Source: Streptosporangiaceae bacterium (GTDB lineage: Bacteria > Actinomycetota > Actinomycetes > Streptosporangiales > Streptosporangiaceae). From it: a stretch of DNA of 58,205 bases. The position numbers were made by a program, and so were the translations under genes. Under the pieces are notes generated by a model that did not search any database, had not been told where the DNA came from, and saw only the letters and a list, made by a program, of their open reading frames with translations. This document shows positions 1-58,205 of the stretch, piece by piece; the first letter of the stretch is position 1, and the number at the start of each line of letters is the position of its first letter. Location of the stretch: positions 1 through 58,205 of the forward strand of contig JASHOV010000117.1 of NCBI GenBank assembly GCA_030038495.1, written 5' to 3'.

Positions 1-401
1 GACCGCGGTCGCGCGGATCCTGATACCCAGTATGTGGGTCGCCGATGTCGCTGCCCGAGGGTGACTGGTTATGCTGGCCAGGAACTCGCTGGTCAGGAAG
101 ACCGCTCGTCCGGCCTGCGGAGACTCGCGATGCGAGGCGGATGACAAAACTCTCTTGTGGGGATTCCGCAGGTCAGATCATGATCGCGATATGTCCGAGG
201 GGGACGGTTCCGTGCGATGCCCGGGGGTTAGTGAGTGACAGATCATCGAGCCCCAACTGTTAGAATGCCTGGGACGTTAACGATCTCGCGGTGGCCGTGC
301 GTCTGCACCAGCTGCTGTATCGGGAGAGCAAGCCTGGCGTTGCGGCGTATGCCTGTTACAGCAAGGTAGGCTCCCGTGGCATCAAAGATGGAGTGTGAGC
401 C

Positions 402-629
402 ATGTCACAGCGATGTGAGCTGTGCGGCAAAGAGCCGATCTTCGGTAACAGTGTGGCGCGACTTGGCCGGAACGCTATTCACCGCAAGATCAAGGGTAAG
501 GCAAAGCGGCAATGGAAGCCGAACATTCAGCGGCTGAAGACGGCCACTGCTAACGGCACCCCTGTGCGCATGAACGTTTGCACGTCTTGCATCAAGAAGG
601 GCAAGGTAGTTCGTCGCTCGCGTGTGTGA
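402..629 (+). CDS. rpmB: 50S ribosomal protein L28 (Cys-containing, zinc-ribbon C+ form)
   Basis: 75-aa ORF. N-terminal MSxxCxxCGK and KRxWKPNIQ core are typical of bacterial L28. Two CxxC pairs (C5/C8, C60/C63). GGAG lies 8 nt upstream of the ATG. Confidence 0.9.
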   Translation: MSQRCELCGKEPIFGNSVARLGRNAIHRKIKGKAKRQWKPNIQRLKTATANGTPVRMNVCTSCIKKGKVVRRSRV

Positions 630-691
630 GTTACAAGCTGCCGGCGCGGCCAGGTCGGCAGCGATCTGGTCCATCATTCCGATCGCGGCCG

Positions 692-725
692 GCGGGCGCA
701 GACCCCATCTGAGGTCTGCGCCCGC
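692..725. terminator. Perfect 13-bp stem / 8-nt loop hairpin between convergent genes (candidate bidirectional terminator)
   Basis: gcgggcgcagacc-ccatctga-ggtctgcgcccgc read directly. It lies between the rpmB stop (629) and the stop of the minus-strand gene (738). No clear T-tract. Confidence 0.5.
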
Positions 726-737
726 GATGACGAGTAG

Positions 738-1904
738 CTAGTTCTGGCCGACGGGCACGTAGTAGGGCACCCAGCTTGAGACCCCTGTCTCAGTCAGGGT
801 TGGTGTCAGGATCGCCCGGAGCATGCCCGTGGCCGGGTCGAGGACGGCAAGGCCGGTCACAAACCCACCTCCTGCCACTTGTGCAACCATTAGTCGCGTC
901 GTGCTGGCCGCGATCACCTCGGGCCGATATGCCCCATCATCGGCGAGTACCGGCTTGAGGCCGCTGCGGACCAGCCGGAAGAGCTGGTAGGCGCCTGCGG
1001 CCGGGCCGGACTCCTGCACGTAGGTGGCCGACCTCAGATGCCACGCCCCGGAGAGGAATGCGTGAGTGCCGGGGCTCGCGACTACCAGTGTCCGCAGGTG
1101 AGCTCCGTCGACCGGAACCAGGTCCAGCCGGTTGGAGGAGCAGCCGGCTGTGAGCAATGTCGTGGCGTTCCACCAGACGCCTGCGCAGCCGTCAGCCGAC
1201 GGCAGCCGGGTCACCTTCCCCGACGCATTGTTCACCAGCTCGATGCCCTTCTGCGTGCCAGCCACGATGGTCTGACCATTAGGCGAATACGACATACCTC
1301 CATACGACCCGACGATGGTGGCGAGTTGCCGCTCCAGATGGCCGGTCAGCGTGTACCGGGATAGCTCGGTACGCGCATGTGTGAGGCGGGACACGAGCAG
1401 GCTGGTCCCGGCCGGTCGGGTGTAGCCGACGATGCTGTACTTGGCCGCCGACAGCGGGATTGCGGCAAGCCTGCCACTGGCAAGGTCAAGCTGAGAGTAG
1501 TGCTGGAGGCTGGCGCCCGAGCTGAATACGATCGCCCGCCGCGTGTCGCCGGACCAGGCCATCAGGCGGATCTGGTCGGTCGTCTTTGTCCGGTAGATCT
1601 CGTACTTGCCGCCGTCAGGATCGACGAGGTAGACCCAGACCTCGGCCTTAGAGCCGTCAGTGGCAGCTTGCGCATCGGTGTCAGTGACGAGGGCCCAGCC
1701 CGGGCCGATATCTCGCCACGGAATCTCGGCTCGGCTGCCTGTCTGACCTAGTCCGAGCATCCGCGCGGACGCGGTGGCGTGACCAGCGGCAGGACTCGCG
1801 GCAGCCGGGACGGCGGCAGCTGCCGCACCGGCAATCGCAACTGCGGCGGTCAGCGCAGCCGCGGCCACAGTCCGGCCCGAAGCGACCTTCGATCTCGTTC
1901 TCAT
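738..1904 (-). CDS. Secreted hypothetical protein, beta-propeller-like (TolB/WD40-like repeats suspected)
   Basis: The ORF runs 738..1946. The internal start MRTRSKVASGRTVAAAALTAAVAIAGAAAA gives a classic signal peptide. High GC3. No catalytic motif recognised. Confidence 0.6.
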   Translation of the reverse strand: MRTRSKVASGRTVAAAALTAAVAIAGAAAAAVPAAASPAAGHATASARMLGLGQTGSRAEIPWRDIGPGWALVTDTDAQAATDGSKAEVWVYLVDPDGGKYEIYRTKTTDQIRLMAWSGDTRRAIVFSSGASLQHYSQLDLASGRLAAIPLSAAKYSIVGYTRPAGTSLLVSRLTHARTELSRYTLTGHLERQLATIVGSYGGMSYSPNGQTIVAGTQKGIELVNNASGKVTRLPSADGCAGVWWNATTLLTAGCSSNRLDLVPVDGAHLRTLVVASPGTHAFLSGAWHLRSATYVQESGPAAGAYQLFRLVRSGLKPVLADDGAYRPEVIAASTTRLMVAQVAGGGFVTGLAVLDPATGMLRAILTPTLTETGVSSWVPYYVPVGQN

Positions 1905-2124
1905 TGCGGAAACCCCCAAGCAGCGCAGCGAGCACCACGCCGGCATTCAATTTCCGGAAGTGTAGGTAACAGCAGGTAGGACACAAAAGGGGAGGCCTTC
2001 CCATGGCGACGGCACTCCATCGCGAGCCGGAGGCCTGGCTGGTCGTCGCGTCGAATGCCCCACCTAGGTTCCGACTCTTGCCGCTTTCCCGGCACGGAGG
2101 CAGTACCCAGTCGGCTTTAGGCGA

Positions 2125-3213
2125 TTAGCTGCCCTGGAGGACCTGGGCGTAGGCCGTCGTGGCGGAGGAGGTAAGTGCGGTCACCAACTGCTGCGTGGTG
2201 CCGGGGATGTGGGTGACGTGCGAGACCTCGGTGGAGGAGACGGCGGTGAACGGAGCCACGACCGCGAGCCTGCCGTCAGAGTAGTGCAGCAGAGCCAGGT
2301 TACCGCCGTCGTGCTGGATGGCAGTCAAGTAGAAACCGCCCTTGCCGTCGGGGCTGAGGCTCCCGATGCTGAAGCCGTAGTTCTCGGCGACCTTGGACCA
2401 CTTATGGCCGGCGTAGTGCAGGACGTAGAGCGCGGCGGTTTCGTCGCCAGTGAAGTCGGACTCGAGCACGTAGACGTTCTTCGCGCTCAGGGCGATGACC
2501 CCGTCTACCAGCTTGACGTTCTTGTCCTTCGGCAGGAATCTCGCGAGGCTGGTGGCCATCCACTTGTGCCCGTTGTAGTCCTCGACGCTGCCGCCGGTGT
2601 ATGCCCATACGTCCCGGTCGGACACCGCGTATCCGCCACCCAGGGTGCGGGAGACCCGCGTCCAGGTGTGGCCGTTGTAGTGGTACACGCCCAGCCTGGC
2701 GGCACCGGAGTCATCGGCCGTGCCGAACACCCACACGTCCTTGCTGCTTAGCACGGTCGCCGAGTCGATCGGGAGGCTGAACGTCTTGACGACCGTCCAC
2801 TTGCCCTTGACTAGCTCGAACACTCGCGAGCCCAGGTTGGTCAGGTCCGAGAAGGCCCACACGTCCGTCGGCGAGGTCGCGCCCGCTGTGACAACGCGCT
2901 CCCCGCTCTCACCCGGGAACGGTACCTCCTTCCACGTCGTGGTGCCGATGCGCTCGTAAGCGGCCGGGTACGAGGACCCGGCCGCCCACCTGAAGACATA
3001 CCCGCTGGTCTTGCCGGTCGAGACGATCGCGCCAAGGTAGGAGGGGTGGCTGGGGCTGGTCCTGATCGTGTCAACCACGTGCCAGTCGGTCGACCTGGCC
3101 CGCTGGGTCGCCGCTTGCGCCGCCGGGGTCATCCCAAGGCTCGCCACCGACGCCAGGCCAGCACCAAGCAAGGCCGTAACACCCGCAACCTTCTTCAGCA
3201 ACATGCACTCCAT
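2125..3213 (-). CDS. Secreted hypothetical repeat protein (recurring DVWAF/DVWVF/DVWAY blades, beta-propeller-like)
   Basis: 362-aa ORF. N-terminal signal peptide LLKKVAGVTALLGAGLASVASLGMTPAAQA. Repeated ~45-aa units ending in (D/N)VW/Y. The start may be the ATG at 3204. Confidence 0.65.
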   Translation of the reverse strand: MECMLLKKVAGVTALLGAGLASVASLGMTPAAQAATQRARSTDWHVVDTIRTSPSHPSYLGAIVSTGKTSGYVFRWAAGSSYPAAYERIGTTTWKEVPFPGESGERVVTAGATSPTDVWAFSDLTNLGSRVFELVKGKWTVVKTFSLPIDSATVLSSKDVWVFGTADDSGAARLGVYHYNGHTWTRVSRTLGGGYAVSDRDVWAYTGGSVEDYNGHKWMATSLARFLPKDKNVKLVDGVIALSAKNVYVLESDFTGDETAALYVLHYAGHKWSKVAENYGFSIGSLSPDGKGGFYLTAIQHDGGNLALLHYSDGRLAVVAPFTAVSSTEVSHVTHIPGTTQQLVTALTSSATTAYAQVLQGS

Positions 3214-3763
3214 GACTGATTCCTTAGGTCATATCCCGTTTTTGGGAGCTGTATCCCTGTAGACGCTCCCGCCCCTGGACTGGTTGGAAGCATTTGATAG
3301 CGATTCCGCCACCCGGCCAGGACCAGCCAGGGCTCCGCATGACCGGCCCTGGCCGGCTCGGCTGGCCGGAGGGCGAAGCGCCGCCAAAGAGGTCGTCGCC
3401 TGGTTTCTCGGGAACGGCGAGTTCGGCGCCCGCCGTGCCCGATACGAGCAAGCCCGTGGCCTTAGCCCCAGAGCTCAGCCGTCTGGCGTCGACCTCAACT
3501 GTGTTGATGAGCTTTGCGCCGCCGCATCAACGTGGTCCGCTTCGAGCTCCGGGCGGGCCGTGATGCTGTATCGCGGGCCAAATGCTTGGCATAAGAGTTC
3601 GCCGAGTTCCCGGCGGGATATCTATCACCTCGATCCGTGTGCCGGCGAGCGCCGCATCGGACGACTCTGTGAACCGCGCATGCCGTCCTGCCGTTACTCA
3701 GATAAGGCCGCGCTAATGCGGCGCGATGGGCCAGACGGGGCATTACTGGAAAGGAGCGGAAGG

Positions 3764-4417
3764 GTGAGCATTCGATGGAGCCGGGCGGCAATGGCAGGTA
3801 ATAAGGAGGCCATCCCGCGTCGGCCGACGCCGCGGGCACTCCTGAAAGGCGGGTGCGTGGCGGGGGCCGTAGCGGCCTTTTTAGCCCTGGGTATTCCGGC
3901 CCTGGCGAGCAGCGGGTCCGTTACCTTTCATGCGTGCGTCAGCAAAACAGGCGCACTCAGGATCGTGTCAGCGTCCGCCAAGTGTCCCGCGGGGCAGAGC
4001 AAGATCTCGTGGAATAACGCCGGCCCGCAGGGCCCAGTCGGCAAGGCCGGTCCCGCCGGTCCCGCCGGCTCTCAGGGAATTCAGGGTGCTCAGGGTGCTC
4101 AGGGTGCTCAGGGTCCGGCGGGGCCGCAAGGTGAGCCCGGAGGGTCTACCTGGGCGATTGTGAGTTCGAGCGGGACAATCTTGTTCTCGTCGCCGAGCTG
4201 GAGCTCAAACACGATCACGCACCTCAGTACCGGCGTTTATTGCATCACGCCCGGGGCAGCTGCATTCTGGGCGATCCCGCAAGGCACTGGTGCCGATCCA
4301 ATCGTGGCTGACAATGCCGGAGGGTCGTGCCAGGGCTCGGAGTCAACCCTATTCCTCTTCGACACGAAAACAGGCGCGCCCACAGACGACGAGTTCACGG
4401 TATTCCTGACTCCGTAG
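3764..4417 (+). CDS. Secreted/membrane-anchored collagen-like triple-helix-repeat protein
   Basis: AAGGAG lies 7 nt upstream of the GTG at 3764, with an alternative ATG at 3791. Hydrophobic signal/anchor GGCVAGAVAAFLALGIPALASS. 13 uninterrupted G-X-Y triplets, followed by a ~90-aa C-terminal domain. The upstream in-frame part of ORF 3284.. looks non-coding. Confidence 0.6.
   Translation: MSIRWSRAAMAGNKEAIPRRPTPRALLKGGCVAGAVAAFLALGIPALASSGSVTFHACVSKTGALRIVSASAKCPAGQSKISWNNAGPQGPVGKAGPAGPAGSQGIQGAQGAQGAQGPAGPQGEPGGSTWAIVSSSGTILFSSPSWSSNTITHLSTGVYCITPGAAAFWAIPQGTGADPIVADNAGGSCQGSESTLFLFDTKTGAPTDDEFTVFLTP
4022..4138 (+). repeat. Collagen-like (GXY)13 coding repeat containing three perfect 9-bp tandem copies
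   Basis: GPQGPVGKAGPAGPAGSQGIQGAQGAQGAQGPAGPQGEP. cagggtgct occurs x3 at 4082-4108, flanked by the diverged copies cagggaatt and cagggtccg. Confidence 0.9.
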
Positions 4418-4792
4418 TCTTGGGTCGCGGCCAGAGCGCAGGGTCGGGGGCTGGCATGTAAGGTTTCCAGGAGTGTAGGTCCGGCAGCCACCTCTGTATT
4501 GGCTTACGCCTTGCGGTCCGCCTCACTTCCGTGACCATGGTCAGGTCGCCGCATTTCCAGCCCCCGCCAGAACGGTTCGATGCGGGCGAGCGTCGATAGC
4601 CGCTCGGAGAGCTATGCGTTTAGCTGTTCGCGGTTAGATCTGCCCGCCCGGCCGCACCCGCAACTCCCGCACGGGCCGCAAGCGCGTCCAGCTGACCCGC
4701 GTCGACCGTGACTACGAGAGCCTCCGCATCGGCATGCAGATCCTCCGCTACCTGGATTCGCGTTTCACCGGTCTATGACTATCTGAGCCTGA

Positions 4793-5728
4793 TTGAATCG
4801 CCTTATGCTGACTTGCGGTCATGGGCGCATCGCGCGATGCACCCGGTATCTGGTGGGTGCCTTGATCGTCGCGGTGGCCCTGGTGGCGTGCCTCGCGGTG
4901 CAGCCGTCTTTCGCGCGGAGCACCCCGCTCGCGGCTGGCGCGGCCGGCACGGCCGGCGCGGGGCCGAAGGTCTCGGTCCGCGGCGCGGACCTGGTGGATG
5001 TGGGCACCGGCGTCCAGCTATGGGCCAAGGACGTCAATACCGAGCGGCCAATGGGCAGCATCACCAAGGTGATGACCGCTCTGCTGGTGCTGCGGGCCGG
5101 TGATCTGGACCGGAAGATCAAGGTCACCGAGGCGGCCGTCCGGTACGTGTCCAAGCGCCAGGCCAGCAGCGCGGGCCTGATCGCCGGGGACGTGCTGACG
5201 GCACGGCAGCTGCTGGCGGCGATGCTGATCCCGTCCGGCTGCGATGCCGCCTACCTACTCGCCACCGCATACGGTCCTGGCCGGCCAGCGTTCATCGCCA
5301 AAATGAACGCCGCAGCCAAGGCGATGGGCATGACCTCAACGCATTTCTCCAGCTTCGACGGGATGCCGTACCCGACCGAGCATTCCACCTACTCGACGCC
5401 CGCCGACCTGATCCGGCTCGGTGAGCGGGCGATGCGCTGGCAGGCGTTCCGCGAGATCGTGGATCAGAAGGAGTACTACCTTCCTGCCACTGCCAGCCAC
5501 CACGGTTACCTGTGGCACCAGACGAACGGGCTGATCGGGTCCTACCGTGGCGCGCTCGGGATCAAGACCGGCGAGACTGATGCCGCCGGCGACTGCCTGC
5601 TGTTCGAGGCACGCAGAGACGGCGTCACCCTGATCGGCGTAGTCCTGCACGCCAACCCCAGCAGCATCCCGACCTCGGCCATCACAGCCGGCTGGCGAGT
5701 GCTGAACTGGGGCTTCGCCCACGCTTAG
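4793..5728 (+). CDS. D-alanyl-D-alanine carboxypeptidase (serine peptidase S11, low-MW PBP)
   Basis: SxxK (SITK), an SxN-like motif (PSGCDAA) and KTG (IKTGET) occur in the correct order. N-terminal membrane/signal segment. Confidence 0.85.
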   Translation: MNRLMLTCGHGRIARCTRYLVGALIVAVALVACLAVQPSFARSTPLAAGAAGTAGAGPKVSVRGADLVDVGTGVQLWAKDVNTERPMGSITKVMTALLVLRAGDLDRKIKVTEAAVRYVSKRQASSAGLIAGDVLTARQLLAAMLIPSGCDAAYLLATAYGPGRPAFIAKMNAAAKAMGMTSTHFSSFDGMPYPTEHSTYSTPADLIRLGERAMRWQAFREIVDQKEYYLPATASHHGYLWHQTNGLIGSYRGALGIKTGETDAAGDCLLFEARRDGVTLIGVVLHANPSSIPTSAITAGWRVLNWGFAHA

Positions 5729-5914
5729 CACCCGCTGGCTGCTTCTGTCCTGACTGAGTAGCTGCGACGCGATCCTGCACCGTGTGCACCAGATTTACGG
5801 CGTGCGCGTCTTAATGCTCAAGGCTATTGAGGGTGACTGCCGCTAATGGCCGGGTCCGCGCTGGCATGGCGCCTGCGGGCCCCGTTGCGGACAGTGATGT
5901 TGAGGGGGTAGAAG

Positions 5915-6640
5915 ATGACGACACCACCACCGCGCGGCGAACCGGCAAAGGGCGGAAACGAAATTGGCGGGCGGAAGAAGAAGGGCCGGTTAACCGGGTG
6001 GTTCACCTCGGTCAGCGGCGTCTTTGCCTCGATCGCGACCGTCGTCGCTGCTGCCGCGTCGGTCTTAGCCGCGCATCAGACGGCGCGGGTTGACCAGCTG
6101 ACGATCGTCGTGCGCCAGCAGCAGCAGCAGATCGCGAAGTCGCAGCAGACGGCCAGCAAAACCGGCCCGGGCGCGACGGTTCCCTCCGGGGCGAGCGGCG
6201 GCGCGTCGTCGCCGGGCAGCACGTACCTGTCCGCATTGCAGCCGACCGTCGATATCGGGGATTCCGATACCGGGTCGCAGATCATGTCGGCCAGGTCCTA
6301 CGCAGACAGTGTCACGTTCGAATGCATTCCGGCGGATGGCGCCGGTCAGCCGGCCGAGGCGTTTGACGTCGCTGGCCACAGCCTGTTCACGGCGGTTGTG
6401 GGCATCCCCGATGACACCAACGACGTGACAAGCGTCAACGAGACGGTGGTATTCGCCAATCAGTCGGGGACAGCGCTCATGAGCCCGGTAACGGTGAGCC
6501 TCGGGCACCCGGCCACTGTCCGGCTGAACATTTCAGGCGTGACGCAGCTCGCGATTACCTGCACTGGAATCAATACTCAATCACAGCAAGTCGATAACGG
6601 GAACCCGGTGACGCTGGGGAACGCGCAGATCTCCTCCTGA
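5915..6640 (+). CDS. Membrane-anchored protein with Gln-rich linker and C-terminal NPCBM/NEW2-like domain
   Basis: Basic N-terminus, one TM (VSGVFASIATVVAAAASVLAA), a QQQQQ stretch, then YLSALQPT...VTLGNAQIS as seen in actinomycete NPCBM-like proteins. The family call is from memory. Confidence 0.55.
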   Translation: MTTPPPRGEPAKGGNEIGGRKKKGRLTGWFTSVSGVFASIATVVAAAASVLAAHQTARVDQLTIVVRQQQQQIAKSQQTASKTGPGATVPSGASGGASSPGSTYLSALQPTVDIGDSDTGSQIMSARSYADSVTFECIPADGAGQPAEAFDVAGHSLFTAVVGIPDDTNDVTSVNETVVFANQSGTALMSPVTVSLGHPATVRLNISGVTQLAITCTGINTQSQQVDNGNPVTLGNAQISS

Positions 6641-6692
6641 TCAGCGTCGGCCAGCGGTAAGCCGGGCGAAGCTCGACCGGCAGCGCAGGGCG

Positions 6693-8408
6693 TCACCCGC
6701 CTGAGCTGGCAGCGCGAAGCCGCGCGGCTACCAGGAGGAGGATGCGGATAAGTGACGCTTCGGTTCCGGCGGGTACCCTGCCGCGAATGCTGATCACTGC
6801 GGTCAGCGGGCTCACGTACACCGCGGCCCAGTTGTCCTGCAGGTAGGCGTCCGCTACTCCGGGGACCGGTCGCGCGGCAGTCCCGGCAGGCGGGTATCCC
6901 TTGCGCACGTAGATCCTCAGCGAGGGCCTGTTTACGCTGGTCGGCCTCCAGGTCATCGTCCGGCCGGCGGAGGTGCCGAAGTGCGCGCCGCGGACCGGGC
7001 GGCCGAGCACGCTGCCCGCCTCATGGGCCGTCACCAGCGCGGCCGGGTCCGGCAGCCCGCCAGTCACGGTCCGCTGCTGCTCGGCCGCGACGTCCGCGAG
7101 CTGGACCGGGACGGCCGGGGGGTGCACCGGTTCTAAGCTGTGCACCTTCCTGGTACGCGCGTTCAGCCGGGCGTGTACGAACGTGCCGGGCGTCAGCAGC
7201 CTGAACGGCTCAGGCTCGACGTCGAGCACCCACGCACGGGCGCGTGCTCCGTCGTCGATCGCGACCTTGTGCCGGTCGGGTCCGTCAGGGTCGGTGACAA
7301 TCCATTGCCTGAGCACCTGACCATCGAACTCCGCGAGCCGCGGGAACAGTGCCCGTCGGGCGAGCCATCCGCCGAGGGCCGTGCCTGCGACCACGATGAC
7401 CAGGCCGACGAGGTTCCACGCCAGGACCGTCATCCCATGGTCGACGAGCCAGATTACCCCGAGGATAAAGAGAACCGGGGCGGTCAAAATCGCGACCCAG
7501 CCGGTCAGAACCGCGATGGCCGCCAGGCCCGACGCGCTGGATTCCTCTATGGTGACCTGATGCCAGCTCCCGCCGAATCCCGACCACGCCACGTTCTTCC
7601 CCGCCGGAGCGAAAACGGCAAGCGCCGCGGGCGCCTTGCCGATGGCGGCCGCGTATGCCTCAAGCCTGCCGTCGTCGCTCGGCATGACGGCGGCTGACGT
7701 CGCCATCCGCCATCGCGCGAGCGTGGCCATCCCAGCCCTGGTGCGGCACTTGCTGGTACCGAGGCCCATTGTGACCGAGACCAGAACGCAGTAGCACAGG
7801 GCCGCGAGATAGGGTGCGGCACCGGAGCGGGACTCCCCGCTGCTGGCGGCGAGCAACGTCCCTGCGGGGACGAACGCCAGGAGGCAGAGCAGGGCAATCC
7901 GGCCCCGGCCGAGGCGAGACCGGGTCAGGCCGCGCTCGCGCGCGTCAGCCATGACCTCGTCGCGGAACGCCTCCATGAATGCGGCTTTCCCGCCGTCGAA
8001 ACCATCCGCCAGCGCCGGGGCCGGGACCTCGCCGTGATTGCCCGCCCGCAGCGCCACGTGGGCCACCACCCGGCGCTCGTATGACGCGAGCCCGTCCGCC
8101 GGCAGTTCCGCTGGCAGCACGCACATGGCGGGGCCGCCCGGCCCCCTAGTCCCGATTCCTCCCGCCGGGTCCGGCGGTGTCAGCCGGAACCAGCCGCGCG
8201 CGGCGAGGTCAATCAGGGTCGCCCCGAACCCGCAGCTCTTCAGCCGGCCGGCGAGCAGGCTGACAACTGCGGGCGGCTCATCGTGCGATCCCGGTCCCGC
8301 CGGCGCCGCCGCACGGCGCCGGCGCTGGCCGGACGGCGGCGCCGCCAGCAGCACGACGAACAGGAACACCCACGCCGTCGTGGCGACGGCGGCCGGAACT
8401 GACAGCAC
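6693..8408 (-). CDS. Polytopic membrane protein (DUF2207-like)
   Basis: 571-aa ORF with high GC3 and several TM segments. PPAVVSLLAGRL...ATLIDLAARGWF resembles the DUF2207 C-terminal motif. Confidence 0.55.
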   Translation of the reverse strand: MLSVPAAVATTAWVFLFVVLLAAPPSGQRRRRAAAPAGPGSHDEPPAVVSLLAGRLKSCGFGATLIDLAARGWFRLTPPDPAGGIGTRGPGGPAMCVLPAELPADGLASYERRVVAHVALRAGNHGEVPAPALADGFDGGKAAFMEAFRDEVMADARERGLTRSRLGRGRIALLCLLAFVPAGTLLAASSGESRSGAAPYLAALCYCVLVSVTMGLGTSKCRTRAGMATLARWRMATSAAVMPSDDGRLEAYAAAIGKAPAALAVFAPAGKNVAWSGFGGSWHQVTIEESSASGLAAIAVLTGWVAILTAPVLFILGVIWLVDHGMTVLAWNLVGLVIVVAGTALGGWLARRALFPRLAEFDGQVLRQWIVTDPDGPDRHKVAIDDGARARAWVLDVEPEPFRLLTPGTFVHARLNARTRKVHSLEPVHPPAVPVQLADVAAEQQRTVTGGLPDPAALVTAHEAGSVLGRPVRGAHFGTSAGRTMTWRPTSVNRPSLRIYVRKGYPPAGTAARPVPGVADAYLQDNWAAVYVSPLTAVISIRGRVPAGTEASLIRILLLVAARLRAASSGG

Positions 8409-8558
8409 GCCATCCCCTCCGCCCCAGTTATCACGCCGGACGGTAAGCTCGGCCGGCTGTCGTCCGGGATTTCGAGCCAGCCATACGTAACACGGTCACG
8501 ATGGCATCTGGTTCAGATCACCCGGAGCGCCGCGACGCGGCGTTCCCGCGGGAACGCG

Positions 8559-10079
8559 CTACTGCGGGCCGAAGGCGGTCCCGCACAGCCGGGCGAGGGC
8601 ACCGTTGGCGCTGCGCTGGGATACGTTGAGTGCCGTGCCTCCGGCACTGACGGGTCGCCGGGCGCAGAGGGCCTGGCGCAGCGGAGCGGCGTCGGCCGGG
8701 TTCAGCGAGGGCAGCGCGGCGGCGAGCGCGGGCACGGCGTCGGGCCCGAGCCCGACGAGCTGGCTGACGTCGAGTGGCCTGCCGCCGCGGGCCCGGTCGA
8801 CATCGGTCCTGGCCACGATGCCAGCCGGGTTCACGATGGCCCAGACTGTTACAGCCATCAGGCCAGAGATCACCATCGCGGCCGGGAAGTACCGCGACCC
8901 TAGGCCGCGCCTCGGCAGGGTCGCGGCCAGCAGCAGGAAGACCACGGCGATCCAGCAGGCCGCGGCCAGGCAGGCCAGCCGCAGCAAGGTGAGTCCGAAC
9001 GCGGCCTCATACAGGTCGAGCCGGCTGATCGCCGAGAACACGACGCCGAGCGTCAGCGCGATGGTGACAGCGCAGAGGGCAGTCAGCAGCGGTCGGTACG
9101 GGCGCGAGCAGGCGCGGACGCTCAGCAACACCGCCAGCGTGATCGCGGCGCAGGCCAGCAGCTGGAAGAAACCGCCGCGGGCGTACTGAGCGTAGGTCAG
9201 GCCGCGTGTGACCAGTATCCGGTGCCCGGCCCCGGATAGCGCCTCCAGTTGCGCCACGGTGAAGGCCGCGTACACGGCGCCGAGGCCGCCCGTAATGACG
9301 CAGGCCTCGGCCGGACTCAGCGTCAGGACCTGCGGCGACGGGCTGACCGGACGCGCGGCGCTGGCCGCGCGGCCGAGACCGAGCACGGTCCAGGCACCGA
9401 TCGCGATCAGCAGCGCGTGCCGGGCGAGTGGCGCGAGATCGAACCAGGACCGGAAGACCGGGTTGGCCGTCGTGAGGAGCCAGCAGACTGCCACGATGGC
9501 GGGGCCGCCGATCAGCACGCCGCGGCCGGCCGCAAGTACGCGGCGCGCCCTGGATCCGGGCGGGCCGGCGAGCATGCCGGGTGCGGCGGCCAGGTGACCG
9601 GTCGCCGTGATCATGCGGCTGCCGAGTACAGGGAACGTGGCGCGGAGGCCGCCGCAGTCGGCGCCCAGCGAGGCACCGAGCAGGAGAAGGGCAACGATCG
9701 ACGCGGTGACCGGCACGATGACCCACGGGCTCGCCCGGAACGTGAGCACCAGTCCGAAGGCCGCCGCGCACGCTACTGCCGTCCGTGCGACAAGCCCGCG
9801 CACCCGGCCGCTGAGCAGGAGCGCGCCGGCTGCCACGAGTACGCACGCCGTTCCCGCAATAGTCGGCAGGCCGGCCCTGGCGGCGACATCCAGGCTGATG
9901 CCGCCGGCCGCGGCGCCGGCCACGAGCCGGCGATCGGCTCGCGCTACCACTGGCAGCAGCGGTGCGGTCGGGACGGAGGTCCCGTATCCCGGCGGCGGCG
10001 CCGGACGGGGGCCGGGCGAAGGCGCGGCCGTGCTGGCGGGCGTTCCGGGCATGCCTGCAGAAGGCGATGGCGGTTCCAT
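8559..10079 (-). CDS. Polytopic membrane protein (DUF4153/DUF4173-like), co-directional with the two-component system
   Basis: 506-aa ORF with a Pro/Ala-rich N-terminus followed by ~10 hydrophobic helices. It starts 36 nt downstream of the histidine kinase stop. Confidence 0.55.
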   Translation of the reverse strand: MEPPSPSAGMPGTPASTAAPSPGPRPAPPPGYGTSVPTAPLLPVVARADRRLVAGAAAGGISLDVAARAGLPTIAGTACVLVAAGALLLSGRVRGLVARTAVACAAAFGLVLTFRASPWVIVPVTASIVALLLLGASLGADCGGLRATFPVLGSRMITATGHLAAAPGMLAGPPGSRARRVLAAGRGVLIGGPAIVAVCWLLTTANPVFRSWFDLAPLARHALLIAIGAWTVLGLGRAASAARPVSPSPQVLTLSPAEACVITGGLGAVYAAFTVAQLEALSGAGHRILVTRGLTYAQYARGGFFQLLACAAITLAVLLSVRACSRPYRPLLTALCAVTIALTLGVVFSAISRLDLYEAAFGLTLLRLACLAAACWIAVVFLLLAATLPRRGLGSRYFPAAMVISGLMAVTVWAIVNPAGIVARTDVDRARGGRPLDVSQLVGLGPDAVPALAAALPSLNPADAAPLRQALCARRPVSAGGTALNVSQRSANGALARLCGTAFGPQ

Positions 10080-10115
10080 GGTTGATCCCCTGTGGTAGCA
10101 GCCGGGCGCGGCTGG

Positions 10116-11126
10116 TCAGTTCGGGAGTTCGGTGACGATGCGGCAGCCGGATGGAATCCGCTGCTCCGCCCTGATCGAGCCGCCGTGCAGCTCGACGATG
10201 GACCTGGCGATCGCCAGGCCCAGGCCCGCGCCGCCGGATCCGGCTTCGCGGGCCGCGTCTACGCGGTAGAAGCGGTCGAAGATGCGCTCGATGTCGGCAG
10301 CGGGGATGCCGGGTCCCTGGTCGCTGACCTCGATCCGGACAGCGCCCGGTGCGGGCCGGGCGGACACGGTGACGGTGCCGCCCTCCGGGCTGTGCCGGAC
10401 GGCGTTGGTGAGCAGGTTGGTCAGTATCTCGTGCACGCGTGCCGTATCGCCGGCCCCGGTCAGACCGCAGTCCGCGGTCACGGCGATACGAACATCCGGC
10501 CGCACCGGGCCAACCTCGGCCACGGCATCCTCGATCGCCTCGGCCAGCCCGAATCGCTGCGGGTTGAGGCGTACGCTGCCCGACTCAAACTGAGACAGCT
10601 CCAGCAGCTGGTCGACGAGGATGCTGAGCCGCTCTGTGCCCCTGAGCATGGCCGTGACCGCAGCCTCATCCAGTGCCTCGACACCATCGGCCAGGTTCTC
10701 CAGCCGGGCGCGGAGCGCCGCGATCGGCGTGCGTAGCTCGTGGCTGACGTTGGCGACCAGCTCGCGGCGCTGCCGTTCCGCCCGGTCCAGCTGCGACGCC
10801 ATCGTGTTGAAAGACCGCGCGAGGCTGCCCACTTCATCCTGTGCGGTCGCGGTGATTCGCTGGCTGTAGTCGCCCGCGGCCATGGCTCTGGTGGCCGCGG
10901 CCATCTGCCGCAGGGGCAGCACCATGCCGTGCGCGAGCAGCTGGATGACAACCAGGGAGATGATCAGGCCGGCGACGAAGGCAAACCGGGCGTGCACCCC
11001 GACATAGATGGCGAAGTTGATAGCGCCGACGGTCGCGGCGACGGAGCCGAGTACGACCAGCCCGAGCTTGACCTTGATCGATCGCACCTGGTCCAAAGGC
11101 CTGATGTCTCGTAGCACATGCGCCAT
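10116..11126 (-). CDS. Sensor histidine kinase, intramembrane-sensing type (2 TM with a 3-aa loop, HAMP, HisKA, HATPase)
   Basis: H-box SHELRTPIAAL, N-box LLTNAVRHS, G1 DQGPGIP and G2 GGAGLGLAIA. The two TM helices are separated only by HAR. Confidence 0.9.
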   Translation of the reverse strand: MAHVLRDIRPLDQVRSIKVKLGLVVLGSVAATVGAINFAIYVGVHARFAFVAGLIISLVVIQLLAHGMVLPLRQMAAATRAMAAGDYSQRITATAQDEVGSLARSFNTMASQLDRAERQRRELVANVSHELRTPIAALRARLENLADGVEALDEAAVTAMLRGTERLSILVDQLLELSQFESGSVRLNPQRFGLAEAIEDAVAEVGPVRPDVRIAVTADCGLTGAGDTARVHEILTNLLTNAVRHSPEGGTVTVSARPAPGAVRIEVSDQGPGIPAADIERIFDRFYRVDAAREAGSGGAGLGLAIARSIVELHGGSIRAEQRIPSGCRIVTELPN

Positions 11127-11127
11127 G

Positions 11128-11805
11128 TCAGCGGCCCTGCCCGTCCGCTCCGGCGTACCCGACGCCGTGCACGGTCCTGATCACTCCCGGGCCGCACTTA
11201 CCGCGCACAGCGCGCACGTGGGAGTCGACGGTCCGCGGGCCCGCGCCGTCGCGGTAGCCCCAGACTTCCGCGAGCAGCTCGGCCCTGGTCCGCACGACGC
11301 CGGGCGCGGCCAGCAGGTAGGCAAGCAGATCGAATTCCGTGGCGGTCAGCCCGACAAGCTGACCGCCGCGCCAGGCCCGGCGCCTGGAGATATCGACCTC
11401 GACCTCACCGGTCCGCAGCATCGTGGCCGTCTCACGTGCCGACCGTTCCGCCCGACGCAGCACGGCCCGTATCCGGGCCGTCAGCTCGCGCATGCTGAAC
11501 GGCTTGGACAGATAATCGTCCGCTCCGACCTCAAGGCCCACCACGAGATCGGTCTCCGATCCGCGAGCGGTCAGCATGATGACAGGAACTGGCCGGTCGC
11601 GCTGGATCTGGCGGCAAACCTCCAGGCCGTCAAAGCCCGGCAGCATCAGATCGAGCACCACGGCGTCGGGCTGCGCCGCTGCCACGGTGCGCACCGCGGC
11701 CGGGCCGTCGGCGGCGATCTCCACCAGATGCCCGTCGCTGCGCAGTCGGGCGGCGATCGCCGCCGCGAGTTCAGCCTCGTCCTCCACTACCACGATCTTG
11801 GCCAT
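11128..11805 (-). CDS. OmpR-family response regulator
   Basis: Receiver domain (VVVEDE...VVLDLMLPGFDG...KPF) plus a winged-helix trans_reg_C domain. Its stop lies directly next to the HK start (11126). Confidence 0.9.
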   Translation of the reverse strand: MAKIVVVEDEAELAAAIAARLRSDGHLVEIAADGPAAVRTVAAAQPDAVVLDLMLPGFDGLEVCRQIQRDRPVPVIMLTARGSETDLVVGLEVGADDYLSKPFSMRELTARIRAVLRRAERSARETATMLRTGEVEVDISRRRAWRGGQLVGLTATEFDLLAYLLAAPGVVRTRAELLAEVWGYRDGAGPRTVDSHVRAVRGKCGPGVIRTVHGVGYAGADGQGR

Positions 11806-11828
11806 GGGTCGAACCTAGGGGATCAGTT

Positions 11829-11868
11829 GTGCAGGTTTCGACCCCCGGGCTGTGCAGATTCCGTGCAG
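11829..11868. promoter_or_regulatory. Three phased GTGCAG hexamers in the divergent response-regulator / phosphonate-operon intergenic region
   Basis: GTGCAG at 11829, 11852 and 11863 (spacings 23 and 11 bp). Direct repeats are typical of OmpR-family sites. Function unproven. Confidence 0.3.
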
Positions 11869-12097
11869 AAACGCAGGTTGGAGATCGTCCGCCCGGCCAT
11901 CGCCGCGGAGATCGCCGCGCCTGATTCACCACCAAGAAACTTTAAGATTATTGATAAAACGGGGACGGCCGCGGTGCTGGCTGCGGCCTGCCGGACCGCG
12001 GTCAGCAAGATACAAGAACTCTGCTCGGTCGTACATTGCTGCGCGAGGGCGGTGGCTGTGACCATGAGAAAATCGGTCGCCAGCGCGGAGGAGGGAC

Positions 12098-13471
12098 GTG
12101 GACGTCGGCTATCAGCGGCGGGTCGGGGCGACGTTTCGTGAGGTAATTAATGGCCTCAAGCGCAACAGCCTCGCGGCGGCCGCCGATCTCGGTGTCTCCG
12201 TTGAGACCATAGACGATATTATAGCCGGGAAGTGTCGGCTCACCAGTGAGTTGATTGCCCGCGCTGCCGCTATCTGGCCGGTGAATGAGCGCGATTTCTT
12301 TCCCGTGCACGACGATGCTGCCGACGGCGCGATCGTGATGCGTGCCGTGGAGTCCGAGAAGACCAGCAGGACGTTCGCGCGCGGCGGAATCGATTACTAC
12401 GAATACCGTGATACAGCGATGAGTCGGCTCGCGATGTTTCGGCCTGAGTGGATCAAAATGCTGCACTCGGTGCCGGGAACGGACCAGGACGATCCGACGG
12501 TACAGTGGAACAGCGGGCATTTCCTGTATCAATTCACATATTTCATTGGCGCGGTCAATTACTACTACTCGGCGGAAGGCCGGCGTTACTGCGCGGCGAT
12601 GGAAACGGGTGACTCGGTGTCCGGCCTGCCGTACGCGCCGCATAGTTTCGCGTGCCGCGACGGCGCGCCAGGGATGATCCTGGCACTTACCTATGGCGGC
12701 CGTCTGCTTGGCGACGCAGCGCATGAGCTGGGAGCGCTCGGCGAGAGCCTGGCCGAGCGTTATGCCTTCGACGCATCGGGGCCCCATGCGTCGGGTTCTT
12801 TGCTCGGTGTGCAGCTGGATAACACGGGATTTACCCGCGAATGGCTTGCTCGATCCGCCGGGATCCCGCTGGCTCACCTAGAGGACCTCCTGGCCGGGGT
12901 CGCGACAGCTGGATGGGAGGAGCTCGGGACGCTAGCGGAGGCCATGCGGATCAACGTCCGTGACCTGCTCCCCGTGGTGCCCGACACGCACCACGGCGTG
13001 TCGATCCTGCGCCGCCGCGATGTGCCGCGCTGGCCGTATCCCGACGGCGACTCCCCGCACTATGTGATCGGGGCGCTCGCCGGCACGCGCGTCTGCCCCA
13101 GCTCGCGCGGCCTCGAGATCGAGGTACGCGGTACCGACGCTTCCCGCGGAATGCTGCGGACAGGCCTGCATCAGTACTGTTACGTCCTAGGCTCCGAACC
13201 CGTGCGGCTTACCTGGACCTACGACGAGCGGACGTGCTCGCGGGAGCTTGCGCCAGGTGACTCGCTATACCTCAAGCCATTCGTCTCGCACTCTTTCACG
13301 AGTTGCGATCGGCCCGGACGGATCCTCGCACTGCGGATCGGCGGGAAGGTCGCTGGTGACGCCTGGCTGGAAGCCGCCGCGATCGGCGGGTCATCTCTGC
13401 GCCGCCTCACCTACGACACCGCACAGTGGTACGAGGAAGCGGGCACCACCGCGCGGCGGGAGATCCTGTGA
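12098..13471 (+). CDS. 2-hydroxyethylphosphonate dioxygenase-like non-heme Fe(II) oxygenase (HEPD/MPnS family, two HTH-cupin repeats)
   Basis: 457 aa with duplicated HTH+cupin architecture. Putative ligands are H141-x3-Q145...H182. GGAGGAGGG RBS before the GTG. GTGA overlap with pepM. Confidence 0.8.
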   Translation: MDVGYQRRVGATFREVINGLKRNSLAAAADLGVSVETIDDIIAGKCRLTSELIARAAAIWPVNERDFFPVHDDAADGAIVMRAVESEKTSRTFARGGIDYYEYRDTAMSRLAMFRPEWIKMLHSVPGTDQDDPTVQWNSGHFLYQFTYFIGAVNYYYSAEGRRYCAAMETGDSVSGLPYAPHSFACRDGAPGMILALTYGGRLLGDAAHELGALGESLAERYAFDASGPHASGSLLGVQLDNTGFTREWLARSAGIPLAHLEDLLAGVATAGWEELGTLAEAMRINVRDLLPVVPDTHHGVSILRRRDVPRWPYPDGDSPHYVIGALAGTRVCPSSRGLEIEVRGTDASRGMLRTGLHQYCYVLGSEPVRLTWTYDERTCSRELAPGDSLYLKPFVSHSFTSCDRPGRILALRIGGKVAGDAWLEAAAIGGSSLRRLTYDTAQWYEEAGTTARREIL

Positions 13472-14391
13472 CTGCTAGCAAAGGTCGCTACCTGCGCGAG
13501 CGGCTGGCCGGCGGCGACATTGTCCGCGCGGCGGGAGCCCACGACGGGATGAGTGCGCGCCTGGTCGAACGCTGCGGATTCGACGCGGTCTGGGCGTCCG
13601 GGTTCGAGCTCTCCACGAGCTTCGCGGTGCCCGACGCCAGCATCCTCACTATGTCGGAATTCCTGGCCGCGGCACGGACGATGCATGAAGCGGTGTCCAT
13701 TCCCGTGATCGCGGATTGCGACACGGGTTTCGGCGACAGCCTCAATGTCGCGTATATGGCTCGCCGCTACGAGGCAGCGGGGATCGCGGCGGTCTGCATC
13801 GAGGACAAGGTGTTCCCGAAGAGGAACAGCTTCGCCGGAGCCCGGCACGAGCTCGAGCCCGTGGATGTCTTCCAGGAGAAGATAGCCACCGCCAAGGCAA
13901 GCCAGCGAGATGGCAACCTGCTCGTCTTCGCCAGGACCGAGTCCCTGATCGCGGGCCAGGGAGTCGCCGAGGCGCTGCAGCGGGCCGCATCCTATGCAGA
14001 GGCGGGCGCGGACGCGATCTTGGTGCACTCCAGGGCCCGTACTCCCTGCGAGCTGTTCGCCTTCACCGATTCCTGGGACCGGCCCACGCCCGTGGTAGCC
14101 ATCCCGACCAGCTACTACGATGTCACCGCGGAGGAACTGGCCAGCCACGGCGTGCGAGTCGTGATCTACGCTAACCAGGCGATGCGGGCCGGCGTCCGCG
14201 CCATGACCGAGACTCTGCGGGAGATCCGCGAGAGCGGCACCTCGGCCTCGGTGGAGGCACGGATCGCTCCCATGACGGAACTGTTCGCCATCCAGGGACT
14301 GGACCATACTGTCACGGCCCTGCCGGGCACCGGCGCCAACGGCGAGCGCACCTGGCAGCTGGCGGCGGGTCAGGCCGGTAGCCGACCATGA
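13468..14391 (+). CDS. pepM: Phosphoenolpyruvate phosphomutase
   Basis: Isocitrate-lyase/PEP-mutase fold carrying the PepM-diagnostic EDKxxxxxNS motif (CIEDKVFPKRNSF). The GTG at 13468 overlaps the upstream stop. Confidence 0.9.
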   Translation: MTASKGRYLRERLAGGDIVRAAGAHDGMSARLVERCGFDAVWASGFELSTSFAVPDASILTMSEFLAAARTMHEAVSIPVIADCDTGFGDSLNVAYMARRYEAAGIAAVCIEDKVFPKRNSFAGARHELEPVDVFQEKIATAKASQRDGNLLVFARTESLIAGQGVAEALQRAASYAEAGADAILVHSRARTPCELFAFTDSWDRPTPVVAIPTSYYDVTAEELASHGVRVVIYANQAMRAGVRAMTETLREIRESGTSASVEARIAPMTELFAIQGLDHTVTALPGTGANGERTWQLAAGQAGSRP

Positions 14392-15422
14392 CGCGGGATG
14401 TCGTGGTCTACACCGACCCGCCTTGGGCGATAGCCGATGGCGTAGGTCCGCACGCGGCGATGGCGGCCATCGAGCAGTCGTGGCTAGCGGATCTGGCTGA
14501 GCTTCGGTTCGGGCCTTATGCCGACGCGGCCTATCTGGATGGTGCCCCCCTGTACGAGGTGGTTAAGGGCGCCACTGTGCTCGCCCTGTACCGTCGGCGT
14601 GCCACGGCCGAATTGCTAGGCGCGGCGGGAGACGGGCTCCTTGCGGTGGCGAGGGCCGGCGTCGGAACCGACAACCTCAACGTCGGCCTGCTCACCGAGC
14701 GCGGCCTTCTCGCGTTCAACGTGCCCGACTACTGCGTCGACGAGGTGGCGGCTCACACTCTCGCGCTGATCCTGGCGTGGGAACGTGACGTCGTAGGCCA
14801 GCACAACATCCTGGCCGATGGCCGGTTCGATATCTACGCGGGCAGGGTGCCGCGCAGGCTGAGCGAACGCACCGCCGGCATCGTCGGCGTGGGCAGGATC
14901 GGGCGGGCCGTCGCCGCGCGGTTGCGGGTCTTCTACCGGCGGGTGCTGGGCTGCGATCCGTATGTTCACGCCGATCTGATGGCTGGTTACGGCGTGGACT
15001 GCGTAGGCATGGACGAGCTGCTGGCAGGTTCCGATGTTGTCATCCTGCACTGCCCCCTCACCGCGGAGACCGTGGGCCTGATCGGGGAAACGGCGCTTGA
15101 GAAGATGCGCCCGGGCGCATTGCTTGTCAACACGGCCAGGGGCGGCCTGGTGGAGCCGGCTCCGCTGTACCGGGCGCTCACGGAGGGAACGCTGGGGGGA
15201 GCGGCGCTGGACGTCTTCTCGCCAGAGAACCCGCATGCGGATGCGGACTGGGCGAAAGTCGTGCAGTTGCCGCAGGTCGTGGTGTCAAGTCACCGGGCAT
15301 TCCTGTCCGCGGAATCGGAACGCAGTTCGCGGCAGCGGCTGGCCCAGGGCATCGCGCATGTGCTGCGGACCCGGCAGCCCCCTCCGCCTGGCCTGGTCGG
15401 CCTCGTCGCGGCGGGGTCCTGA
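14388..15422 (+). CDS. D-isomer-specific 2-hydroxyacid dehydrogenase (3-phosphoglycerate-dehydrogenase-like; PhpE-like)
   Basis: NAD-binding GIVGVGRIGRAVA, catalytic Arg (NTARGG) and His (SSHRAF). ATGA overlap with pepM. Confidence 0.85.
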   Translation: MTRDVVVYTDPPWAIADGVGPHAAMAAIEQSWLADLAELRFGPYADAAYLDGAPLYEVVKGATVLALYRRRATAELLGAAGDGLLAVARAGVGTDNLNVGLLTERGLLAFNVPDYCVDEVAAHTLALILAWERDVVGQHNILADGRFDIYAGRVPRRLSERTAGIVGVGRIGRAVAARLRVFYRRVLGCDPYVHADLMAGYGVDCVGMDELLAGSDVVILHCPLTAETVGLIGETALEKMRPGALLVNTARGGLVEPAPLYRALTEGTLGGAALDVFSPENPHADADWAKVVQLPQVVVSSHRAFLSAESERSSRQRLAQGIAHVLRTRQPPPPGLVGLVAAGS

Positions 15423-16849
15423 TGTTCCTGAACGGCAGGCTGCAGGGTGAGCCGCGGCTGGAGGTCCGCAGCCCGTGGAACGGTGCGCTGGCCGGCACGG
15501 CAGCGATGGATTCCGCCATCGCCGTCGATCAGGCCGTCCGCGCGGCTGCCGGCTACGACAGGCGGCTGACCGGAGAGCGCCGGTCGGCAATCTTGACCGA
15601 GACCGCGGGCCTGCTCCGATCCCGGCGCGAGGCGCTGGCGTCGCTCATCACGGCCGAGGCTGGGCTTTGCTATCGAGACAGCACCAGGGAGGTGGACCGG
15701 GCATGCGCGAATCTGCGGATAGCGGCGGAGGAAGCACGGCGGATCCACGGCCAGACCATGGAGCTGACGGCCGGAGAAGAGCGCCGAATGGCCCTGACAA
15801 TCCGGGAACCCGTCGGCACGGTCGCGGCGATCACCCCCTTCAACCGGCCCCTAAACCAGGTCGTGGTGAAGGTCGCGCCGGCTATCGCCGCGAACAACGC
15901 CGTGATCGTCAAGCCCTCAGAGAAGGCACCGCTGGCCGCCTTGGAACTGGCTCAGGCACTGGTGGACAGCGGCCTGCCTGCCGAAATGATCGGCGTGGTG
16001 ACGGGTGACCCTGCCGAGGTTGGGACAGCGCTCGTCACCCACGAACTGGTCGACATGGTGACGTTCACCGGCAGCGTCGCAACGGGGGAGCGCATCGCCG
16101 CGGCCGCGGGCATGCGCAAGCTGCTCCTGGAACTGGGCGGTAACGATCCGCTGATCGTCCTCGACGACGCGGACCTCGACCGGGCAGCGGCCATCGCGGT
16201 CGGCGGAGCGTTCGGCAACTCTGGTCAGTCATGCCGCGGGGTCAAGCGCATCCTCGTGACCCCTGGCATCGCCGATCAGTTCGTCGGCCGGCTGCAGGAA
16301 CGCACGCGCACGCTGCGCTTCGGTGACCCCCGCGACCCAGCCACCGACGTGGGGCCGCTGATCACCGAGCAGTACGCGGTGGCGGTGGTCGAGGTGTGCA
16401 GGGCGGCGGTGGCCCAGGGCGCCCGGCTGCTGTGCGGCGGGCACCGTGATGGCGCCGTCGTCGCCCCCACCGTCCTGGACCACGTAGATCCACGGGCCGA
16501 CGTGGTCACCGATGAGACCTTCGGCCCGGTGGCCCCCGTGATCAGAGTCGGTTCAGCCGACGAGGCGATCGAGGTGGCCAACAGCACGAGATACGGGCTG
16601 CAGGCTGGTGTGGTCACGAACAGCTTCGACGCCTTCCTGAGCATTGCCTCCGGTCTGCGAGTGGGCGCGGTGAACCTCATGGATGGCCCCAATTTCGACT
16701 CGCCCTACGTGCCATTCGGCGGGGTGAAGAAGAGTGGGCTCGGCCGTGAAGGAGTCCGGTTCGCCATAGCGGAGATGACGACGTTCAAGACCGTCGTGCT
16801 GCCCTGGCTGCCGCCATGGCCTGGCGGCGGATGTATGCAAGCCGAATGA
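15422..16849 (+). CDS. NAD(P)-dependent aldehyde dehydrogenase (PhpJ-like)
   Basis: ALDH motifs ELGGNDP and the catalytic Cys in GQSCRG. TGATG overlap with the upstream gene. Confidence 0.85.
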   Translation: MFLNGRLQGEPRLEVRSPWNGALAGTAAMDSAIAVDQAVRAAAGYDRRLTGERRSAILTETAGLLRSRREALASLITAEAGLCYRDSTREVDRACANLRIAAEEARRIHGQTMELTAGEERRMALTIREPVGTVAAITPFNRPLNQVVVKVAPAIAANNAVIVKPSEKAPLAALELAQALVDSGLPAEMIGVVTGDPAEVGTALVTHELVDMVTFTGSVATGERIAAAAGMRKLLLELGGNDPLIVLDDADLDRAAAIAVGGAFGNSGQSCRGVKRILVTPGIADQFVGRLQERTRTLRFGDPRDPATDVGPLITEQYAVAVVEVCRAAVAQGARLLCGGHRDGAVVAPTVLDHVDPRADVVTDETFGPVAPVIRVGSADEAIEVANSTRYGLQAGVVTNSFDAFLSIASGLRVGAVNLMDGPNFDSPYVPFGGVKKSGLGREGVRFAIAEMTTFKTVVLPWLPPWPGGGCMQAE

Positions 16850-16908
16850 TGCGGGCTGGCGCATCGTCTGCCAGATCACGGCCCGGTATTGGATCAGGAG
16901 ATGCGAGT

Positions 16909-17976
16909 ATGAGCGCGCTGCGCCGGCGATTGCTGCAGGCCGAGGCAACCTGGTGGATGTCGCGGATTCTGTTGTCCAATCTGTCCATCTGGACGATGCT
17001 GATGGGCTGGGTGGCCGCAGGTCCGCGCCTGGACTCAGCTCATGTGGCCAGGCTGCTCGCGCTGTATGCCGCGTTCGCCCTGGCCGGCGGTGCGCTCTTC
17101 GTAGTCAACGACCTCATGGACGTCGAGGGCGACAAGGTCACCGCTCCGTATTTGCCGTTGCCCTCCGGGCTGCTCAGCCGCAACGAGGCACGGGCGTCCG
17201 TCGCCGTCTACTTCGCGAGCGCGCTGATCTTCCTCTACCTGGCGTGCGCCCGGTTCGGGCTGTTCGTCACCTGCCTGGCGATCATCGTGGTGGCCGCCAT
17301 GGGCTCCATGGGGTACTCCAGATACAAGAAGGAGGGGATTGTCGCCTCAGTCCTCGTGGCCGTGCCGCAGACGATCATTCCCGCCGTCATCGGGTGGCTG
17401 GTGGCGGGAGGCGGATCGGCCTGGCGGCTGGTGGCCGTGCTCAGTTATGCCGTATTCGCCGGCGTCTCGAACAACGTACTCGCCGCTCTCCGCGACGTCG
17501 ATCTCGATGCCAGTGTCGGCAATCGGACGCTGCCGGTTCGGATCGGGGCACCGGCGGCGTTCCGGCTGATCGCGAACCTCGCTTTCGCTGCGCTCGCCGT
17601 GGTCGTCGTGCTCGCGGCCACCATTAACAGCGGAGCCTGGGCCTGGCCGTTCGCTGTGATCGCCGGCGTGGTGCTGTGGCAGGGCTACCGCCTCGCCGCG
17701 GCCAGGTTCGCTCAGCCGCACCGGGGTCGCAGGCAGCGCATGGACGACCTGCGGCTGTTCAAGACGGGGGAGTACGTGCGGCATGCGGCGATGGTAGCGG
17801 TGTTCAACCCGGTGGTTGCGATCGTGGCCTTCGCCTACCTGCTCGGCGGTTTCATGATTGGGTACCGGGTCTACCATCGCCGGCTGACCAGCGGTGCCAT
17901 CCGCGACGCCATGGATCGACTGCCAGCAGCTAGCGGCGCGGGCGTGAACGACCAGTTCTCGGCACCCACAGGGTGA
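16909..17976 (+). CDS. UbiA-family integral-membrane prenyltransferase
   Basis: AGGAG lies 8 nt before the ATG at 16909. ~8-9 TM helices. First Asp-rich motif NDLMDVEGD and second motif RDVDLDASVGNRTLPV, as in DGGGP/chlorophyll/UbiA synthases. Confidence 0.75.
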   Translation: MSALRRRLLQAEATWWMSRILLSNLSIWTMLMGWVAAGPRLDSAHVARLLALYAAFALAGGALFVVNDLMDVEGDKVTAPYLPLPSGLLSRNEARASVAVYFASALIFLYLACARFGLFVTCLAIIVVAAMGSMGYSRYKKEGIVASVLVAVPQTIIPAVIGWLVAGGGSAWRLVAVLSYAVFAGVSNNVLAALRDVDLDASVGNRTLPVRIGAPAAFRLIANLAFAALAVVVVLAATINSGAWAWPFAVIAGVVLWQGYRLAAARFAQPHRGRRQRMDDLRLFKTGEYVRHAAMVAVFNPVVAIVAFAYLLGGFMIGYRVYHRRLTSGAIRDAMDRLPAASGAGVNDQFSAPTG

Positions 17977-18274
17977 GCGCCGGCACGGCTACCCGCGCCC
18001 GTGGCAGGCTGACGATGGCCGGTGAGACTGTATGGACCATAAAGGCAATTCCTGCTTAAATAGAACAGGTGGCGATTTCATACACCACGCCATCGGACGT
18101 GACCCGACCAGCAACTGGCCTTGGTGCGGCTGCCAGCTATGGGTGTACGCCCGCTGAATGGGTGCTTATTGGTATAAATCTCGCTTTTCTTTGGTTTTCG
18201 GCTTATGGCCGTCGCCTCCCCTCGCTTACTGGCACTGGCAGCGGAAAGCCAGCCGGCATGGCACGGGTGGAGAA

Positions 18275-19021
18275 ATGAGCGCGGAGCCGACGGATCATGA
18301 GCCTGTGGCCGTGCCACGGGTGATAGTGGCTGGTCCGCGGTCGAGGTGGCGGTCGGCTGTCATCGCTGCGCTCAGCGCTGATTGCGAGTCCTGGGGAGTA
18401 GGGACCGGAGACGAACTTGTCACGCAGATCGTGGCCCGGGCCGTCGACCTGATTGTGCTGGACGGCAAGCTCCTCATCGGAGACGGCCGCTGGCTGAGTG
18501 CCGTACTGCGTTTGCGCGCGGAAAAGACGCAGGTGTTGTTGCACCTTCGTGACGACCAGGAAACGGATGGTCTACTTCACCTAACCTTCCACGGCGTGTG
18601 CAGCGGAAATGATACGGCCGGGCTGGTGCGCCAGGCGGCGACGCTGCTGGGCCTGGACGGCAGGCTCTCGCCAGGCACGCCAAGCGGCCGGTACGTGTCG
18701 TACGCGCTGAATTTCTTGACTGATCATTACTCAGAACATCTTGATGTCGCTATTGTAGCCACCAGGATGTCCTTGTCTCCCGGCTATCTTGCCCGGATAT
18801 TCCGCAATGAGATGCGTATAGGAATGAGGGAGTTCGTCCTTAGGATGCGCATCGAGGCAGCCAAGCTAATTCTGGCCGAGACCGATGCCACCCTCGGAGC
18901 GGTAGCCCAGCGTTCGGGGTTCTTCGACGCCGCGCATTTCAGTCGAGTATTCCGGCGCTACGAAGGATGTACGCCAGGACAATATCGGAGAACTGCGGTC
19001 ACATATGCCCGGCATCAATAG
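18275..19021 (+). CDS. AraC/XylS-family transcriptional regulator with N-terminal receiver-like (pseudo-receiver) domain
   Basis: C-terminal AraC HTH (LSPGYLARIFRNE...FFDAAHFSRVFRRYEGCTPGQYRR). The N-terminus is CheY-like but lacks the acidic pair. GGTGGAG RBS. GC3 is visibly lower than in the neighbouring genes. Confidence 0.8.
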   Translation: MSAEPTDHEPVAVPRVIVAGPRSRWRSAVIAALSADCESWGVGTGDELVTQIVARAVDLIVLDGKLLIGDGRWLSAVLRLRAEKTQVLLHLRDDQETDGLLHLTFHGVCSGNDTAGLVRQAATLLGLDGRLSPGTPSGRYVSYALNFLTDHYSEHLDVAIVATRMSLSPGYLARIFRNEMRIGMREFVLRMRIEAAKLILAETDATLGAVAQRSGFFDAAHFSRVFRRYEGCTPGQYRRTAVTYARHQ

Positions 19022-19577
19022 CCCAGCGCCCCACACGGATCCCATCGCCGTAGTGCATGGCCGCTTTCAGCCTTTGCACATTGGTCATCTCGAGTATCTG
19101 CTCGCGGGTGCAAGCCGAGCAGCCAGCCTGATCGTAGGGATCACTAATCCCGACCCGTGGCAGACCATCGCGGAACCCACCGACTCTCAGCGAGGTGAAT
19201 CGGAGTCCAACCCGTTCACGTTTTATGAGAGGTTTCTCATGGTGGAGGCGGCGCTGCGCGAACATGGCGTTACAGACTTCCGCATCGTCCCCTTCCCTCA
19301 TGGATTCCCGGAGCGGCTGCACCATTATGTGCCCGCCGACGCGTTGTTCTTGTTCACGATCTACGACGCGTGGGGCGAGGAGAAACTGCGCCGGCTGTCC
19401 GCGCTCGGGTGGCGTACAGAGGTGCTGTGGCGGCGGACAGCGAAGGTCACCTCCGGAACCGAACTGCGCCGCCGGATGCGCGAAGGCGCTGACTGGGAGC
19501 ATCTGGTGCCCGCGGGTACGGCCAGCGTTGTCAGGGAACTGCGGCTTACCGACAGACTGCGGGAAGTCTCACGATGA
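19005..19577 (+). CDS. HxGH-motif nucleotidyltransferase (cytidylyl/adenylyl-transferase superfamily; PhpF-like candidate)
   Basis: GRFQPLHIGH motif near the N-terminus and ~190 aa, like archaeal NMNAT-type enzymes. It overlaps the AraC stop by 17 nt and the next gene by ATGA. Confidence 0.75.
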   Translation: MPGINSPAPHTDPIAVVHGRFQPLHIGHLEYLLAGASRAASLIVGITNPDPWQTIAEPTDSQRGESESNPFTFYERFLMVEAALREHGVTDFRIVPFPHGFPERLHHYVPADALFLFTIYDAWGEEKLRRLSALGWRTEVLWRRTAKVTSGTELRRRMREGADWEHLVPAGTASVVRELRLTDRLREVSR

Positions 19578-20833
19578 CGGGCAAGGTCTATATCGTCGCA
19601 TTGTGCGGGGTGGCTGATGATCCCGCACCCGGCCTCACCCCGCTGGAGCGGGCTGACACCCCGCATCTGGACGCGATGGCCGCAGCCGGGGTTACCGGCC
19701 TGCTCGACGTCGTGGGGAAGGGCATACCTCCGGAATCCGACTCCGGAGCAATGGCACTCCTCGGGTACGACCCGCTGGTGCACTACACGGGACGAGGCCC
19801 GCTTGAGGGCCTGGGAACGGATTTCCTGGATCCGGAAGCTCCCGGCAGCACGGTTGTCTTCCGGCTGAACGTGGCCAGCCATGATGCCGTACGTGACCGG
19901 CTGGACCGGCGGACTGCGCGGGACCTGGACGACAATGAACTGACCGTCCTGCTTGAGGAGGTGCGGGCCGGGGTGAGCCTGGCCGACCATGCGGCGACGT
20001 TTCAGCTCATCGGGTTCGGTCGGCACCGTGGGGTGGTGGCATTTCATAGCCGTACGCGCCCGCTCAGCGGAAACGTCACCAACACCGACCCGCAATATAC
20101 TCGTCAGGGCCCGTTCGGCGTTCCGCGCGACATACCGCTCGCCCGTGCATTTGATTGCAGCCCCCTAGATGATTCACCCGGTGCTGGTAACACGGCCGCG
20201 GTGGTCACCGCCTTCACTGCCCGCAGTGCCGATGTTATGACGCGAAGTGCGGTGAACCGCCGCCGTCGCGCGGACGGCAGGATTCCCGCCAACACGTTCC
20301 TGCTGCGCGATGGCGGCGACCATGTGCCGAGGCTCCGTCCTTTCCATGATCTTTTCGGCCGCAGTCTCGCGATTTTCGGACAGGTACCGGCCGAGCGTGG
20401 TCTCGCCCTCCTGCTGCGCGCCGCATGGCGGGATTGCAAGCGTCCCGCGGACGAACCGGAGCCACGGTATTACCAGCGGCTGGCGGACGAACTTGAGGCC
20501 GCGCCAAGCGATACCGTTTATGTCCACGTCAAAGCGGCCGATGACGCCGCCCACGACGGCGATATGACCGGGAAAGTGGCAGCGATTGAACGGGTAGATA
20601 CGCTGTTCATCCAGCGCCTGAGGGACCGGCTGCGGCCCGGAGACATCTGCGTTCTCACCGGCGACCACGCCACTCCGTGGCGCTCTCGTATTCATTCCGC
20701 CGATCCGGTGCCCGTGGCGGTGACAGGGACCGGACGGCAAGCCGACGCGGTGAGTAGGTTCAGCGAGCGCTCAGCCGTCGACGGCGCACTCGGGCGGATG
20801 CTCGCCTGCGACATGCTTGCCACACTTGAGTGA
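19574..20833 (+). CDS. Cofactor-independent phosphoglycerate mutase-like metalloenzyme (archaeal ApgM type; PhpG-like)
   Basis: The N-terminal block TPHLDAMAAAGVTGLL...PESDSGAMALLGYDPLVHYTGRGPLEGLG matches ApgM-type iPGM. The usual N-terminal DGxxD reads CGVAD here. Confidence 0.8.
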   Translation: MTGKVYIVALCGVADDPAPGLTPLERADTPHLDAMAAAGVTGLLDVVGKGIPPESDSGAMALLGYDPLVHYTGRGPLEGLGTDFLDPEAPGSTVVFRLNVASHDAVRDRLDRRTARDLDDNELTVLLEEVRAGVSLADHAATFQLIGFGRHRGVVAFHSRTRPLSGNVTNTDPQYTRQGPFGVPRDIPLARAFDCSPLDDSPGAGNTAAVVTAFTARSADVMTRSAVNRRRRADGRIPANTFLLRDGGDHVPRLRPFHDLFGRSLAIFGQVPAERGLALLLRAAWRDCKRPADEPEPRYYQRLADELEAAPSDTVYVHVKAADDAAHDGDMTGKVAAIERVDTLFIQRLRDRLRPGDICVLTGDHATPWRSRIHSADPVPVAVTGTGRQADAVSRFSERSAVDGALGRMLACDMLATLE

Positions 20834-21139
20834 AGGCCATGGAAGCGGCGGAAGATCCTGGCGCGGCGGTCGTGAGGAACTCCCGGTGCCACGCGGTCGG
20901 CGCTGCCGCCAGCTGTGGATCGGCCCGGGGTCGGAGCCGATATGTACAAGATCCGGTATTAACCGTGCATGCATTGCAGCCGCGCCGTCGTAGATAATCG
21001 TTGGCACGTGATAACACAACCGGATCTGCGAAAGGTACCGAATACTAGCCCACGGGTCATTGGAGAATATCGAGCCGCCAACGCCCTCAACTCCAAAACT
21101 CCAGTCCCGTCCCTGCTCGAATCAGGAAAGAGATATAAC

Positions 21140-22012
21140 ATGGCCTCCGAGACGGATGTGCGCGGTTACCTCGGCTCGAAGACTCAGGTTCTCATCGACC
21201 GCTACGGCCCCGGGCCGGCGATCCACTACCATTTCGGCCTGTTCGACAGTGAAGCTGGAACCTACGGGTCCTTGGCGGAGATCCGCCGGCGAATCGTTGA
21301 TTCGCAGGAACGAATGCTCGCGTTTGCCGCGGAGGTATGGGATTCCTCGTCGATATTCACCGGGAAACTCCTCGACATCGGGTGCGGGCTCGGTGGCGGA
21401 TCCATCTACTGGGCGCTGCACTACGACGTCGAGGTCACCGCCGTGACGAATGTCGCCGAACACGCGGCCGTCGTCCATGACTTCGCCGACCAAGCCGGTG
21501 TGGGTACTCGCATCCGCCCGATAGTCGCTGACTTCTGCACGTCACAGCTCGATGGACCATTCGAAGCTGCGGTAGCGGTGGAGAGCGCCTCTCAGATGCC
21601 AAAGGACGCGTTCTTCCGAAGTGCGGGACAGGCCCTGCCAGTCGGCGGATACCTGTGTATTGAGGATGGTGTCGACACCACCGCAGCCTGGAAAGAACCT
21701 GCCGGGTCCTCATGGGTGGCTCCCATAGAGAACTACTGGAAGGCAAACCTCAGCACACTGACCGGGTACGTGGAGGCAGCCGAGGCCGCCGGATTCCGGC
21801 TGGATCGCAACGAGGATGTTACCGAGAACATCCTCGAATTCTGGATCCAGAACATGGCCTGGGCCGAAGCCAAACTCGCCCAGCCGGACTTGCCGGCAGA
21901 GGAGCAGCACAAGATGCTCCAGTCCATTCGGTGGCACATGTGGATGTTCCGCGCATACCGCGACCGGGGACTCGAACAACGAGTCGTCAGATTCAAGAAG
22001 GTCCGCAACTGA
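21140..22012 (+). CDS. Class I SAM-dependent methyltransferase
   Basis: The SAM motif LLDIGCGLGGG is preceded by IHYHFGLF. RBS-like AGGAAAG before the ATG at 21140. The upstream in-frame extension to 20969 has non-coding codon usage. Confidence 0.75.
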   Translation: MASETDVRGYLGSKTQVLIDRYGPGPAIHYHFGLFDSEAGTYGSLAEIRRRIVDSQERMLAFAAEVWDSSSIFTGKLLDIGCGLGGGSIYWALHYDVEVTAVTNVAEHAAVVHDFADQAGVGTRIRPIVADFCTSQLDGPFEAAVAVESASQMPKDAFFRSAGQALPVGGYLCIEDGVDTTAAWKEPAGSSWVAPIENYWKANLSTLTGYVEAAEAAGFRLDRNEDVTENILEFWIQNMAWAEAKLAQPDLPAEEQHKMLQSIRWHMWMFRAYRDRGLEQRVVRFKKVRN

Positions 22013-22107
22013 GCAGAGCGAGGCAGATTTTCCAGAATCTCGAATGTGCCTGCTCATACTTGCGAGTCTCGGCGACGGCGGGCGCCCGTAGGGCAGAGAG
22101 GTTGGAG

Positions 22108-22980
22108 ATGATGGCCGACTCGACCATAGGTACGGCGCTCGCGCGTAACACCTTCGAGCGGGAGGCGTTCACCTACTACGACACCAAGCGCAACGATGTT
22201 CTGAACCTGGATCTGGGGGACCTCGACGGCTTCCACCATCACCACTTCGCGGTTGGTGACTTCGACCGCTCCGTTCTCAGCGAGCCGCCCGACCGGCGCG
22301 AGGCGGCCATCGGTGCCGAGATCCACCGCCTGGAGACTGACCAGGTCGACCTCATCCTGCAGACCCTGACGGGAATCAGTCCGAGCAGCCGGCTGCTGGA
22401 CGCCGGTTCCGGACGTGGCGGCACCGCGCTGCTCATCCACCGGACCACCGGGTGCCAGGTCGACGGAGTAAATTTCTCCCCCTACCAGAACGACTTCGCT
22501 CGCCGCGCCGCGCAGCGGCACGGCTACGCCGCGCACATTCAGTTCCACGATCGCAACATGACCGACACTGGCTTCTCGGACGCCTCGTTCGATTACGTGG
22601 TCAGCAACGAGACCACCATGTATGTCGATGTCTTCGAAGCGTTCCGCGAGTTCGCCAGGCTCCTGCGTCCCGGCGGCCGCTATACGCTGCTCACCTGGTG
22701 CCGCAATGACTCGGTCGCACCCGGCCTGACTGAGGCCGACGCGATCAACGCCCACTATTGCTGCCACACCCACCGCCGCAGCACATACCTCAATGCGCTG
22801 CTGGCCGCCAGTCTCATTCCCGACCAGGTCGACAACCTCACGATCCCGGCCATTCCTTATTGGGAGCTGCGCTCGGAGTCCGAGCTCGCCACCGGAATCG
22901 AACAGCTCTACCTGGACGGCTACCGCAGCGATCGCCTCAACTACATCCGCATCACCTCCCGCAAGTCCTCGACTCATTAG
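22108..22980 (+). CDS. Prenyl-diphosphate C-methyltransferase homologue (geranyl diphosphate 2-C-methyltransferase family), copy 1
   Basis: It matches remembered GPPMT blocks throughout: DGFHHHHFAVG, EIHRLETDQ, LLDAGSGRGGT, SNETTMYVDV, GGRY, PYWELRS, TGIEQLY. Confidence 0.85.
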   Translation: MMADSTIGTALARNTFEREAFTYYDTKRNDVLNLDLGDLDGFHHHHFAVGDFDRSVLSEPPDRREAAIGAEIHRLETDQVDLILQTLTGISPSSRLLDAGSGRGGTALLIHRTTGCQVDGVNFSPYQNDFARRAAQRHGYAAHIQFHDRNMTDTGFSDASFDYVVSNETTMYVDVFEAFREFARLLRPGGRYTLLTWCRNDSVAPGLTEADAINAHYCCHTHRRSTYLNALLAASLIPDQVDNLTIPAIPYWELRSESELATGIEQLYLDGYRSDRLNYIRITSRKSSTH

Positions 22981-23066
22981 CGCAGGCCGCCGAACCCCGC
23001 TCAAGAGCATCACCAGGCCGCTAAGAGCGTCGCTTGTCCAGTACCCGCACATCAAGGAGTTCTTTG

Positions 23067-23951
23067 ATGGAATCAGCTGAATCGGCAACGCGAGAAGAAG
23101 TTATCCGCAACGCTCATGACGAAACGCTCGTCAACTACTGGGACAGCAAGAAGGATGACAACATCAACCTTCTTCTCGGCAAGTCCGACGGTATCTATCA
23201 TCATCACTACGGCATCGGGGACTACGACCATTCGATCCTTGATCTCCGTAGCGAGGAGCGGGAGGCGCGCATAGCAGCAGAAATGCATCGCCTGGAAAAC
23301 GCGCAGACCGAGCTGATTCTCGAGGCACTGGGTGAGGTCGCGCCCGACGACCGCGTACTCGACCTGGGATCCGGTCGGGGTGGCACCAGCTTCATGATCC
23401 ATGACAGATTCGGCTGTTTCGTCGACGGCGTCAACATATCCCGATACCAGATCGACTTCTCGCGGCGACTAGCGGAAGAGCGCGGCGTTGCGGAAAAGGT
23501 CAAGTTCCATTACCGGAATATGCTGGCTACTGGCTTCAGCGACCACTCGTTCCAGCGCCTGGTCTCGAATGAGACGACGGCGGATTTGCTGGACCTCTTC
23601 GAGGCGTTCGGTGAGTTCTCGCGCGTGTTGGCACCCGGGGGCCGGTACGTCGTGTTTACCTGGTGCTACAACGACATGACCAATCCGCCTCGTACTGAAA
23701 TCGAAGAGATCGACCGCCACTACCCGGGCAATCACATTCACTCGCGCAGCACCTACTTCAAAGCGCTCGCCGCCAACGGCCTCGTGCCCTGCAAGGTTGC
23801 CGACCTCACCGCCGAGGGAATCCCATACTGGGATTTGCGGTCACGATCCGACCTGCGGACGGGAGTTGAAGAAGCATTCCTGACGGCCTACCGGGAGAAC
23901 AGGCTGAATTTCATGCTGATCGCGGCGGACCGCGCCTGCGGTCACGGTTGA
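23067..23951 (+). CDS. Prenyl-diphosphate C-methyltransferase homologue (GPPMT family), copy 2
   Basis: AAGGAG lies 7 nt before the ATG at 23067. GPPMT-like blocks DGIYHHHYGIG, EMHRLENAQ, VLDLGSGRGGT, GGRY, IHSRSTYF, IPYWDLRS, TGVEEAF and MLIAADRA. Confidence 0.85.
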   Translation: MESAESATREEVIRNAHDETLVNYWDSKKDDNINLLLGKSDGIYHHHYGIGDYDHSILDLRSEEREARIAAEMHRLENAQTELILEALGEVAPDDRVLDLGSGRGGTSFMIHDRFGCFVDGVNISRYQIDFSRRLAEERGVAEKVKFHYRNMLATGFSDHSFQRLVSNETTADLLDLFEAFGEFSRVLAPGGRYVVFTWCYNDMTNPPRTEIEEIDRHYPGNHIHSRSTYFKALAANGLVPCKVADLTAEGIPYWDLRSRSDLRTGVEEAFLTAYRENRLNFMLIAADRACGHG

Positions 23952-23977
23952 TCGCACCTCTGCGGAGGGAGTAACTG

Positions 23978-25072
23978 GTGACCGTCTCACGCACCCATCC
24001 AGACACGTCCCCATTCGACGTCGCTGACGTGCGACACCGCGTGAATATCGCGCTGGAGACCTTTCTCGACAGCCGGGCTGGCCATATTGCCGACGTAGGA
24101 GGTGACGATCTGTCGGCGGTATTGGAAACGATCCGGAAGTTCGTGCTGTCAGGGGGCAAGCGGATCCGGCCAGTGATGTGTTACTGGGGCTGGCGCGGGG
24201 CAGGCGGCCCAGACTGCGAGGAGATCGTCACGGCGGCAGCCTCACTGGAATTGTTCCACGCCTTCGGGTTGATCCACGATGACATCATCGACAGCAGCGA
24301 AGCGCGCCGAGGCCATCCGACAGTGCACCGCACATTCGCCTCAACGCACGCGAAGTCACACTGGCGAGGCGAGGCGGAGGCGTTCGGCACGGCAATCGCG
24401 ATCATCGTCGGCGACCTGTGCTTGTTCTGGTCAAATACCATGTTCCACGCCTGCGGGCTGTCGCCTCAGGTGTTGCTGGCCGGTGATTCAGTGCTGGACG
24501 CCATGCGCGCCGATACGTTTTTCGGCGAGTTCCTGGAGATAATGGACCAGGCTCGGGGCGCCTATTCCGCCGCCAGGGCAGCCACCATCAGTCGTTACAA
24601 GACGGGCAAGTACACGGTGGAGTACCCGCTGAAGCTGGGTGCCGTGCTGGCGGGCGCGGGTGCCGAACTACTGGCGGCTTATTCACAGTTCGGGACCCCG
24701 CTTGGTGAAGCCTTCCAGCTCCGCGATGACGTACTTGGCGTGTTCGGCGACCCGACCGTCACCGGCAAGTCGAATCTCGACGATCTGTATGAAGGTAAGC
24801 CGACCATGCTCATGGCGTTCGCCCTCGAGCGCGCCAATGCTGGGCAGGCGGAGCTTATCAAGACCCTGCATGGCAGCCCGGTCCTGGACGAGCACGGCGC
24901 TGGTGAGCTTCGCCGTGTCATGGTCGAGACAGGCGCCCTCGCCTCCGTTGAGGAGCTGATCAGCAGGCGCACCGAGCAGGCACTGAAAGTACTGGCCGCC
25001 ACGCCCGTCCCGGACCCGACCCGCAGTGTGCTGACCGCCCTGGCCACCGCAGTCACCGACCGCGGAGCCTGA
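23978..25072 (+). CDS. trans-Polyprenyl diphosphate synthase (short/medium chain)
   Basis: FARM LIHDDIID and SARM FQLRDDVLGVFGD. Phe at position -5 relative to FARM suggests a short (C10-C15) product. GGAGGGA RBS before the GTG. Confidence 0.9.
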   Translation: MTVSRTHPDTSPFDVADVRHRVNIALETFLDSRAGHIADVGGDDLSAVLETIRKFVLSGGKRIRPVMCYWGWRGAGGPDCEEIVTAAASLELFHAFGLIHDDIIDSSEARRGHPTVHRTFASTHAKSHWRGEAEAFGTAIAIIVGDLCLFWSNTMFHACGLSPQVLLAGDSVLDAMRADTFFGEFLEIMDQARGAYSAARAATISRYKTGKYTVEYPLKLGAVLAGAGAELLAAYSQFGTPLGEAFQLRDDVLGVFGDPTVTGKSNLDDLYEGKPTMLMAFALERANAGQAELIKTLHGSPVLDEHGAGELRRVMVETGALASVEELISRRTEQALKVLAATPVPDPTRSVLTALATAVTDRGA

Positions 25073-25095
25073 CCAATGGATGGAAATCGATCGCG

Positions 25096-26292
25096 ATGAG
25101 CCGTCATATCACCGCTGCGGAATTCGTTGACGCCCTGCGCGTCCACGGCGTGCAGAACGTCACGGGGGTGCCGTGCGGGCACCTCGCCGGGCCGTGGGCA
25201 CTGTTCGATAGAGCTGGAGAGCTGACCCCGGCCGCCTCGGAGGGCACCGCCCTGGCGATCGCGGCTGGCTGGGAACTGGGGGGCCGGATGTCGGCCGTCC
25301 TCTGCCAGAACTCAGGGCTCGGCAACCTACTCAACCCCCTTGCCTCACTCCTGCTGCCCTACCGAATACCCGTTCTCATCATCATGACGATGCGGGGCTG
25401 GCCTGACCCAGGGGATGACGAGCCACAGCACGCGGCCATGGGCACATCAACCACGGGCATGCTGGAGGCGCTGGACGTGCCATACGCATTCCTGGCGCCG
25501 GAGAAGCTGCAGGAGGCACTTGTCCACGCGGCCGATGCGCGGGCGCAGGGTCGGCCTTTTTTCCTGCTGGTGCCACGGGAGAGCATCGGTAAGGCGGCAG
25601 AGGCACCCTCGGCCGGGGTGCCTCCCGTCGGGGAGCGGCTCACACGCGCACGGGTTGTGTCCGCCCTCATGACGCAGTTGACCGACGAACTGCTGGTCAC
25701 CACCACCGGCTCTTTGTCCCGGCAGGCCCATCACGAGCGGGACCGCCCGGGCACGTTCTATATGCAGGGCTCGATGGGGCATGCCTCGGCCATCGGGACC
25801 GGCCTGGCGATGGCTCATCCGGATCGCGGCACGGTCATTCTCGACGGCGACGGTGCCTTTCTCATGCACCTGGGCACCGGTTCCACCATAGGCGCGTCCG
25901 GTGCGCGGAACCTTGTGCACATCATCGTCGACAATGGCTGCTATGAGTCCACTGGCTGCCAGGCGTCGACCTCGCGCTGCCTGGATTGGCCGAGTCTTGG
26001 TCACGGGCTGGGCTACAGATCAGTGGTCACCTGTGACTCGGAGCCGGGGCTGGCGGGAAATCTGCGAACCGCGCTGACCGCCGAGGGGCCGGTACTCCTT
26101 GTGCTCACGGTCGTGCCCACTCCGGACGAGGTCCACCCGAGAGCATCGGCGTCGCGCAGCCTGTCCGATATCGCGGAACGATTCCGGGCGGTCGCCACCC
26201 AGACGACGACCTCCGCGGGAACGGACCCGACGGCGGCCATGGAAACGCGCGCGAGGCCGGCGCTCAGGGGCGGCGGCAGGAGCTCACCATGA
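25096..26292 (+). CDS. ppd: Phosphonopyruvate decarboxylase (ThDP-dependent)
   Basis: Sulfopyruvate/phosphonopyruvate decarboxylase-like N-terminus (FVDALRVHGVQNVTGVPCG) and ThDP motif GDGAFLMH...IIVDNG. It sits in the cluster with pepM. Confidence 0.85.
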   Translation: MSRHITAAEFVDALRVHGVQNVTGVPCGHLAGPWALFDRAGELTPAASEGTALAIAAGWELGGRMSAVLCQNSGLGNLLNPLASLLLPYRIPVLIIMTMRGWPDPGDDEPQHAAMGTSTTGMLEALDVPYAFLAPEKLQEALVHAADARAQGRPFFLLVPRESIGKAAEAPSAGVPPVGERLTRARVVSALMTQLTDELLVTTTGSLSRQAHHERDRPGTFYMQGSMGHASAIGTGLAMAHPDRGTVILDGDGAFLMHLGTGSTIGASGARNLVHIIVDNGCYESTGCQASTSRCLDWPSLGHGLGYRSVVTCDSEPGLAGNLRTALTAEGPVLLVLTVVPTPDEVHPRASASRSLSDIAERFRAVATQTTTSAGTDPTAAMETRARPALRGGGRSSP

Positions 26293-27494
26293 GCAGCTCG
26301 GCACGGGACGGAGGTGGCATTGCCCTTCTGGCCGGCCGGGGGAGCTTCGAGAAGGTGCCCAGCCTGTGCGCGGGCCGCCGTGTGCTGGTCATCGCGAGTG
26401 CCGGGGCGCTGCAGCGGAGCCGGGCCATCACGTGGCTGCCGACGGACGCCAGGACGTTCACGGCGTTCCGCCCCAACCCCACAGTTGCGCAGGCGCTGGC
26501 GGCGGCGCAGTTCTGCCGCTCCTCGGGCGTTGATCTGGTCGTAGGTCTCGGCGGTGGCTCCGCGCTTGACGTCGCCAAGGCCGGGCGCGTTCTCCCCGCC
26601 GACGCTCACGATGCCGACGAGGTCATCGCCGGCCGTCGCCCGGCGCCGGCAGACAGACCGGAGTTGCTGCTCGTACCTACGACGGCGGGAACGGGCAGCG
26701 AGGTGACAAGTTTCGCGACCCTCTACCAGGGTTACAGGAAGGTCTCTCTCGACACCCCGGCAGCGCGTGCCGATATCGCCGTCGTGGACCCTGCCTTGAC
26801 CGAAACCTGCCCGCCTCGCCTGACGTGGACGTGTGCCTTCGACTGCCTGGCGCACGCTATGGAGTCGCTGTGGTCCGTCCGTTCCAGCGCCCGCTCCCGT
26901 GAATGGGCAGTGGCAGCCCTGCGCATGCTGATACCTGTACTGACGGACGCGGATGATCTGCCCGATACGGCCGAACGCGATACCCTTAGCCGGGCCGCGA
27001 CCCTGGCCGGGCGGGCCATCGGCATCACCCGCACCACAGCAGCCCATGCGATGTCCTATCCCCTGACCGCGCACCTGGGCGTCCCGCATGGCCTTGCCTG
27101 CGCGCTCAACCTGACCTGGCTGGTTCCCCTGGTGGAGACGGCGCAGCCGGAGCAGGTAACCGACGAACGCGGCCCGGCTGTGGTACGTGAAGCGGTCGAT
27201 ACCCTGCGGATTGCGTTCAACGCTCAGGGCATGGACCTGGCCAGTGTGCTGCGGGCAATGATCGGCCGCCGGGTAGAGCCGCCGTACGGCGACGCCCGGT
27301 GCCCGCGGCGGCCGGGCGCCCGCACGGACGATGCCTGGATCGATCTGCTCGTGGCGGAGGGAATGTCCTCGAATCGGATGACAGGGACGCCTGTGCGGCT
27401 GGAACGATGGCAGGTGCGGGCTGGGCTGGAAACGATCCTCCCGGTCATGCGATCAGCAGGCGGGCACCAAGCTCGGCTTCGTCAAGCCCGGTGA
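26289..27494 (+). CDS. Iron-containing (group III) alcohol dehydrogenase, candidate phosphonoacetaldehyde reductase
   Basis: The GLGGGSALDVAKA motif and metal-binding His residues (HAMES, HAMSY) are present. ATGA overlap with ppd. Confidence 0.85.
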   Translation: MSSSARDGGGIALLAGRGSFEKVPSLCAGRRVLVIASAGALQRSRAITWLPTDARTFTAFRPNPTVAQALAAAQFCRSSGVDLVVGLGGGSALDVAKAGRVLPADAHDADEVIAGRRPAPADRPELLLVPTTAGTGSEVTSFATLYQGYRKVSLDTPAARADIAVVDPALTETCPPRLTWTCAFDCLAHAMESLWSVRSSARSREWAVAALRMLIPVLTDADDLPDTAERDTLSRAATLAGRAIGITRTTAAHAMSYPLTAHLGVPHGLACALNLTWLVPLVETAQPEQVTDERGPAVVREAVDTLRIAFNAQGMDLASVLRAMIGRRVEPPYGDARCPRRPGARTDDAWIDLLVAEGMSSNRMTGTPVRLERWQVRAGLETILPVMRSAGGHQARLRQAR

Positions 27495-28182
27495 TGTCGC
27501 GGTTGCGCGAAGCCCACAGGCCGGAGGCCAGGTCATCGGCTAGCTGTTGCGTCATCCGCTGCTCGAGCTGTGGGCCCATTGCGGCGAATATCGAGATTCC
27601 GCGGCGGACCTCCTCACGCAGGTACTGCTCGGGTCGGCGCCAGTACGCGTGGAAGAACCCGTCCGCGCAATTCCACGGTATCGGCACTGGTTCCAGCCGG
27701 GCACCGACCACTTCAGCGGACTGGCTCATGGTCGGGCGGCCCGCACCAAGCGCCACGAGCTCGGGCAGGTAGTCGCGGGTGAGCCAGAAGTCGGCGATGT
27801 GCGCAGCGTCGAAGTTGAATACGACCACCCGGCGGGCGACCCTGCGCATCTCACGCATCCCGGCGATCGGGTCTGGCCAGTGATGATCCGATAGCACCGC
27901 CATGGCAGCATCGAACGACTTATCGGCGAAAGGGAGGCTCTGTGCGGCCGCGGCCAGGCAGGGTGCAGCGCCGGCCGGCCGCTGTGCCCGCATGACCGCG
28001 GATGGCTCCACCGCCGTCACGTCGCGCCCGGGCGGCTCATAGGACCCCGTGCCGGCACCGACATTTAAGATAGTGTCGGCATCCTCTAGAGCTGCCCAGA
28101 TCCGTGCCGCGATGCGTGGCTCAGTCTGCCTCGTTGCCGTATAGCTGTGGCCAATGGCGTCATAGAACATGCCAGCAGACAT
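27445..28182 (-). CDS. Class I SAM-dependent methyltransferase (Methyltransf_11-like)
   Basis: ILNVGAGTGSY motif. Convergent with the ADH gene and overlapping it by 50 nt. Confidence 0.8.
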   Translation of the reverse strand: MSAGMFYDAIGHSYTATRQTEPRIAARIWAALEDADTILNVGAGTGSYEPPGRDVTAVEPSAVMRAQRPAGAAPCLAAAAQSLPFADKSFDAAMAVLSDHHWPDPIAGMREMRRVARRVVVFNFDAAHIADFWLTRDYLPELVALGAGRPTMSQSAEVVGARLEPVPIPWNCADGFFHAYWRRPEQYLREEVRRGISIFAAMGPQLEQRMTQQLADDLASGLWASRNRDITGLDEAELGARLLIA

Positions 28183-28354
28183 CCGGTTTCGCCTCCGAGG
28201 GTGATTACATTACTTTTGCACGGCGGCCGGACTGCCGCCACAGCTGTCCCGCCGACTCGGCGGGCCAGTCGTTCGTGCCGGGACCCGAGCTCAGCGCTCC
28301 CGGCGCCTCAGATGAGTCTTGGGCGCACGGCCTTAGGACGCTAGCCTCCAGGGT

Positions 28355-30025
28355 GTGATGAGTCACGTTATATCCGCTGGTCCTGGCATCCAGTGGGGTG
28401 ACGTGCCGAGCTGGGTGTCGGCATGCGTCACTTTGGGCGCGTTCGTTTTCGCTGGCGTCGCCATTGTGGTCTCGCGCCGGACCTTCCGGCTGGAGTCCGA
28501 GCGTGATCGTGTCAATGCGGAGGTGCGGCAGCGACAGGACGCCTACGTGCGGAGGTCTCAGTCTGCAATGGTGTCCGCGTGGTGGGGCAGCGCGGATGCG
28601 GTTCATGCGCCGGACCCGCGCAGCGCAGACTGGGGCGCGTTCTTGCGGAACGCTTCAGAGACGCCGGTCTATAAGGCAAACATGACCGTCGTAGGCGCGG
28701 GAAACCATGCGGGGCCCACGGCCATGGAGTTCCCTGTCGTGCCGCCGACGCGGCAGCCGGTGTTTCATCCAGTGGCGGTGCCCAGTGCCGCTCCGGCGGC
28801 CGGTCACCGGAGTGTCAGCAATGCGGTCTCCGATTACAAGGTGAGCCTGCGGTTCACCGACGCGGCCGGGATCCGCTGGGTCCGGGACGAGTACGGCGTG
28901 CTGCGGGAGCTTGAACCGAACCTGCTGATCTGGACCAGCCCGGAAGGCGCGGCCGTCCTTAGCCCGTTTACCGCCGACTTCCTGGCGACCTACGGCGTCG
29001 TGGCCACGCTGGACACGGCGGTCATTGAGGCCGAACTCGAGCGCAAGTTCGTCGAGGCAGCGCCTGGCGGGCCCGACATTCTCATCGGCCCTCATGACTG
29101 GGTCGGCGATCTTGCTGAGCGCGATCTGATCGAGCCGATCACGGTGTCTGACCAGCGGCGCAGCTTGTTCGACCCGGCACACCTCAGGGCGCTGTCGGTG
29201 GGCGGCCGCCTGCATGCCCTGCCAGCATCGCTGGACACCGTGGCGCTGATCCGCAACACCGACCTTGTCCCCGACGCCCCGGAATCGATCGAGGAGCTGA
29301 TCGCTACCGGCCAGGACCTCAGGGAGCGCGGGCTGGTCAGCGAGATCCTGGCGGTGCCGGTGGGCGCGACTGGCGACCCGTTCCACATCTGGCCGCTGCT
29401 GTCCAGCGCCGGAGGATGGCTGTTTGCCCAGCAGCCAGACGGCACATGGGACCCGGCCCGCGTCGGCCTTGACTGCGCGGAGACCATTGCCGCGCTCGAC
29501 AAGATCCGCATGCTCGGCGAACTCGGGATCCTGCGGCCCGGGGTGACCCGGTTGCAGACGTTCGAGGCCCTCCAGAAGCGGCAGGCTGCGTTCCTGCTCG
29601 CCGCCTCGGGTGTGGTAGTCCCGGCTCGACGGGCCAAGGTCAACTTCGCGGTCAGCGCGGTGCCTCCGTTCCGCGGCGGCCCGCCGAGCCGGCCGTTCCT
29701 GGCCGTCAACGGCTTCTACGTCGCGCGGCACGGAAGGAACAAAGTCGTGGCCAGCGATCTGGTGCCCGATTACCTGACCCGGATGGAGGTGGCGGAACAG
29801 TTCGGCAGGATGGCGCATGTCGTCCCGCTCGAGCTGTCTGACGAGTGCGACCCGGCGATCGCGGAGTTCCACACCTTGTGCGCTGCCGCCCCGCCGATGC
29901 CCGCGTTCCCCCGGATGAGGGATGTGTGGACGCTGCTCGGCGCGGCAGAAATGGCCCTTCTCGCAGGCGGTGATGCCGCCGAGGTCGGCACGGCGACAGC
30001 GGGCAAGCTGCGGGCGCTGTTCTGA
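28355..30025 (+). CDS. Membrane-anchored fusion: unknown N-terminal module plus MalE-like ABC substrate-binding domain
   Basis: TM helix WVSACVTLGAFVFAGVAIVV, then ~150 aa of unknown sequence, then an SBP family-1 signature (PDILIGPHDWVGDLAERDLIEP...). No ABC permease or ATPase genes are adjacent. Confidence 0.7.
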   Translation: MMSHVISAGPGIQWGDVPSWVSACVTLGAFVFAGVAIVVSRRTFRLESERDRVNAEVRQRQDAYVRRSQSAMVSAWWGSADAVHAPDPRSADWGAFLRNASETPVYKANMTVVGAGNHAGPTAMEFPVVPPTRQPVFHPVAVPSAAPAAGHRSVSNAVSDYKVSLRFTDAAGIRWVRDEYGVLRELEPNLLIWTSPEGAAVLSPFTADFLATYGVVATLDTAVIEAELERKFVEAAPGGPDILIGPHDWVGDLAERDLIEPITVSDQRRSLFDPAHLRALSVGGRLHALPASLDTVALIRNTDLVPDAPESIEELIATGQDLRERGLVSEILAVPVGATGDPFHIWPLLSSAGGWLFAQQPDGTWDPARVGLDCAETIAALDKIRMLGELGILRPGVTRLQTFEALQKRQAAFLLAASGVVVPARRAKVNFAVSAVPPFRGGPPSRPFLAVNGFYVARHGRNKVVASDLVPDYLTRMEVAEQFGRMAHVVPLELSDECDPAIAEFHTLCAAAPPMPAFPRMRDVWTLLGAAEMALLAGGDAAEVGTATAGKLRALF

Positions 30026-30063
30026 CCCGTCGGCCCGGCCATGCGCGCCGGCCGCCGGTCTGC

Positions 30064-31797
30064 TCATGGGTGCGGGAATCGGACCTGGCTCAGTACCCGG
30101 CGTTCGAAGTCGCGCTTGCCTTCATCGGCGGCGGAAGTCGGCAGGGACAGCTGCGGGCGCAGCGGGCGGTTCCCCCGCTTGACCGCCCTGATCGCTTCCA
30201 CGGTCCACGCCTGTATCTCCTGGGCCGGCTTCTCGATCCTGTAGAAGTCGCTAAAGTGGCCACGCTTGCCGTCGTAAACGTCGACGACCTTGGTGACGGT
30301 GAGGTCTTCCGGCGAGACCGCATTGTCGCCGGGCACGAACTCCGCGAAGTAGCCGAGCGTTTCCACGACGCGCCAGATGCGCCGCTCCAGGTCATGGGCC
30401 AGGCCGTGATACCCCGCAGAGCGCAGCTCGCTGGCGACCGCGCGGTTATCCCACGGCCAGACGCTGCCGCAGTGGTAGGAGAACGGCACGAACCTGACCT
30501 CGCGGTCCGACAACGTCCGCACGCCGTTGCGGTCCAGCAGATCATCGGCAAACAGCGTCTCGATGAGCGCCGACCGCATGCTTTCCTGCGCCGGATCATC
30601 GCCGTCCAGCAAGTGCAGGGCGTGTCCCATGTTGGAGGTCCTGACCGCGAGAGGCCGCAGGTTGCCGTGCTCATCGCGATCGGTGGCCAGCGCAAAGTAC
30701 CCGCCCTGGTCATCCTCCAGCCAGAACCGGTCCAGAACCACACCCTTCAGGTGACCGGCCCGCGACAGCGCCGACTCCATCCGCAGCCGCAGACCAGAGC
30801 TCGGCGAAGGCCGCTCCTGCGCGGCAAGGCGGCCGTTGTAGTACTGAGCGAGGTCGAGCAGCGTGTCAAACGCCAGGGCCTGCACCTCGATCGAGGCGAT
30901 TCCCGCACGGTGATTCGCATAGCTGCCGTCGGCATGCACATAAGCCTCGGGAGTGTCCTTCCACGCCTGGTTCCAGATCCCGCGTTCCTGCGACATCCGG
31001 AACTCCAGCAGCCCCTCAGGGCTGGCTTGCAGGCGCGAGTCAAACCACGCCGCCGCCGCCGCCAGCGCGTGTCCCATCGTGTGCGTCTGGTGATCCAAGC
31101 CCCGATAGGCCACGTCGGCGAAGCCGGGATCGTCATCGAGGACACGCAGTACGCCCCGGATGAACATCGGCGTACTGTCGATCGAACCGTAGTGCGGCCA
31201 CTCCCAGTGATTGACCGCCGTAATGCTCCGCGCAACCGATCCGGCCGGGTCCGGTGCCCAGTGAATGATCCGTCCGGGCTCTTCCTCCTTCGCCGCGTTA
31301 TAGGTAACGCCCTGCAACTGGGCGAGCGTGCGAAGAGTCGTCCTCAGCAACTCGGGAAAGCTGTCGTACAGATACCATCCCATATGCAGCGCATCACGGC
31401 CGACCAGCGCATCCAGCAGCGTGAACTCCGGGATATCGCGGTGCTCGGGCAGCGGCAGCGCAGCATTACCCGGGCCGCTTGCGCCGATCTCGTCAAGCCG
31501 GGAAACGCCCATCAGCCGCAGCAGCGCACGGGAAGACGACGGATGACCGCGAGCGACGGGATGCGCTCGCAACAGCGGCCCGATGTCGTGTACGTACGCG
31601 ACGCGCTGAAACGGCAGCAAGTAGGGAACCAGTTCAGGGACCTGCGACACCAGGTCAGGCGCGTAGCCCGGTTGGGTCCCATCCCCGGCCAGCTTGCTCT
31701 CGAACCCGAACAGGCCAGGAGCCGCCGGCCCGTCACGCCCGCCCCGTTGCTCAGCCATCTCTTCGCCGATGATAGCCCGGGCCATCCTCGCGGCCAT
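30064..31797 (-). CDS. Amylo-alpha-1,6-glucosidase / glycogen-debranching-enzyme-like six-hairpin glycosidase
   Basis: GDE_C-like motifs, including SYHCGSVWPWDN. 577 aa. Confidence 0.8.
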   Translation of the reverse strand: MAARMARAIIGEEMAEQRGGRDGPAAPGLFGFESKLAGDGTQPGYAPDLVSQVPELVPYLLPFQRVAYVHDIGPLLRAHPVARGHPSSSRALLRLMGVSRLDEIGASGPGNAALPLPEHRDIPEFTLLDALVGRDALHMGWYLYDSFPELLRTTLRTLAQLQGVTYNAAKEEEPGRIIHWAPDPAGSVARSITAVNHWEWPHYGSIDSTPMFIRGVLRVLDDDPGFADVAYRGLDHQTHTMGHALAAAAAWFDSRLQASPEGLLEFRMSQERGIWNQAWKDTPEAYVHADGSYANHRAGIASIEVQALAFDTLLDLAQYYNGRLAAQERPSPSSGLRLRMESALSRAGHLKGVVLDRFWLEDDQGGYFALATDRDEHGNLRPLAVRTSNMGHALHLLDGDDPAQESMRSALIETLFADDLLDRNGVRTLSDREVRFVPFSYHCGSVWPWDNRAVASELRSAGYHGLAHDLERRIWRVVETLGYFAEFVPGDNAVSPEDLTVTKVVDVYDGKRGHFSDFYRIEKPAQEIQAWTVEAIRAVKRGNRPLRPQLSLPTSAADEGKRDFERRVLSQVRFPHP

Positions 31798-31962
31798 GAC
31801 ACCACCCGACCTACCCGACCAGGCCGCGCTCAGGTCCTCAAGCCAGCCCTGAGGCGGCAGAGACTGTGGTGCGCCGCCTCGGGCGCCGCCGTCTGGGGTA
31901 CCGAATGTGCGCTATATCGCCGGTCCGCGGCGGGCGATGGCATTGTGGACGGCGATTGGCCC

Positions 31963-32625
31963 TCATATGGCATCGCCGGAAGGGGGCTCGAACCTAGCGA
32001 AGTATGCCAGCGGCGGCCCGAGCCGGGCCGAGGGCCGCAGCCCCGCGGCGTTGGCGTACCCCAGCAAGGTCACCAGCGGTACGTAGTGCCGGTCGGCGAA
32101 CTCCCCGACGACCAGCCGCCCGCCGGGCTTCAGGACACGGCGGATCTCCCGCATCGCCGCCCCGGGGTCGGGAATCTCACCCAGGGCCGTCACCAGGTAG
32201 GCGGCGTCGAAGCTGCCGTCCTCAAACGGCAGGTCCCGCGCGTCTGCCCGGGCCGGGACGATCGGGCTGATCTTCGTGGCCGCCGCGCGGCGCATGACGT
32301 GATCGAGCATCGGCTGCTGGATGTCCACGATGTCGAGCCGCCCTCCGGCGCCCAGCCCGCCGGCGACGTGCAGGGCCTGCAGGCCGGTGCCCGGCCCTAC
32401 CTCCAGGACCCGTTCTCCCGGCCGGACGGCCAGCAGCGCGTCGAGCCGGCGGTTGGTCAGGAACGGCAGCGGCAGGTCCAGCAGCCAGTGCTGCGCGTAC
32501 GGGTAGGGGGCCGAGTCGGTCCACCACCAGGCCGCGGCAGCGGCCGCAGCGGCCGCCGCGATCAGGACCGGGCGCTTCACCGAGCGCTGCCGCGGGCTCC
32601 AGTCATCGCCGGTCTTGCTGCTCAT
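31963..32625 (-). CDS. Membrane-anchored class I SAM-dependent methyltransferase
   Basis: Start at MSSKTGDD (32625). Ala-rich TM, then VLEVGPGTGLQ and LKPGGRLVV motifs. The longer ORF reaching 33033 overlaps the upstream gene. Confidence 0.75.
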   Translation of the reverse strand: MSSKTGDDWSPRQRSVKRPVLIAAAAAAAAAAWWWTDSAPYPYAQHWLLDLPLPFLTNRRLDALLAVRPGERVLEVGPGTGLQALHVAGGLGAGGRLDIVDIQQPMLDHVMRRAAATKISPIVPARADARDLPFEDGSFDAAYLVTALGEIPDPGAAMREIRRVLKPGGRLVVGEFADRHYVPLVTLLGYANAAGLRPSARLGPPLAYFARFEPPSGDAI

Positions 32626-32645
32626 CACAGCCTCCTCAACCAGGC

Positions 32646-34082
32646 CTAGCTGGAGCTGTTCGTGAGCAGGCTGAAAACCGCCCTCCCGGCGTGCGCGACG
32701 CTGAAGGCGTAGCAGGTGTTCGTGCTGGGGCAGGAGACGCTCAGGACTGCCCAGACGCCCTCGGGAAGCTGCGCAGGCTGCCACGACTGTCCCTGATCCG
32801 CCGACAAGGCCAGCAGCCCCCGCAGCTTGCTCACTGGGAGGGCGCCTCCCGAACCCGGTGGAACGATCAGCCCGGATGCCCAGCATTCGGTGCTGGCCGG
32901 GCACGAGATGTCGGTCACCCGCGCGTCCGGCAGCCCGGTCGCCGCAACGTCGGTCCAGGTGGCGCCGCCATCGGCGGAACGCAGGACGGTCCTCTGCCCT
33001 GTTGTCCCGTCGGGGATCGAGGTCGTGAGGCAATCAGTCGCGTCGGCGCAGGACAACCTCCTCAGGATGCCGGTGCCGGGCGGCACGGTCGCCGGCGACC
33101 ACGTTGCACCGCCATCGGTGCTGTAGAGGGCGGCCCCGCTGTCGTCTGGTGTCGCACTGTCGAAGCCGGTCACGACGCAGGTCCCACCGGACAGGCAGTG
33201 CGCTGCGAACGGAGCGAACGACGCCGGGAGCGCGGCGTCCGACCAGCTCGCCCCGCCGTCGGACGTCTTGAGCGCGGCGGCCCTCGGCCCAGTGCCTTTC
33301 TTGCCGGATACCACCGCCAGGCAGGTTTTCGCCGACAAGCAGTCGATGATCGTGTTGACCATTGTGTTCGTGACCTCGGGGGGTCCGGCGTGCGTGGACC
33401 ATGTCTGGCCCCCGTCGGTGGTTTCGAGGAAAACGGGGTCGTCGGCGAGATCGAGGCCCAGCACCGCACAGGTGTCGGCGCTGGCGCACGAGAAGCCGGC
33501 GTCCACCCCGATCTGGGTCGGCAGGGTGATGTTGCGCCAGCTGCTGCCGCCGTCGTTGGTGACTGCCAGCTGCATGACGATCTGTGATCCGGCCGCGGCG
33601 GGCGCGACCTGGCCGAATGTGTAGCAGGTGTTGTCTGATGGGCAGCTCAGGTAAAACACCGGTCGACTCTTCGTCCCGACAGTGCGCCAGGGGCTGCTCG
33701 TGTCGCTGACCAGCTGCCAGTTCATCGACGGGCGCGACCCGCGGCCGGCGAGGGCGGTTCGCGGGCCGGTCGTGGTGGGTGCTTTGCTTGACGAGCGCTG
33801 CGCCGTGACGACCGTCAACAAGACCAGGGTGAGCACCAGTAGCGCCGCGCCGGAGCCGGCCAGGGCGCCGAGCCGGAACCGACGGGTCCGCATCGCCCGG
33901 CGGCGGCGCGGCGCGAGCCGCATGCTCATTGGCTGTCGACCGACCTTGCCCTGCTGCGAGCTCCAGCACTCACGGACGGAACGGGTAATCCGGTCGCCGG
34001 CCTCGTCCGGTGGCCATTCGACCGCGGTGAGTGCGGCCAGTTCTTCGACCAGATCTGCGTGCTCAAGATCGATCTCGTTCAT
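32646..34082 (-). CDS. Anti-sigma-factor-like membrane protein with extracytoplasmic BNR/Ycf48-like beta-propeller
   Basis: Short cytoplasmic N-terminus and one TM. Six SxDxGxTW-type repeats (TNDGGSSW, TTDGGQTW, TSDGGASW, STDGGATW, SADGGATW, SADQGQSW). ATGA overlap with the sigma gene. Confidence 0.75.
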   Translation of the reverse strand: MNEIDLEHADLVEELAALTAVEWPPDEAGDRITRSVRECWSSQQGKVGRQPMSMRLAPRRRRAMRTRRFRLGALAGSGAALLVLTLVLLTVVTAQRSSSKAPTTTGPRTALAGRGSRPSMNWQLVSDTSSPWRTVGTKSRPVFYLSCPSDNTCYTFGQVAPAAAGSQIVMQLAVTNDGGSSWRNITLPTQIGVDAGFSCASADTCAVLGLDLADDPVFLETTDGGQTWSTHAGPPEVTNTMVNTIIDCLSAKTCLAVVSGKKGTGPRAAALKTSDGGASWSDAALPASFAPFAAHCLSGGTCVVTGFDSATPDDSGAALYSTDGGATWSPATVPPGTGILRRLSCADATDCLTTSIPDGTTGQRTVLRSADGGATWTDVAATGLPDARVTDISCPASTECWASGLIVPPGSGGALPVSKLRGLLALSADQGQSWQPAQLPEGVWAVLSVSCPSTNTCYAFSVAHAGRAVFSLLTNSSS

Positions 34083-34735
34083 CCCTCGTCTCCCCTCGAC
34101 AGTTCCAGACGCAGCGCCGCCAGCGCCCGTACCTGCAGCTGGCGAACGGCGGGCTCGTTGCGATGCGTGAGCGCGGCGACCTCGCGGGTCGAGCGGCCTT
34201 CGAGGATCCGCATCCGGAGCACCGCCCGGTGGTCCGGGCTCAGCCGATCGAGCGCGCCGATGAGAGCGCGCCGGCGCTCGTTCCGGACGGCAACCTCCTC
34301 CGCTGCCTCAGCTGGCGCCGATCCCTCGGGCACGTCAGCGGTGACCACGGCACGGGTGGGCAGCGATCGCCGGCGATCGCGCGCCAGGTTGGCGGCTATC
34401 CGCAGCAGGTACACGGTGAATGGCAGCCCCCGGTCCTCGAAGCGGGGCAAAGATCGCAGTGCACGCAGGAACACCTCCTGCGTCATGTCCTCGGCTTCTG
34501 CCGGATCGGATGTACAGCGCGCCAGAGAGCGGTATACGGGTCGCCAGCAGAGCTGGCACAACTCTCCAAGCGCCTGCTCGTCGCCAGCACGGGCAGCGCG
34601 GAGCAGTTCGAGCTCACGCCGGGCGGACTTGTCAAGGTCGCCTGCTTGCACGCAGCATCGGTCGACCGCGACAGCTCCCTGCACGGTGACAGCTCCCTCC
34701 ACCGCGACAGCTCCCTCCTCGAAGTTCGCGCTCAC
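34079..34735 (-). CDS. ECF (group 4) sigma-70 factor; start uncertain (GTG 34735 or GTG 34651)
   Basis: Region 2 (AEDMTQEVFLRALRSLPRF, YLLRIAANLARD) and region 4 (LSPDHRAVLRMRILEGRSTREVAAL). Confidence 0.8.
   Translation of the reverse strand: MSANFEEGAVAVEGAVTVQGAVAVDRCCVQAGDLDKSARRELELLRAARAGDEQALGELCQLCWRPVYRSLARCTSDPAEAEDMTQEVFLRALRSLPRFEDRGLPFTVYLLRIAANLARDRRRSLPTRAVVTADVPEGSAPAEAAEEVAVRNERRRALIGALDRLSPDHRAVLRMRILEGRSTREVAALTHRNEPAVRQLQVRALAALRLELSRGDEG
34670..34723. repeat. 18-bp x3 tandem repeat at the 5' end of, or upstream of, the ECF sigma gene
   Basis: gacagctccct occurs with an 18-bp period at 34670, 34688 and 34706. If translated on the minus strand it encodes EGAVAVEGAVTVQGAVAV. 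Confidence 0.85.
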
Positions 34736-34924
34736 GACTGGGAAAACGAGGGCACGACCAAAGTGTGACGCGCTCCAGGTCAGGACGTCGTGGGCGCGGT
34801 GACTGCCGCGGCTGCGGCGAGCGCGAGACCAGTCCAACTGACCACGCGAAGAGCTGAGCGAGTGCTCCCCGCCTGCGGCGTGGCTGGGCGGCAAGGCCCG
34901 AGGCGGTGCGATACGGTCGCCGCC

Positions 34925-35560
34925 GTGAGGCTGAGTACTCTCGACGTCTACCTGCAGGCGGTCATCGCGGTGGTCATCATCGTGAATCCCGTCGATCCGG
35001 TGAAGATCATGATTTTCAATTCAGTCATCACCCGCCGTGGCCTGGACCGGCGGAAGGCCGCCGCCCGCGTTGCCGTCGTCGCGTTAGCGATCCTCGGCGT
35101 CTCTGCCCTGGTCGGAAAGGAGTTGCTGCAGGTCATCGGCATCAACCTGGGCGCGTTCGGGGTGATCGGCGGCCTGGTGGTCGCTGGTATGGGGTTCGAG
35201 ATGCTCTACGGCGGGACGTCAAGCCGCGCGCAGGGATCGGGTGAGGCCAGGGACGAGCCGGCGGAGGCCGACGGCCTCATCATGCCGCTCACGACGCCGC
35301 TCATGGCCGGGCCTGGCGCGATCGCGACCGTGATCACGGTGGCCTCGTACCGCGGCTCCTGGACCAGCCTGGCCGCCGCCGTCGTGGCCGTGGCCTTTGC
35401 CTGCGCGCTCGTGTACGTCGGCTTCGCCTACCTCGGAGCCGCCTTCGAGAAGCTCACGCCGGCCGCAGCCGCGATGCTGGCCCGCGTCGGCGGGTTGCTG
35501 CTGGCCACTATCGGGGCACAACTCGTGCTCGGCGGCCTCCGCACCTTCTACGGGTTCTGA
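34925..35560 (+). CDS. MarC-family (UPF0056) integral membrane protein
   Basis: With the GTG at 34925 the protein is ~211 aa. N-terminal IIVNPVDPV motif and 6 predicted TM helices. Confidence 0.7.
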   Translation: MRLSTLDVYLQAVIAVVIIVNPVDPVKIMIFNSVITRRGLDRRKAAARVAVVALAILGVSALVGKELLQVIGINLGAFGVIGGLVVAGMGFEMLYGGTSSRAQGSGEARDEPAEADGLIMPLTTPLMAGPGAIATVITVASYRGSWTSLAAAVVAVAFACALVYVGFAYLGAAFEKLTPAAAAMLARVGGLLLATIGAQLVLGGLRTFYGF

Positions 35561-36096
35561 GCGGCAACTGGCGCGCCGCGTCCCGCACTGGCACGACGAG
35601 GTCGGCCGCAGACGATCAGGACGACGAGCAGTACAGCGATTGCCCCTGGTGTCATCACGCCGGCCCAGTCGAAGCCAGGGCTTGAGGGGATCGCCGGCGG
35701 GACCGGCAGGCCCTGGCGGGCAGCGGTTGCCCGCAGGAGCTCGAGCTGCTGACGGCTGGGGCCGTGGTTCAGGGCGTTGCCCACGGCGTCGGTGGCGAAG
35801 CAGAAGGCGGCGACGGCGGCGGCGAAGGAGATCCGGGCAGTGCGGACGCGACGGGCACGTTCCAGGTCAGTGGCGCATGCCGCGGGAGCGGGATCAAATG
35901 GCAGGTCGGCGAGCGGGGCGGTCAGTTCTCTTCCGGTGCGGGCGCCTAGAACCTGCCCGGATCTGTGGTCGAGTTCGTCGGCTGTGATCCGGCCGGCCTG
36001 GAAGGCATCGCTCAGCTCCGAGAGCGCCCGGTCCCGGTCGGCGTCGGATACCCGGAGGTCGCCGGGCGGGTAGTAGGCCCTGTCGGCCGTGTCCAT
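35548..36096 (-). CDS. DUF1707 (SHOCT-like) domain membrane protein
   Basis: The start MDTADRAYYPPGDLRVSDADRDRALSELSDAFQAGRITADELDHR is the DUF1707 signature. Two C-terminal TM helices. The rest of the 462-aa ORF is a shadow ORF. Confidence 0.7.
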   Translation of the reverse strand: MDTADRAYYPPGDLRVSDADRDRALSELSDAFQAGRITADELDHRSGQVLGARTGRELTAPLADLPFDPAPAACATDLERARRVRTARISFAAAVAAFCFATDAVGNALNHGPSRQQLELLRATAARQGLPVPPAIPSSPGFDWAGVMTPGAIAVLLVVLIVCGRPRRASAGRGAPVAAQNP

Positions 36097-36167
36097 GGCT
36101 CGTACTCCTTCGGCGCGGTGTCCTGGGGTATGACCCTGAGATTGCTCGATGGGGGATCCGCCCGCTG

Positions 36168-37157
36168 CTAAGCGTCGCGGCGGAGGACCACGATCGCGGT
36201 GACGGCGATGAGGGCGGCGGCGAGGAGCACGAAGACGCCGGTCTCGATGCCCTGGAACGCCCAGTACCGGCTGGCCGGCTGGTAGCTGGTGAAAAACCCG
36301 CGGTATCCGTGAGCAGACAGGCAGGAAATCAATTTGACCGGACCCTGGAAGGCCAGCGGCTGGCACGCGAGCGGCATCTCGCTCACAGGTACGCCGTTGA
36401 CGGCGATGCCGGATCCGAGGGCCGGGGTGCTCAGCAGCCGGCCGCCCGGGCCGACGAGACCCTGCGAGATCAGCCAGTAGGACCCCGTCGGCAACGGCTT
36501 CATGCGGTGGCCGAATGTGTTGATGACGGTGAGCGCCGACATGTAGTGCGAGCGGAGGTCCTGGCCGATCACCAGCCGCACGAAGGCGAAGACGCCGATG
36601 GTGACGGCCATCGCGGGCAGAGTCCGGCGGATCAGTGCGCCGGCGGCGATGCCAAGGGCGACCGCGAACACCGCGTAGCCGACGGGAACGATGCCCTGGA
36701 TGTCGAACTGGCTGGGTTGGAAAATCTGCTGGTTGAGGGCGTTCACCGGGCCGGACCACCAGGTGACGAGGGCCGAGACGGCGCCGCCCCAGGCGGCAGC
36801 GGCGAGCAGTGCCCAGCCGACCTTGACGGTGAGCCAGCGGCTGCGGGTGATGCTCTGCGTCCAGGCGAACTGGCTGGTGCCGGTTTCGAATTCCCTGGCT
36901 ATCAGCGGGCCGCCCCAGAACACTCCGAGCAGGCACGGCACCACCACAGTCAGCATGATCAGCAAGGACAACAGCGGGGTGCCCAGAGTCAGCGTGAGGC
37001 TGCCGCAGCTATGGCTGAGGGTGCACGAGGTGAGGGCGGACTGGTACTGCGACGCCATCTGCCGGCCCGTGATAAATACCAAGACCGCGAACATAGCCAG
37101 CGCGGCGGCGGCGAGGTAGGCCTGGTTGCGGTGCTGGCGCCAGGCAAGCCAGGTCAT
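36168..37157 (-). CDS. ABC-2-type transporter permease
   Basis: Start MTWLAWRQHRNQ at 37157, in an ATGA overlap with the ATPase stop. ~6 TM helices. Confidence 0.75.
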   Translation of the reverse strand: MTWLAWRQHRNQAYLAAAALAMFAVLVFITGRQMASQYQSALTSCTLSHSCGSLTLTLGTPLLSLLIMLTVVVPCLLGVFWGGPLIAREFETGTSQFAWTQSITRSRWLTVKVGWALLAAAAWGGAVSALVTWWSGPVNALNQQIFQPSQFDIQGIVPVGYAVFAVALGIAAGALIRRTLPAMAVTIGVFAFVRLVIGQDLRSHYMSALTVINTFGHRMKPLPTGSYWLISQGLVGPGGRLLSTPALGSGIAVNGVPVSEMPLACQPLAFQGPVKLISCLSAHGYRGFFTSYQPASRYWAFQGIETGVFVLLAAALIAVTAIVVLRRDA

Positions 37158-38071
37158 TGATCTTCTCCAACCGCGGTGAGATGGGCTAGCGCTGGCGGGG
37201 CGTCCTGCCCGAGGTAACCCAGTACCAGTTCTTCGAGGCCGACGTCGGCCGCTTCCCAGGCGGGGTCGATGACCGGCCCGGCGCCGCGGATCAGCAGGGT
37301 GCTCTGCCGGGCCGTGTGGGTGGCCTGCACGAGCGTATGGTCCCGCTCGATCGCCGTCGTGTCCTTGCGCGGGCCGACCAGGACGCGATGCTCGGCCAGC
37401 ACCGTGTCGATGTCGCCGCACAGCTGAACCCGGGATGCTGCCAGCAGGATGAGGTGGTCGCAGATCCGTTCCAGGTCGGCGACCATGTGCGAGGACAGCA
37501 CGACGGTCAGGCCTCCGGCGGCCACCGCTTCGGCCAGGGTGGCCAGAAACTGCCGCCGGGCGAGCGGATCGAGCGCCGCGACGGGCTCGTCCAGCAGCAG
37601 CAGCCGAGGTCGTTTGGCCAGCGTCAGCGACAGTGCCACCTGGGCACGCTGGCCCCCGGACAGCGTGCCCACCGCCTGGTCCAGCGGGATGTTCAGGCCG
37701 TTCAGCCGCTGCCGCACCGAGGCGGCGTCCCAGCGGGGGTTGAGGTGCGCGCCGATCGCGATGTGATCCTCGGCGGACAGCCGCCGGTACAGCGGAATCT
37801 CCTGGGCCAGGAAGCCAATCTCGGCCAGGAACGCCGGGTCCTGCCGCGGCGAGCCGCCGAGCACCGCGACCTCGCCGCCGCTCGGCCTGGCCAGCCCAGC
37901 GAGCACTCGCAGCAGCGTGGTCTTGCCTGCGCCGTTGGGGCCGATCAGCCCGGATATCCGGCCCTCGGGCACGGAGATGGTGCACTCGGTGAGGGCGGTG
38001 ACCTTGCGGTAGCGCTTGGACAGCCCGCGGGTCTCGATCACTGGCGGGGCTGCGTCCTGTGGGTCCGTCAC
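37154..38071 (-). CDS. ABC transporter ATP-binding protein
   Basis: Walker A GPNGAGKTT, signature LSGGQRAQ and Walker B LLLLDEP. GTGA overlap with the GntR stop. Confidence 0.9.
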   Translation of the reverse strand: MTDPQDAAPPVIETRGLSKRYRKVTALTECTISVPEGRISGLIGPNGAGKTTLLRVLAGLARPSGGEVAVLGGSPRQDPAFLAEIGFLAQEIPLYRRLSAEDHIAIGAHLNPRWDAASVRQRLNGLNIPLDQAVGTLSGGQRAQVALSLTLAKRPRLLLLDEPVAALDPLARRQFLATLAEAVAAGGLTVVLSSHMVADLERICDHLILLAASRVQLCGDIDTVLAEHRVLVGPRKDTTAIERDHTLVQATHTARQSTLLIRGAGPVIDPAWEAADVGLEELVLGYLGQDAPPALAHLTAVGEDQ

Positions 38072-38460
38072 GCGATCTCCTCCACGTCCGCTGCCTGCAG
38101 CGTGACGCGCAACAGCGACTCGATCGACTCGTCATCCAGCCCGGCCTCGCGGGCGCCGCGCACCCAGTGCGCCAGGCTGCGGGCCAGCCGTGAATGCGTG
38201 CCGGGCGGCGGACCGGACGGGCGGCCCACCACGAACGTGCCATGGCCGGCCCGCGGCTCGACCAGGCCGTCCCGTTCCAGCTCGCGGTAGGCCTTGAGCA
38301 CCGTGTTGGGATTGACCGCCGTCACCGCGACCACTTCGCGCACCGTGGGGAGCTTGTCGCCCACCTCGAGCACCCCCATCCGGAGCGCCTGCCGTACCTG
38401 CTGCACGATCTGCAGGAACGGCGGCACCACGGAGCGGGTGTCAATACGGAAACTGATCAC
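38068..38460 (-). CDS. GntR-family transcriptional regulator, YtrA subfamily
   Basis: 130 aa. wHTH GDKLPTVREVVAVTAVNPNTVLKAYRELERDGLV. The short C-terminus is typical of YtrA. First gene of the ABC operon. Confidence 0.9.
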   Translation of the reverse strand: MISFRIDTRSVVPPFLQIVQQVRQALRMGVLEVGDKLPTVREVVAVTAVNPNTVLKAYRELERDGLVEPRAGHGTFVVGRPSGPPPGTHSRLARSLAHWVRGAREAGLDDESIESLLRVTLQAADVEEIA

Positions 38461-38472
38461 GTCGCCTTCCTC

Positions 38473-38496
38473 AAAGTACTAAGGCACTAAGACTTT
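38473..38496. promoter_or_regulatory. AT-rich repeat AAAGT-ACTAAG-GC-ACTAAG-ACTTT just upstream of the GntR start (candidate operator)
   Basis: Read directly. A direct hexamer repeat is flanked by inverted pentamers, 13-36 nt upstream of the start codon at 38460. Confidence 0.25.
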
Positions 38497-38745
38497 AGAT
38501 AGCCCCGCTAGAGTTGTCAAGACGGGCAAGCGCCGCCGCCGCAGTCATGAAGGACCCGCTGTGGCTCATCCCGCCTCGCCGATCTTGCTAGCGCATGAAC
38601 CCGGCCGGAGCGCGAGGAGTACCGTCCTCGTCAAGATCATCGCGCCCGGGCGGAGGCCTGTTTTGCGGGGTGTCGTTAGCCGTGATGGCGAGGTTCGACG
38701 ACCCTTGTCCACGGCGCGCAAATCGGTCAATTTGGCCTGAGAGGA

Positions 38746-38794
38746 TTAGCGGGAAGGGTTAGGGGCCTGTCGGGCCCCTAACCCTTCCCGCTAA
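38746..38794. repeat. Perfect 22-bp inverted repeat with a 5-nt loop in a divergent intergenic region
   Basis: ttagcgggaagggttaggggcc-tgtcg-ggcccctaacccttcccgctaa. Confidence 0.9.
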
Positions 38795-38908
38795 CGAGAT
38801 CATGACCTGGCGGCTGCGGCCAGCGCCCTCAGCGGCCAGTCATTGACGGCCCGCGTCCCGATCTGCACTATTAACAGGAACATGCCGGTTAACGGGTGAA
38901 GCTTCCGT

Positions 38909-40591
38909 TTGTGTGTCGTAGGTGGTGAGACGGACGTGACAGGCGATGCATCGGGGTATCGCGAGAATGGGTGGTGGCGGAATGAGACCTTCCTTGATGA
39001 CCTGCGGCGCGATGCCAAGGAGGTCCCGGAGAAGCCGGCGCTGATCGCGTACCGGGAGCAGGACGCGCAGACCCGAGTCGTGAGCTTCGCCGAACTCGCC
39101 AGCCTCACCGATGGCTTCGCGTCGGCCCTGGTCCGCCTCGGCGTCGGGACCGGTGACGTGGTGGGCGTGCAGCTGCCGAGCTGGTGGCAGGTCGCGCCGC
39201 TCGGCCTGGCCTGTGCGCAGGTTGGCGCGCGCCTGTGTTTACTCCTGCCCATCTACCGGCGCTACGAGCTGGAGCACATCCTGCGGCTGACGGGCGCTCG
39301 TGTCTGCATAACAGTGACCGAGTGGGGCGGGGTACGGCTGGCAGACATCGTGGCCGATCTGGCGCTACAGCTGCCATCGCTCGAGCACGTCGTCGTCGCC
39401 GACACGGTGCCCGGCATCGCACGCCCGGCCGGGACGCTGGACTTCGCAGACGTCTTTCGCGCGGCACCGGCGGCCGAGCCGGCGGCTCCCGCCGATGCCG
39501 CTCCCGGCCCGGACGATAACGAGGTTCGCGAGCTAGGGCCGGACGAGCCGTTCCTGATCTTGTTCACCTCTGGCACGACCGGCGAGACCAAGGGAGTGGT
39601 GCACAGCCAGAACACCCTCTACGCGGGATGCCGCGCGTATGCGCGCCCGCTCGGCCTGGACGGTTCGTCGGTGATCTTCGTGGCGCACGCGGCCACCCAC
39701 TACACCGGCTTCGTGCTGGGCATGCTGCTCCCGATCATGCTGGGCTGCCGGGCGCTGGTGCAGGACGTCTGGGACGTGGACGTCCACCTCGACCTAGCCG
39801 AACAGCACGGCGTGACGACCTTTTACGGCGGGCCGCATATCCTTGCCGACCTGATCACCGCGCAGCGTGCGGCGCCGCGTGATGTGAGCCGACTTGCCAG
39901 CATCGTCACCGGGTCCGCGCCCATTCCGCCGCACGTGGTCGAGCAGGTGTCTGAGGTACTGGGCGCCAGGGTGTTCGCGCTCTGGGGCATGACCGAGAAC
40001 GGCACGGTCACGATAACCCGGTCGTCTGACCCGGTCGGCTGGGCCGCGCACAGCGACGGCAGCGTGATTGACAGCATGGAGTTGCGCATCGATCCCTCGG
40101 CGGTCGGCGGCAGCAGCGACGGATCGGGCCGACTGTGGGTGCGCGGGGCGAACCAGTGCCTCGGCTATTTCGGACGCGACGAACTGTACGCGGCTGCGCT
40201 CGATGAAGATGGCTGGTTTGACACCGGTGACCTGGCCCGCGACGACGGCCGCGGCGGCATCAGGATCAGCGGCCGGGTCAAGGACGTCGTCATACATGAG
40301 GGCGTCAACGTGCCGGTGGCTGAGGTCGAGGGCATCCTGGCGCGGCATCCGAGCGTCAGGGAGGTAGCGCTCATCGGCGTGCCCGACCGCGGCATCGATG
40401 AACTGGTCTGCGCTGTCATTACCCCGGTCGGCGACTCGCCCGGGCTCGGTTCGCTGCGTGCGCACCTGGAGACCGCGGGGGTTGCGCAGTTGTTCTGGCC
40501 GGAACGGCTCGAGGTCGTGGACGTGTTGCCGAAGACGATTACAGGAAAGGTACGGAAGACCGAGTTGCGCGAGCGCTTCGGCGGGGCCTGA
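38909..40591 (+). CDS. AMP-dependent synthetase/ligase (acyl-CoA ligase, cyclohexanecarboxylate-CoA-ligase-like)
   Basis: AMP-binding motif LFTSGTTGETKGVVHS, plus GWFDTGDLA and a C-terminal ITGKVRK. The start is TTG 38909 or GTG 38936. Confidence 0.85.
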   Translation: MCVVGGETDVTGDASGYRENGWWRNETFLDDLRRDAKEVPEKPALIAYREQDAQTRVVSFAELASLTDGFASALVRLGVGTGDVVGVQLPSWWQVAPLGLACAQVGARLCLLLPIYRRYELEHILRLTGARVCITVTEWGGVRLADIVADLALQLPSLEHVVVADTVPGIARPAGTLDFADVFRAAPAAEPAAPADAAPGPDDNEVRELGPDEPFLILFTSGTTGETKGVVHSQNTLYAGCRAYARPLGLDGSSVIFVAHAATHYTGFVLGMLLPIMLGCRALVQDVWDVDVHLDLAEQHGVTTFYGGPHILADLITAQRAAPRDVSRLASIVTGSAPIPPHVVEQVSEVLGARVFALWGMTENGTVTITRSSDPVGWAAHSDGSVIDSMELRIDPSAVGGSSDGSGRLWVRGANQCLGYFGRDELYAAALDEDGWFDTGDLARDDGRGGIRISGRVKDVVIHEGVNVPVAEVEGILARHPSVREVALIGVPDRGIDELVCAVITPVGDSPGLGSLRAHLETAGVAQLFWPERLEVVDVLPKTITGKVRKTELRERFGGA

Positions 40592-40594
40592 TCC

Positions 40595-41995
40595 GTGGCG
40601 CGGCGGCGCTGGCAGGTGCTCAGCGCTATCTGCGCCGGCGTGTTCCTTGCGGCGATCGATTTCTACATCGTGACCGTCGCCGTCCCCGACATGCTGCGCA
40701 GCTTCAGGGACGCGGGTATCGCCGAGATCTCCTGGGTATTCAACGGATACACGATCACCTTCACCGCGGCGCTGCTGCCTGCTGGCGGCCTGGCCGACAT
40801 GTTTGGCCGTCGTCGCGTCTTCCTGTTCGGCCTGGGCGCGTTCTCGGTCAGTGCCCTCGGCTGCGCGGCCGCGCCCTCGGCGGCCACGCTGATCGCCGCC
40901 AGGCTGGTCCAGGGAGCGGCCGGAGGAACGATCACGCCGCTCGCACTGCCGCTCATCCTGCCGCATTTCACCGCGGAGCGGCGCGGCTACGCGATCGGGC
41001 TGTGGAGCGCGACCCAGTCCGCGGCGATAGCCGCCGGGCCGTCGCTGGGAGGCGTGCTGGTGTCGGCGGTGGGCTGGCGCGCCGTGTTTCTGCTGCAACT
41101 GCCGATCGGGCTGGTCAGTTTCGCGGGCGCGGCCTGGGCACTCGACCGCGACCGCCCGAAGGCGCAAGGCTCCGCCGCTCCTGATCTGCTCGGCGTGCTG
41201 CTGCTCGCGCCGGCCATCGCCCTGACGTCGCTGGCGATCGTGCAAAGCCACGCGTGGGGACCCCTCAGCTGGCGCACCGACCTCACGCTCGTCGTCGGCC
41301 TGCTGCTCGGGGTGGCCTTTGTCCGCCGTTCGCTGTCCATACCGGCGCCCCTCATCGATCTCGGCCTGCTCAGAATCCGGACAATGCGGCGCGCGAGCGC
41401 GGTGATGCTGGCGACCGGGCTGGTCATGTATGCGCTGCCGGCCGCCGCTGTCTTGTTCCTGACCGAAGTATGGCGCTACTCGGAGGCGCGGGCCGGCCTG
41501 GCTGTCACTCCAGGGCCGCTGGTCCAGGGCCTCGCGGCGCTGGCCGGCGGGCGGCTGTCCAGCCGGTACGGACCGCGCGCCGTGGCCGTGCCAGGCGCGG
41601 CTTTGCTCGCCGCCAGCACGCTCGCCTTCGCCCTGGCGACCGGCAATCATGCCGGGTACTGGGCAGTGATCTTCCCGGCTGTGCTCGGCAGCGGCGCGGC
41701 CGTCGGCCTGCTGGTCACGTCGCTCAGCGCCGCGGCCCTCAGCGAGGTACCCGCCGCCCGGCTTGCATCGGGCACGTCGATCTCGGCGATCGCGCGGGCT
41801 GCCGGAGCTGTCGTTAGCCTGGCGGCACTCGCGCTGATCCTCTCGGCGGTGCCCGATGGCACCAGCACCCTGCACGCTTACCACATCGCCTGGACCTTGC
41901 TGGCCGTGCTGGCGTTTGTCGCGCTTGTGACTAGCTTTACCGTACGTAACGGAAGTGATCAGAGTGAGTCAATGTCACTTCCGTTACGCGACTAG
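40595..41995 (+). CDS. MFS transporter (DHA2/EmrB-like)
   Basis: The N-terminal block AIDFYIVTVAVPDM...GGLADMFGRRRVFLFG and ~14 TM helices. Confidence 0.85.
   Translation: MARRRWQVLSAICAGVFLAAIDFYIVTVAVPDMLRSFRDAGIAEISWVFNGYTITFTAALLPAGGLADMFGRRRVFLFGLGAFSVSALGCAAAPSAATLIAARLVQGAAGGTITPLALPLILPHFTAERRGYAIGLWSATQSAAIAAGPSLGGVLVSAVGWRAVFLLQLPIGLVSFAGAAWALDRDRPKAQGSAAPDLLGVLLLAPAIALTSLAIVQSHAWGPLSWRTDLTLVVGLLLGVAFVRRSLSIPAPLIDLGLLRIRTMRRASAVMLATGLVMYALPAAAVLFLTEVWRYSEARAGLAVTPGPLVQGLAALAGGRLSSRYGPRAVAVPGAALLAASTLAFALATGNHAGYWAVIFPAVLGSGAAVGLLVTSLSAAALSEVPAARLASGTSISAIARAAGAVVSLAALALILSAVPDGTSTLHAYHIAWTLLAVLAFVALVTSFTVRNGSDQSESMSLPLRD
41945..41988 (+). terminator. 14-bp perfect stem / 16-nt loop hairpin inside the last 50 nt of the MFS gene (candidate terminator/attenuator)
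   Basis: cgtaacggaagtga...tcacttccgttacg. No T-tract. A TTGACA promoter-like element follows immediately. Confidence 0.4.
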
Positions 41996-41998
41996 TGC

Positions 41999-42027
41999 TT
42001 GACATATGCTGAGGATCACACTGAGAT
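41999..42027 (+). promoter_or_regulatory. Candidate promoter of the aminotransferase-to-racemase operon (TTGACA-N17-TGAGAT)
   Basis: Perfect -35 hexamer and a weak -10, about 55 nt upstream of the TTG start at 42082. Confidence 0.3.
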
Positions 42028-42081
42028 TGGTAAGACCGTGATGATCCGCTCGGAATCCATCAATGGTGAGGAGTTCGGACG

Positions 42082-43419
42082 TTGACTCTGGGTAACGAGG
42101 CTTTGCTTCCGCCCCAGCGATTCCCGCAGATCGGGGACGCTGATGACGCTCGGCTCGCAATCTTTGGTGGCAGCCCGGTGCGGCGCGCGCCCTGGCCCAC
42201 GTATGACAAGGGCGCCGTCTTCGTGCACGCCGAGGACGAGGAAGCCGCGATCCGCGCTATCCGCAGCCATCTTTATTTCCGCTACGACTGGCGGCCGATG
42301 CACGAGACCGAATGCGGCCGGCTCGAGGCCGAGCTGTGCCAGTACTTCGGGACCGCCCACGCGCTGGCTACGTCAAGCGGCACCACGGCTCTGGCCCTCG
42401 CGATCATCGCGGCCGGGATACCGGCGGGCTCGGCGATCGCATTACCCGGATTCACCTTCGTCGCCACGCCCAGCGCGGTCATTCTCGCTGGATGCAAGCC
42501 CGTGCTCATCGAAGTTGACGAGAACCTGCACCTGGATCTGGCCGATCTGCGCCGCCGCTGGACCCCTGACATCAAGGCGATCCTGGTCGTGCACATGCGC
42601 GGCTTCGCGGCCGACATGGAGGCACTGACCAGCCTGGCCGCGGACATGGGCGTGCCCGTCATCGAGGACGCCGTGCCCGCGCTAGGTGCCGAGTTGAATG
42701 GCCGCAAGCTCGGCACGTTTGGCCTGGCCGGGGCCTTCAGCACGCAATCGGACAAATCACTGAACAGCGGTGAAGGCGGATTCCTCATAACTAATGACGG
42801 CGCACTCTTCGCGCGTGCCGTTGTGCTTTCCGGGGCCTACGAGGGACGTTTCAGGCAGCATTTCCCTGATGCCCAGCCACCGGTTCCTACCGATCTCGAC
42901 CTTCCGCTATTCAGTTTCCGCATGGATGAGATACGCGCCGCTCTGCTGCGCGCGGAGATGGCTCGGCTGCCGGTCCGCCTGGAAAACTTCCGGGCCAACT
43001 ACGAACACGTAGCCGCGGCGCTGCAGAACGTCAGCGAGATCGCCGTCCGGCAGCCGGTAGCGCCGGGCGCCTATCTAGGCGAGGCGCTCATCTTCCGGGT
43101 CCTGTGCGGAGACGCGGAATGGTTTGCGCGCGCACTGTGCCGCGAAGGTATCGATGCGCGCTGCTTCGGCTCGTCGCAGGACTGCAACGTCCGGGTGTTC
43201 TGGAACTGGCGGTTCATGTTCGGCACTGCGGACGTCGGGGCCATCAAGGCACTGCTGCCGAACACCTCGCGGCACCTGGATCAGGCCGTCGACATCCCGC
43301 TGTCGTCGACCCTGTCCGCAGCGGACTGCGATCAGCTGGTGCAGGCAGTTCGCAAGGTAGCCGCGGCCAGCCGGCGACAGAACCGGCGGCCGAGCGAGCC
43401 GACGGCGGCTCTGCGCTGA
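42082..43419 (+). CDS. DegT/DnrJ/EryC1/StrS-family PLP-dependent aminotransferase
   Basis: SSGTTALALAI and the PLP-lysine block FSTQSDKSLNSGEGG. GGTGAGGAG RBS before the TTG. Confidence 0.85.
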   Translation: MTLGNEALLPPQRFPQIGDADDARLAIFGGSPVRRAPWPTYDKGAVFVHAEDEEAAIRAIRSHLYFRYDWRPMHETECGRLEAELCQYFGTAHALATSSGTTALALAIIAAGIPAGSAIALPGFTFVATPSAVILAGCKPVLIEVDENLHLDLADLRRRWTPDIKAILVVHMRGFAADMEALTSLAADMGVPVIEDAVPALGAELNGRKLGTFGLAGAFSTQSDKSLNSGEGGFLITNDGALFARAVVLSGAYEGRFRQHFPDAQPPVPTDLDLPLFSFRMDEIRAALLRAEMARLPVRLENFRANYEHVAAALQNVSEIAVRQPVAPGAYLGEALIFRVLCGDAEWFARALCREGIDARCFGSSQDCNVRVFWNWRFMFGTADVGAIKALLPNTSRHLDQAVDIPLSSTLSAADCDQLVQAVRKVAAASRRQNRRPSEPTAALR

Positions 43420-43423
43420 CGCC

Positions 43424-44407
43424 ATGAGCAGACCACCGCTGAAAGTTCTCTGCATCACTGGCTGGTGCAGGAACGGCAGCACGATCATCGGCAATATCCT
43501 GGGTGAGATCCCCGGCCTCTTCCACGTGGGCGAGCTGCACTTCCTGTGGATGAACGCGGCCGGCCGGGGCTCGAACAACCTCTGCGGCTGCGGCACCGAG
43601 CTTGTACGGTGCCCGGTCTGGTCGCAGATTCTGCGAGTCGGCCGGCCGGCCGGCGTTAGCGCGGCCGAGTTCGCCGATACCGTGATTGGCCGCCAGCAGG
43701 CCTGCGTGCGGACGCGGCACACCTGGCGGGTGCTGCGTCACGAACTGGCTGGCGAGCAGATTCGCCAGCATGCCGCCTTGATGACCGAGGTCTACCACGC
43801 CACCGCGGCGCGAACCAGCGCGAGTGTGATCGTCGATACGAACAAGCTCCCGGCCGAGGCGGCGCTGCTTCCATACCTGGACGGGATCATCCCTTACTAC
43901 GTTCATCTCGTTCGCGATCCGAGGGCGACCGCTCAGTCATGGAGCCGGCAAAAGCAGTACGCCTACGTGATGCCGTCCTGGCAGAGCACGGCCTACTGGC
44001 ACGGCTTTAACCGCGCTGCGCTCGCTGTCACCCGGCGCCACCCGGATCGCTCGCTGTTCATCCGCTACGAGGACTTCATCGCCCATCCAGCGGGTGCGAT
44101 CGACGCGATGCTGCGGTTGTGCGGTGCGGAAACCGCCGCCAATCCGATGCAAGGCCGGACCGTCGAGCTTCGCACCAATCACACCGTGACCGGCAACCCG
44201 GATCGGTTCTGGTCGGGGCCCACGGTCATCCGTGACCGGGACGAGTCGTGGCACGGCCTGCCGGCCCGGTCAAAGCTGACGGCTGTGACCCTGTCCTGGC
44301 CGCTATTCCACCGGTACGGCTACCACGTCGCCGGCACGTTCCGGACAACGCCATGGCGGCCAGAAGCCGCCGCAAGGACCGCCGCAGAGCCAAGCTCTCG
44401 ACATTAA
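43424..44407 (+). CDS. PAPS-dependent sulfotransferase family protein
   Basis: 5'-PSB-like ITGWCRNGSTI and 3'-PB-like VHLVRDPRA motifs. Confidence 0.8.
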   Translation: MSRPPLKVLCITGWCRNGSTIIGNILGEIPGLFHVGELHFLWMNAAGRGSNNLCGCGTELVRCPVWSQILRVGRPAGVSAAEFADTVIGRQQACVRTRHTWRVLRHELAGEQIRQHAALMTEVYHATAARTSASVIVDTNKLPAEAALLPYLDGIIPYYVHLVRDPRATAQSWSRQKQYAYVMPSWQSTAYWHGFNRAALAVTRRHPDRSLFIRYEDFIAHPAGAIDAMLRLCGAETAANPMQGRTVELRTNHTVTGNPDRFWSGPTVIRDRDESWHGLPARSKLTAVTLSWPLFHRYGYHVAGTFRTTPWRPEAAARTAAEPSSRH

Positions 44408-44418
44408 GGAGCTCTCGG

Positions 44419-45258
44419 TTGGATCTAGGTCTGCACAACAAGGTAGCGCTCATCGCGGGCGGCTCCAGCGGCCTCGGCCTGGCGGTGGCCACCGAGCTGG
44501 CGGCCGAGGGCGCGCACGTCGCAATCGGCGCTCGGGATCGCGAGCGGCTCGCTGCCGCCGAGCGCGGCCTGAAGGAGGTGGCGCGCGGCCGGGTGTGCAC
44601 GAGCAGCGTCGACATCTCGGACCAGGACGCGGCGCGCGGGTGGGTGGACGAGGTGGCGGCCGACTTCGGCGCGCTGCACATAGTCGTGGTCAGCGGCGGC
44701 AGCCCGCCCGCCGGCCTGGCCTGGCAGTTCGACCTCGACGACTACAAGGAGTCCGTCGGCTCGGTGGTCTTCCCGCCGGTGGGCCTTGCGCTGGCGGCGT
44801 TGCCCCACCTCCGTGCCGCGCAGTGGGGCCGGCTGCTGTTCGTGGCGTCGGAGACCGCGAGCGTTCCGATCCCGTCACTGACCCTGTCCGGCATGGGGCG
44901 CGCCGCCCTCGTGCGATTCGCCCAGGCGGCCGCGGCGGAACTCGGCCGCGACGGCATCACCGTCAACGTGCTCGCGCCCAGCGCGACCCGCACCCAGATG
45001 GTGGAACGGGCGGCAGCGCGGCTGGCAGCGCTCGCGCCGGCCGAAGGCGACGCCGAGGCCCAGCTGCGCAGGATGGGTCAGCACAACGCCGTCGGCCGGA
45101 TAGCGCGACCGGAGGAATTCGCGGCGGTGGCGGTGTTCCTGGCTAGCGAGCGCGCGTCGTTCGTCACCGGCGGCGTGCACCTGATTGACGGGGGCGCCAG
45201 CGTCATGGGACCGGCACTGCCTCACTTCACCAACGCCCCGAGGGACACCTACACATGA
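44419..45258 (+). CDS. Short-chain dehydrogenase/reductase-fold protein lacking the canonical YxxxK dyad
   Basis: AAGGAG lies 7 nt before the TTG at 44419. Cofactor motif GGSSGLG. The segment expected to be YxxxK reads SGMGR. Confidence 0.8.
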   Translation: MDLGLHNKVALIAGGSSGLGLAVATELAAEGAHVAIGARDRERLAAAERGLKEVARGRVCTSSVDISDQDAARGWVDEVAADFGALHIVVVSGGSPPAGLAWQFDLDDYKESVGSVVFPPVGLALAALPHLRAAQWGRLLFVASETASVPIPSLTLSGMGRAALVRFAQAAAAELGRDGITVNVLAPSATRTQMVERAAARLAALAPAEGDAEAQLRRMGQHNAVGRIARPEEFAAVAVFLASERASFVTGGVHLIDGGASVMGPALPHFTNAPRDTYT

Positions 45259-46106
45259 CACACGCCTATACCGAACAGGACGTTGAAGACTTCTTCGATG
45301 AGACGCTGCCGAACTATCTGGGATTCTGGGATAGCGACGGTGTCCTGCACACCGGTTATTTCTCTGGCGACGCCGACAGCAACTATCCGGCGGCAGCCGA
45401 GCGGACCTCGGCGATGCTGGCCGCGCGGGCCGGGATCGGCGGCTCGTCTTATGTGCTCGATGTGGGCTGCGGCTGCGGCAACTTCCTGACCTATCTGGCG
45501 GGTCACGCCGGCTGCCGTGGCGAGGGCGTGGATCTGAGCGAGGAACGGGTCAAGTTCGCCCGGCAGCGACTCGCCGCGGTCAGCCCCGGCCAGCAGGGTC
45601 GCGTCGCCTTCCGGCATGGCTCGGCGACGCGGCTGCCCTACGAGCCCGCCACCTTCAGCCATGTCGTCAGCCAGGACGCGCTCTTCCTGGTGCCCGACAA
45701 GGCCCGCAGTCACGCGGAGATCTATCGCGTGCTCAGGCCAGGCGGGATATTCGCGTTCTCGGACTTCCTTCAGCCCGTCGCCGATATCGGGGAACGCGCC
45801 AGAAAACACGTGTACGACCGGGTGCGATGGAGCGGCGGCTATTCGCTCGCCGGATACCAGGCCGCGCTGGAAGAGGCCGGCTTCGAGATCAGCCTCGCCG
45901 ATGACCTGCAGGACCACATCCGGCAGACCTATCGGGTTCTCGGCGTGACCGCGCGCGAGCGTGCCGACACGACACAAGATTCTGCCGCGCGTGAGTGGAT
46001 GCTCACCTTCGCGCAATCATGCGGCGAGATCCAGGCGGCCATCGATCGTGGCGAATTCGGCTGGGGAATGATCGTCGCTCGCAAGCCAGACAACGCCGGC
46101 GCATAG
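45255..46106 (+). CDS. Class I SAM-dependent methyltransferase
   Basis: VLDVGCGCGNF and LRPGGIFAF motifs. ATGA overlap with the SDR gene. Confidence 0.8.
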   Translation: MTHAYTEQDVEDFFDETLPNYLGFWDSDGVLHTGYFSGDADSNYPAAAERTSAMLAARAGIGGSSYVLDVGCGCGNFLTYLAGHAGCRGEGVDLSEERVKFARQRLAAVSPGQQGRVAFRHGSATRLPYEPATFSHVVSQDALFLVPDKARSHAEIYRVLRPGGIFAFSDFLQPVADIGERARKHVYDRVRWSGGYSLAGYQAALEEAGFEISLADDLQDHIRQTYRVLGVTARERADTTQDSAAREWMLTFAQSCGEIQAAIDRGEFGWGMIVARKPDNAGA

Positions 46107-46123
46107 CCTAGAGGGGAAACGTC

Positions 46124-46999
46124 ATGCAGCAGACGGCCGCGGTCAAACGAACGATGGCGGAAGTGGTCGCCGAGCGACAGCAGCAGATGTCGCCGGGCCG
46201 GATATTCGCCGAGGCATGTGCCACCAGCGGCCTTGAGACGTGTGTCGAGTTCGACGTCACGATCACCGATTCGCTGACCAGCTCGCGGCGGAAGCCGCGG
46301 TACCCGGCGCGCAATATGCTCAAGGTTGTCGACCTGTCGAAAGACCCGCGCCGTTATTACTGGCATGAGACCGCGCCGCGGCCGGATGACCCGAAGGTTA
46401 CCTATTCCGACCTCCGACCCGAGGTCGCGCACCACTTCCACAAGTCGCCGGTCCCGGAACTGTCCGCGACGACCGCCTGGGTCCAGGTCCCGCCGGACCT
46501 GTGGGAGGACGCCGAGACCTTCGAGTCCTTCATCAACTACCGGCTGATCATCCGCCTCGGCACGGCCGAGAATCACACGATCATTCGCAGCCGGGGCGGG
46601 CTGCTGAACATCCCCGGGATCGCGAGGATGACGTCGCCGGGCCCGTTCGCGTCCACCATCCTGGCCGCGTGCAACGAGGTCGAGCAGATGGGCGCCACCG
46701 CCGACGGGCTCATCATCAACCCGGCCGACTACTACCAGTTCGTCGGGCAGGGCCGGCTGATGGACGATCTGGAGCAGAACGGCGTCTTCATCGTGCGCAC
46801 GCGCCTGGTCGATCCCGGAACCGCGATCATCGGCGACTTCGGGCATGGCGCCCAGCTCTTCGACGCCGGTCGCTCGGTAATCCGCTTCGCCGACCCGCCG
46901 CCGGGGACATTCGCCGAGCCCGGAATTGCGCTGATGGCCGAGATCTACGAACAGGTCGTGGTCAACCTGCCGACTAATTTCTTCGTCGTCAGCATCTAG
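46124..46999 (+). CDS. HK97-fold major-capsid-like protein = encapsulin-like nanocompartment shell candidate
   Basis: The C-terminal two thirds align by eye with HK97 gp5 blocks. GLLN matches GLLN. ADGLIINPADYYQF matches SGIVLNPRDWHNI. AIIGDFGHGAQLFDAGRSVIRFA matches FTVGGFDMASQVWDRMDATVEVS. LMAEIYEQVVVNLPTNFFVV matches LCEERLALAHYRPTAIIKG. There is no delta/scaffold domain and no portal, protease or terminase nearby. GAGGGGA RBS. Confidence 0.8.
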   Translation: MQQTAAVKRTMAEVVAERQQQMSPGRIFAEACATSGLETCVEFDVTITDSLTSSRRKPRYPARNMLKVVDLSKDPRRYYWHETAPRPDDPKVTYSDLRPEVAHHFHKSPVPELSATTAWVQVPPDLWEDAETFESFINYRLIIRLGTAENHTIIRSRGGLLNIPGIARMTSPGPFASTILAACNEVEQMGATADGLIINPADYYQFVGQGRLMDDLEQNGVFIVRTRLVDPGTAIIGDFGHGAQLFDAGRSVIRFADPPPGTFAEPGIALMAEIYEQVVVNLPTNFFVVSI

Positions 47000-47004
47000 C
47001 GCCC

Positions 47005-48285
47005 ATGCGCGGTGATCCCGATGTGCTGATCATCGGCGGCGGCGCGGCCGGCCTTTTCTGCGCCTATCACCTGCGCCGGCGCGGCAGGAGCGTCGCGGTG
47101 CTGGAACGCGGCACCGTGGGCGGCGCGCAGTCCTGCTCGTACGGCAACACGGGATTCGTCGGCACGCACGGGGCTGCGGCCCTGGCCGAGCCCGGCATGC
47201 TGGCCGCGGGACTGCGCGGCCTGCTCAATCCCGCTTCCGCCGTCGCCATCCGGCCACTCGCCGACGCCGATCAGCTCCGGTGGCTGTGGCATTTCCGGCG
47301 GGCATGCGCCGACCGGAGCGCCGCGGCCCGCCTCGGCGTCCTGGTCGACATGAAGCGGCGAAGCCTGAGCATGCTTCGCGAGCTGGCCGCGGACCGCGGT
47401 CTCGGCGCGACCTTCGCGATGCCGGGCATGGTGCTGGCGTTCAGGACCGACCAGGCATTCGAGCGGGCGCGGGCCGGCCTGCCGGCCATGGCGGACCGGG
47501 GTGTACCGCTGCGCGCACTGACCCCGGCGGAGCTGCGTTCCCTGGAACCAGATGCCGACTTCGCCATCCGCGGCGCCCTGTACAACGAGGAGGGAGCCTT
47601 CGTCCGCGTCCCCGGGTTCATCGTCGAGCTTGCCCGGCTGCTCGTCGAATCCGGGGTAGAGATTCACTCGCAGGCCGAGGTCACCGGCTTTGACAGTTCC
47701 GGCGGCCAGGTGGATCGGGTGCGGACGACCGGCGGGACGTTCCGGCCCGGTCATGTGGTGATCGCGGCCGGGGCGTGGTCGGCGCGGTGCGCGCGCATGC
47801 TGGGGGTCAGGCTCACGCTGCAGCCGGTGAAGGGCTGCAGCATCACGGTCAGGGCGCCGGGCAACGGACCGCGGCGACCGGTCCTGCTGGCCGAGGACAG
47901 GGTGGCAGTCACGCCGCTTGGCGACCAGCTCAGGTTCGCCGGCGTCATGGAGGTGTCCGGCATGAACCCTGCGGTCTCGTCCCGGCGCATGGCCGGGGTT
48001 CGCCGCATCGTCCGCGCCTACCTGCCGCGGATGACCAGCACCGAGACCGTCGAGACCTGGAGCGGCCTGCGCCCGTGCGCGCCAGACAGCCTCCCGTTCC
48101 TGGGCCGGGCCGAGCCGTATCGCAACCTGTACATCGCGGCCGGCCACGGGCAGATGGGAATGGGCCTGGCCCCGGCCGGCGGGGAACTGGTCGCGCAGGC
48201 CATCGCGGGCGAGCAGGCGGACCTGGACCTGGCGCAGTTCCGCATCGACCGGTTCGGCAAGCCCTCGGCCGGCCGCCGGTCATGA
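47005..48285 (+). CDS. FAD-dependent oxidoreductase (DAO family, D-amino-acid dehydrogenase/oxidase-like)
   Basis: N-terminal dinucleotide fold DVLIIGGGAAGLFCAYHLRRRGRSVAVLE. It starts 5 nt after the shell gene stop. Confidence 0.85.
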   Translation: MRGDPDVLIIGGGAAGLFCAYHLRRRGRSVAVLERGTVGGAQSCSYGNTGFVGTHGAAALAEPGMLAAGLRGLLNPASAVAIRPLADADQLRWLWHFRRACADRSAAARLGVLVDMKRRSLSMLRELAADRGLGATFAMPGMVLAFRTDQAFERARAGLPAMADRGVPLRALTPAELRSLEPDADFAIRGALYNEEGAFVRVPGFIVELARLLVESGVEIHSQAEVTGFDSSGGQVDRVRTTGGTFRPGHVVIAAGAWSARCARMLGVRLTLQPVKGCSITVRAPGNGPRRPVLLAEDRVAVTPLGDQLRFAGVMEVSGMNPAVSSRRMAGVRRIVRAYLPRMTSTETVETWSGLRPCAPDSLPFLGRAEPYRNLYIAAGHGQMGMGLAPAGGELVAQAIAGEQADLDLAQFRIDRFGKPSAGRRS

Positions 48286-48998
48286 CCGGTACCGAGCGGC
48301 CAGACGTCGCGATCGGCGTGCTGTGCCTGGACACTGCGTTCACGAAGATTCACGGCCATATCAGGAACCCGGCAACCTTCGGCTTTCCTGTTGCCTACAA
48401 GGTGGTGCCGGGCGCGACGGCGGAGCGGGTGGTAAGCCAGGCCGATCCGGCGCTGCTGGAGCCGTTCATCAGCGCGGCAAGGGAACTCGAACAAGACGGC
48501 GTGGCGGCGATCACCAGCGCGTGCGGATTCCTCGTCCTGTTCCAGCGTGAGCTGGCCGGATCGGTCAGCGTCCCGCTGTTTTCTTCGAGCCTGATCCAAC
48601 TGCCCATGGTGCATCGCATGCTGCGCCCGGATCAGAAGGTCGGGCTGCTCGTCGCCAGAGAGCAATCTCTCACCCGGCGTCATCTGGCCGCAGTTGGTGC
48701 CGAGTCGGTGCCGATCCGCGTCGCCGGGATGGACGGGCAGCCTGAGTTCCGCGAGGTGATCCTTGAGGCCCGGCGCGCCGACCTCGACGCCGGTCGCCTG
48801 GGCCAGGAGGTTCTCCGCGTCGCAGCGGGTCTCGTCCGCGGCAATCCCGACATCGGAGCGCTCGTGCTCGAGTGCACCGACCTCGTGCCGTTCGCGCACG
48901 CGATCCAGGCACGAGTCGGCCTGCCGGTCTTTGACATCGTCACGCTGACCGAGATGGTGCACCAGACCCTGACCCGCCGCCCCTACGGCTCGGCCTAG
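48282..48998 (+). CDS. Asp/Glu/hydantoin-racemase-family protein
   Basis: Start at the ATGA overlap at 48282. Paired catalytic-Cys motifs ITSACGF and LECTDL. Confidence 0.8.
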   Translation: MTGTERPDVAIGVLCLDTAFTKIHGHIRNPATFGFPVAYKVVPGATAERVVSQADPALLEPFISAARELEQDGVAAITSACGFLVLFQRELAGSVSVPLFSSSLIQLPMVHRMLRPDQKVGLLVAREQSLTRRHLAAVGAESVPIRVAGMDGQPEFREVILEARRADLDAGRLGQEVLRVAAGLVRGNPDIGALVLECTDLVPFAHAIQARVGLPVFDIVTLTEMVHQTLTRRPYGSA

Positions 48999-49041
48999 AC
49001 CGGATACCCCTCGCCGCGGACACGCGGAGAACTGGTCCGGC

Positions 49042-49069
49042 TTGACATATGTCGATAACGGAATATGAT
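49042..49069 (+). promoter_or_regulatory. Near-consensus promoter TTGACA-N16-TATGAT
   Basis: Read directly. The A of the in-frame ATG at 49076 lies 7 nt after the -10 element, which fits a leaderless transcript. Confidence 0.5.
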
Positions 49070-49075
49070 CATGTT

Positions 49076-49417
49076 ATGGCCCGCTCCGCCACGACATCGG
49101 ATGTCTTCAACGCGATTGCCGAGGCGCACCGTCGCGAGATCCTCGACGTGCTGATGGCAGGCGAGAAGGCGGTCGGGGCGATCGTGCACGACGTGTCGAT
49201 GTCCCAGCCTCAGGTGTCAAAACACCTGCGGGTGCTCAGCGAGGTCGGACTGGTCAGGTGCCGGGCGGACGGGCGTCGCCGGCTGTACCGGGTGGAACCA
49301 GCGCGCCTTCTGCCGATGCACGAGTGGCTGGCCAAGTACGAGCGGGCGTGGAACGAGCGGCTGGACCGGATGGATGACTACCTCAAAGAGCTACAGCAAC
49401 AAGGAGGGCAGCCGTGA
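49076..49417 (+). CDS. ArsR/SmtB-family transcriptional regulator
   Basis: HRREILDVL...SQPQVSKHLRVLSEVGLV wHTH. The alternative upstream ATG at 49049 would lie inside the promoter spacer. Confidence 0.85.
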   Translation: MARSATTSDVFNAIAEAHRREILDVLMAGEKAVGAIVHDVSMSQPQVSKHLRVLSEVGLVRCRADGRRRLYRVEPARLLPMHEWLAKYERAWNERLDRMDDYLKELQQQGGQP

Positions 49418-49914
49418 GACCAAATCGGCACGGATCGGCAGTCATCGAGTACCCGAACGATCTCGAGATCGTCATAACCCGTCAGTTCGACGCTCCGATC
49501 GCACTCGTCTACGACGTCTTGACGAAGCCCGAGCATGTCGGCAAATGGTTCGCTCCATTTGCGTGTGTGATGAAGGAGTGCTCGATCGACCTGCGCGTGG
49601 GGGGGAGCTATCACATCGTCTTCGTCGACCCGGACGGAACCGAGTGCTCGTTCCGCGGGACGTACCTGGAGGTCGAGCCGCCGACCCGGACCGTCGAGAC
49701 CTGGCTGTTCGAAGGGTGGCCGGATGCGCCTGCCATCGAATCGATGGACCTGCACGAGACTGACGGAGTGACGACGCTGACGAACAAGATGGCGTTCCGC
49801 GACAAGGCTGGCCGTGACCACATGACCACGACCGATGGCGCCGAAGACAGCTTCGACAAGATGGAAGATCTCTTGAGATCACTGTTCGATCCCGAGGGCA
49901 CTGTCTCTGGGTAG
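49414..49914 (+). CDS. SRPBCC-superfamily protein (AHSA1/Aha1-like)
   Basis: The ITRQFDAPIALVYDVLTKPEHVGKWF...GGSY...F.GTYLEVEPP pattern. GTGA overlap with the ArsR gene. Confidence 0.85.
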   Translation: MRPNRHGSAVIEYPNDLEIVITRQFDAPIALVYDVLTKPEHVGKWFAPFACVMKECSIDLRVGGSYHIVFVDPDGTECSFRGTYLEVEPPTRTVETWLFEGWPDAPAIESMDLHETDGVTTLTNKMAFRDKAGRDHMTTTDGAEDSFDKMEDLLRSLFDPEGTVSG

Positions 49915-50895
49915 CTGCGGTCCGGGCTGGTCTGTGACCAGCTCAGTGCCGAGGGCGCTGCGGATGTACAGCACGCTGCGGCCATGGCGGCCGCGGGTCA
50001 CCAGGCGCGAGGCGTGCAGGGCGGCGAGGTGCTGGCTGATCGCGCTGGGCGTTACCCGCAGAACTCGCGCGAGTTCGGTAGTGCTGGCCGGCGTCTCGAG
50101 CAGCGCAAGCAGCCTGGCCCGGGTCGGGCCGAGGAGTTCCGCGAGCGCGGCATCGGCCGCGGCGCCGGGCTGCTGCGTCCATGCGGTGCCGCGGCCGCGG
50201 GCCGGATAGACGATGAAATCGTGCGGGCCTGGGGTCATCATGCAGATGGCGCCCCGCGCAAACAGGCTGGGCACCAGGGTCAGGCCTTCTCCCCGCAGCG
50301 TCACCCGCCCGGACATGCCGAACAGATTCAGCGACAGCACTCCGTCAGCCCAGCTGAGCCGGTCGTCGAGGCCTGCGAACAGTTCCCTTGCCCCGCCCGC
50401 CGTCAGCTGCCTGGCCCGGTATCCGATCTCGCTTTCCAGCACTCCGGCCATCACGGCCCAGTACGGCTGGACGCAGGAATGCCAGTACCCCTCGATGGCA
50501 TCCGCGATCCGGGCGGCCAGCGGTACCGGGTCCTGCAGTCCGTCGGCCAGGACTGCTGGCATCGTCTCCCCGGCGTAGGCCAGCCGGATCTGCTCCGCAA
50601 CCGCTTGGGCCGGCGTCTGCCGGAGTGCCGCGAGCCCTTCCTCGAAGCTGGGCGCGGGACTCATCGGCCTCGGCGTCAGGTAATCCGGGATGTTGCGCCG
50701 CCTGGTCACCAGCGCCAGCAGCAGGTCGCCGTCCAGCTGGCTGAAGGCTGCCGCGGTCTTGATCAGGTACGGCCGGTGCTCGGGAAATATACGGGGCGAC
50801 CTGCGCGGCCGCAGGCTCATGACGGTCTCGACCAGCGGCGAGCAGGAGAACGAGGTCGCGGCGAGCGCGGCCACATCCAGGTGATATTCGAGCAT
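49879..50895 (-). CDS. ArsR-like winged-helix regulator with a large N-terminal domain (DUF5937-like)
   Basis: Start MLEYHLDV at 50895. C-terminal LLALLETPASTTELARVLRVTPSAISQHLAALHASRLV. Divergent from the MFS gene. Confidence 0.7.
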   Translation of the reverse strand: MLEYHLDVAALAATSFSCSPLVETVMSLRPRRSPRIFPEHRPYLIKTAAAFSQLDGDLLLALVTRRRNIPDYLTPRPMSPAPSFEEGLAALRQTPAQAVAEQIRLAYAGETMPAVLADGLQDPVPLAARIADAIEGYWHSCVQPYWAVMAGVLESEIGYRARQLTAGGARELFAGLDDRLSWADGVLSLNLFGMSGRVTLRGEGLTLVPSLFARGAICMMTPGPHDFIVYPARGRGTAWTQQPGAAADAALAELLGPTRARLLALLETPASTTELARVLRVTPSAISQHLAALHASRLVTRGRHGRSVLYIRSALGTELVTDQPGPQLPRDSALGIEQ

Positions 50896-50950
50896 TAAGC
50901 CAGAGTCTAAATCAATTCGGCAGACACCTGGCATGCGCTGAGCTGGTGCC

Positions 50951-52249
50951 ATGGCCGACCAGACGAGCAGCCCCGTTCCGCCCGCCCGGAGGCGGAACAT
51001 CGCGCCCGGCAGCCCGATCATGCGACGGCTGGCCATGATCACTCTGGTCGACACCTTCGGCGACGGGCTTTTCCTCACCATCGGAGTGCTGTACTTCACC
51101 AGGGTCGTCGGCCTGCCGGCCGGCCAGGTCGGGCTCGGCCTCACCATCGCAGGAGGCTGCGGCGTCATCGCCGGCATTCTCTTCGGGCGCATCGCCGATC
51201 GCTGGCCCGCCAAGCCGCTGATGATCGGCTTGCTCGTGATCGAGGCGGTGGGCATGCTCGCCTATCCGATGATCGGGTCGTTCTGGGTTTTCCTCGTGCT
51301 GGCCTGCCTGGTCGGCTTCGTCGACCGCGGTGTCTCCGCCGTCAGGTCGGCCCTGATCGCCCGGTCTGTGGCCGGACCCGAACGCGTGCGGGGCAAGGCT
51401 TTCCTGCGATCGGTCACCAACGTCGGCATAGGAGCCGGCTCCGGCGTGGCGGCCATCGCCCTGCAGGCCGATACGAGGGCCGCCTACGTGGCACTCATCG
51501 CGATCGACGCAGCTACGTTCGTAGTGGCCGCCGCCCTGCTGTCCGGGCTGCGGGTCCAGCCACCGGCGCCGGCCGCCAGGACGGCGGGTGCCCGGCCGCC
51601 GCGCTCGCCCTGGCGGGACCGGCGGTATCTCGTCTTCGTGCTGCTCAACTCGCTGATGTCGCTGCAGTTCTGCATCCTGGAGATCGGCGTTCCGCTGTGG
51701 GTGGTCAGGGCCACCACCGCCCCTCGTTACCTCGTCTCGGTGCTGTTCATACTCAACACGGTCCTGGTGGTACTGCTGCAGATCCGAGCAAGCCGCGGCA
51801 TGGAAGAGCCGTTGCGCGCCAGCCGCGGGTTCCGGCTGGCTGGCTTCCTGGTGGCTGCATCGTGCCTGGCGTACGGCTGTGCCCGCGGTATGCCGCCGGC
51901 CTTCGCGGTGGTCGCCCTGCTCGTCGCCGGCGTCGCGCAGACGCTCGGGGAGGTACTGTGCTCAGCGGCGGGCTGGGCACTCAGCTTCGAGCTTGCTGAT
52001 CCGGACGCGCCGGGTGCCTACCAGGGCGTGTACGGCAGCGGCGCGTCGGCAGCGATGATGATCGGGCCGGTCGTCATCACCGAGTCAGCGATCAGGTTCG
52101 GCATGCCGGGCTGGGCTGGGCTGGCCGCACTGTTCGCACTGACCGGCGCCCTGCTCGTTCCCGTCATCCGCCGGAGCCAGCTCACGCCGCCGGCCGGAAG
52201 GCCCGCGCGGGGTTTTCGACTGGGTGATTTGCCGGTTGATGCCGGTTAG
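50951..52249 (+). CDS. MFS transporter
   Basis: ~12 TM helices and a GRIADRW loop-2/3 motif. Confidence 0.8.
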   Translation: MADQTSSPVPPARRRNIAPGSPIMRRLAMITLVDTFGDGLFLTIGVLYFTRVVGLPAGQVGLGLTIAGGCGVIAGILFGRIADRWPAKPLMIGLLVIEAVGMLAYPMIGSFWVFLVLACLVGFVDRGVSAVRSALIARSVAGPERVRGKAFLRSVTNVGIGAGSGVAAIALQADTRAAYVALIAIDAATFVVAAALLSGLRVQPPAPAARTAGARPPRSPWRDRRYLVFVLLNSLMSLQFCILEIGVPLWVVRATTAPRYLVSVLFILNTVLVVLLQIRASRGMEEPLRASRGFRLAGFLVAASCLAYGCARGMPPAFAVVALLVAGVAQTLGEVLCSAAGWALSFELADPDAPGAYQGVYGSGASAAMMIGPVVITESAIRFGMPGWAGLAALFALTGALLVPVIRRSQLTPPAGRPARGFRLGDLPVDAG

Positions 52250-52351
52250 CGGACGGCCGGTGAGACGCTTGCATGGGCAGGCAGTTGCAGCGGGCGCGGC
52301 CTAGTCCCGGCCCAGTCCGGCTTCCGCGCGTGGTCAAGGGAGGCTGAATCG

Positions 52352-53212
52352 GTGAACACCGGCGGGATGACATCTCCCGGCGTTGGTCCGGACGTGCCCA
52401 ATGTGGCGCGGATATATGACTACTTCCTCGGGGGCACGGACAACTTCCCTGCCGACCGGGCGGCAGCGGCGAAAATCGCCGAGGCCGCGCCCGAAGTGGT
52501 GCAGCGGGTCCGGGAAAACCGCGAATTCCTCGGCCGGTCTGTCCGGTTCCTGGCCGCGGCCGGCATCCACCAGTTCCTCGACGTCGGCGCCGGCCTGCCG
52601 ACACGGGAAAACGTGCACCAGGTGGCCAGGCGGCTCGTCCCTGCCGCTCGCGTCGTCTACGTCGACAACGATCCGGCCGTCGTCGCGCACGCCCAGTCGA
52701 TCCTCGCGACCGTCCCTGGCACCATCGCCATCGAGGCCGATATGCGCGAGCCCGCAGCGATCTTGCGCCGGGTGGCCGAGCAGGGGTTCATCGACCTGGC
52801 TCAGCCCGTGGCCATCCTCATGCTCGCCGTTTTGCATTTCATCCCCGACGACGCCCAGGCGGCCGCGATCGCCGCGACGTTCCGCGAGCAGATGGCGGCC
52901 GGAAGCTATCTGGCCATCACGCACGCCACAGCCGGCAATATGAGCGCGTCGAACCTGGCCCAGGCCGCCCAGACCTATGCCACCAGCTCGGCCGGATCCA
53001 TCACCCTGCGGGGCCACGACGAGATCGAGGCGCTGTTCGGCGAGCTGGAGCTGGCAGAGCCCGGGGTCGTCCCGGCCGCGCACTGGCGGTCAGGAACGGC
53101 AAGCCCGCCCGCCATTTACGGGCCCACATTCCTCGGCGGCCTGGCCCGCAAAACGGTGGCTCGCGGCAGTGGTCCGGCCGCGGCGCCCGGCGCTGACGCG
53201 CCTGGGCGCTGA
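52352..53212 (+). CDS. SAM-dependent methyltransferase (DUF574/Methyltransf_19-like)
   Basis: ARIYDYFLGGTDNFPADR...FLDVGAGLPT...VVYVDNDPAV, typical of this actinomycete family. Confidence 0.8.
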   Translation: MNTGGMTSPGVGPDVPNVARIYDYFLGGTDNFPADRAAAAKIAEAAPEVVQRVRENREFLGRSVRFLAAAGIHQFLDVGAGLPTRENVHQVARRLVPAARVVYVDNDPAVVAHAQSILATVPGTIAIEADMREPAAILRRVAEQGFIDLAQPVAILMLAVLHFIPDDAQAAAIAATFREQMAAGSYLAITHATAGNMSASNLAQAAQTYATSSAGSITLRGHDEIEALFGELELAEPGVVPAAHWRSGTASPPAIYGPTFLGGLARKTVARGSGPAAAPGADAPGR

Positions 53213-53276
53213 CGCGCCCCTGTCCGCTCGGGCCTCAGCCCGCCGCTCACCGCATCCGTGGCGGCCCGGCGCGGGT

Positions 53277-54200
53277 TCAGCGCTGGACGTCGCCGCTGGC
53301 CGGCGGGTTGGGCTGGGACGGTTTCCCGCCGACGAAGTCTTCCCAGTCGGTCTGCAGCGGGGCCCAGCGCTGATCGAAGTTGGCGGCGCGGCGCGTAGCT
53401 CGTTCCAGGCGCCTGCCCCGGTAGCGATGTCGGGCCCAGACTGATGACGGGCGCGCGAGCCGCAGCGCGCCGATCAGCCCGATGGGTGGCAGGAAGAGCC
53501 CGAACAGTGCCGACCGGTACTTGCCTTTCAGCACGCAGATGACGGCAAGAACGCCGTCGGTGATGAGGATCCCGGTTGCGGTCAGGCGCAGTGACATCTC
53601 GAGAACGTCGACGTGTTTCACGCCGAATGGGCTGAACCCGACGAGAGCCAGCCCGAGGCAGGCGGCCGTCAGGCTCACCGCCTCGACAGAAAGCTGGCCC
53701 TCGCCGCTCCAGTAGACGTCCTGCAGATGCAGGATCAGCGCGAACTCATCCAGGACGAGCGAGGTGCCGATACCGACCGCCACCGCCGCGAACGAGCGCC
53801 AGCCGAGCGAGCTGGGGCCGCCGACCGCCGTGAAGGCTCCGATGATCAGCAGGATGATGCCGGGGACAGAGTGATGAATGTGCGTCCCGCTGGCCGTCAC
53901 CTGGTTCCGGAATGGGCCGCGGCCGTCGCGAATCATGCGGGTGATCGTCCGGGTCAGCACAAATGTGACGACGAAGGCCAGAAAGCACAGCATCAGCGGT
54001 AGCTTGCCTGCCGCGATCACGTCGCGGTGCCACCATGAGGCCATGCCGACACCATAGAGGTCGGTCGCGGCGCGAGTTAACAGGCCGGCGAGCGGCGGCC
54101 CGACCGCCGAGCAGGCTACTGCTACCAGAACGCGGCCGGCGGTGAGACCGCTGAGGGAACGAATACCACTCAGCCGTCGGCGTCGAGGCAGCGATCGCAC
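53277..54200 (-). CDS. Integral membrane protein, function unknown (start may be the internal M at ~54044)
   Basis: ~7 hydrophobic helices and high GC3. Confidence 0.6.
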   Translation of the reverse strand: MRSLPRRRRLSGIRSLSGLTAGRVLVAVACSAVGPPLAGLLTRAATDLYGVGMASWWHRDVIAAGKLPLMLCFLAFVVTFVLTRTITRMIRDGRGPFRNQVTASGTHIHHSVPGIILLIIGAFTAVGGPSSLGWRSFAAVAVGIGTSLVLDEFALILHLQDVYWSGEGQLSVEAVSLTAACLGLALVGFSPFGVKHVDVLEMSLRLTATGILITDGVLAVICVLKGKYRSALFGLFLPPIGLIGALRLARPSSVWARHRYRGRRLERATRRAANFDQRWAPLQTDWEDFVGGKPSQPNPPASGDVQR

Positions 54201-54406
54201 GCAACTGGGACAAGTTCATCAGTTACGGCTACACCTTCAGAGTGGCTGACGGCACCGCGGCGCACCACGGTTCGGCGCCGGTGCCATGGCAGATGCTGGC
54301 CATCGACGGCGCGACCGTGGCGGCTGCGGGCATGCAGTTTCCTGTGCTCGACGAAACCGGCCGGGTGAGCAGCGACTACCAGTTCATCACCCGGTCCCCG
54401 GCCTGA
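54155..54406 (+). pseudogene. Possible 5'-truncated remnant of an NTF2/SnoaL-like gene
   Basis: An open frame with coding-like composition reads ...AIARNWDKFISYGYTFRVADG...QFPVLDETGRVSSDYQFI*. There is no start codon before the GTG at 54242, and an in-frame stop lies at 54152. Confidence 0.3.
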
Positions 54407-55631
54407 TCGTGAAGGGGAGAGTGGCGTAGCGGCGGGTGTAATGGCCGAGGGCAAAGGTGCCCGCCGCGGCGTCGACGGCGAAGCCGGGGAAGCGCGCGAG
54501 CAGTTGCTGCAGGACAACGCGAGCCTGCAGCCGGGCGGCCGCAGCGCCCAGGCAGTGGTGCGGGCCGATGGCGAAGGCCAGGTGATGGCCCCCGCCCCGC
54601 GAACCGCGCAGGACGTCGAACTCGTCCGCGCCGGGGCCGAAGACGCGAGGATCGCGGTTGGCCGACCCGTACAGCAGCAGTACCTTGCGGCCACTGCGGA
54701 TCCCGTGCCCGTGAATGTCGGTGTCGCGGGCCAGGGTCCGGGCCAGGCACTGAACTGGCGAGGTCAGCCGGAGCAGCTCCTCGATTGCCGCGGGTAGCAG
54801 GTCTGGCCGGGACAGCAGCAGCCGCCGCTGGCCTGGATGGGTGGTGAGCAGCTCGGCGGCACCGCTGAGCAGGCCGGTCACGGTGTCGTTACCGCCGGCG
54901 ATCATGGTGAATGCGAAACCAAGGATTCGCAGCGCTCCGGCTGCGTCGCCGTCCATCAGCCGCACCAGATCCGAGATTGTGTCATCGGCTGGCTCAGCGC
55001 GGCGCCGTTGGATCAGCGTCGTGAAATAGCCGAACAGCTCGGCGGCGGTGTCGGCGGCCCGGGTCGGAGTGCTCGCGGCGTTGGCTTCGACGATGCCGCG
55101 GGTCCAGCCGTCGAACCGCGCCCGGTCTGCCTCCGGCACCCCCAGGTAACTCGCGACGACGAAGCTGGGGACCGGCCGGAAGAGGTCGGCGACGATGTCG
55201 CACTCTCCCCGCTCCGCGATGGCATCCAGCCGGGCGTCGACGAACTGGCGCACCTGCGGCTCGATTTCCGCGACCCGGCGCGGGGTATAGCCGCGGCCGA
55301 TGAGTGCGCGGAACTCGGTGTGATCTGGCGGATCCATCATCACCAGAGGCGCGACCGCTTCCAGCCCGGCCGCGGCCCGCTCGCCGTAGCTAACGGTCAG
55401 CCCGCCGGCCGAGCTGTAACGAGTGGTATCGAGCACAGCCGCCTGGACATCGGCATAACGCGACAGCACCCAGTAGTCGCCGTCTTCGACATGGTGCGCG
55501 GGATCAGCATCCCTGAGCGCGGCGTACATCGGCCACGGTGCACGCCACGTCTCGCCCGAGCACAGCCGGAAGCAAGCAGTTGCCTGGCGGGCCATGTTCG
55601 CAGCATCCCTGGGGACGGTCCCGGCCGTCAA
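54387..55631 (-). CDS. Cytochrome P450
   Basis: Heme loop FAIGPHHCLGAAAA, I-helix AGGNDTV and ExxR (EELLR). Confidence 0.9.
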   Translation of the reverse strand: MTAGTVPRDAANMARQATACFRLCSGETWRAPWPMYAALRDADPAHHVEDGDYWVLSRYADVQAAVLDTTRYSSAGGLTVSYGERAAAGLEAVAPLVMMDPPDHTEFRALIGRGYTPRRVAEIEPQVRQFVDARLDAIAERGECDIVADLFRPVPSFVVASYLGVPEADRARFDGWTRGIVEANAASTPTRAADTAAELFGYFTTLIQRRRAEPADDTISDLVRLMDGDAAGALRILGFAFTMIAGGNDTVTGLLSGAAELLTTHPGQRRLLLSRPDLLPAAIEELLRLTSPVQCLARTLARDTDIHGHGIRSGRKVLLLYGSANRDPRVFGPGADEFDVLRGSRGGGHHLAFAIGPHHCLGAAAARLQARVVLQQLLARFPGFAVDAAAGTFALGHYTRRYATLPFTIRPGTG

Positions 55632-55732
55632 TGCCAGTGGTCCTTCCGGCTACGCGTCCCGCCCAGGGCTCCTTGTCATCGGCGAGGAAGCCGAGGCAGG
55701 ACCGGCCCATGGGTCCGCGCGGGCAGCTTCGG

Positions 55733-56443
55733 TCAGGACCGGTATTGCCAGTGCCATGGCTCGGCCCTCATGCCGAACTCGTTGTCTTCGGGCCAGGATT
55801 CGTAAAAGCTGAACTCGCCCCCATGTCGACGTAGCCAGGCGTATTCGACTGTGTCCTTGAAATCCTCGGGGTGCTCGTTAGACGGCGATCCGTCAACGTT
55901 CTTAAAATCAATCGCCGCTTTGCTGGCAATGGTGTGCTGTGAGTAGTTTGGCGGCGAGGCATGACGGATCGTCTTGGCAATGTCGCCGTGATAGGCCTCG
56001 ATAAGCCAGTTGATGAAGACGGCCACCTGATAAGCGGGGGAACGATAGCACGATACAACAAGCAGTTTGCGCTTTGGATGCCCGGCCATGAACGCCTCGT
56101 TCATGCGGACGTACGCCTCGAAGATGTGAGCAGGAACGTACTTCTCTCCTAGGGTCTTGCGTACGCCATGCTCCGTGTACTGCTGACCGCTCACCTTCAC
56201 CAGGTCGGCCGGTACGGGTTCAAGATCCCCGGCATAGGGCGTATTGACGCCGTAGTCCTGTGGCCTAAGATTCATGATTTGATCGACGATGGCCTGCTGG
56301 CCGGTGCTCAACAAGGCTTTTAGTCTGTCCAGCGTGACGGTAGGAATCAATATGCCTTGCGCTTCGAGCGCCTCGAAAGTCTCGGGAAACGTTCTTAGTA
56401 CTGATTCCTCGAATGATTCGACTGGATCACTCATGTTCTCCAC
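55733..56443 (-). CDS. M15-family zinc D-Ala-D-Ala carboxypeptidase/dipeptidase (VanY/VanX-like), no signal peptide
   Basis: SCYRSPAYQ, SQHTIASKAAID and EPWHWQY motifs. Codons are visibly richer in A/T at position 3 than in the neighbouring genes. Confidence 0.8.
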   Translation of the reverse strand: MENMSDPVESFEESVLRTFPETFEALEAQGILIPTVTLDRLKALLSTGQQAIVDQIMNLRPQDYGVNTPYAGDLEPVPADLVKVSGQQYTEHGVRKTLGEKYVPAHIFEAYVRMNEAFMAGHPKRKLLVVSCYRSPAYQVAVFINWLIEAYHGDIAKTIRHASPPNYSQHTIASKAAIDFKNVDGSPSNEHPEDFKDTVEYAWLRRHGGEFSFYESWPEDNEFGMRAEPWHWQYRS

Positions 56444-56506
56444 GGTACAGGCGGCCGCAGCACGGCCCGCTGGCCGATCCTGCCGGCCGCTGCGACGGCC
56501 ACCGGC

Positions 56507-56716
56507 TTACTCGGGGCGGTATTCTCGCCGGCCGGTCTTCGGGTTGTACCAGACTCGCATCCGCTGGCCGTTCGCGGGATCGATGAAGACCTCATCGGTC
56601 CGCTCGGCGGTGTTGTCCACGCTCTTGCGGCCGCCCCGATACCGGTCCCAGCCCAGCAGTGCGACGACGACTCCCACGATGACTACCGCGAGGATGATCC
56701 ATTCCACGGGGTGCAT
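56507..56716 (-). CDS. Small single-TM membrane protein
   Basis: Start at MHPVEWIILAVVIVGVVVALLG. 69 aa. Confidence 0.5.
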   Translation of the reverse strand: MHPVEWIILAVVIVGVVVALLGWDRYRGGRKSVDNTAERTDEVFIDPANGQRMRVWYNPKTGRREYRPE

Positions 56717-56729
56717 GGCGTGCCTCCGC

Positions 56730-57179
56730 TCAGTCCGGTGCGCCCGGCGCGGAGTCCGGGACCGACTCGACCACGCGGGCCGTGCCGTAGGCAACAATCT
56801 CGCTCATGCTCCTGGCCATCTCCGTGGAGTCGAAGCGCATCATCGTCACGGCGTTGGCGCCCATCGCCGCGGCGTTCTGCACCATGCGGTCGATGGCCTG
56901 ACGGCGGGCGTCCTCGTTGAGCTTGACGTACGAGCCGATCTCGCCGCCGACGATGCTCTTGAGGCCGGCCGCGATATTGCCGCCAAGGCTGCGGGACCGG
57001 ACGGTAAGTCCGAAAACGTGGCCGAGAGTCCTGACGACCCTGGTGCCCGGGATGTTCTCGGTCGTCGTGACGATGATCGATCCCGACGGAGCGGCTGACG
57101 GGTTCGTCGCGGCGACGGGCCCGGAGCCCGGATCGGCATGCTCATCTGGCGCCTGCATTCGGATTCCTCCTGTTGTCAA
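56730..57179 (-). CDS. YbjQ/UPF0145-family protein
   Basis: VTTTENIPG...G.VFG..VRSR..G.NI.AG.K.IVGGEI..Y pattern. The start may be M8 at 57158. Confidence 0.8.
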   Translation of the reverse strand: MTTGGIRMQAPDEHADPGSGPVAATNPSAAPSGSIIVTTTENIPGTRVVRTLGHVFGLTVRSRSLGGNIAAGLKSIVGGEIGSYVKLNEDARRQAIDRMVQNAAAMGANAVTMMRFDSTEMARSMSEIVAYGTARVVESVPDSAPGAPD

Positions 57180-57334
57180 GGCGGCCTTCGCGCCAGCGCG
57201 GAGACTTTCCGTTGTGGCTGAACGGAAAGTCTCCGCCCCGGCCCGGCGCCGCCGCCGACCTCATATCAATGTGATAGCATACTGATATGGGAACCGCAAG
57301 TGTGAGGCGGGTCACGGTTGCCGGGGCGGTTCAG

Positions 57335-58205
57335 CTAGCTCGCCGCCTGGTTGAGGCGCTTCCATTCGGTGACCGCATCGGCGGACCAGCTTGCGTGCCG
57401 GGCCGCGAACAGCTCCGCCGCCCCGGCGCCGCTCCACCTGCCGGGCAGCAGCTTGGCCGGAAGGCCGGGGTCGACGGAAGGGAACCGGCGCCAGGCATGC
57501 ACCAGCTCGATCAGGCGCGTGAGCGGATCCCGCGTGCTGGCAGCGGCGAACTCGGCCAGGAACGTCTCGTACTCGTGCTCGATCGCGGGGAGGTCCCAGG
57601 CCTGCGAGACCAGGGCGGAGAGCTCACCGCCGCCGCGGTGCTCGGCGGTGAAGATCTGCCCGTCCGGCACGCCGGCCTGGCGCAGGACCCGCGCGACCTC
57701 TTCCCTGCGCTCGGTATGGGTGGTGATCCATACGCCGGGCGCCGGGCTTCCGAGGCCCGCCCAGCTGAGGCGAGTGCGCAGCACATGGCGGACGGCCCTG
57801 TCGTTCTCCGGCACACGGGCCAGTACGAGCAGCCAGGTTCCGTCCCATGGGCGCCGGGTGCCGGCGAAGGCATAGATGCGCTCGGTTCCCTCGGTCAGCA
57901 GCCGGTCCCCATCGGCGGTCAGCCGCCAGCGGGTGCGCCGTCCCTGACGCTCCGCCTTAATCCAGCCGTCGGCGGCGGTCCTCGCGAGCGCCTGGCGGAT
58001 TGCCTTCTCCTCGACGCCAAGACGGCCAAATGTCTCGATGAACGCTGAGGTCCAGGCCGAGCCGCCCGTCGGCAGCACGAACTCGCCGAGGACAGTGAGC
58101 AGGAGGCCGCGGGCGCTGTCCGCACCCGCCGCGTGCCGGCGCGACAGCGAGGGGCCGGCGTCACCGGGACCCGCGTCAACGGGACCCGCGTCACCGGGAC
58201 CCGCG
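57335..58205 (-). CDS. PaaX-family transcriptional regulator (5' end runs off the window)
   Basis: LLLTVLGEFVLPTGGSAWTSAFIETFGRLGVEEKAIRQALART is the PaaX N-terminal wHTH. The frame stays open to the window edge through a GPGDA-type repeat. Confidence 0.75.
   Translation of the reverse strand, partial: AGPGDAGPVDAGPGDAGPSLSRRHAAGADSARGLLLTVLGEFVLPTGGSAWTSAFIETFGRLGVEEKAIRQALARTAADGWIKAERQGRRTRWRLTADGDRLLTEGTERIYAFAGTRRPWDGTWLLVLARVPENDRAVRHVLRTRLSWAGLGSPAPGVWITTHTERREEVARVLRQAGVPDGQIFTAEHRGGGELSALVSQAWDLPAIEHEYETFLAEFAAASTRDPLTRLIELVHAWRRFPSVDPGLPAKLLPGRWSGAGAAELFAARHASWSADAVTEWKRLNQAAS
58160..58205. repeat. 15-bp tandem repeat (at least 3 copies, truncated by the window end)
   Basis: gtcaccgggacccgc / gtcaacgggacccgc / gtcaccgggacccgc. 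Confidence 0.85.

Follow-up and report, generated by a model that had tools for sequence, protein, structure and literature searches.

The locus analysed here raises the question of why a capsid-like protein is encoded in the middle of a set of metabolic enzymes, and what those enzymes make. The window, which is the whole 58,205-nucleotide stretch of DNA that was analysed, comes from an uncultured Streptosporangiaceae-like actinomycete, whose genome is a MAG that is 88% complete. Nine co-directional genes occupy positions 38909–48998 of the plus strand, and Pfam and NCBIfam profile searches assign them to the families listed here together with two sequence elements:

38909..40591, plus strand: AMP-dependent ligase, acyl/aryl-CoA ligase type (Pfam AMP-binding, 1.4e-60)
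40595..41995, plus strand: DHA2-family MFS efflux transporter (MFS_1, 1.5e-43; TIGR00711 EmrB-type, 203 bits)
41945..41988, plus strand: stem-loop of 14–15 bp within the 3' end of the MFS gene (RNA fold)
41997..42008, plus strand: 12-mer GCTTGACATATG, containing a perfect -35 hexamer, in the gap before the DegT gene
42082..43419, plus strand: DegT/DnrJ/EryC1-type PLP aminotransferase (DegT), first gene of the conserved core (PF01041, 5.3e-59)
43424..44407, plus strand: PAPS-type sulfotransferase (Sulfotransfer_3, 5e-11)
44419..45258, plus strand: atypical SDR-fold protein (adh_short_C2, 5e-37)
45255..46106, plus strand: SAM-dependent methyltransferase (Methyltransf_11, 4e-21)
46124..46999, plus strand: Family 3 encapsulin shell protein with the HK97 fold (NF041188, AF2 model, Foldseek)
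47005..48285, plus strand: DAO-family FAD oxidoreductase, similar to D-amino-acid dehydrogenase/glycine oxidase (PF01266, 1.6e-65)
48282..48998, plus strand: Asp/Glu-racemase-superfamily protein (NF005679/PRK07475, PF01177)

The original prediction had described a nine-gene co-directional block with these functions, forming a tight operon around the shell protein. The strand, the families and the capsid-like shell at the centre all agree with that description, and the junctions, which measure +3, +86, +4, +11, -4, +17, +5 and -4 nt in gene order, reproduce exactly the gaps of -4 to +17 nt given for the last seven genes.

The block is very probably a new copy of a Family 3 encapsulin biosynthetic system of the Micromonospora/Nocardia class. 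A 'Micromonospora/Nocardia' type of Family 3 'natural product' encapsulin clusters has already been catalogued (Andreas & Giessen 2021), and the block corresponds to that published type rather than to an unrecognised class of BGC, as had been proposed. The shell is 71–83% identical to members from Micromonospora, Nocardia, Streptosporangium and Nonomuraea, with class membership judged at the 55% SSN threshold of Andreas & Giessen 2021. Sros_5200 of S. roseum, which lies in SSN cluster 1 and has the colour of the node labelled 'Micromonospora/Nocardia', has the same neighbour Pfams as the shell of the window. The order of the type (DegT, sulfotransferase, SDR, methyltransferase, shell, amino-acid-oxidase-type and racemase-type proteins) is also that of the window, and the only gene missing is the MFS transporter within the operon. 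The copy adds no new class; its comparison with other copies sharpens what to test. The Pfam and gene survey of the locus identified no PKS, NRPS or terpene synthase in the block. Among encapsulins, only Family 3 has been proposed to enclose the chemistry of natural products. A compact seven-gene operon free of PKS and NRPS is a tractable model for studying the contents of such a shell and the reason for enclosing them.

The shell protein matches NCBIfam NF041188 with 319.9 bits (cut-off 180) over model positions 1–266, and its gene is present in a single copy in the genome. The AF2 model (pLDDT 93, pTM 0.88) is complete, with a long central helix and a helix-plus-strand N-terminal extension made of helices 11–20 and 24–38 and strand 40–43, all ahead of the core, which agrees with the extension described for Family 3 in a 2024 review (PMC11664910). 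The best Foldseek match is the HK97 prohead protein gp5 (E 2e-18, TM 0.66–0.71), and Family 1 shells are matched with E of about 1e-10; the PDB entries searched include no Family 3 structure. The HK97 fold is common to the shell, gp5, and Family 1 and 2 encapsulins. Unlike gp5, the shell does not contain a scaffold/delta domain, and the locus lacks portal, protease and terminase genes. Unlike Family 1 and 2 encapsulins, the shell has no match to Linocin_M18 (PF04454), and no C-terminal targeting peptide was recognised in the neighbouring enzymes; no terminal motif is common to the six enzymes of the operon. Among 77 species, relatives of the shell are 57–96% identical, and more than 80 residues, spread through the entire fold and including elements of the P-domain and A-domain, never vary. 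In five actinobacterial orders the shell gene keeps one place within the operon.

The conservation of the operon was determined from 77 species-genome loci, and the denominators for individual genes are the loci with enough flanking sequence. With strand and gene order conserved, DegT is present in 69/70 loci, the sulfotransferase in 72/73, the SDR in 73/73, the methyltransferase in 48/75, the DAO-family protein in 70/74 and the racemase-like protein in 71/74, so that co-occurrence in other genomes is strongly positive. The seven-gene core is co-linear in about 70 of the 77 species genomes, from Streptosporangium, Nonomuraea, Nocardia, Micromonospora and others, and the arrangement is therefore beyond chance. 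Of the 69 loci whose flanks were long enough, 62 have the same order, whether or not the methyltransferase and in-operon MFS genes are present, and the count rises to 65 if three loci with an appended AMP-ligase/MFS pair are included. The sulfotransferase and the SDR-fold protein are the partners that accompany the shell invariantly; the pair is encoded directly upstream of it with the methyltransferase gene (45255–46106) interposed, and is kept in 72–73 of 73 loci. The methyltransferase is optional in the class and missing from the whole Nocardia branch. The DAO-family and racemase-like proteins are dispensable, since they are missing in some relatives (L016, L064, L075 and L086); amino-acid oxidase/racemase chemistry, which the original prediction placed at the core, is thus peripheral. 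The operon is carried by 21 of 151 genomes of the family (14%) and by 5 of 401 of the class, a patchy distribution typical of accessory metabolism.

The conserved unit comprises seven genes, or eight with the usual in-operon MFS, and not the nine first proposed, but the link of the AMP-ligase and MFS genes to Family 3 systems stands. The usual transporter has 12 TM and is encoded between DegT and the sulfotransferase, where 63 of 70 loci have a spacing of 2.2–2.8 kb with the MFS gene inside. The window and loci L016 and L115 have no MFS gene there, and instead a DHA2 MFS gene lies directly upstream of DegT; together with the AMP-ligase, it forms a rare sub-arrangement common to the three loci. 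Compared with the in-operon MFS of relatives, whose place it takes, the DHA2 transporter is only 27% identical over 103 aa. That one exporter can be exchanged for an unrelated one speaks for export as the last step of the pathway. The closest NCBIfam model to the AMP-ligase is cyclohexanecarboxylate-CoA ligase (421 bits, under its cut-off), and its translation may begin a few codons further on, since relatives align from about residue 17. Homologues of the AMP-ligase with 42–66% identity adjoin Family 3 shells in seven loci of the same class and seven of distant classes, whereas paralogues in its own genome are at most 32% identical, and reciprocal best hits score 403–514 bits against 143–189 for the next. 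A specific AMP-ligase lineage travels with the shell across classes, and the ligase and the DHA2 transporter constitute a separate, variably placed (mobile) accessory module that is truly linked to Family 3 systems.

Beside shells that are only 27–35% identical to that of the window, the sulfotransferase is 39–51%, the SDR 39–50% and the AMP-ligase 42–58% identical, which reciprocal best hits confirm. These three proteins form a module found in more than one Family 3 class. The distant loci L089 and L109 are LysX/Y/Z/K and transketolase clusters (DADH-type, carrier-protein), and in DADH-type clusters (L089, L094, L101, L108 and L111) an orthologous sulfotransferase, a Ser/Arg SDR and an AMP-ligase adjoin a Family 3 shell. 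In contrast to them, the window lacks LysW/X/Y/Z/K and transketolase, so that its substrate is not carrier-bound DADH. The chloromyxamide cluster of Myxococcus sp. MCy10608 is the only cluster containing Family 3 with a known product; along with the Family 3 shell, the legend of Fig. S8 lists an AMP-dependent synthetase and a SAM methyltransferase for it, as in the window, whereas its NRPS/PKS, LysW and chlorination chemistry have no counterpart there.

Catalytic residues are intact in three of the core enzymes: the DegT lysine, the sulfotransferase motifs and the cysteine pair of the racemase-like protein. The catalytic Lys of DegT, within SDKSL, is invariant among relatives, and the PDB neighbours of DegT are Kdo8N transaminase (5k8b, 1e-38), 2-deoxy-scyllo-inosose aminotransferase (5w70) and Fic25 (8gyh/8gyj, 6e-31). 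The sulfotransferase motifs GWCRNGST and VRDPR are invariant, and an APS kinase encoded in the genome would account for PAPS supply. In the PDB, the sulfotransferase has a single sequence match, the polyketide-synthase sulfotransferase domain 4gox (4e-5); in domains of this type, sulfation turns a hydroxyl into a leaving group. The methyltransferase is closest to the D-glucose O-methyltransferase 6uv6, with MitM and 3bus as further PDB neighbours. The DAO-family protein scores 255 bits against PRK00711, which is under the cut-off of that model, and matches glycine oxidase 4ysh at 2e-36. The racemase-like protein, whose real start is the ATG at 48282, scores 286 bits against NF005679/PRK07475, above the cut-off of 231, and contains two conserved cysteines, Cys81 and Cys198 (SACGF, ECTD).

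The SDR-fold protein, which starts at a TTG at 44419 with AAGGAG ahead of it, retains the Gly-rich nucleotide motif GGSSGxG. However, the catalytic Tyr-x3-Lys is replaced by Ser-x3-Arg in the copy of the window, in 56 of 57 orthologues, and in all 13 of 13 SDRs adjoining distant Family 3 shells. A classical SDR oxidoreductase encoded at 44419–45258 is ruled out by the missing dyad, and the protein is predicted to be unable to act as a classical dehydrogenase. The published scheme, in which the SDR is a reductase feeding the sulfotransferase (Andreas & Giessen 2021), therefore needs revision. The nearest PDB entry, 2z1n (129 bits), has the same substitution. We take 2z1n to represent the APE0912-like atypical SDR subgroup, CDD 'BKR_like_SDR_like', and we know of no member of that subgroup with a known reaction. 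The Ser/Arg subgroup is also found outside encapsulin operons, in 2z1n and in a paralogue (C641), but the encapsulin-linked SDRs are an orthologous set of their own. In this class they have a conserved C-terminal tail, GP-x-LPH-L/F-T ... DTYT, which no other core enzyme has and which is absent from the 256-aa SDR of the distant locus L089.

Based on these enzymes, a pathway to an aminated, sulfated and methylated product can be proposed. A small polar keto/hydroxy substrate would be converted to an amino alcohol by DegT transamination, and the neighbouring hydroxyl (or the amine) would be sulfated with PAPS. The product would then be methylated and exported by the MFS transporter. The shell may assemble around the step of the sulfotransferase and the SDR-like protein and confine a reactive or toxic intermediate, while the DAO-family and racemase-like proteins may prepare or recycle a precursor of the amino-acid type. 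The block does not encode a substrate-defining enzyme, which counts against this explanation, as does the lack of a uniform pathway outline, given the losses of the DAO-family and racemase-like proteins and the absence of the methyltransferase from Nocardia. The missing Tyr/Lys dyad of the SDR, the lack of a terminal motif common to the enzymes and the absence of any Family 3 shell demonstrated to assemble (PMC11664910) also weigh against it. Retention of the sulfate in the product falls somewhat short of an even chance; its use as a leaving group is less likely, and the remaining probability belongs to something else.

A pathway in which sulfation makes the hydroxyl beside the DegT amine a leaving group is possible, although we consider it unlikely. 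Elimination or ring closure would yield an electrophile such as an aziridine, confined by the shell; the MitM-like methyltransferase may N-methylate it, and the Ser/Arg SDR may bind the sulfate ester or aid the departure of sulfate. In azinomycin- and vazabitide-type pathways, sulfation of DADH is followed by attack of the adjacent amine, which expels the sulfate and closes the aziridine ring (PMC9570651, citing Kurosawa 2022). That amine, next to the sulfated hydroxyl, is installed by the DegT-type Fic25 (PDB 8GYJ; PMC11726168), which DegT of the window matches, and Family 3 shells with an orthologous sulfotransferase and SDR occur inside LysX/Y/Z/K and transketolase clusters. The match to 4gox and the presence of MitM among the closest solved relatives of the methyltransferase point the same way. 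However, DegT is nearer to the Kdo8N and inosose aminotransferases than to Fic25, and the best match of the methyltransferase is a sugar O-methyltransferase. The operon has no unassigned ORF for an aziridine synthase of the AziU3/U2 or Vzb10/11 type, the unannotated ORFs in L089 and L109 have no PDB match, and the block contains no gene for resistance to, or repair of damage by, alkylating agents. We speculate, with considerable doubt, that all Family 3 encapsulins enclose a sulfotransferase, a Ser/Arg SDR and an AMP-ligase for sulfate-ester activation of an amino alcohol to an electrophile (an aziridine or elimination product), with the shell as containment and the SDR as a new sulfate-ester-handling enzyme instead of a dehydrogenase.

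Two explanations without biosynthesis inside a shell are less probable. The pairing of a DadA-like oxidoreductase with a racemase is typical of catabolism, and the block is free of PKS, NRPS and terpene synthase, as would be expected of a nanocompartment in which an amino alcohol or D-amino acid imported by the MFS transporter is degraded by the racemase, DAO-family enzyme and aminotransferase, with a toxic aldehyde or keto intermediate retained by the shell as in bacterial microcompartments. Such a catabolic or detoxifying role is improbable: sulfation with PAPS and methylation with SAM would be an expensive and atypical investment for a catabolic pathway, the transporter is of the DHA2 drug-efflux type, and the presumed catabolic pair is dispensable whereas the sulfotransferase and SDR are invariant. 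The embedding of sister classes in natural-product clusters and the patchy distribution also argue against it. The capsid-like gene could instead be a domesticated phage remnant that no longer forms a compartment and acts, for instance, as a scaffold or regulator, with the enzymes free in the cytoplasm. Its fold is nearer to gp5 than to Family 1 encapsulins, the enzymes carry no recognised targeting peptide, and no Family 3 shell has been demonstrated to assemble or load cargo (PMC11664910). Nevertheless, the conservation of the shell over 77 species, its fixed place in the operon and its complete fold model make this very improbable. On the evidence of gene content, the shell is not part of a prophage: portal and prohead protease (PF04860, PF04586) have no match in the whole 88% complete MAG, the shell has no match in PHROG, and its neighbours are metabolic or regulatory, with no phage genes nearby.

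Within the biosynthetic system, the block probably consists of two transcription units, the upstream AMP-ligase and DHA2 efflux pump (38909–41995) and the core operon (42082–48998). The hairpin and the TTGACA promoter proposed between them are both present as sequences. However, the hairpin at 41945–41988 has no T-run or U-tract and the terminator scan makes no call there, and the consensus promoter scan found no acceptable -10 hexamer behind the TTGACA at 41999–42004, so the division into two units remains putative. The hairpin could separate the units, either as a terminator of the U-less kind or as an element at the mRNA end, and a promoter in the 86-nt gap ahead of DegT is plausible. The TTGACA is a perfect -35 hexamer. 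The surrounding 12-mer recurs as an identical copy at 49040–49051, over an ArsR promoter, and the promoter scan accepted only this copy (at 49042). The two exact copies compare with 0.14 expected.

The nine co-directional genes of the block, on the + strand, have the families that the original prediction gave them, in agreement with Pfam and NCBIfam.

Genes of the block (coordinates, strand, product, supporting database)
within 38909–48998, + strand, AMP-binding ligase (Pfam, NCBIfam)
within 38909–48998, + strand, DHA2-type MFS transporter (Pfam, NCBIfam)
within 38909–48998, + strand, DegT/DnrJ/EryC1 aminotransferase (Pfam, NCBIfam)
within 38909–48998, + strand, Sulfotransfer_3 sulfotransferase (Pfam, NCBIfam)
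start TTG 44419, + strand, SDR protein (Pfam, NCBIfam)
within 38909–48998, + strand, class I SAM methyltransferase (Pfam, NCBIfam)
within 38909–48998, + strand, 291-residue shell protein (NCBIfam NF041188; no Pfam match)
within 38909–48998, + strand, DAO-type FAD oxidoreductase (Pfam, NCBIfam)
48282–48998, + strand, Asp/Glu-racemase-superfamily protein (PRK07475, above cut-off)

The SDR gene starts at the TTG codon at 44419, preceded by AAGGAG, and the racemase-like gene at the ATG codon at 48282, which overlaps the stop codon of the DAO gene; the mechanical open reading frames of both began too far 5′. With the corrected starts, the tight packing claimed for its last seven genes is exact, and the successive junctions measure +3, +86, +4, +11, −4, +17, +5, and −4 nt. 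The third-position GC content is 0.80–0.89 in all genes of the block except the racemase-like one, the mechanical reading frame of which (47775–48998) failed the third-position GC filter, and its call rests on the PRK07475 match. The block is flanked by GntR and ABC ATPase genes upstream and by genes for ArsR and AHSA1-type proteins downstream. The flanks of the seven-gene core, from the aminotransferase to the racemase-like protein, are generally not conserved among relatives.

The shell protein matches the NCBIfam model of the family 3 encapsulin nanocompartment shell protein with 319.9 bits, against a cut-off of 180. A sequence search of the PDB reached only gp5 of phage HK97 (3e-6). An AlphaFold2 model built on an alignment of 79 sequences has a pLDDT of 93 and a pTM of 0.88; a model from 30 close homologues, with a pLDDT of 53, was set aside. 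A Foldseek search with the retained model placed HK97 prohead gp5 at the top (E 2e-18, TM 0.66–0.71), followed by Family 1 encapsulins (about 1e-10), and the PDB copy searched contained no Family 3 structure. At its N terminus, the model shows the helix-plus-strand extension given for Family 3 in a 2024 review (PMC11664910). The window is one entire contig of a 700-contig MAG (88% complete), in which the shell gene is present in a single copy. A prophage remnant was ruled out by synteny, by the absence of portal and prohead protease genes from the MAG, and by the lack of a PHROG match to the shell protein.

Andreas & Giessen (2021) described the Family 3 ‘Natural Product Encapsulins’ as 132 systems in six cluster types and remarked on their conserved sulfotransferase/SDR pairs. 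Their network file contains the label ‘Micromonospora/Nocardia’, and their network places Sros_5200 of Streptosporangium roseum (291 aa) in cluster 1 (42 nodes). The Pfam families of its neighbours (PF01041, PF01266, PF07690, PF08241, PF13469, and PF13561) represent the same gene set as that of the window. Because the Micromonospora/Nocardia type had already been published, the statement that the block is not a recognisable biosynthetic class was wrong. The observed arrangement is confirmed and its interpretation partly supported. The operon adds one more member to a class that is known, has been described computationally, and is untouched by experiment; a literature search found no experimental paper after Andreas & Giessen (2021). 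The architectural variation of the window's copy is minor and consists of an exporter swap and a retained AMP-ligase.

A scan of one genome per species identified 77 loci encoding shell relatives with 57–83% identity. The carriers are Streptosporangium, Nonomuraea, Nocardia, Micromonospora, Jatrophihabitans, and MAGs. According to tblastn with the window's proteins, the core genes of the relatives are on the same strand and in the same order, which bears out the expectation that they co-occur in other genomes. Among loci with enough flanking sequence, the aminotransferase is present in 69 of 70, the sulfotransferase in 72 of 73, the SDR in all 73, the methyltransferase in 48 of 75, the DAO-type enzyme in 70 of 74, and the racemase-like protein in 71 of 74. 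The methyltransferase is absent from the entire Nocardia branch, and the DAO-type and racemase-like genes are absent in a few loci (L016, L064, L075, and L086). A Family 3 shell is encoded by 21 of the 151 genomes of the organism's family, by neither of the two genomes of its genus, and by 5 of 401 genomes in an even sample of its taxonomic class, a tally that includes the unpublished genome G163, on which no other result depends. Such a patchy distribution is consistent with an accessory operon that moves horizontally. A profile of distant shells recovered from the 401 genomes the Micromonospora/Nocardia class alone and no other Family 3 class. The operon is also present on contigs assigned to MAGs of Chloroflexi and Terriglobales (L022 and L065; shells 76–78% identical), which reflects either transfer across phyla or mis-binning. 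Locus L086 (G252:C13:132800–152700) contains the variant DegT–ST–SDR–MT–shell, lacking the DAO-type, racemase-like, and in-operon MFS genes, with two tandem AMP-ligase paralogues downstream on the opposite strand, about 50% identical to that of the window.

The distance from the aminotransferase to the sulfotransferase gene is 2.2–2.8 kb in 63 of 70 loci, and the additional gene encodes a 12-TM MFS protein of about 395 residues. In the window, the two genes abut with no MFS gene between them, and a 14-TM DHA2 MFS is encoded directly upstream of the aminotransferase, an arrangement common to the window, L016, and the metagenome locus L115. The DHA2 transporter is unrelated to the in-operon MFS of the relatives (27% identity over 103 residues, E 7e-4). 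The exchange of the exporter for a non-orthologous one speaks for export as a function under selection in the system. Of the roughly 81 loci of the class, just 7 (L012, L036, L074, L075, L086, L115, and the window) have the AMP-ligase near the core, in three different positions, and its presence therefore at first seemed accidental. Close to the AMP-ligase/MFS pair, L012, L016, and L074 encode an alpha/beta hydrolase, an unannotated 257-residue protein, and an ABC ATPase related to the product of the window's upstream ABC gene (37154–38071), which hints at a larger accessory block around the pair.

Chance co-location of the AMP-ligase and MFS genes with the core was ruled out by the recurrence of orthologues beside other Family 3 shells. 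A metagenome scan with a six-sequence alignment as the query, used as a 16-sequence alignment held no stretch conserved enough, provided 30 loci with shells mostly 24–35% identical to that of the window, those of L113–L115 being closer (43–68%). In these loci, homologues of the sulfotransferase (39–51%) and of the SDR (39–50%) directly adjoin the shell gene, and the order at distant shells is either shell–ST–SDR or ST–SDR–shell. AMP-ligase homologues (42–58% identity) are nearby in 8 of the 30 loci, including L115, which belongs to the window's own class. The 13 other AMP-ligases of the window's genome are at most 32% identical to that of the operon, and distant AMP-ligases match the operon gene with 403–514 bits, against 143–189 bits for the second-best match. 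The sulfotransferase has no paralogue elsewhere in the genome. The orthologues beside distant shells, together with these paralogue checks, indicate that AMP-ligase, sulfotransferase, SDR, and shell probably form a module older than the split of the Family 3 classes. The inclusion of the AMP-ligase in the block was thus right, on grounds of which the original prediction had no view. The main interest lies in this comparison rather than in a single copy, since it brings out an invariant module of sulfotransferase, Ser/Arg SDR, AMP-ligase, and shell.

The catalytic Tyr-x3-Lys position of the SDR reads Ser-x3-Arg in the window; both residues are kept in 56 of 57 orthologues, and Ser-x3-Arg is present in all 13 SDRs adjoining distant shells. 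The protein retains its Gly-rich nucleotide motif and, upstream of the dyad position, the A-S-E-T/S block. Its closest relative of known structure, 2z1n (129 bits), shares the substitution, as does a second SDR of the genome, 35% identical and outside any encapsulin context (G000:C641:12305–13099). Since these two proteins share it, Ser-x3-Arg is a trait of a wider, uncharacterised SDR subgroup extending beyond encapsulin operons. A literature search on 2z1n (APE0912) found nothing beyond its listing in an SDR review. Judged from these residues, the protein does not belong to the classical dehydrogenases, and the substitution undercuts the published scheme, according to which a ketone is reduced by the SDR and the resulting hydroxyl is then sulfated. 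The C-terminal tail of the SDR, about 20 residues long, is conserved within the class and could be a docking peptide; since it is missing from the SDR of the distant-class locus L089 and shared by no other enzyme, this reading is only a lead. No targeting peptide shared among the termini of the enzymes was found.

The operon enzymes look functional from their conserved residues: the catalytic Lys of the aminotransferase, the sulfotransferase motifs GWCRNGST and VRDPR, and two Cys of the racemase-like protein are kept. The closest solved relatives of the aminotransferase are Kdo8N transaminase and 2-deoxy-scyllo-inosose aminotransferase, which act on free keto-sugars or inososes, and Fic25, which converts a keto precursor to the amino alcohol DADH (PMC11726168). 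The sole solved sequence relative of the sulfotransferase is the sulfotransferase domain of a polyketide synthase (4gox). The methyltransferase is closest to sugar O-methyltransferases and MitM, and the DAO-type enzyme to glycine oxidase and DadA. The racemase-like protein has no sequence match in the PDB and only generic Asp/Glu-racemase clusters in the ESM Atlas. Residues 54–63 of the sulfotransferase (43583–43612) contain a Cys-x-Cys-x6-Cys cluster, invariant in 32 orthologues, which may be a metal site. This cluster is not known as a usual trait of Sulfotransfer_3 proteins.

The best-supported outline of the pathway is transamination, sulfation, methylation, and export. A small polar hydroxy-ketone would be transaminated, and a nearby hydroxyl, or the amine, would be sulfated. 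The product would then be methylated in most lineages and exported. The DAO-type and racemase-like enzymes may work on a precursor or co-substrate of amino-acid type, and the sulfotransferase/SDR-like step would take place inside the shell. PAPS can presumably be supplied by the APS kinase encoded elsewhere in the genome (C386). The distant loci L089 and L109 are carrier-protein clusters annotated with LysX ATP-grasp, LysZ kinase, LysY semialdehyde dehydrogenase, LysK M20 peptidase, and a split transketolase, which correspond to the machinery of DADH type known from the vazabitide, ficellomycin, and azinomycin pathways. In related DADH pathways, the neighbouring amine displaces sulfate to form an aziridine (PMC9570651), which makes a leaving-group role of the sulfate a serious alternative in the window's pathway. 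However, the operon contains no aziridine-synthase candidate, and none was found in L089 and L109, the unannotated open reading frames of which have no PDB match. The L089 cluster encodes its own CysN-like GTPase (L089:13286–14932), which suggests a dedicated PAPS supply, whereas the window's operon lacks one and the APS kinase is on another contig. The possible link of the module to sulfate-activation chemistry is testable in the compact operon of the window.

The predicted TTGACA hexamer is present at 41999–42004 in the 86-nt gap before the aminotransferase gene, preceded by a 14–15-bp hairpin at the end of the MFS gene. Since the hairpin has no U-tract and a consensus promoter scan of the gap found no −10 hexamer, a split into two transcription units between the MFS and aminotransferase genes is only likely. 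Between the divergent GntR and AMP-ligase genes, in a region of 448 nt, positions 38746–38794 form a perfect inverted repeat (22 bp, loop of 5 nt), and no gene ends there. The 12-mer GCTTGACATATG is identical at 41997–42008, before the aminotransferase gene, and at 49040–49051, over the promoter of the ArsR-family gene; 0.14 copies are expected, and 2 of 100 shuffles reach two copies. The second copy is part of the near-palindrome TTGACATATGTCGA. The ArsR-family protein might control both GCTTGACATATG sites, but in no relative is its gene conserved beside the operon.

Follow-up and report, generated by a model that had tools for sequence, protein, structure and literature searches.

An HK97-fold Family 3 encapsulin gene in a biosynthetic operon of a Streptosporangiaceae bacterium

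The DNA analyzed here, a stretch of 58,205 nt (58 kb) that is called the window below, contains a capsid-like gene in the middle of a biosynthetic operon. This raises the questions of whether the gene is a phage remnant or encodes a shell protein, and which enzymes such a shell would serve. The original prediction, made from the sequence alone, had proposed an encapsulin-like shell for a small-molecule pathway. The gene and its product are both termed Enc3:

46124..46999, + strand: Enc3, Family 3 encapsulin shell protein of 291 aa (NF041188, AF2, Foldseek, profile A3)

Gene, family and fold of Enc3

The reading frame begins with an ATG at 46124 and ends with the stop codon at 46997-46999, in agreement with the predicted 291-aa gene, and the four peptide blocks quoted in the prediction (GLLN, LIINPADYYQF, IIGDFGHGAQLFDAGRSVIRFA, and AEIYEQVVVNLPTNFFVV) were all found in the translation. 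A GAGGGG-type ribosome-binding site is located 6-7 nt 5' of the ATG. The spacing to the neighboring genes had also been given correctly, with 17 nt between the methyltransferase stop (46106) and the Enc3 ATG and 5 nt between the Enc3 stop and the flavoenzyme start (47005). The GC3 value of 0.88 is usual for real genes of the window, and the comparison with close orthologues yielded dN/dS values of 0.15-0.25. Judged by composition and substitution pattern, Enc3 is a real, functional gene that is held under purifying selection.

Enc3 matched the curated NCBIfam model NF041188, "family 3 encapsulin nanocompartment shell protein", with E=1e-95 and 319.9 bits (cutoff 180), and residues 24-286 covered model positions 1-266 of 266, which confirmed the suspected membership in Family 3. 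RefSeq orthologues with 82% identity to Enc3 already carry the name 'family 3 encapsulin'. A protein identical to Enc3 was found on a single 3.3-kb Logan contig only; judged by homologues, the host is an uncultured relative of Streptosporangium with 82-83% identity to the nearest genome. Of the two Pfam families whose comparison had been suggested, PF05065 scored 14.5 bits, below its cutoff of 24.2, and PF04454 gave no match even at E<=10. The TIGR01554 score of 12.4 was likewise below the cutoff (27.5).

Structure prediction with AF2 depended on the alignment. With 29 close homologues (>=75% identity) the model was poor (pLDDT 49), and therefore, a diverse alignment was used instead, which yielded a pLDDT of 87 and a pTM of 0.83. 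This model is a monomer and is silent on the oligomeric state. In the Foldseek search against the PDB, the best match was HK97 prohead I (8fqk_D, E=1.4e-17, TM 0.68/0.74). The single Enc3 sequence retrieved HK97 gp5 from the PDB with phmmer at E=3e-6, and the family-3-only profile A3 matched gp5 at E=1.5e-26, spanning gp5 residues 131-376. The HK97 likeness is far above chance, and the fold that had been recognized by eye was thus verified. The match to Family 1 encapsulins was weaker (E about 1e-10, TM about 0.5); sequence and profile searches of the PDB with Enc3 returned no Family 1 chain, so that this likeness exists at the fold level only. The 2026 PDB copy contained no family-3 chain, in sequence or Foldseek searches, and a published account reports that neither assembly nor cargo loading has been demonstrated by experiment for any Family 3 member (PMC11664910). 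Both are in line with the earlier statement that no member is known to have been characterized.

In comparison to HK97 gp5 (PDB 8fqk, 3qpr, 1ohg), Enc3 shares the fold, the sequence homology over gp5 131-376, and the tip of the E-loop, but it differs in several respects. The delta (scaffolding) domain is absent, as had been claimed; the family-3 profile aligns to gp5 only from residue 131. A possible remnant of this domain was suggested by the mixed profile A2, which paired Enc3 13-51 with phage capsid residues 73-135; it was rejected because it was due to the phage sequences in A2, while the family-3-only profile starts at 51-53, corresponding to gp5 131. Instead, the first ~50 residues of Enc3 form a family-specific N-terminal extension, as seen in the AF2 model and the family-3 profile, with helices at 11-20 and 24-38 and a strand at 40-43 ahead of the gp5-homologous region. 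Such an extension of ~50 residues, containing an N-helix plus one additional beta-strand, has been described for Family 3, unlike Families 1 and 2 (PMC11664910). In an alignment of 27 Family 3 sequences, G25 was invariant and F28 nearly invariant. The 'xLxPE' tip of the E-loop is conserved, and its glutamate E100 is invariant. The cross-link lysine of HK97, Lys169, aligns with Arg98 of Enc3, and in the 27 sequences the equivalent residue was R, A, T, L, F or W, and never K, which leaves no basis for the HK97-specific chainmail. Taken together, the product of 46124..46999 is a protomer of the Family 3 ('natural product') encapsulins, an HK97-fold capsid protein from which the delta domain, the cross-link lysine and all phage partners have been lost.

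The nearest relatives of Enc3 outside Family 3, in sequence as well as in structure, are phage HK97-type capsid proteins, which would suit a major capsid gene that was left behind by a prophage, resides in the operon by chance and has no role there. However, Pfam scanning of ~50 ORFs of the window revealed no domain of a portal, protease, terminase, tail protein or integrase, PHROGs detected no phage gene among the Pfam-negative ORFs and no match for Enc3 itself at E<=0.001, and no tRNA is present within the 58 kb. In addition, Enc3 scores below the PF05065 and TIGR01554 cutoffs, has the low dN/dS values given above, is the most conserved protein of its operon, and keeps its place in the operon across 77 genomes, which belong to several actinomycete families. 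The prophage explanation can be regarded as effectively refuted already, and the earlier claim that this is not a phage gene held up. The sole 'tail fibre' matches in the window fell on a collagen-like Gly-X-Y repeat of 45 residues at 3284-4417, which is 42 kb from Enc3.

The operon and its conservation

The operon comprises nine tightly packed genes in ~10 kb and is devoid of NRPS or PKS genes. In their order, with Enc3 between the methyltransferase and the flavoenzyme, the other genes are:

38909..40591, + strand: AMP-binding acyl-CoA-ligase-like enzyme (PF00501), accessory
40595..41995, + strand: DHA2-family MFS efflux transporter (PF07690; TIGR00711-like)
42082..43419, + strand: DegT/DnrJ/EryC1-family PLP aminotransferase (PF01041, E=5e-59)
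43424..44407, + strand: PAPS-type sulfotransferase (Sulfotransfer_3; PF13469, E=5e-11)
44419..45258, + strand: SDR-family carbonyl reductase/dehydrogenase, 279 aa (PF13561/PF00106)
45255..46106, + strand: SAM-dependent methyltransferase (PF08241), optional operon member
47005..48285, + strand: DAO-family FAD amine oxidoreductase, glycine-oxidase / D-amino-acid-dehydrogenase-like (PF01266, E=2e-65)
48282..48998, + strand: Asp/Glu-racemase-superfamily protein, 238 aa (NF005679, 288 bits vs cutoff 231)

From the sulfotransferase to the racemase-like gene, the gaps or overlaps range from -4 to 17 nt, and the latter gene shares its first 4 nt with the end of the flavoenzyme gene. The operon is translationally coupled and biosynthetic. 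The predicted identities of the methyltransferase, FAD oxidoreductase, DegT aminotransferase, sulfotransferase, SDR and racemase-like protein were all supported by the model matches listed. The neighbors of Enc3 were also arranged as described, with one exception: a start of the SDR gene at 44248 was ruled out by orthologue alignment, which set the start to TTG 44419, preceded by an AAGGAG site. A scan for promoters and terminators from 38 to 50 kb uncovered a strong -35/-10 match just 3' of the operon and did not otherwise reveal the operon boundaries.

The ligase resembles cyclohexanecarboxylate-CoA ligase, below the model cutoff, and the MFS transporter is the probable exporter of the product. 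The nearest solved relatives of the aminotransferase are Kdo8N transaminase and 2-deoxy-scyllo-inosose aminotransferase. For the sulfotransferase, the sole PDB relative was 4GOX, with weak similarity (E=4e-5), which is the 'activating' sulfotransferase of olefin synthase (PMC10946740). The methyltransferase has a weak likeness to sarcosine/dimethylglycine N-methyltransferase. The flavoenzyme is NF001933-like, below the cutoff, and matches glycine oxidase 4ysh at E=2e-36. The racemase-like protein weakly matches the cysteate racemase CuyB, and its frame is supported by the gene call in locus L001. The product of the operon is probably small, polar and derived from an amino acid or amino alcohol, and it would be either sulfated or formed by sulfate loss.

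The core of the operon consists of six proteins, namely Enc3, the DegT aminotransferase, the sulfotransferase, the SDR, the glycine-oxidase-like flavoenzyme and the racemase-like protein. This core was complete in 64 of the 77 related genome loci that were compared, and its hosts include Streptosporangium, Nonomuraea, Nocardia, Micromonospora and Jatrophihabitans. Individually, the aminotransferase was found in 72, the flavoenzyme, which is the least conserved core protein, in 73, and the racemase-like protein in 71 of the 77 loci. The methyltransferase was present in 48/77 and missing from the Nocardia loci. The AMP-ligase occurred in only 5/77 loci, upstream as in the window in L017 and downstream in L013, L037 and L075. 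Most other loci contain a different MFS gene between the DegT and sulfotransferase genes, where the window has none. The flanks of the operon are unlike, even between two Streptosporangium strains. Enc3 ranked first in conservation among the operon proteins in 50 of the 64 loci; its mean identity was 74.9%, versus 55.7-73.1% for the enzymes.

Andreas & Giessen 2021 described 132 Family 3 members in six operon classes, in which sulfotransferases and SDRs are common (PMC8346489), and the original prediction had referred to this survey accurately. The operon type of the window, the Micromonospora/Nocardia class, appears in Fig. S9 of that paper together with a suggested pathway, and sequestration of reactive carbonyl intermediates was proposed as its rationale. 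The locus shares with this class the full-length HMM match, the length of ~290 aa, the HK97 fold, the N-terminal extension of ~50 aa, and the actinomycete cluster of sulfotransferase, SDR, methyltransferase and amino-acid-type enzymes without phage genes. It differs only in gene arrangement, with the AMP-ligase and DHA2 MFS genes before DegT, a pair that was found in 5/77 loci. By gene content, the locus is a further example of an already catalogued operon type.

Enzyme partners and the proposed shell

Five further operon classes, with Enc3 relatives of 25-49% identity, were sampled. The gene orders were:

L081, L083: AKR, Sulfotransfer_5, Enc3
L082: sulfotransferase, transposase, Enc3, MFS
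L084/L085: sulfotransferase, SDR, Enc3, transketolase, LysWXYZK
L086: sulfotransferase, SDR, Enc3, MFS
L087: Enc3, sulfotransferase, SDR, LysZ/K, CysD/CysN

In each of these classes, whose enzymes are otherwise different, a sulfotransferase is encoded at most two genes from Enc3. Four of the five have Enc3 immediately beside a sulfotransferase/carbonyl-reductase pair. The adjacency is not absolute, because a transposase separates the two genes in L082. The sulfotransferases of four of these classes are 42-46% identical to that of the window, at most two genes from Enc3 and directly adjacent in L087, and the window SDR shares 47% identity with the SDR that neighbors Enc3 in L084. The sulfotransferase of L081 and L083 is non-homologous to that of the window and, to judge from this, is a functional replacement. 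A carbonyl reductase is found beside Enc3 in most classes, and an MFS exporter in many. As far as gene neighborhoods tell, the sulfotransferase and the carbonyl reductase are the only recurrent partners of Enc3 across classes. This linkage is new in the present comparison, and it narrows the search for cargo to these two enzymes, which are proposed as functional partners and candidate cargo.

A search for conserved terminal peptides, which had been recommended, did not identify a shared signal: the N- and C-termini of six operon enzymes (DegT, sulfotransferase, SDR, methyltransferase, flavoenzyme and racemase-like protein) from 25 loci had no conserved peptide in common, and the tails were short, variable and mildly basic. 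The sole semi-conserved tail was the SDR C-terminus (LPHLT..ARKDTYT), which was rejected as a shared targeting peptide because it is specific for the operon class and missing from the L084 SDR. In this respect, the locus differs from Family 1 and Family 2 encapsulins. Family 1 (PF04454; T. maritima, M. xanthus EncA, Q. thermotolerans) also comprises HK97-fold cellular shells encoded beside cargo-enzyme genes, but without sequence similarity to Enc3, and its cargo carries recognizable C-terminal targeting peptides, none of which were found in the operon enzymes. The N-terminal helix of Enc3 is located at the site where Family 1 binds such peptides (PMC11664910). Family 2 shells, with cysteine desulfurase, terpene cyclase and related cargo, are likewise capsid-derived and tied to sulfur or secondary metabolism. 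However, Enc3 had no sequence match to any solved Family 2 shell, and the operon enzymes lack the disordered terminal domains of 50-300 residues by which Family 2 cargo is loaded.

The best explanation, to which we assign a probability of about 60%, is that capsid-derived Enc3 forms a shell that holds or docks the reductase and sulfotransferase steps of the pathway. Enc3 protomers would self-assemble into a closed icosahedral shell, by analogy with Family 1/2 encapsulins and HK97 proheads, and operon enzymes would be loaded into it. A carbonyl intermediate that is made or consumed by the flavoenzyme and the aminotransferase would be reduced to an alcohol and then sulfated, shielded from the cytoplasm, and the product would leave via the MFS pump. 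The conserved N-terminal helix 24-38 is probably lumen-facing and would be the best candidate for a docking site. Enclosed sulfation would have to contend with the passage of PAPS through the shell. The proposed logic, a shell that confines a reactive aldehyde or ketone intermediate, resembles that of bacterial microcompartments (Pdu/Eut), which differ in being much larger, catabolic and built from unrelated shell proteins (BMC-H/T/P).

The N-arm-like segment makes only inter-subunit contacts in HK97-type capsids. In Enc3, conservation peaks in this extended segment (44-70), where the majority-residue fraction is 0.92 versus 0.81 overall, which hints at assembly. Alternatively, Enc3 could build no closed shell and act as a soluble pentamer or hexamer, as a platform that organizes the sulfotransferase and the reductase, or as a product-binding self-resistance protein. 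The strong conservation of Enc3 would suit any interface with multiple partners, no targeting peptide is detectable, and Family 4 'encapsulins' are dimers and not shells (PMC11664910). We nevertheless consider this alternative unlikely, in view of the pattern in the N-arm-like segment, the complete HK97 protomer that is kept in the model (E-loop, N-arm-like segment, P and A domains), and the solved full-length HK97-fold proteins among the best 50 Foldseek matches, which are capsids or encapsulin shells.

A second alternative retains the shell but leaves it free of enzymes, so that it would store or sequester the product or a precursor, or aid its release. The failure to find a cargo tag and the MFS exporter in many operon classes, which makes the handling of toxic products a recurring theme, are compatible with this view. 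It is nonetheless quite improbable, as known encapsulins all package proteins, small molecules that can enter through a porous shell would escape again unless a binding matrix held them, and regardless of operon class, Enc3 is tightly linked to two enzymes and not to the transporter.

If the preferred reading of a shell around the reductase and sulfotransferase steps is correct, the chemistry that requires confinement may be sulfate elimination. As Kurosawa 2022 is summarized in PMC9570651, sulfate is the leaving group in the DADH-to-aziridine step of azinomycin and vazabitide, and the ST domains of CurM and olefin synthase (4GBM/4GOX) offer a further precedent. The window encodes an aminotransferase, a carbonyl reductase and a sulfotransferase, and two of the five further classes carry the LysW/LysX/LysY/LysZ/transketolase gene set of the aziridine-forming DADH pathway, from which we infer a link of the Enc3 operon to this chemistry. 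On the other hand, no Enc3 was found in a characterized aziridine producer, and no AziU2/U3-type cyclase was identified. The search for relatives of the LysW-class Enc3 gave matches only in Actinomadura, Spirillospora, Fodinicola and metagenomes, and none in the named azinomycin, ficellomycin or vazabitide producers. A search of the accessible literature retrieved no experimental Family 3 work and no link between encapsulins and aziridines.

We hypothesize, as a tentative and rather speculative extension, that Family 3 shells are dedicated vessels for chemistry with sulfate as leaving group, with the reductase and the sulfotransferase as true cargo. The carbonyl would be converted to a sulfate ester beside an amine supplied by the DegT aminotransferase, and sulfate loss would generate an aziridine or another strong electrophile, or the product would be an O-sulfated amino acid resembling a suicide substrate. 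Enclosure in the shell would keep it out of reach of the nucleophiles and PLP enzymes of the cytoplasm until it is exported. If true, this would provide one chemical rationale for all Family 3 classes, including the chloromyxamide and LysW-type clusters.

Family 3 is the sole encapsulin family with full-length capsid proteins that is known from genes alone. The locus leaves this picture unchanged, and with nine genes in ~10 kb, it is a compact candidate for a test. The tie to published sulfate-elimination chemistry offers a concrete, falsifiable reason for compartmentalization. A Family 3 shell, if true, would be the first protein shell known to compartmentalize the synthesis of a secondary metabolite. 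Its confirmation would reveal how bacteria guard themselves during the production of alkylating or antimetabolite warheads, and it would provide a new engineerable nanoreactor.

Identity and fold of the encapsulin-like protein

Enc3, the 291-aa encapsulin-like protein, is encoded by an intact frame (46124-46999, +; ATG to TAG, 291 codons) with a GAGGGG ribosome-binding site 6-7 nt 5' of the ATG. Its GC3 of 0.88 was in line with the other real genes of the window, and dN/dS against close orthologues was 0.15-0.25. The NCBIfam model NF041188 ('family 3 encapsulin nanocompartment shell protein', cutoff 180 bits) was matched over its full length with 319.9 bits (E=1e-95), and it is close to certain that Enc3 is a Family 3 encapsulin, as originally predicted. 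The phage capsid models PF05065 and TIGR01554 scored below their cutoffs (14.5 versus 24.2 and 12.4 versus 27.5), and no PHROG family matched. Nevertheless, its homology to HK97 gp5 is genuine. The E value was 3e-6 for the single sequence, 4e-8 for a profile of close homologues, and 1.5e-26 for a profile built from 27 Family 3 sequences, in which positions 53-282 corresponded to gp5 residues 131-376. All peptide blocks quoted in the original prediction were found in the translation. No part of Enc3 aligned with the gp5 delta domain, the absence of which had been claimed; one profile seemed to carry the alignment further towards the N terminus, which was considered as a remnant of this domain, but this was an artefact of the phage sequences that the profile contained. 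The HK97 cross-link lysine K169 aligns with Arg98, and none of the 27 aligned Family 3 sequences has a lysine there; the neighboring glutamate E100 is invariant.

The AF2 model, built from a diverse alignment, had a pLDDT of 87 and a pTM of 0.83. Its Foldseek neighbors were the proheads of HK97 (I and II) and of phage D3 (TM 0.68/0.74), with E values down to 1.4e-17 for HK97 prohead I, which bears out the proposed fold. Family 1 encapsulins ranked after them (E about 1e-10), and the best viral predicted structures were HK97-family capsid proteins. At the N terminus, about 50 residues with helices at 11-20 and 24-38 and a strand at 40-43 correspond to the extension described as specific for Family 3 (PMC11664910). 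Conservation was highest in the N-arm-like segment 44-70, which fits a constraint by many subunit interfaces; that Enc3 is instead a non-shell scaffold or a product-binding protein is rather unlikely.

The family is small. A search of 1.84 billion representatives at E<=1e-3 gave 156 clusters (50% identity), and in the same search the family merged gradually into phage capsid proteins of about 400 aa. About 50 ORFs over the 58 kb were analyzed with Pfam, and the Pfam-negative ORFs with PHROGs. Neither detected a portal, protease, terminase, tail or integrase gene in the window, which also contains no tRNA. Together with the lack of a PHROG match for Enc3, this upholds the claim that it is not a phage gene, and a prophage relic is effectively excluded. 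A 377-aa protein (3284-4417, +) contains a collagen-like Gly-X-Y repeat at about residues 244-294 with a sub-threshold Pfam Collagen match. The sole 'tail fibre' PHROG matches in the window fell on 45 residues of this repeat, and the protein was rejected as a prophage sign because only low-complexity sequence matched.

The operon and its close relatives

All six enzyme genes named in the original prediction were located around Enc3, with the spacing it had given (17 nt from the methyltransferase stop, 5 nt to the flavoenzyme start).

Genes of the Enc3 operon region
38909-40591, +, AMP-ligase
40595-41995, +, DHA2 MFS transporter
42082-43419, +, DegT aminotransferase
43424-44407, +, sulfotransferase
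44419-45258, +, SDR (start corrected)
45255-46106, +, SAM methyltransferase
46124-46999, +, Enc3
47005-48285, +, glycine-oxidase/DadA-like flavoenzyme
48282-48998, +, Asp/Glu-racemase-superfamily protein

Starting with the sulfotransferase, neighboring genes of the operon were separated by -4 to +17 nt. A sigma-70-type promoter match (49042-49069, +; TTGACA-16 nt-TATGAT, 11/12 consensus) lies directly 3' of the last gene, at a site that includes the start annotated for an ArsR/AHSA1 gene pair; it probably marks the 3' boundary of the operon.

A genome scan yielded 77 loci with Enc3 at 58-83% identity, in Streptosporangium, Nonomuraea, Nocardia, Micromonospora, Jatrophihabitans and MAGs. The six core proteins occurred in the same order in 64 of them, and in 50 of these 64 Enc3 was the most conserved operon protein. 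The methyltransferase was absent from the Nocardia loci, and the AMP-ligase/DHA2 pair was present in only 5 of 77. The flanks differed even between two Streptosporangium strains, indicating that the operon is a self-contained unit. Four of the close loci (L017, L050, L065, L076) lacked one or both of the flavoenzyme and racemase-like genes beside Enc3, and thus these two enzymes seem tied to it less tightly than the sulfotransferase and the SDR. Operons 76-78% identical to that of the window were found in MAGs labelled Chloroflexi (L023, with DegT downstream on the opposite strand) and Terriglobales (L066); their assignment outside Actinomycetota could be due to horizontal transfer or mis-binning.

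Elsewhere in the window, a probable phosphonate cluster (13426-27494, +) encodes a PEP mutase, a TPP enzyme of phosphonopyruvate-decarboxylase size, 2-hydroxyacid, aldehyde and Fe-alcohol dehydrogenases, a UbiA prenyltransferase, an AraC regulator, a phosphoglycerate-mutase-like metalloenzyme, three SAM methyltransferases and a polyprenyl synthetase. Judging from the prenyl genes, the phosphonate may be linked to a lipid or terpenoid. GC falls to 0.61-0.65 across 18-26 kb.

Partners across operon classes and the search for cargo peptides

The gene neighborhoods of distant Enc3 relatives (25-49% identity) were compared.

Operons of distant Enc3 relatives
L081: CAR-type reductase, AKR, Sulfotransfer_5, Enc3, MFS
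L082: SDR x2, HMGL-like, sulfotransferase, (transposase), Enc3, MFS
L083: AKR, Sulfotransfer_5, Enc3, DAO
L084/L085: sulfotransferase, SDR, Enc3, transketolase N/C, LysW, LysX, LysY, LysZ, LysK
L086: sulfotransferase, SDR, Enc3, MFS
L087: Enc3, sulfotransferase, SDR, LysZ/K, CysD, CysN; divergent LysW, LysX, LysY, transketolase

In four classes the sulfotransferase was 42-46% identical to that of the window, and the L084 SDR 47%; both are conserved between classes at least as well as Enc3 itself. L081 and L083 combine a non-homologous sulfotransferase with an aldo-keto reductase. These neighborhoods and identities show that a sulfotransferase is the constant partner of Enc3, in most classes with a carbonyl reductase, while the remaining enzymes vary.

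In Luedemannella helvata (L087:8001-16870), sulfate-activation genes (CysD-like PAPS_reduct, CysN-like GTPase) follow Enc3, sulfotransferase, SDR and LysZ/K, with a YcaO gene downstream; this putative dedicated PAPS supply underlines the central place of sulfation in Enc3 clusters. In all Enc3-linked Sulfotransfer_3 enzymes (window, L082, L084, L086, L087) the PAPS loop 'GWCR(N/S)GST' is followed by a Cys cluster, 'N..CGCG..L..C..WS', and 'RY(G/R)Y' is conserved at the C-terminus; these features may serve to bind a metal or a partner. No close solved structure for this family was found in the PDB.

The original prediction had proposed a search for conserved terminal peptides, and each operon enzyme was aligned from 25 loci. 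No terminal peptide common to the enzymes was found; the tails of DegT, sulfotransferase and flavoenzyme were variable and mildly basic. The SDR extends about 20 residues past the usual 'DGG' end (45190-45258; GPxLPHLT..ARKDTYT). This tail is limited to the window's operon class. Streptosporangium, Nonomuraea and Micromonospora have it in semi-conserved form, the Nocardia sequences differ, and the L084 class lacks it. It is the only candidate for a short targeting peptide that was found. A shell devoid of enzyme cargo is nevertheless quite improbable.

Possible chemistry and significance for Family 3

The LysW/transketolase set corresponds to the DADH pathway genes of vazabitide and azinomycin; according to the summary of Kurosawa 2022 given in PMC9570651, DADH is sulfated and an adjacent amine displaces the sulfate to form the aziridine. 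An aminotransferase, a reductase and a sulfotransferase form the same triad in the operon of the window. The only solved relative of its sulfotransferase in a PDB search was the olefin-synthase sulfotransferase 4GOX, which activates its substrate by sulfonation (PMC10946740). The gene set, the 4GOX relative and the triad suggest that sulfate may act as a leaving group here as well. If so, the Enc3 shell would confine the electrophile-forming step. A link between encapsulins and aziridine chemistry was not found in the literature searched. The best explanation, with a probability of about 0.6, is that Enc3 forms a shell together with the sulfotransferase and the reductase.

Family 3 was defined by Andreas & Giessen 2021 (PMC8346489), with 132 members in six operon classes, sulfotransferase and SDR being common. 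Their Fig. S9 includes a Micromonospora/Nocardia operon that encodes an SDR, a methyltransferase and amino-acid enzymes, and they proposed sequestration of aldehyde or ketone intermediates as the role of the shell. A 2024 review (PMC11664910) lists Family 3 as lacking experimental validation and identified targeting peptides. The account of the literature in the original prediction was accurate. No later experimental Family 3 paper was found in the literature searched, and sequence and structure searches with Enc3 retrieved no family-3 chain from the 2026 PDB. In RefSeq, 82%-identical orthologues are already named family 3 encapsulin. Taken together, an already known but uncharacterized kind was correctly recognized, and the locus adds only a minor variant in arrangement. 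Its compact operon lends itself well to tests on Family 3.
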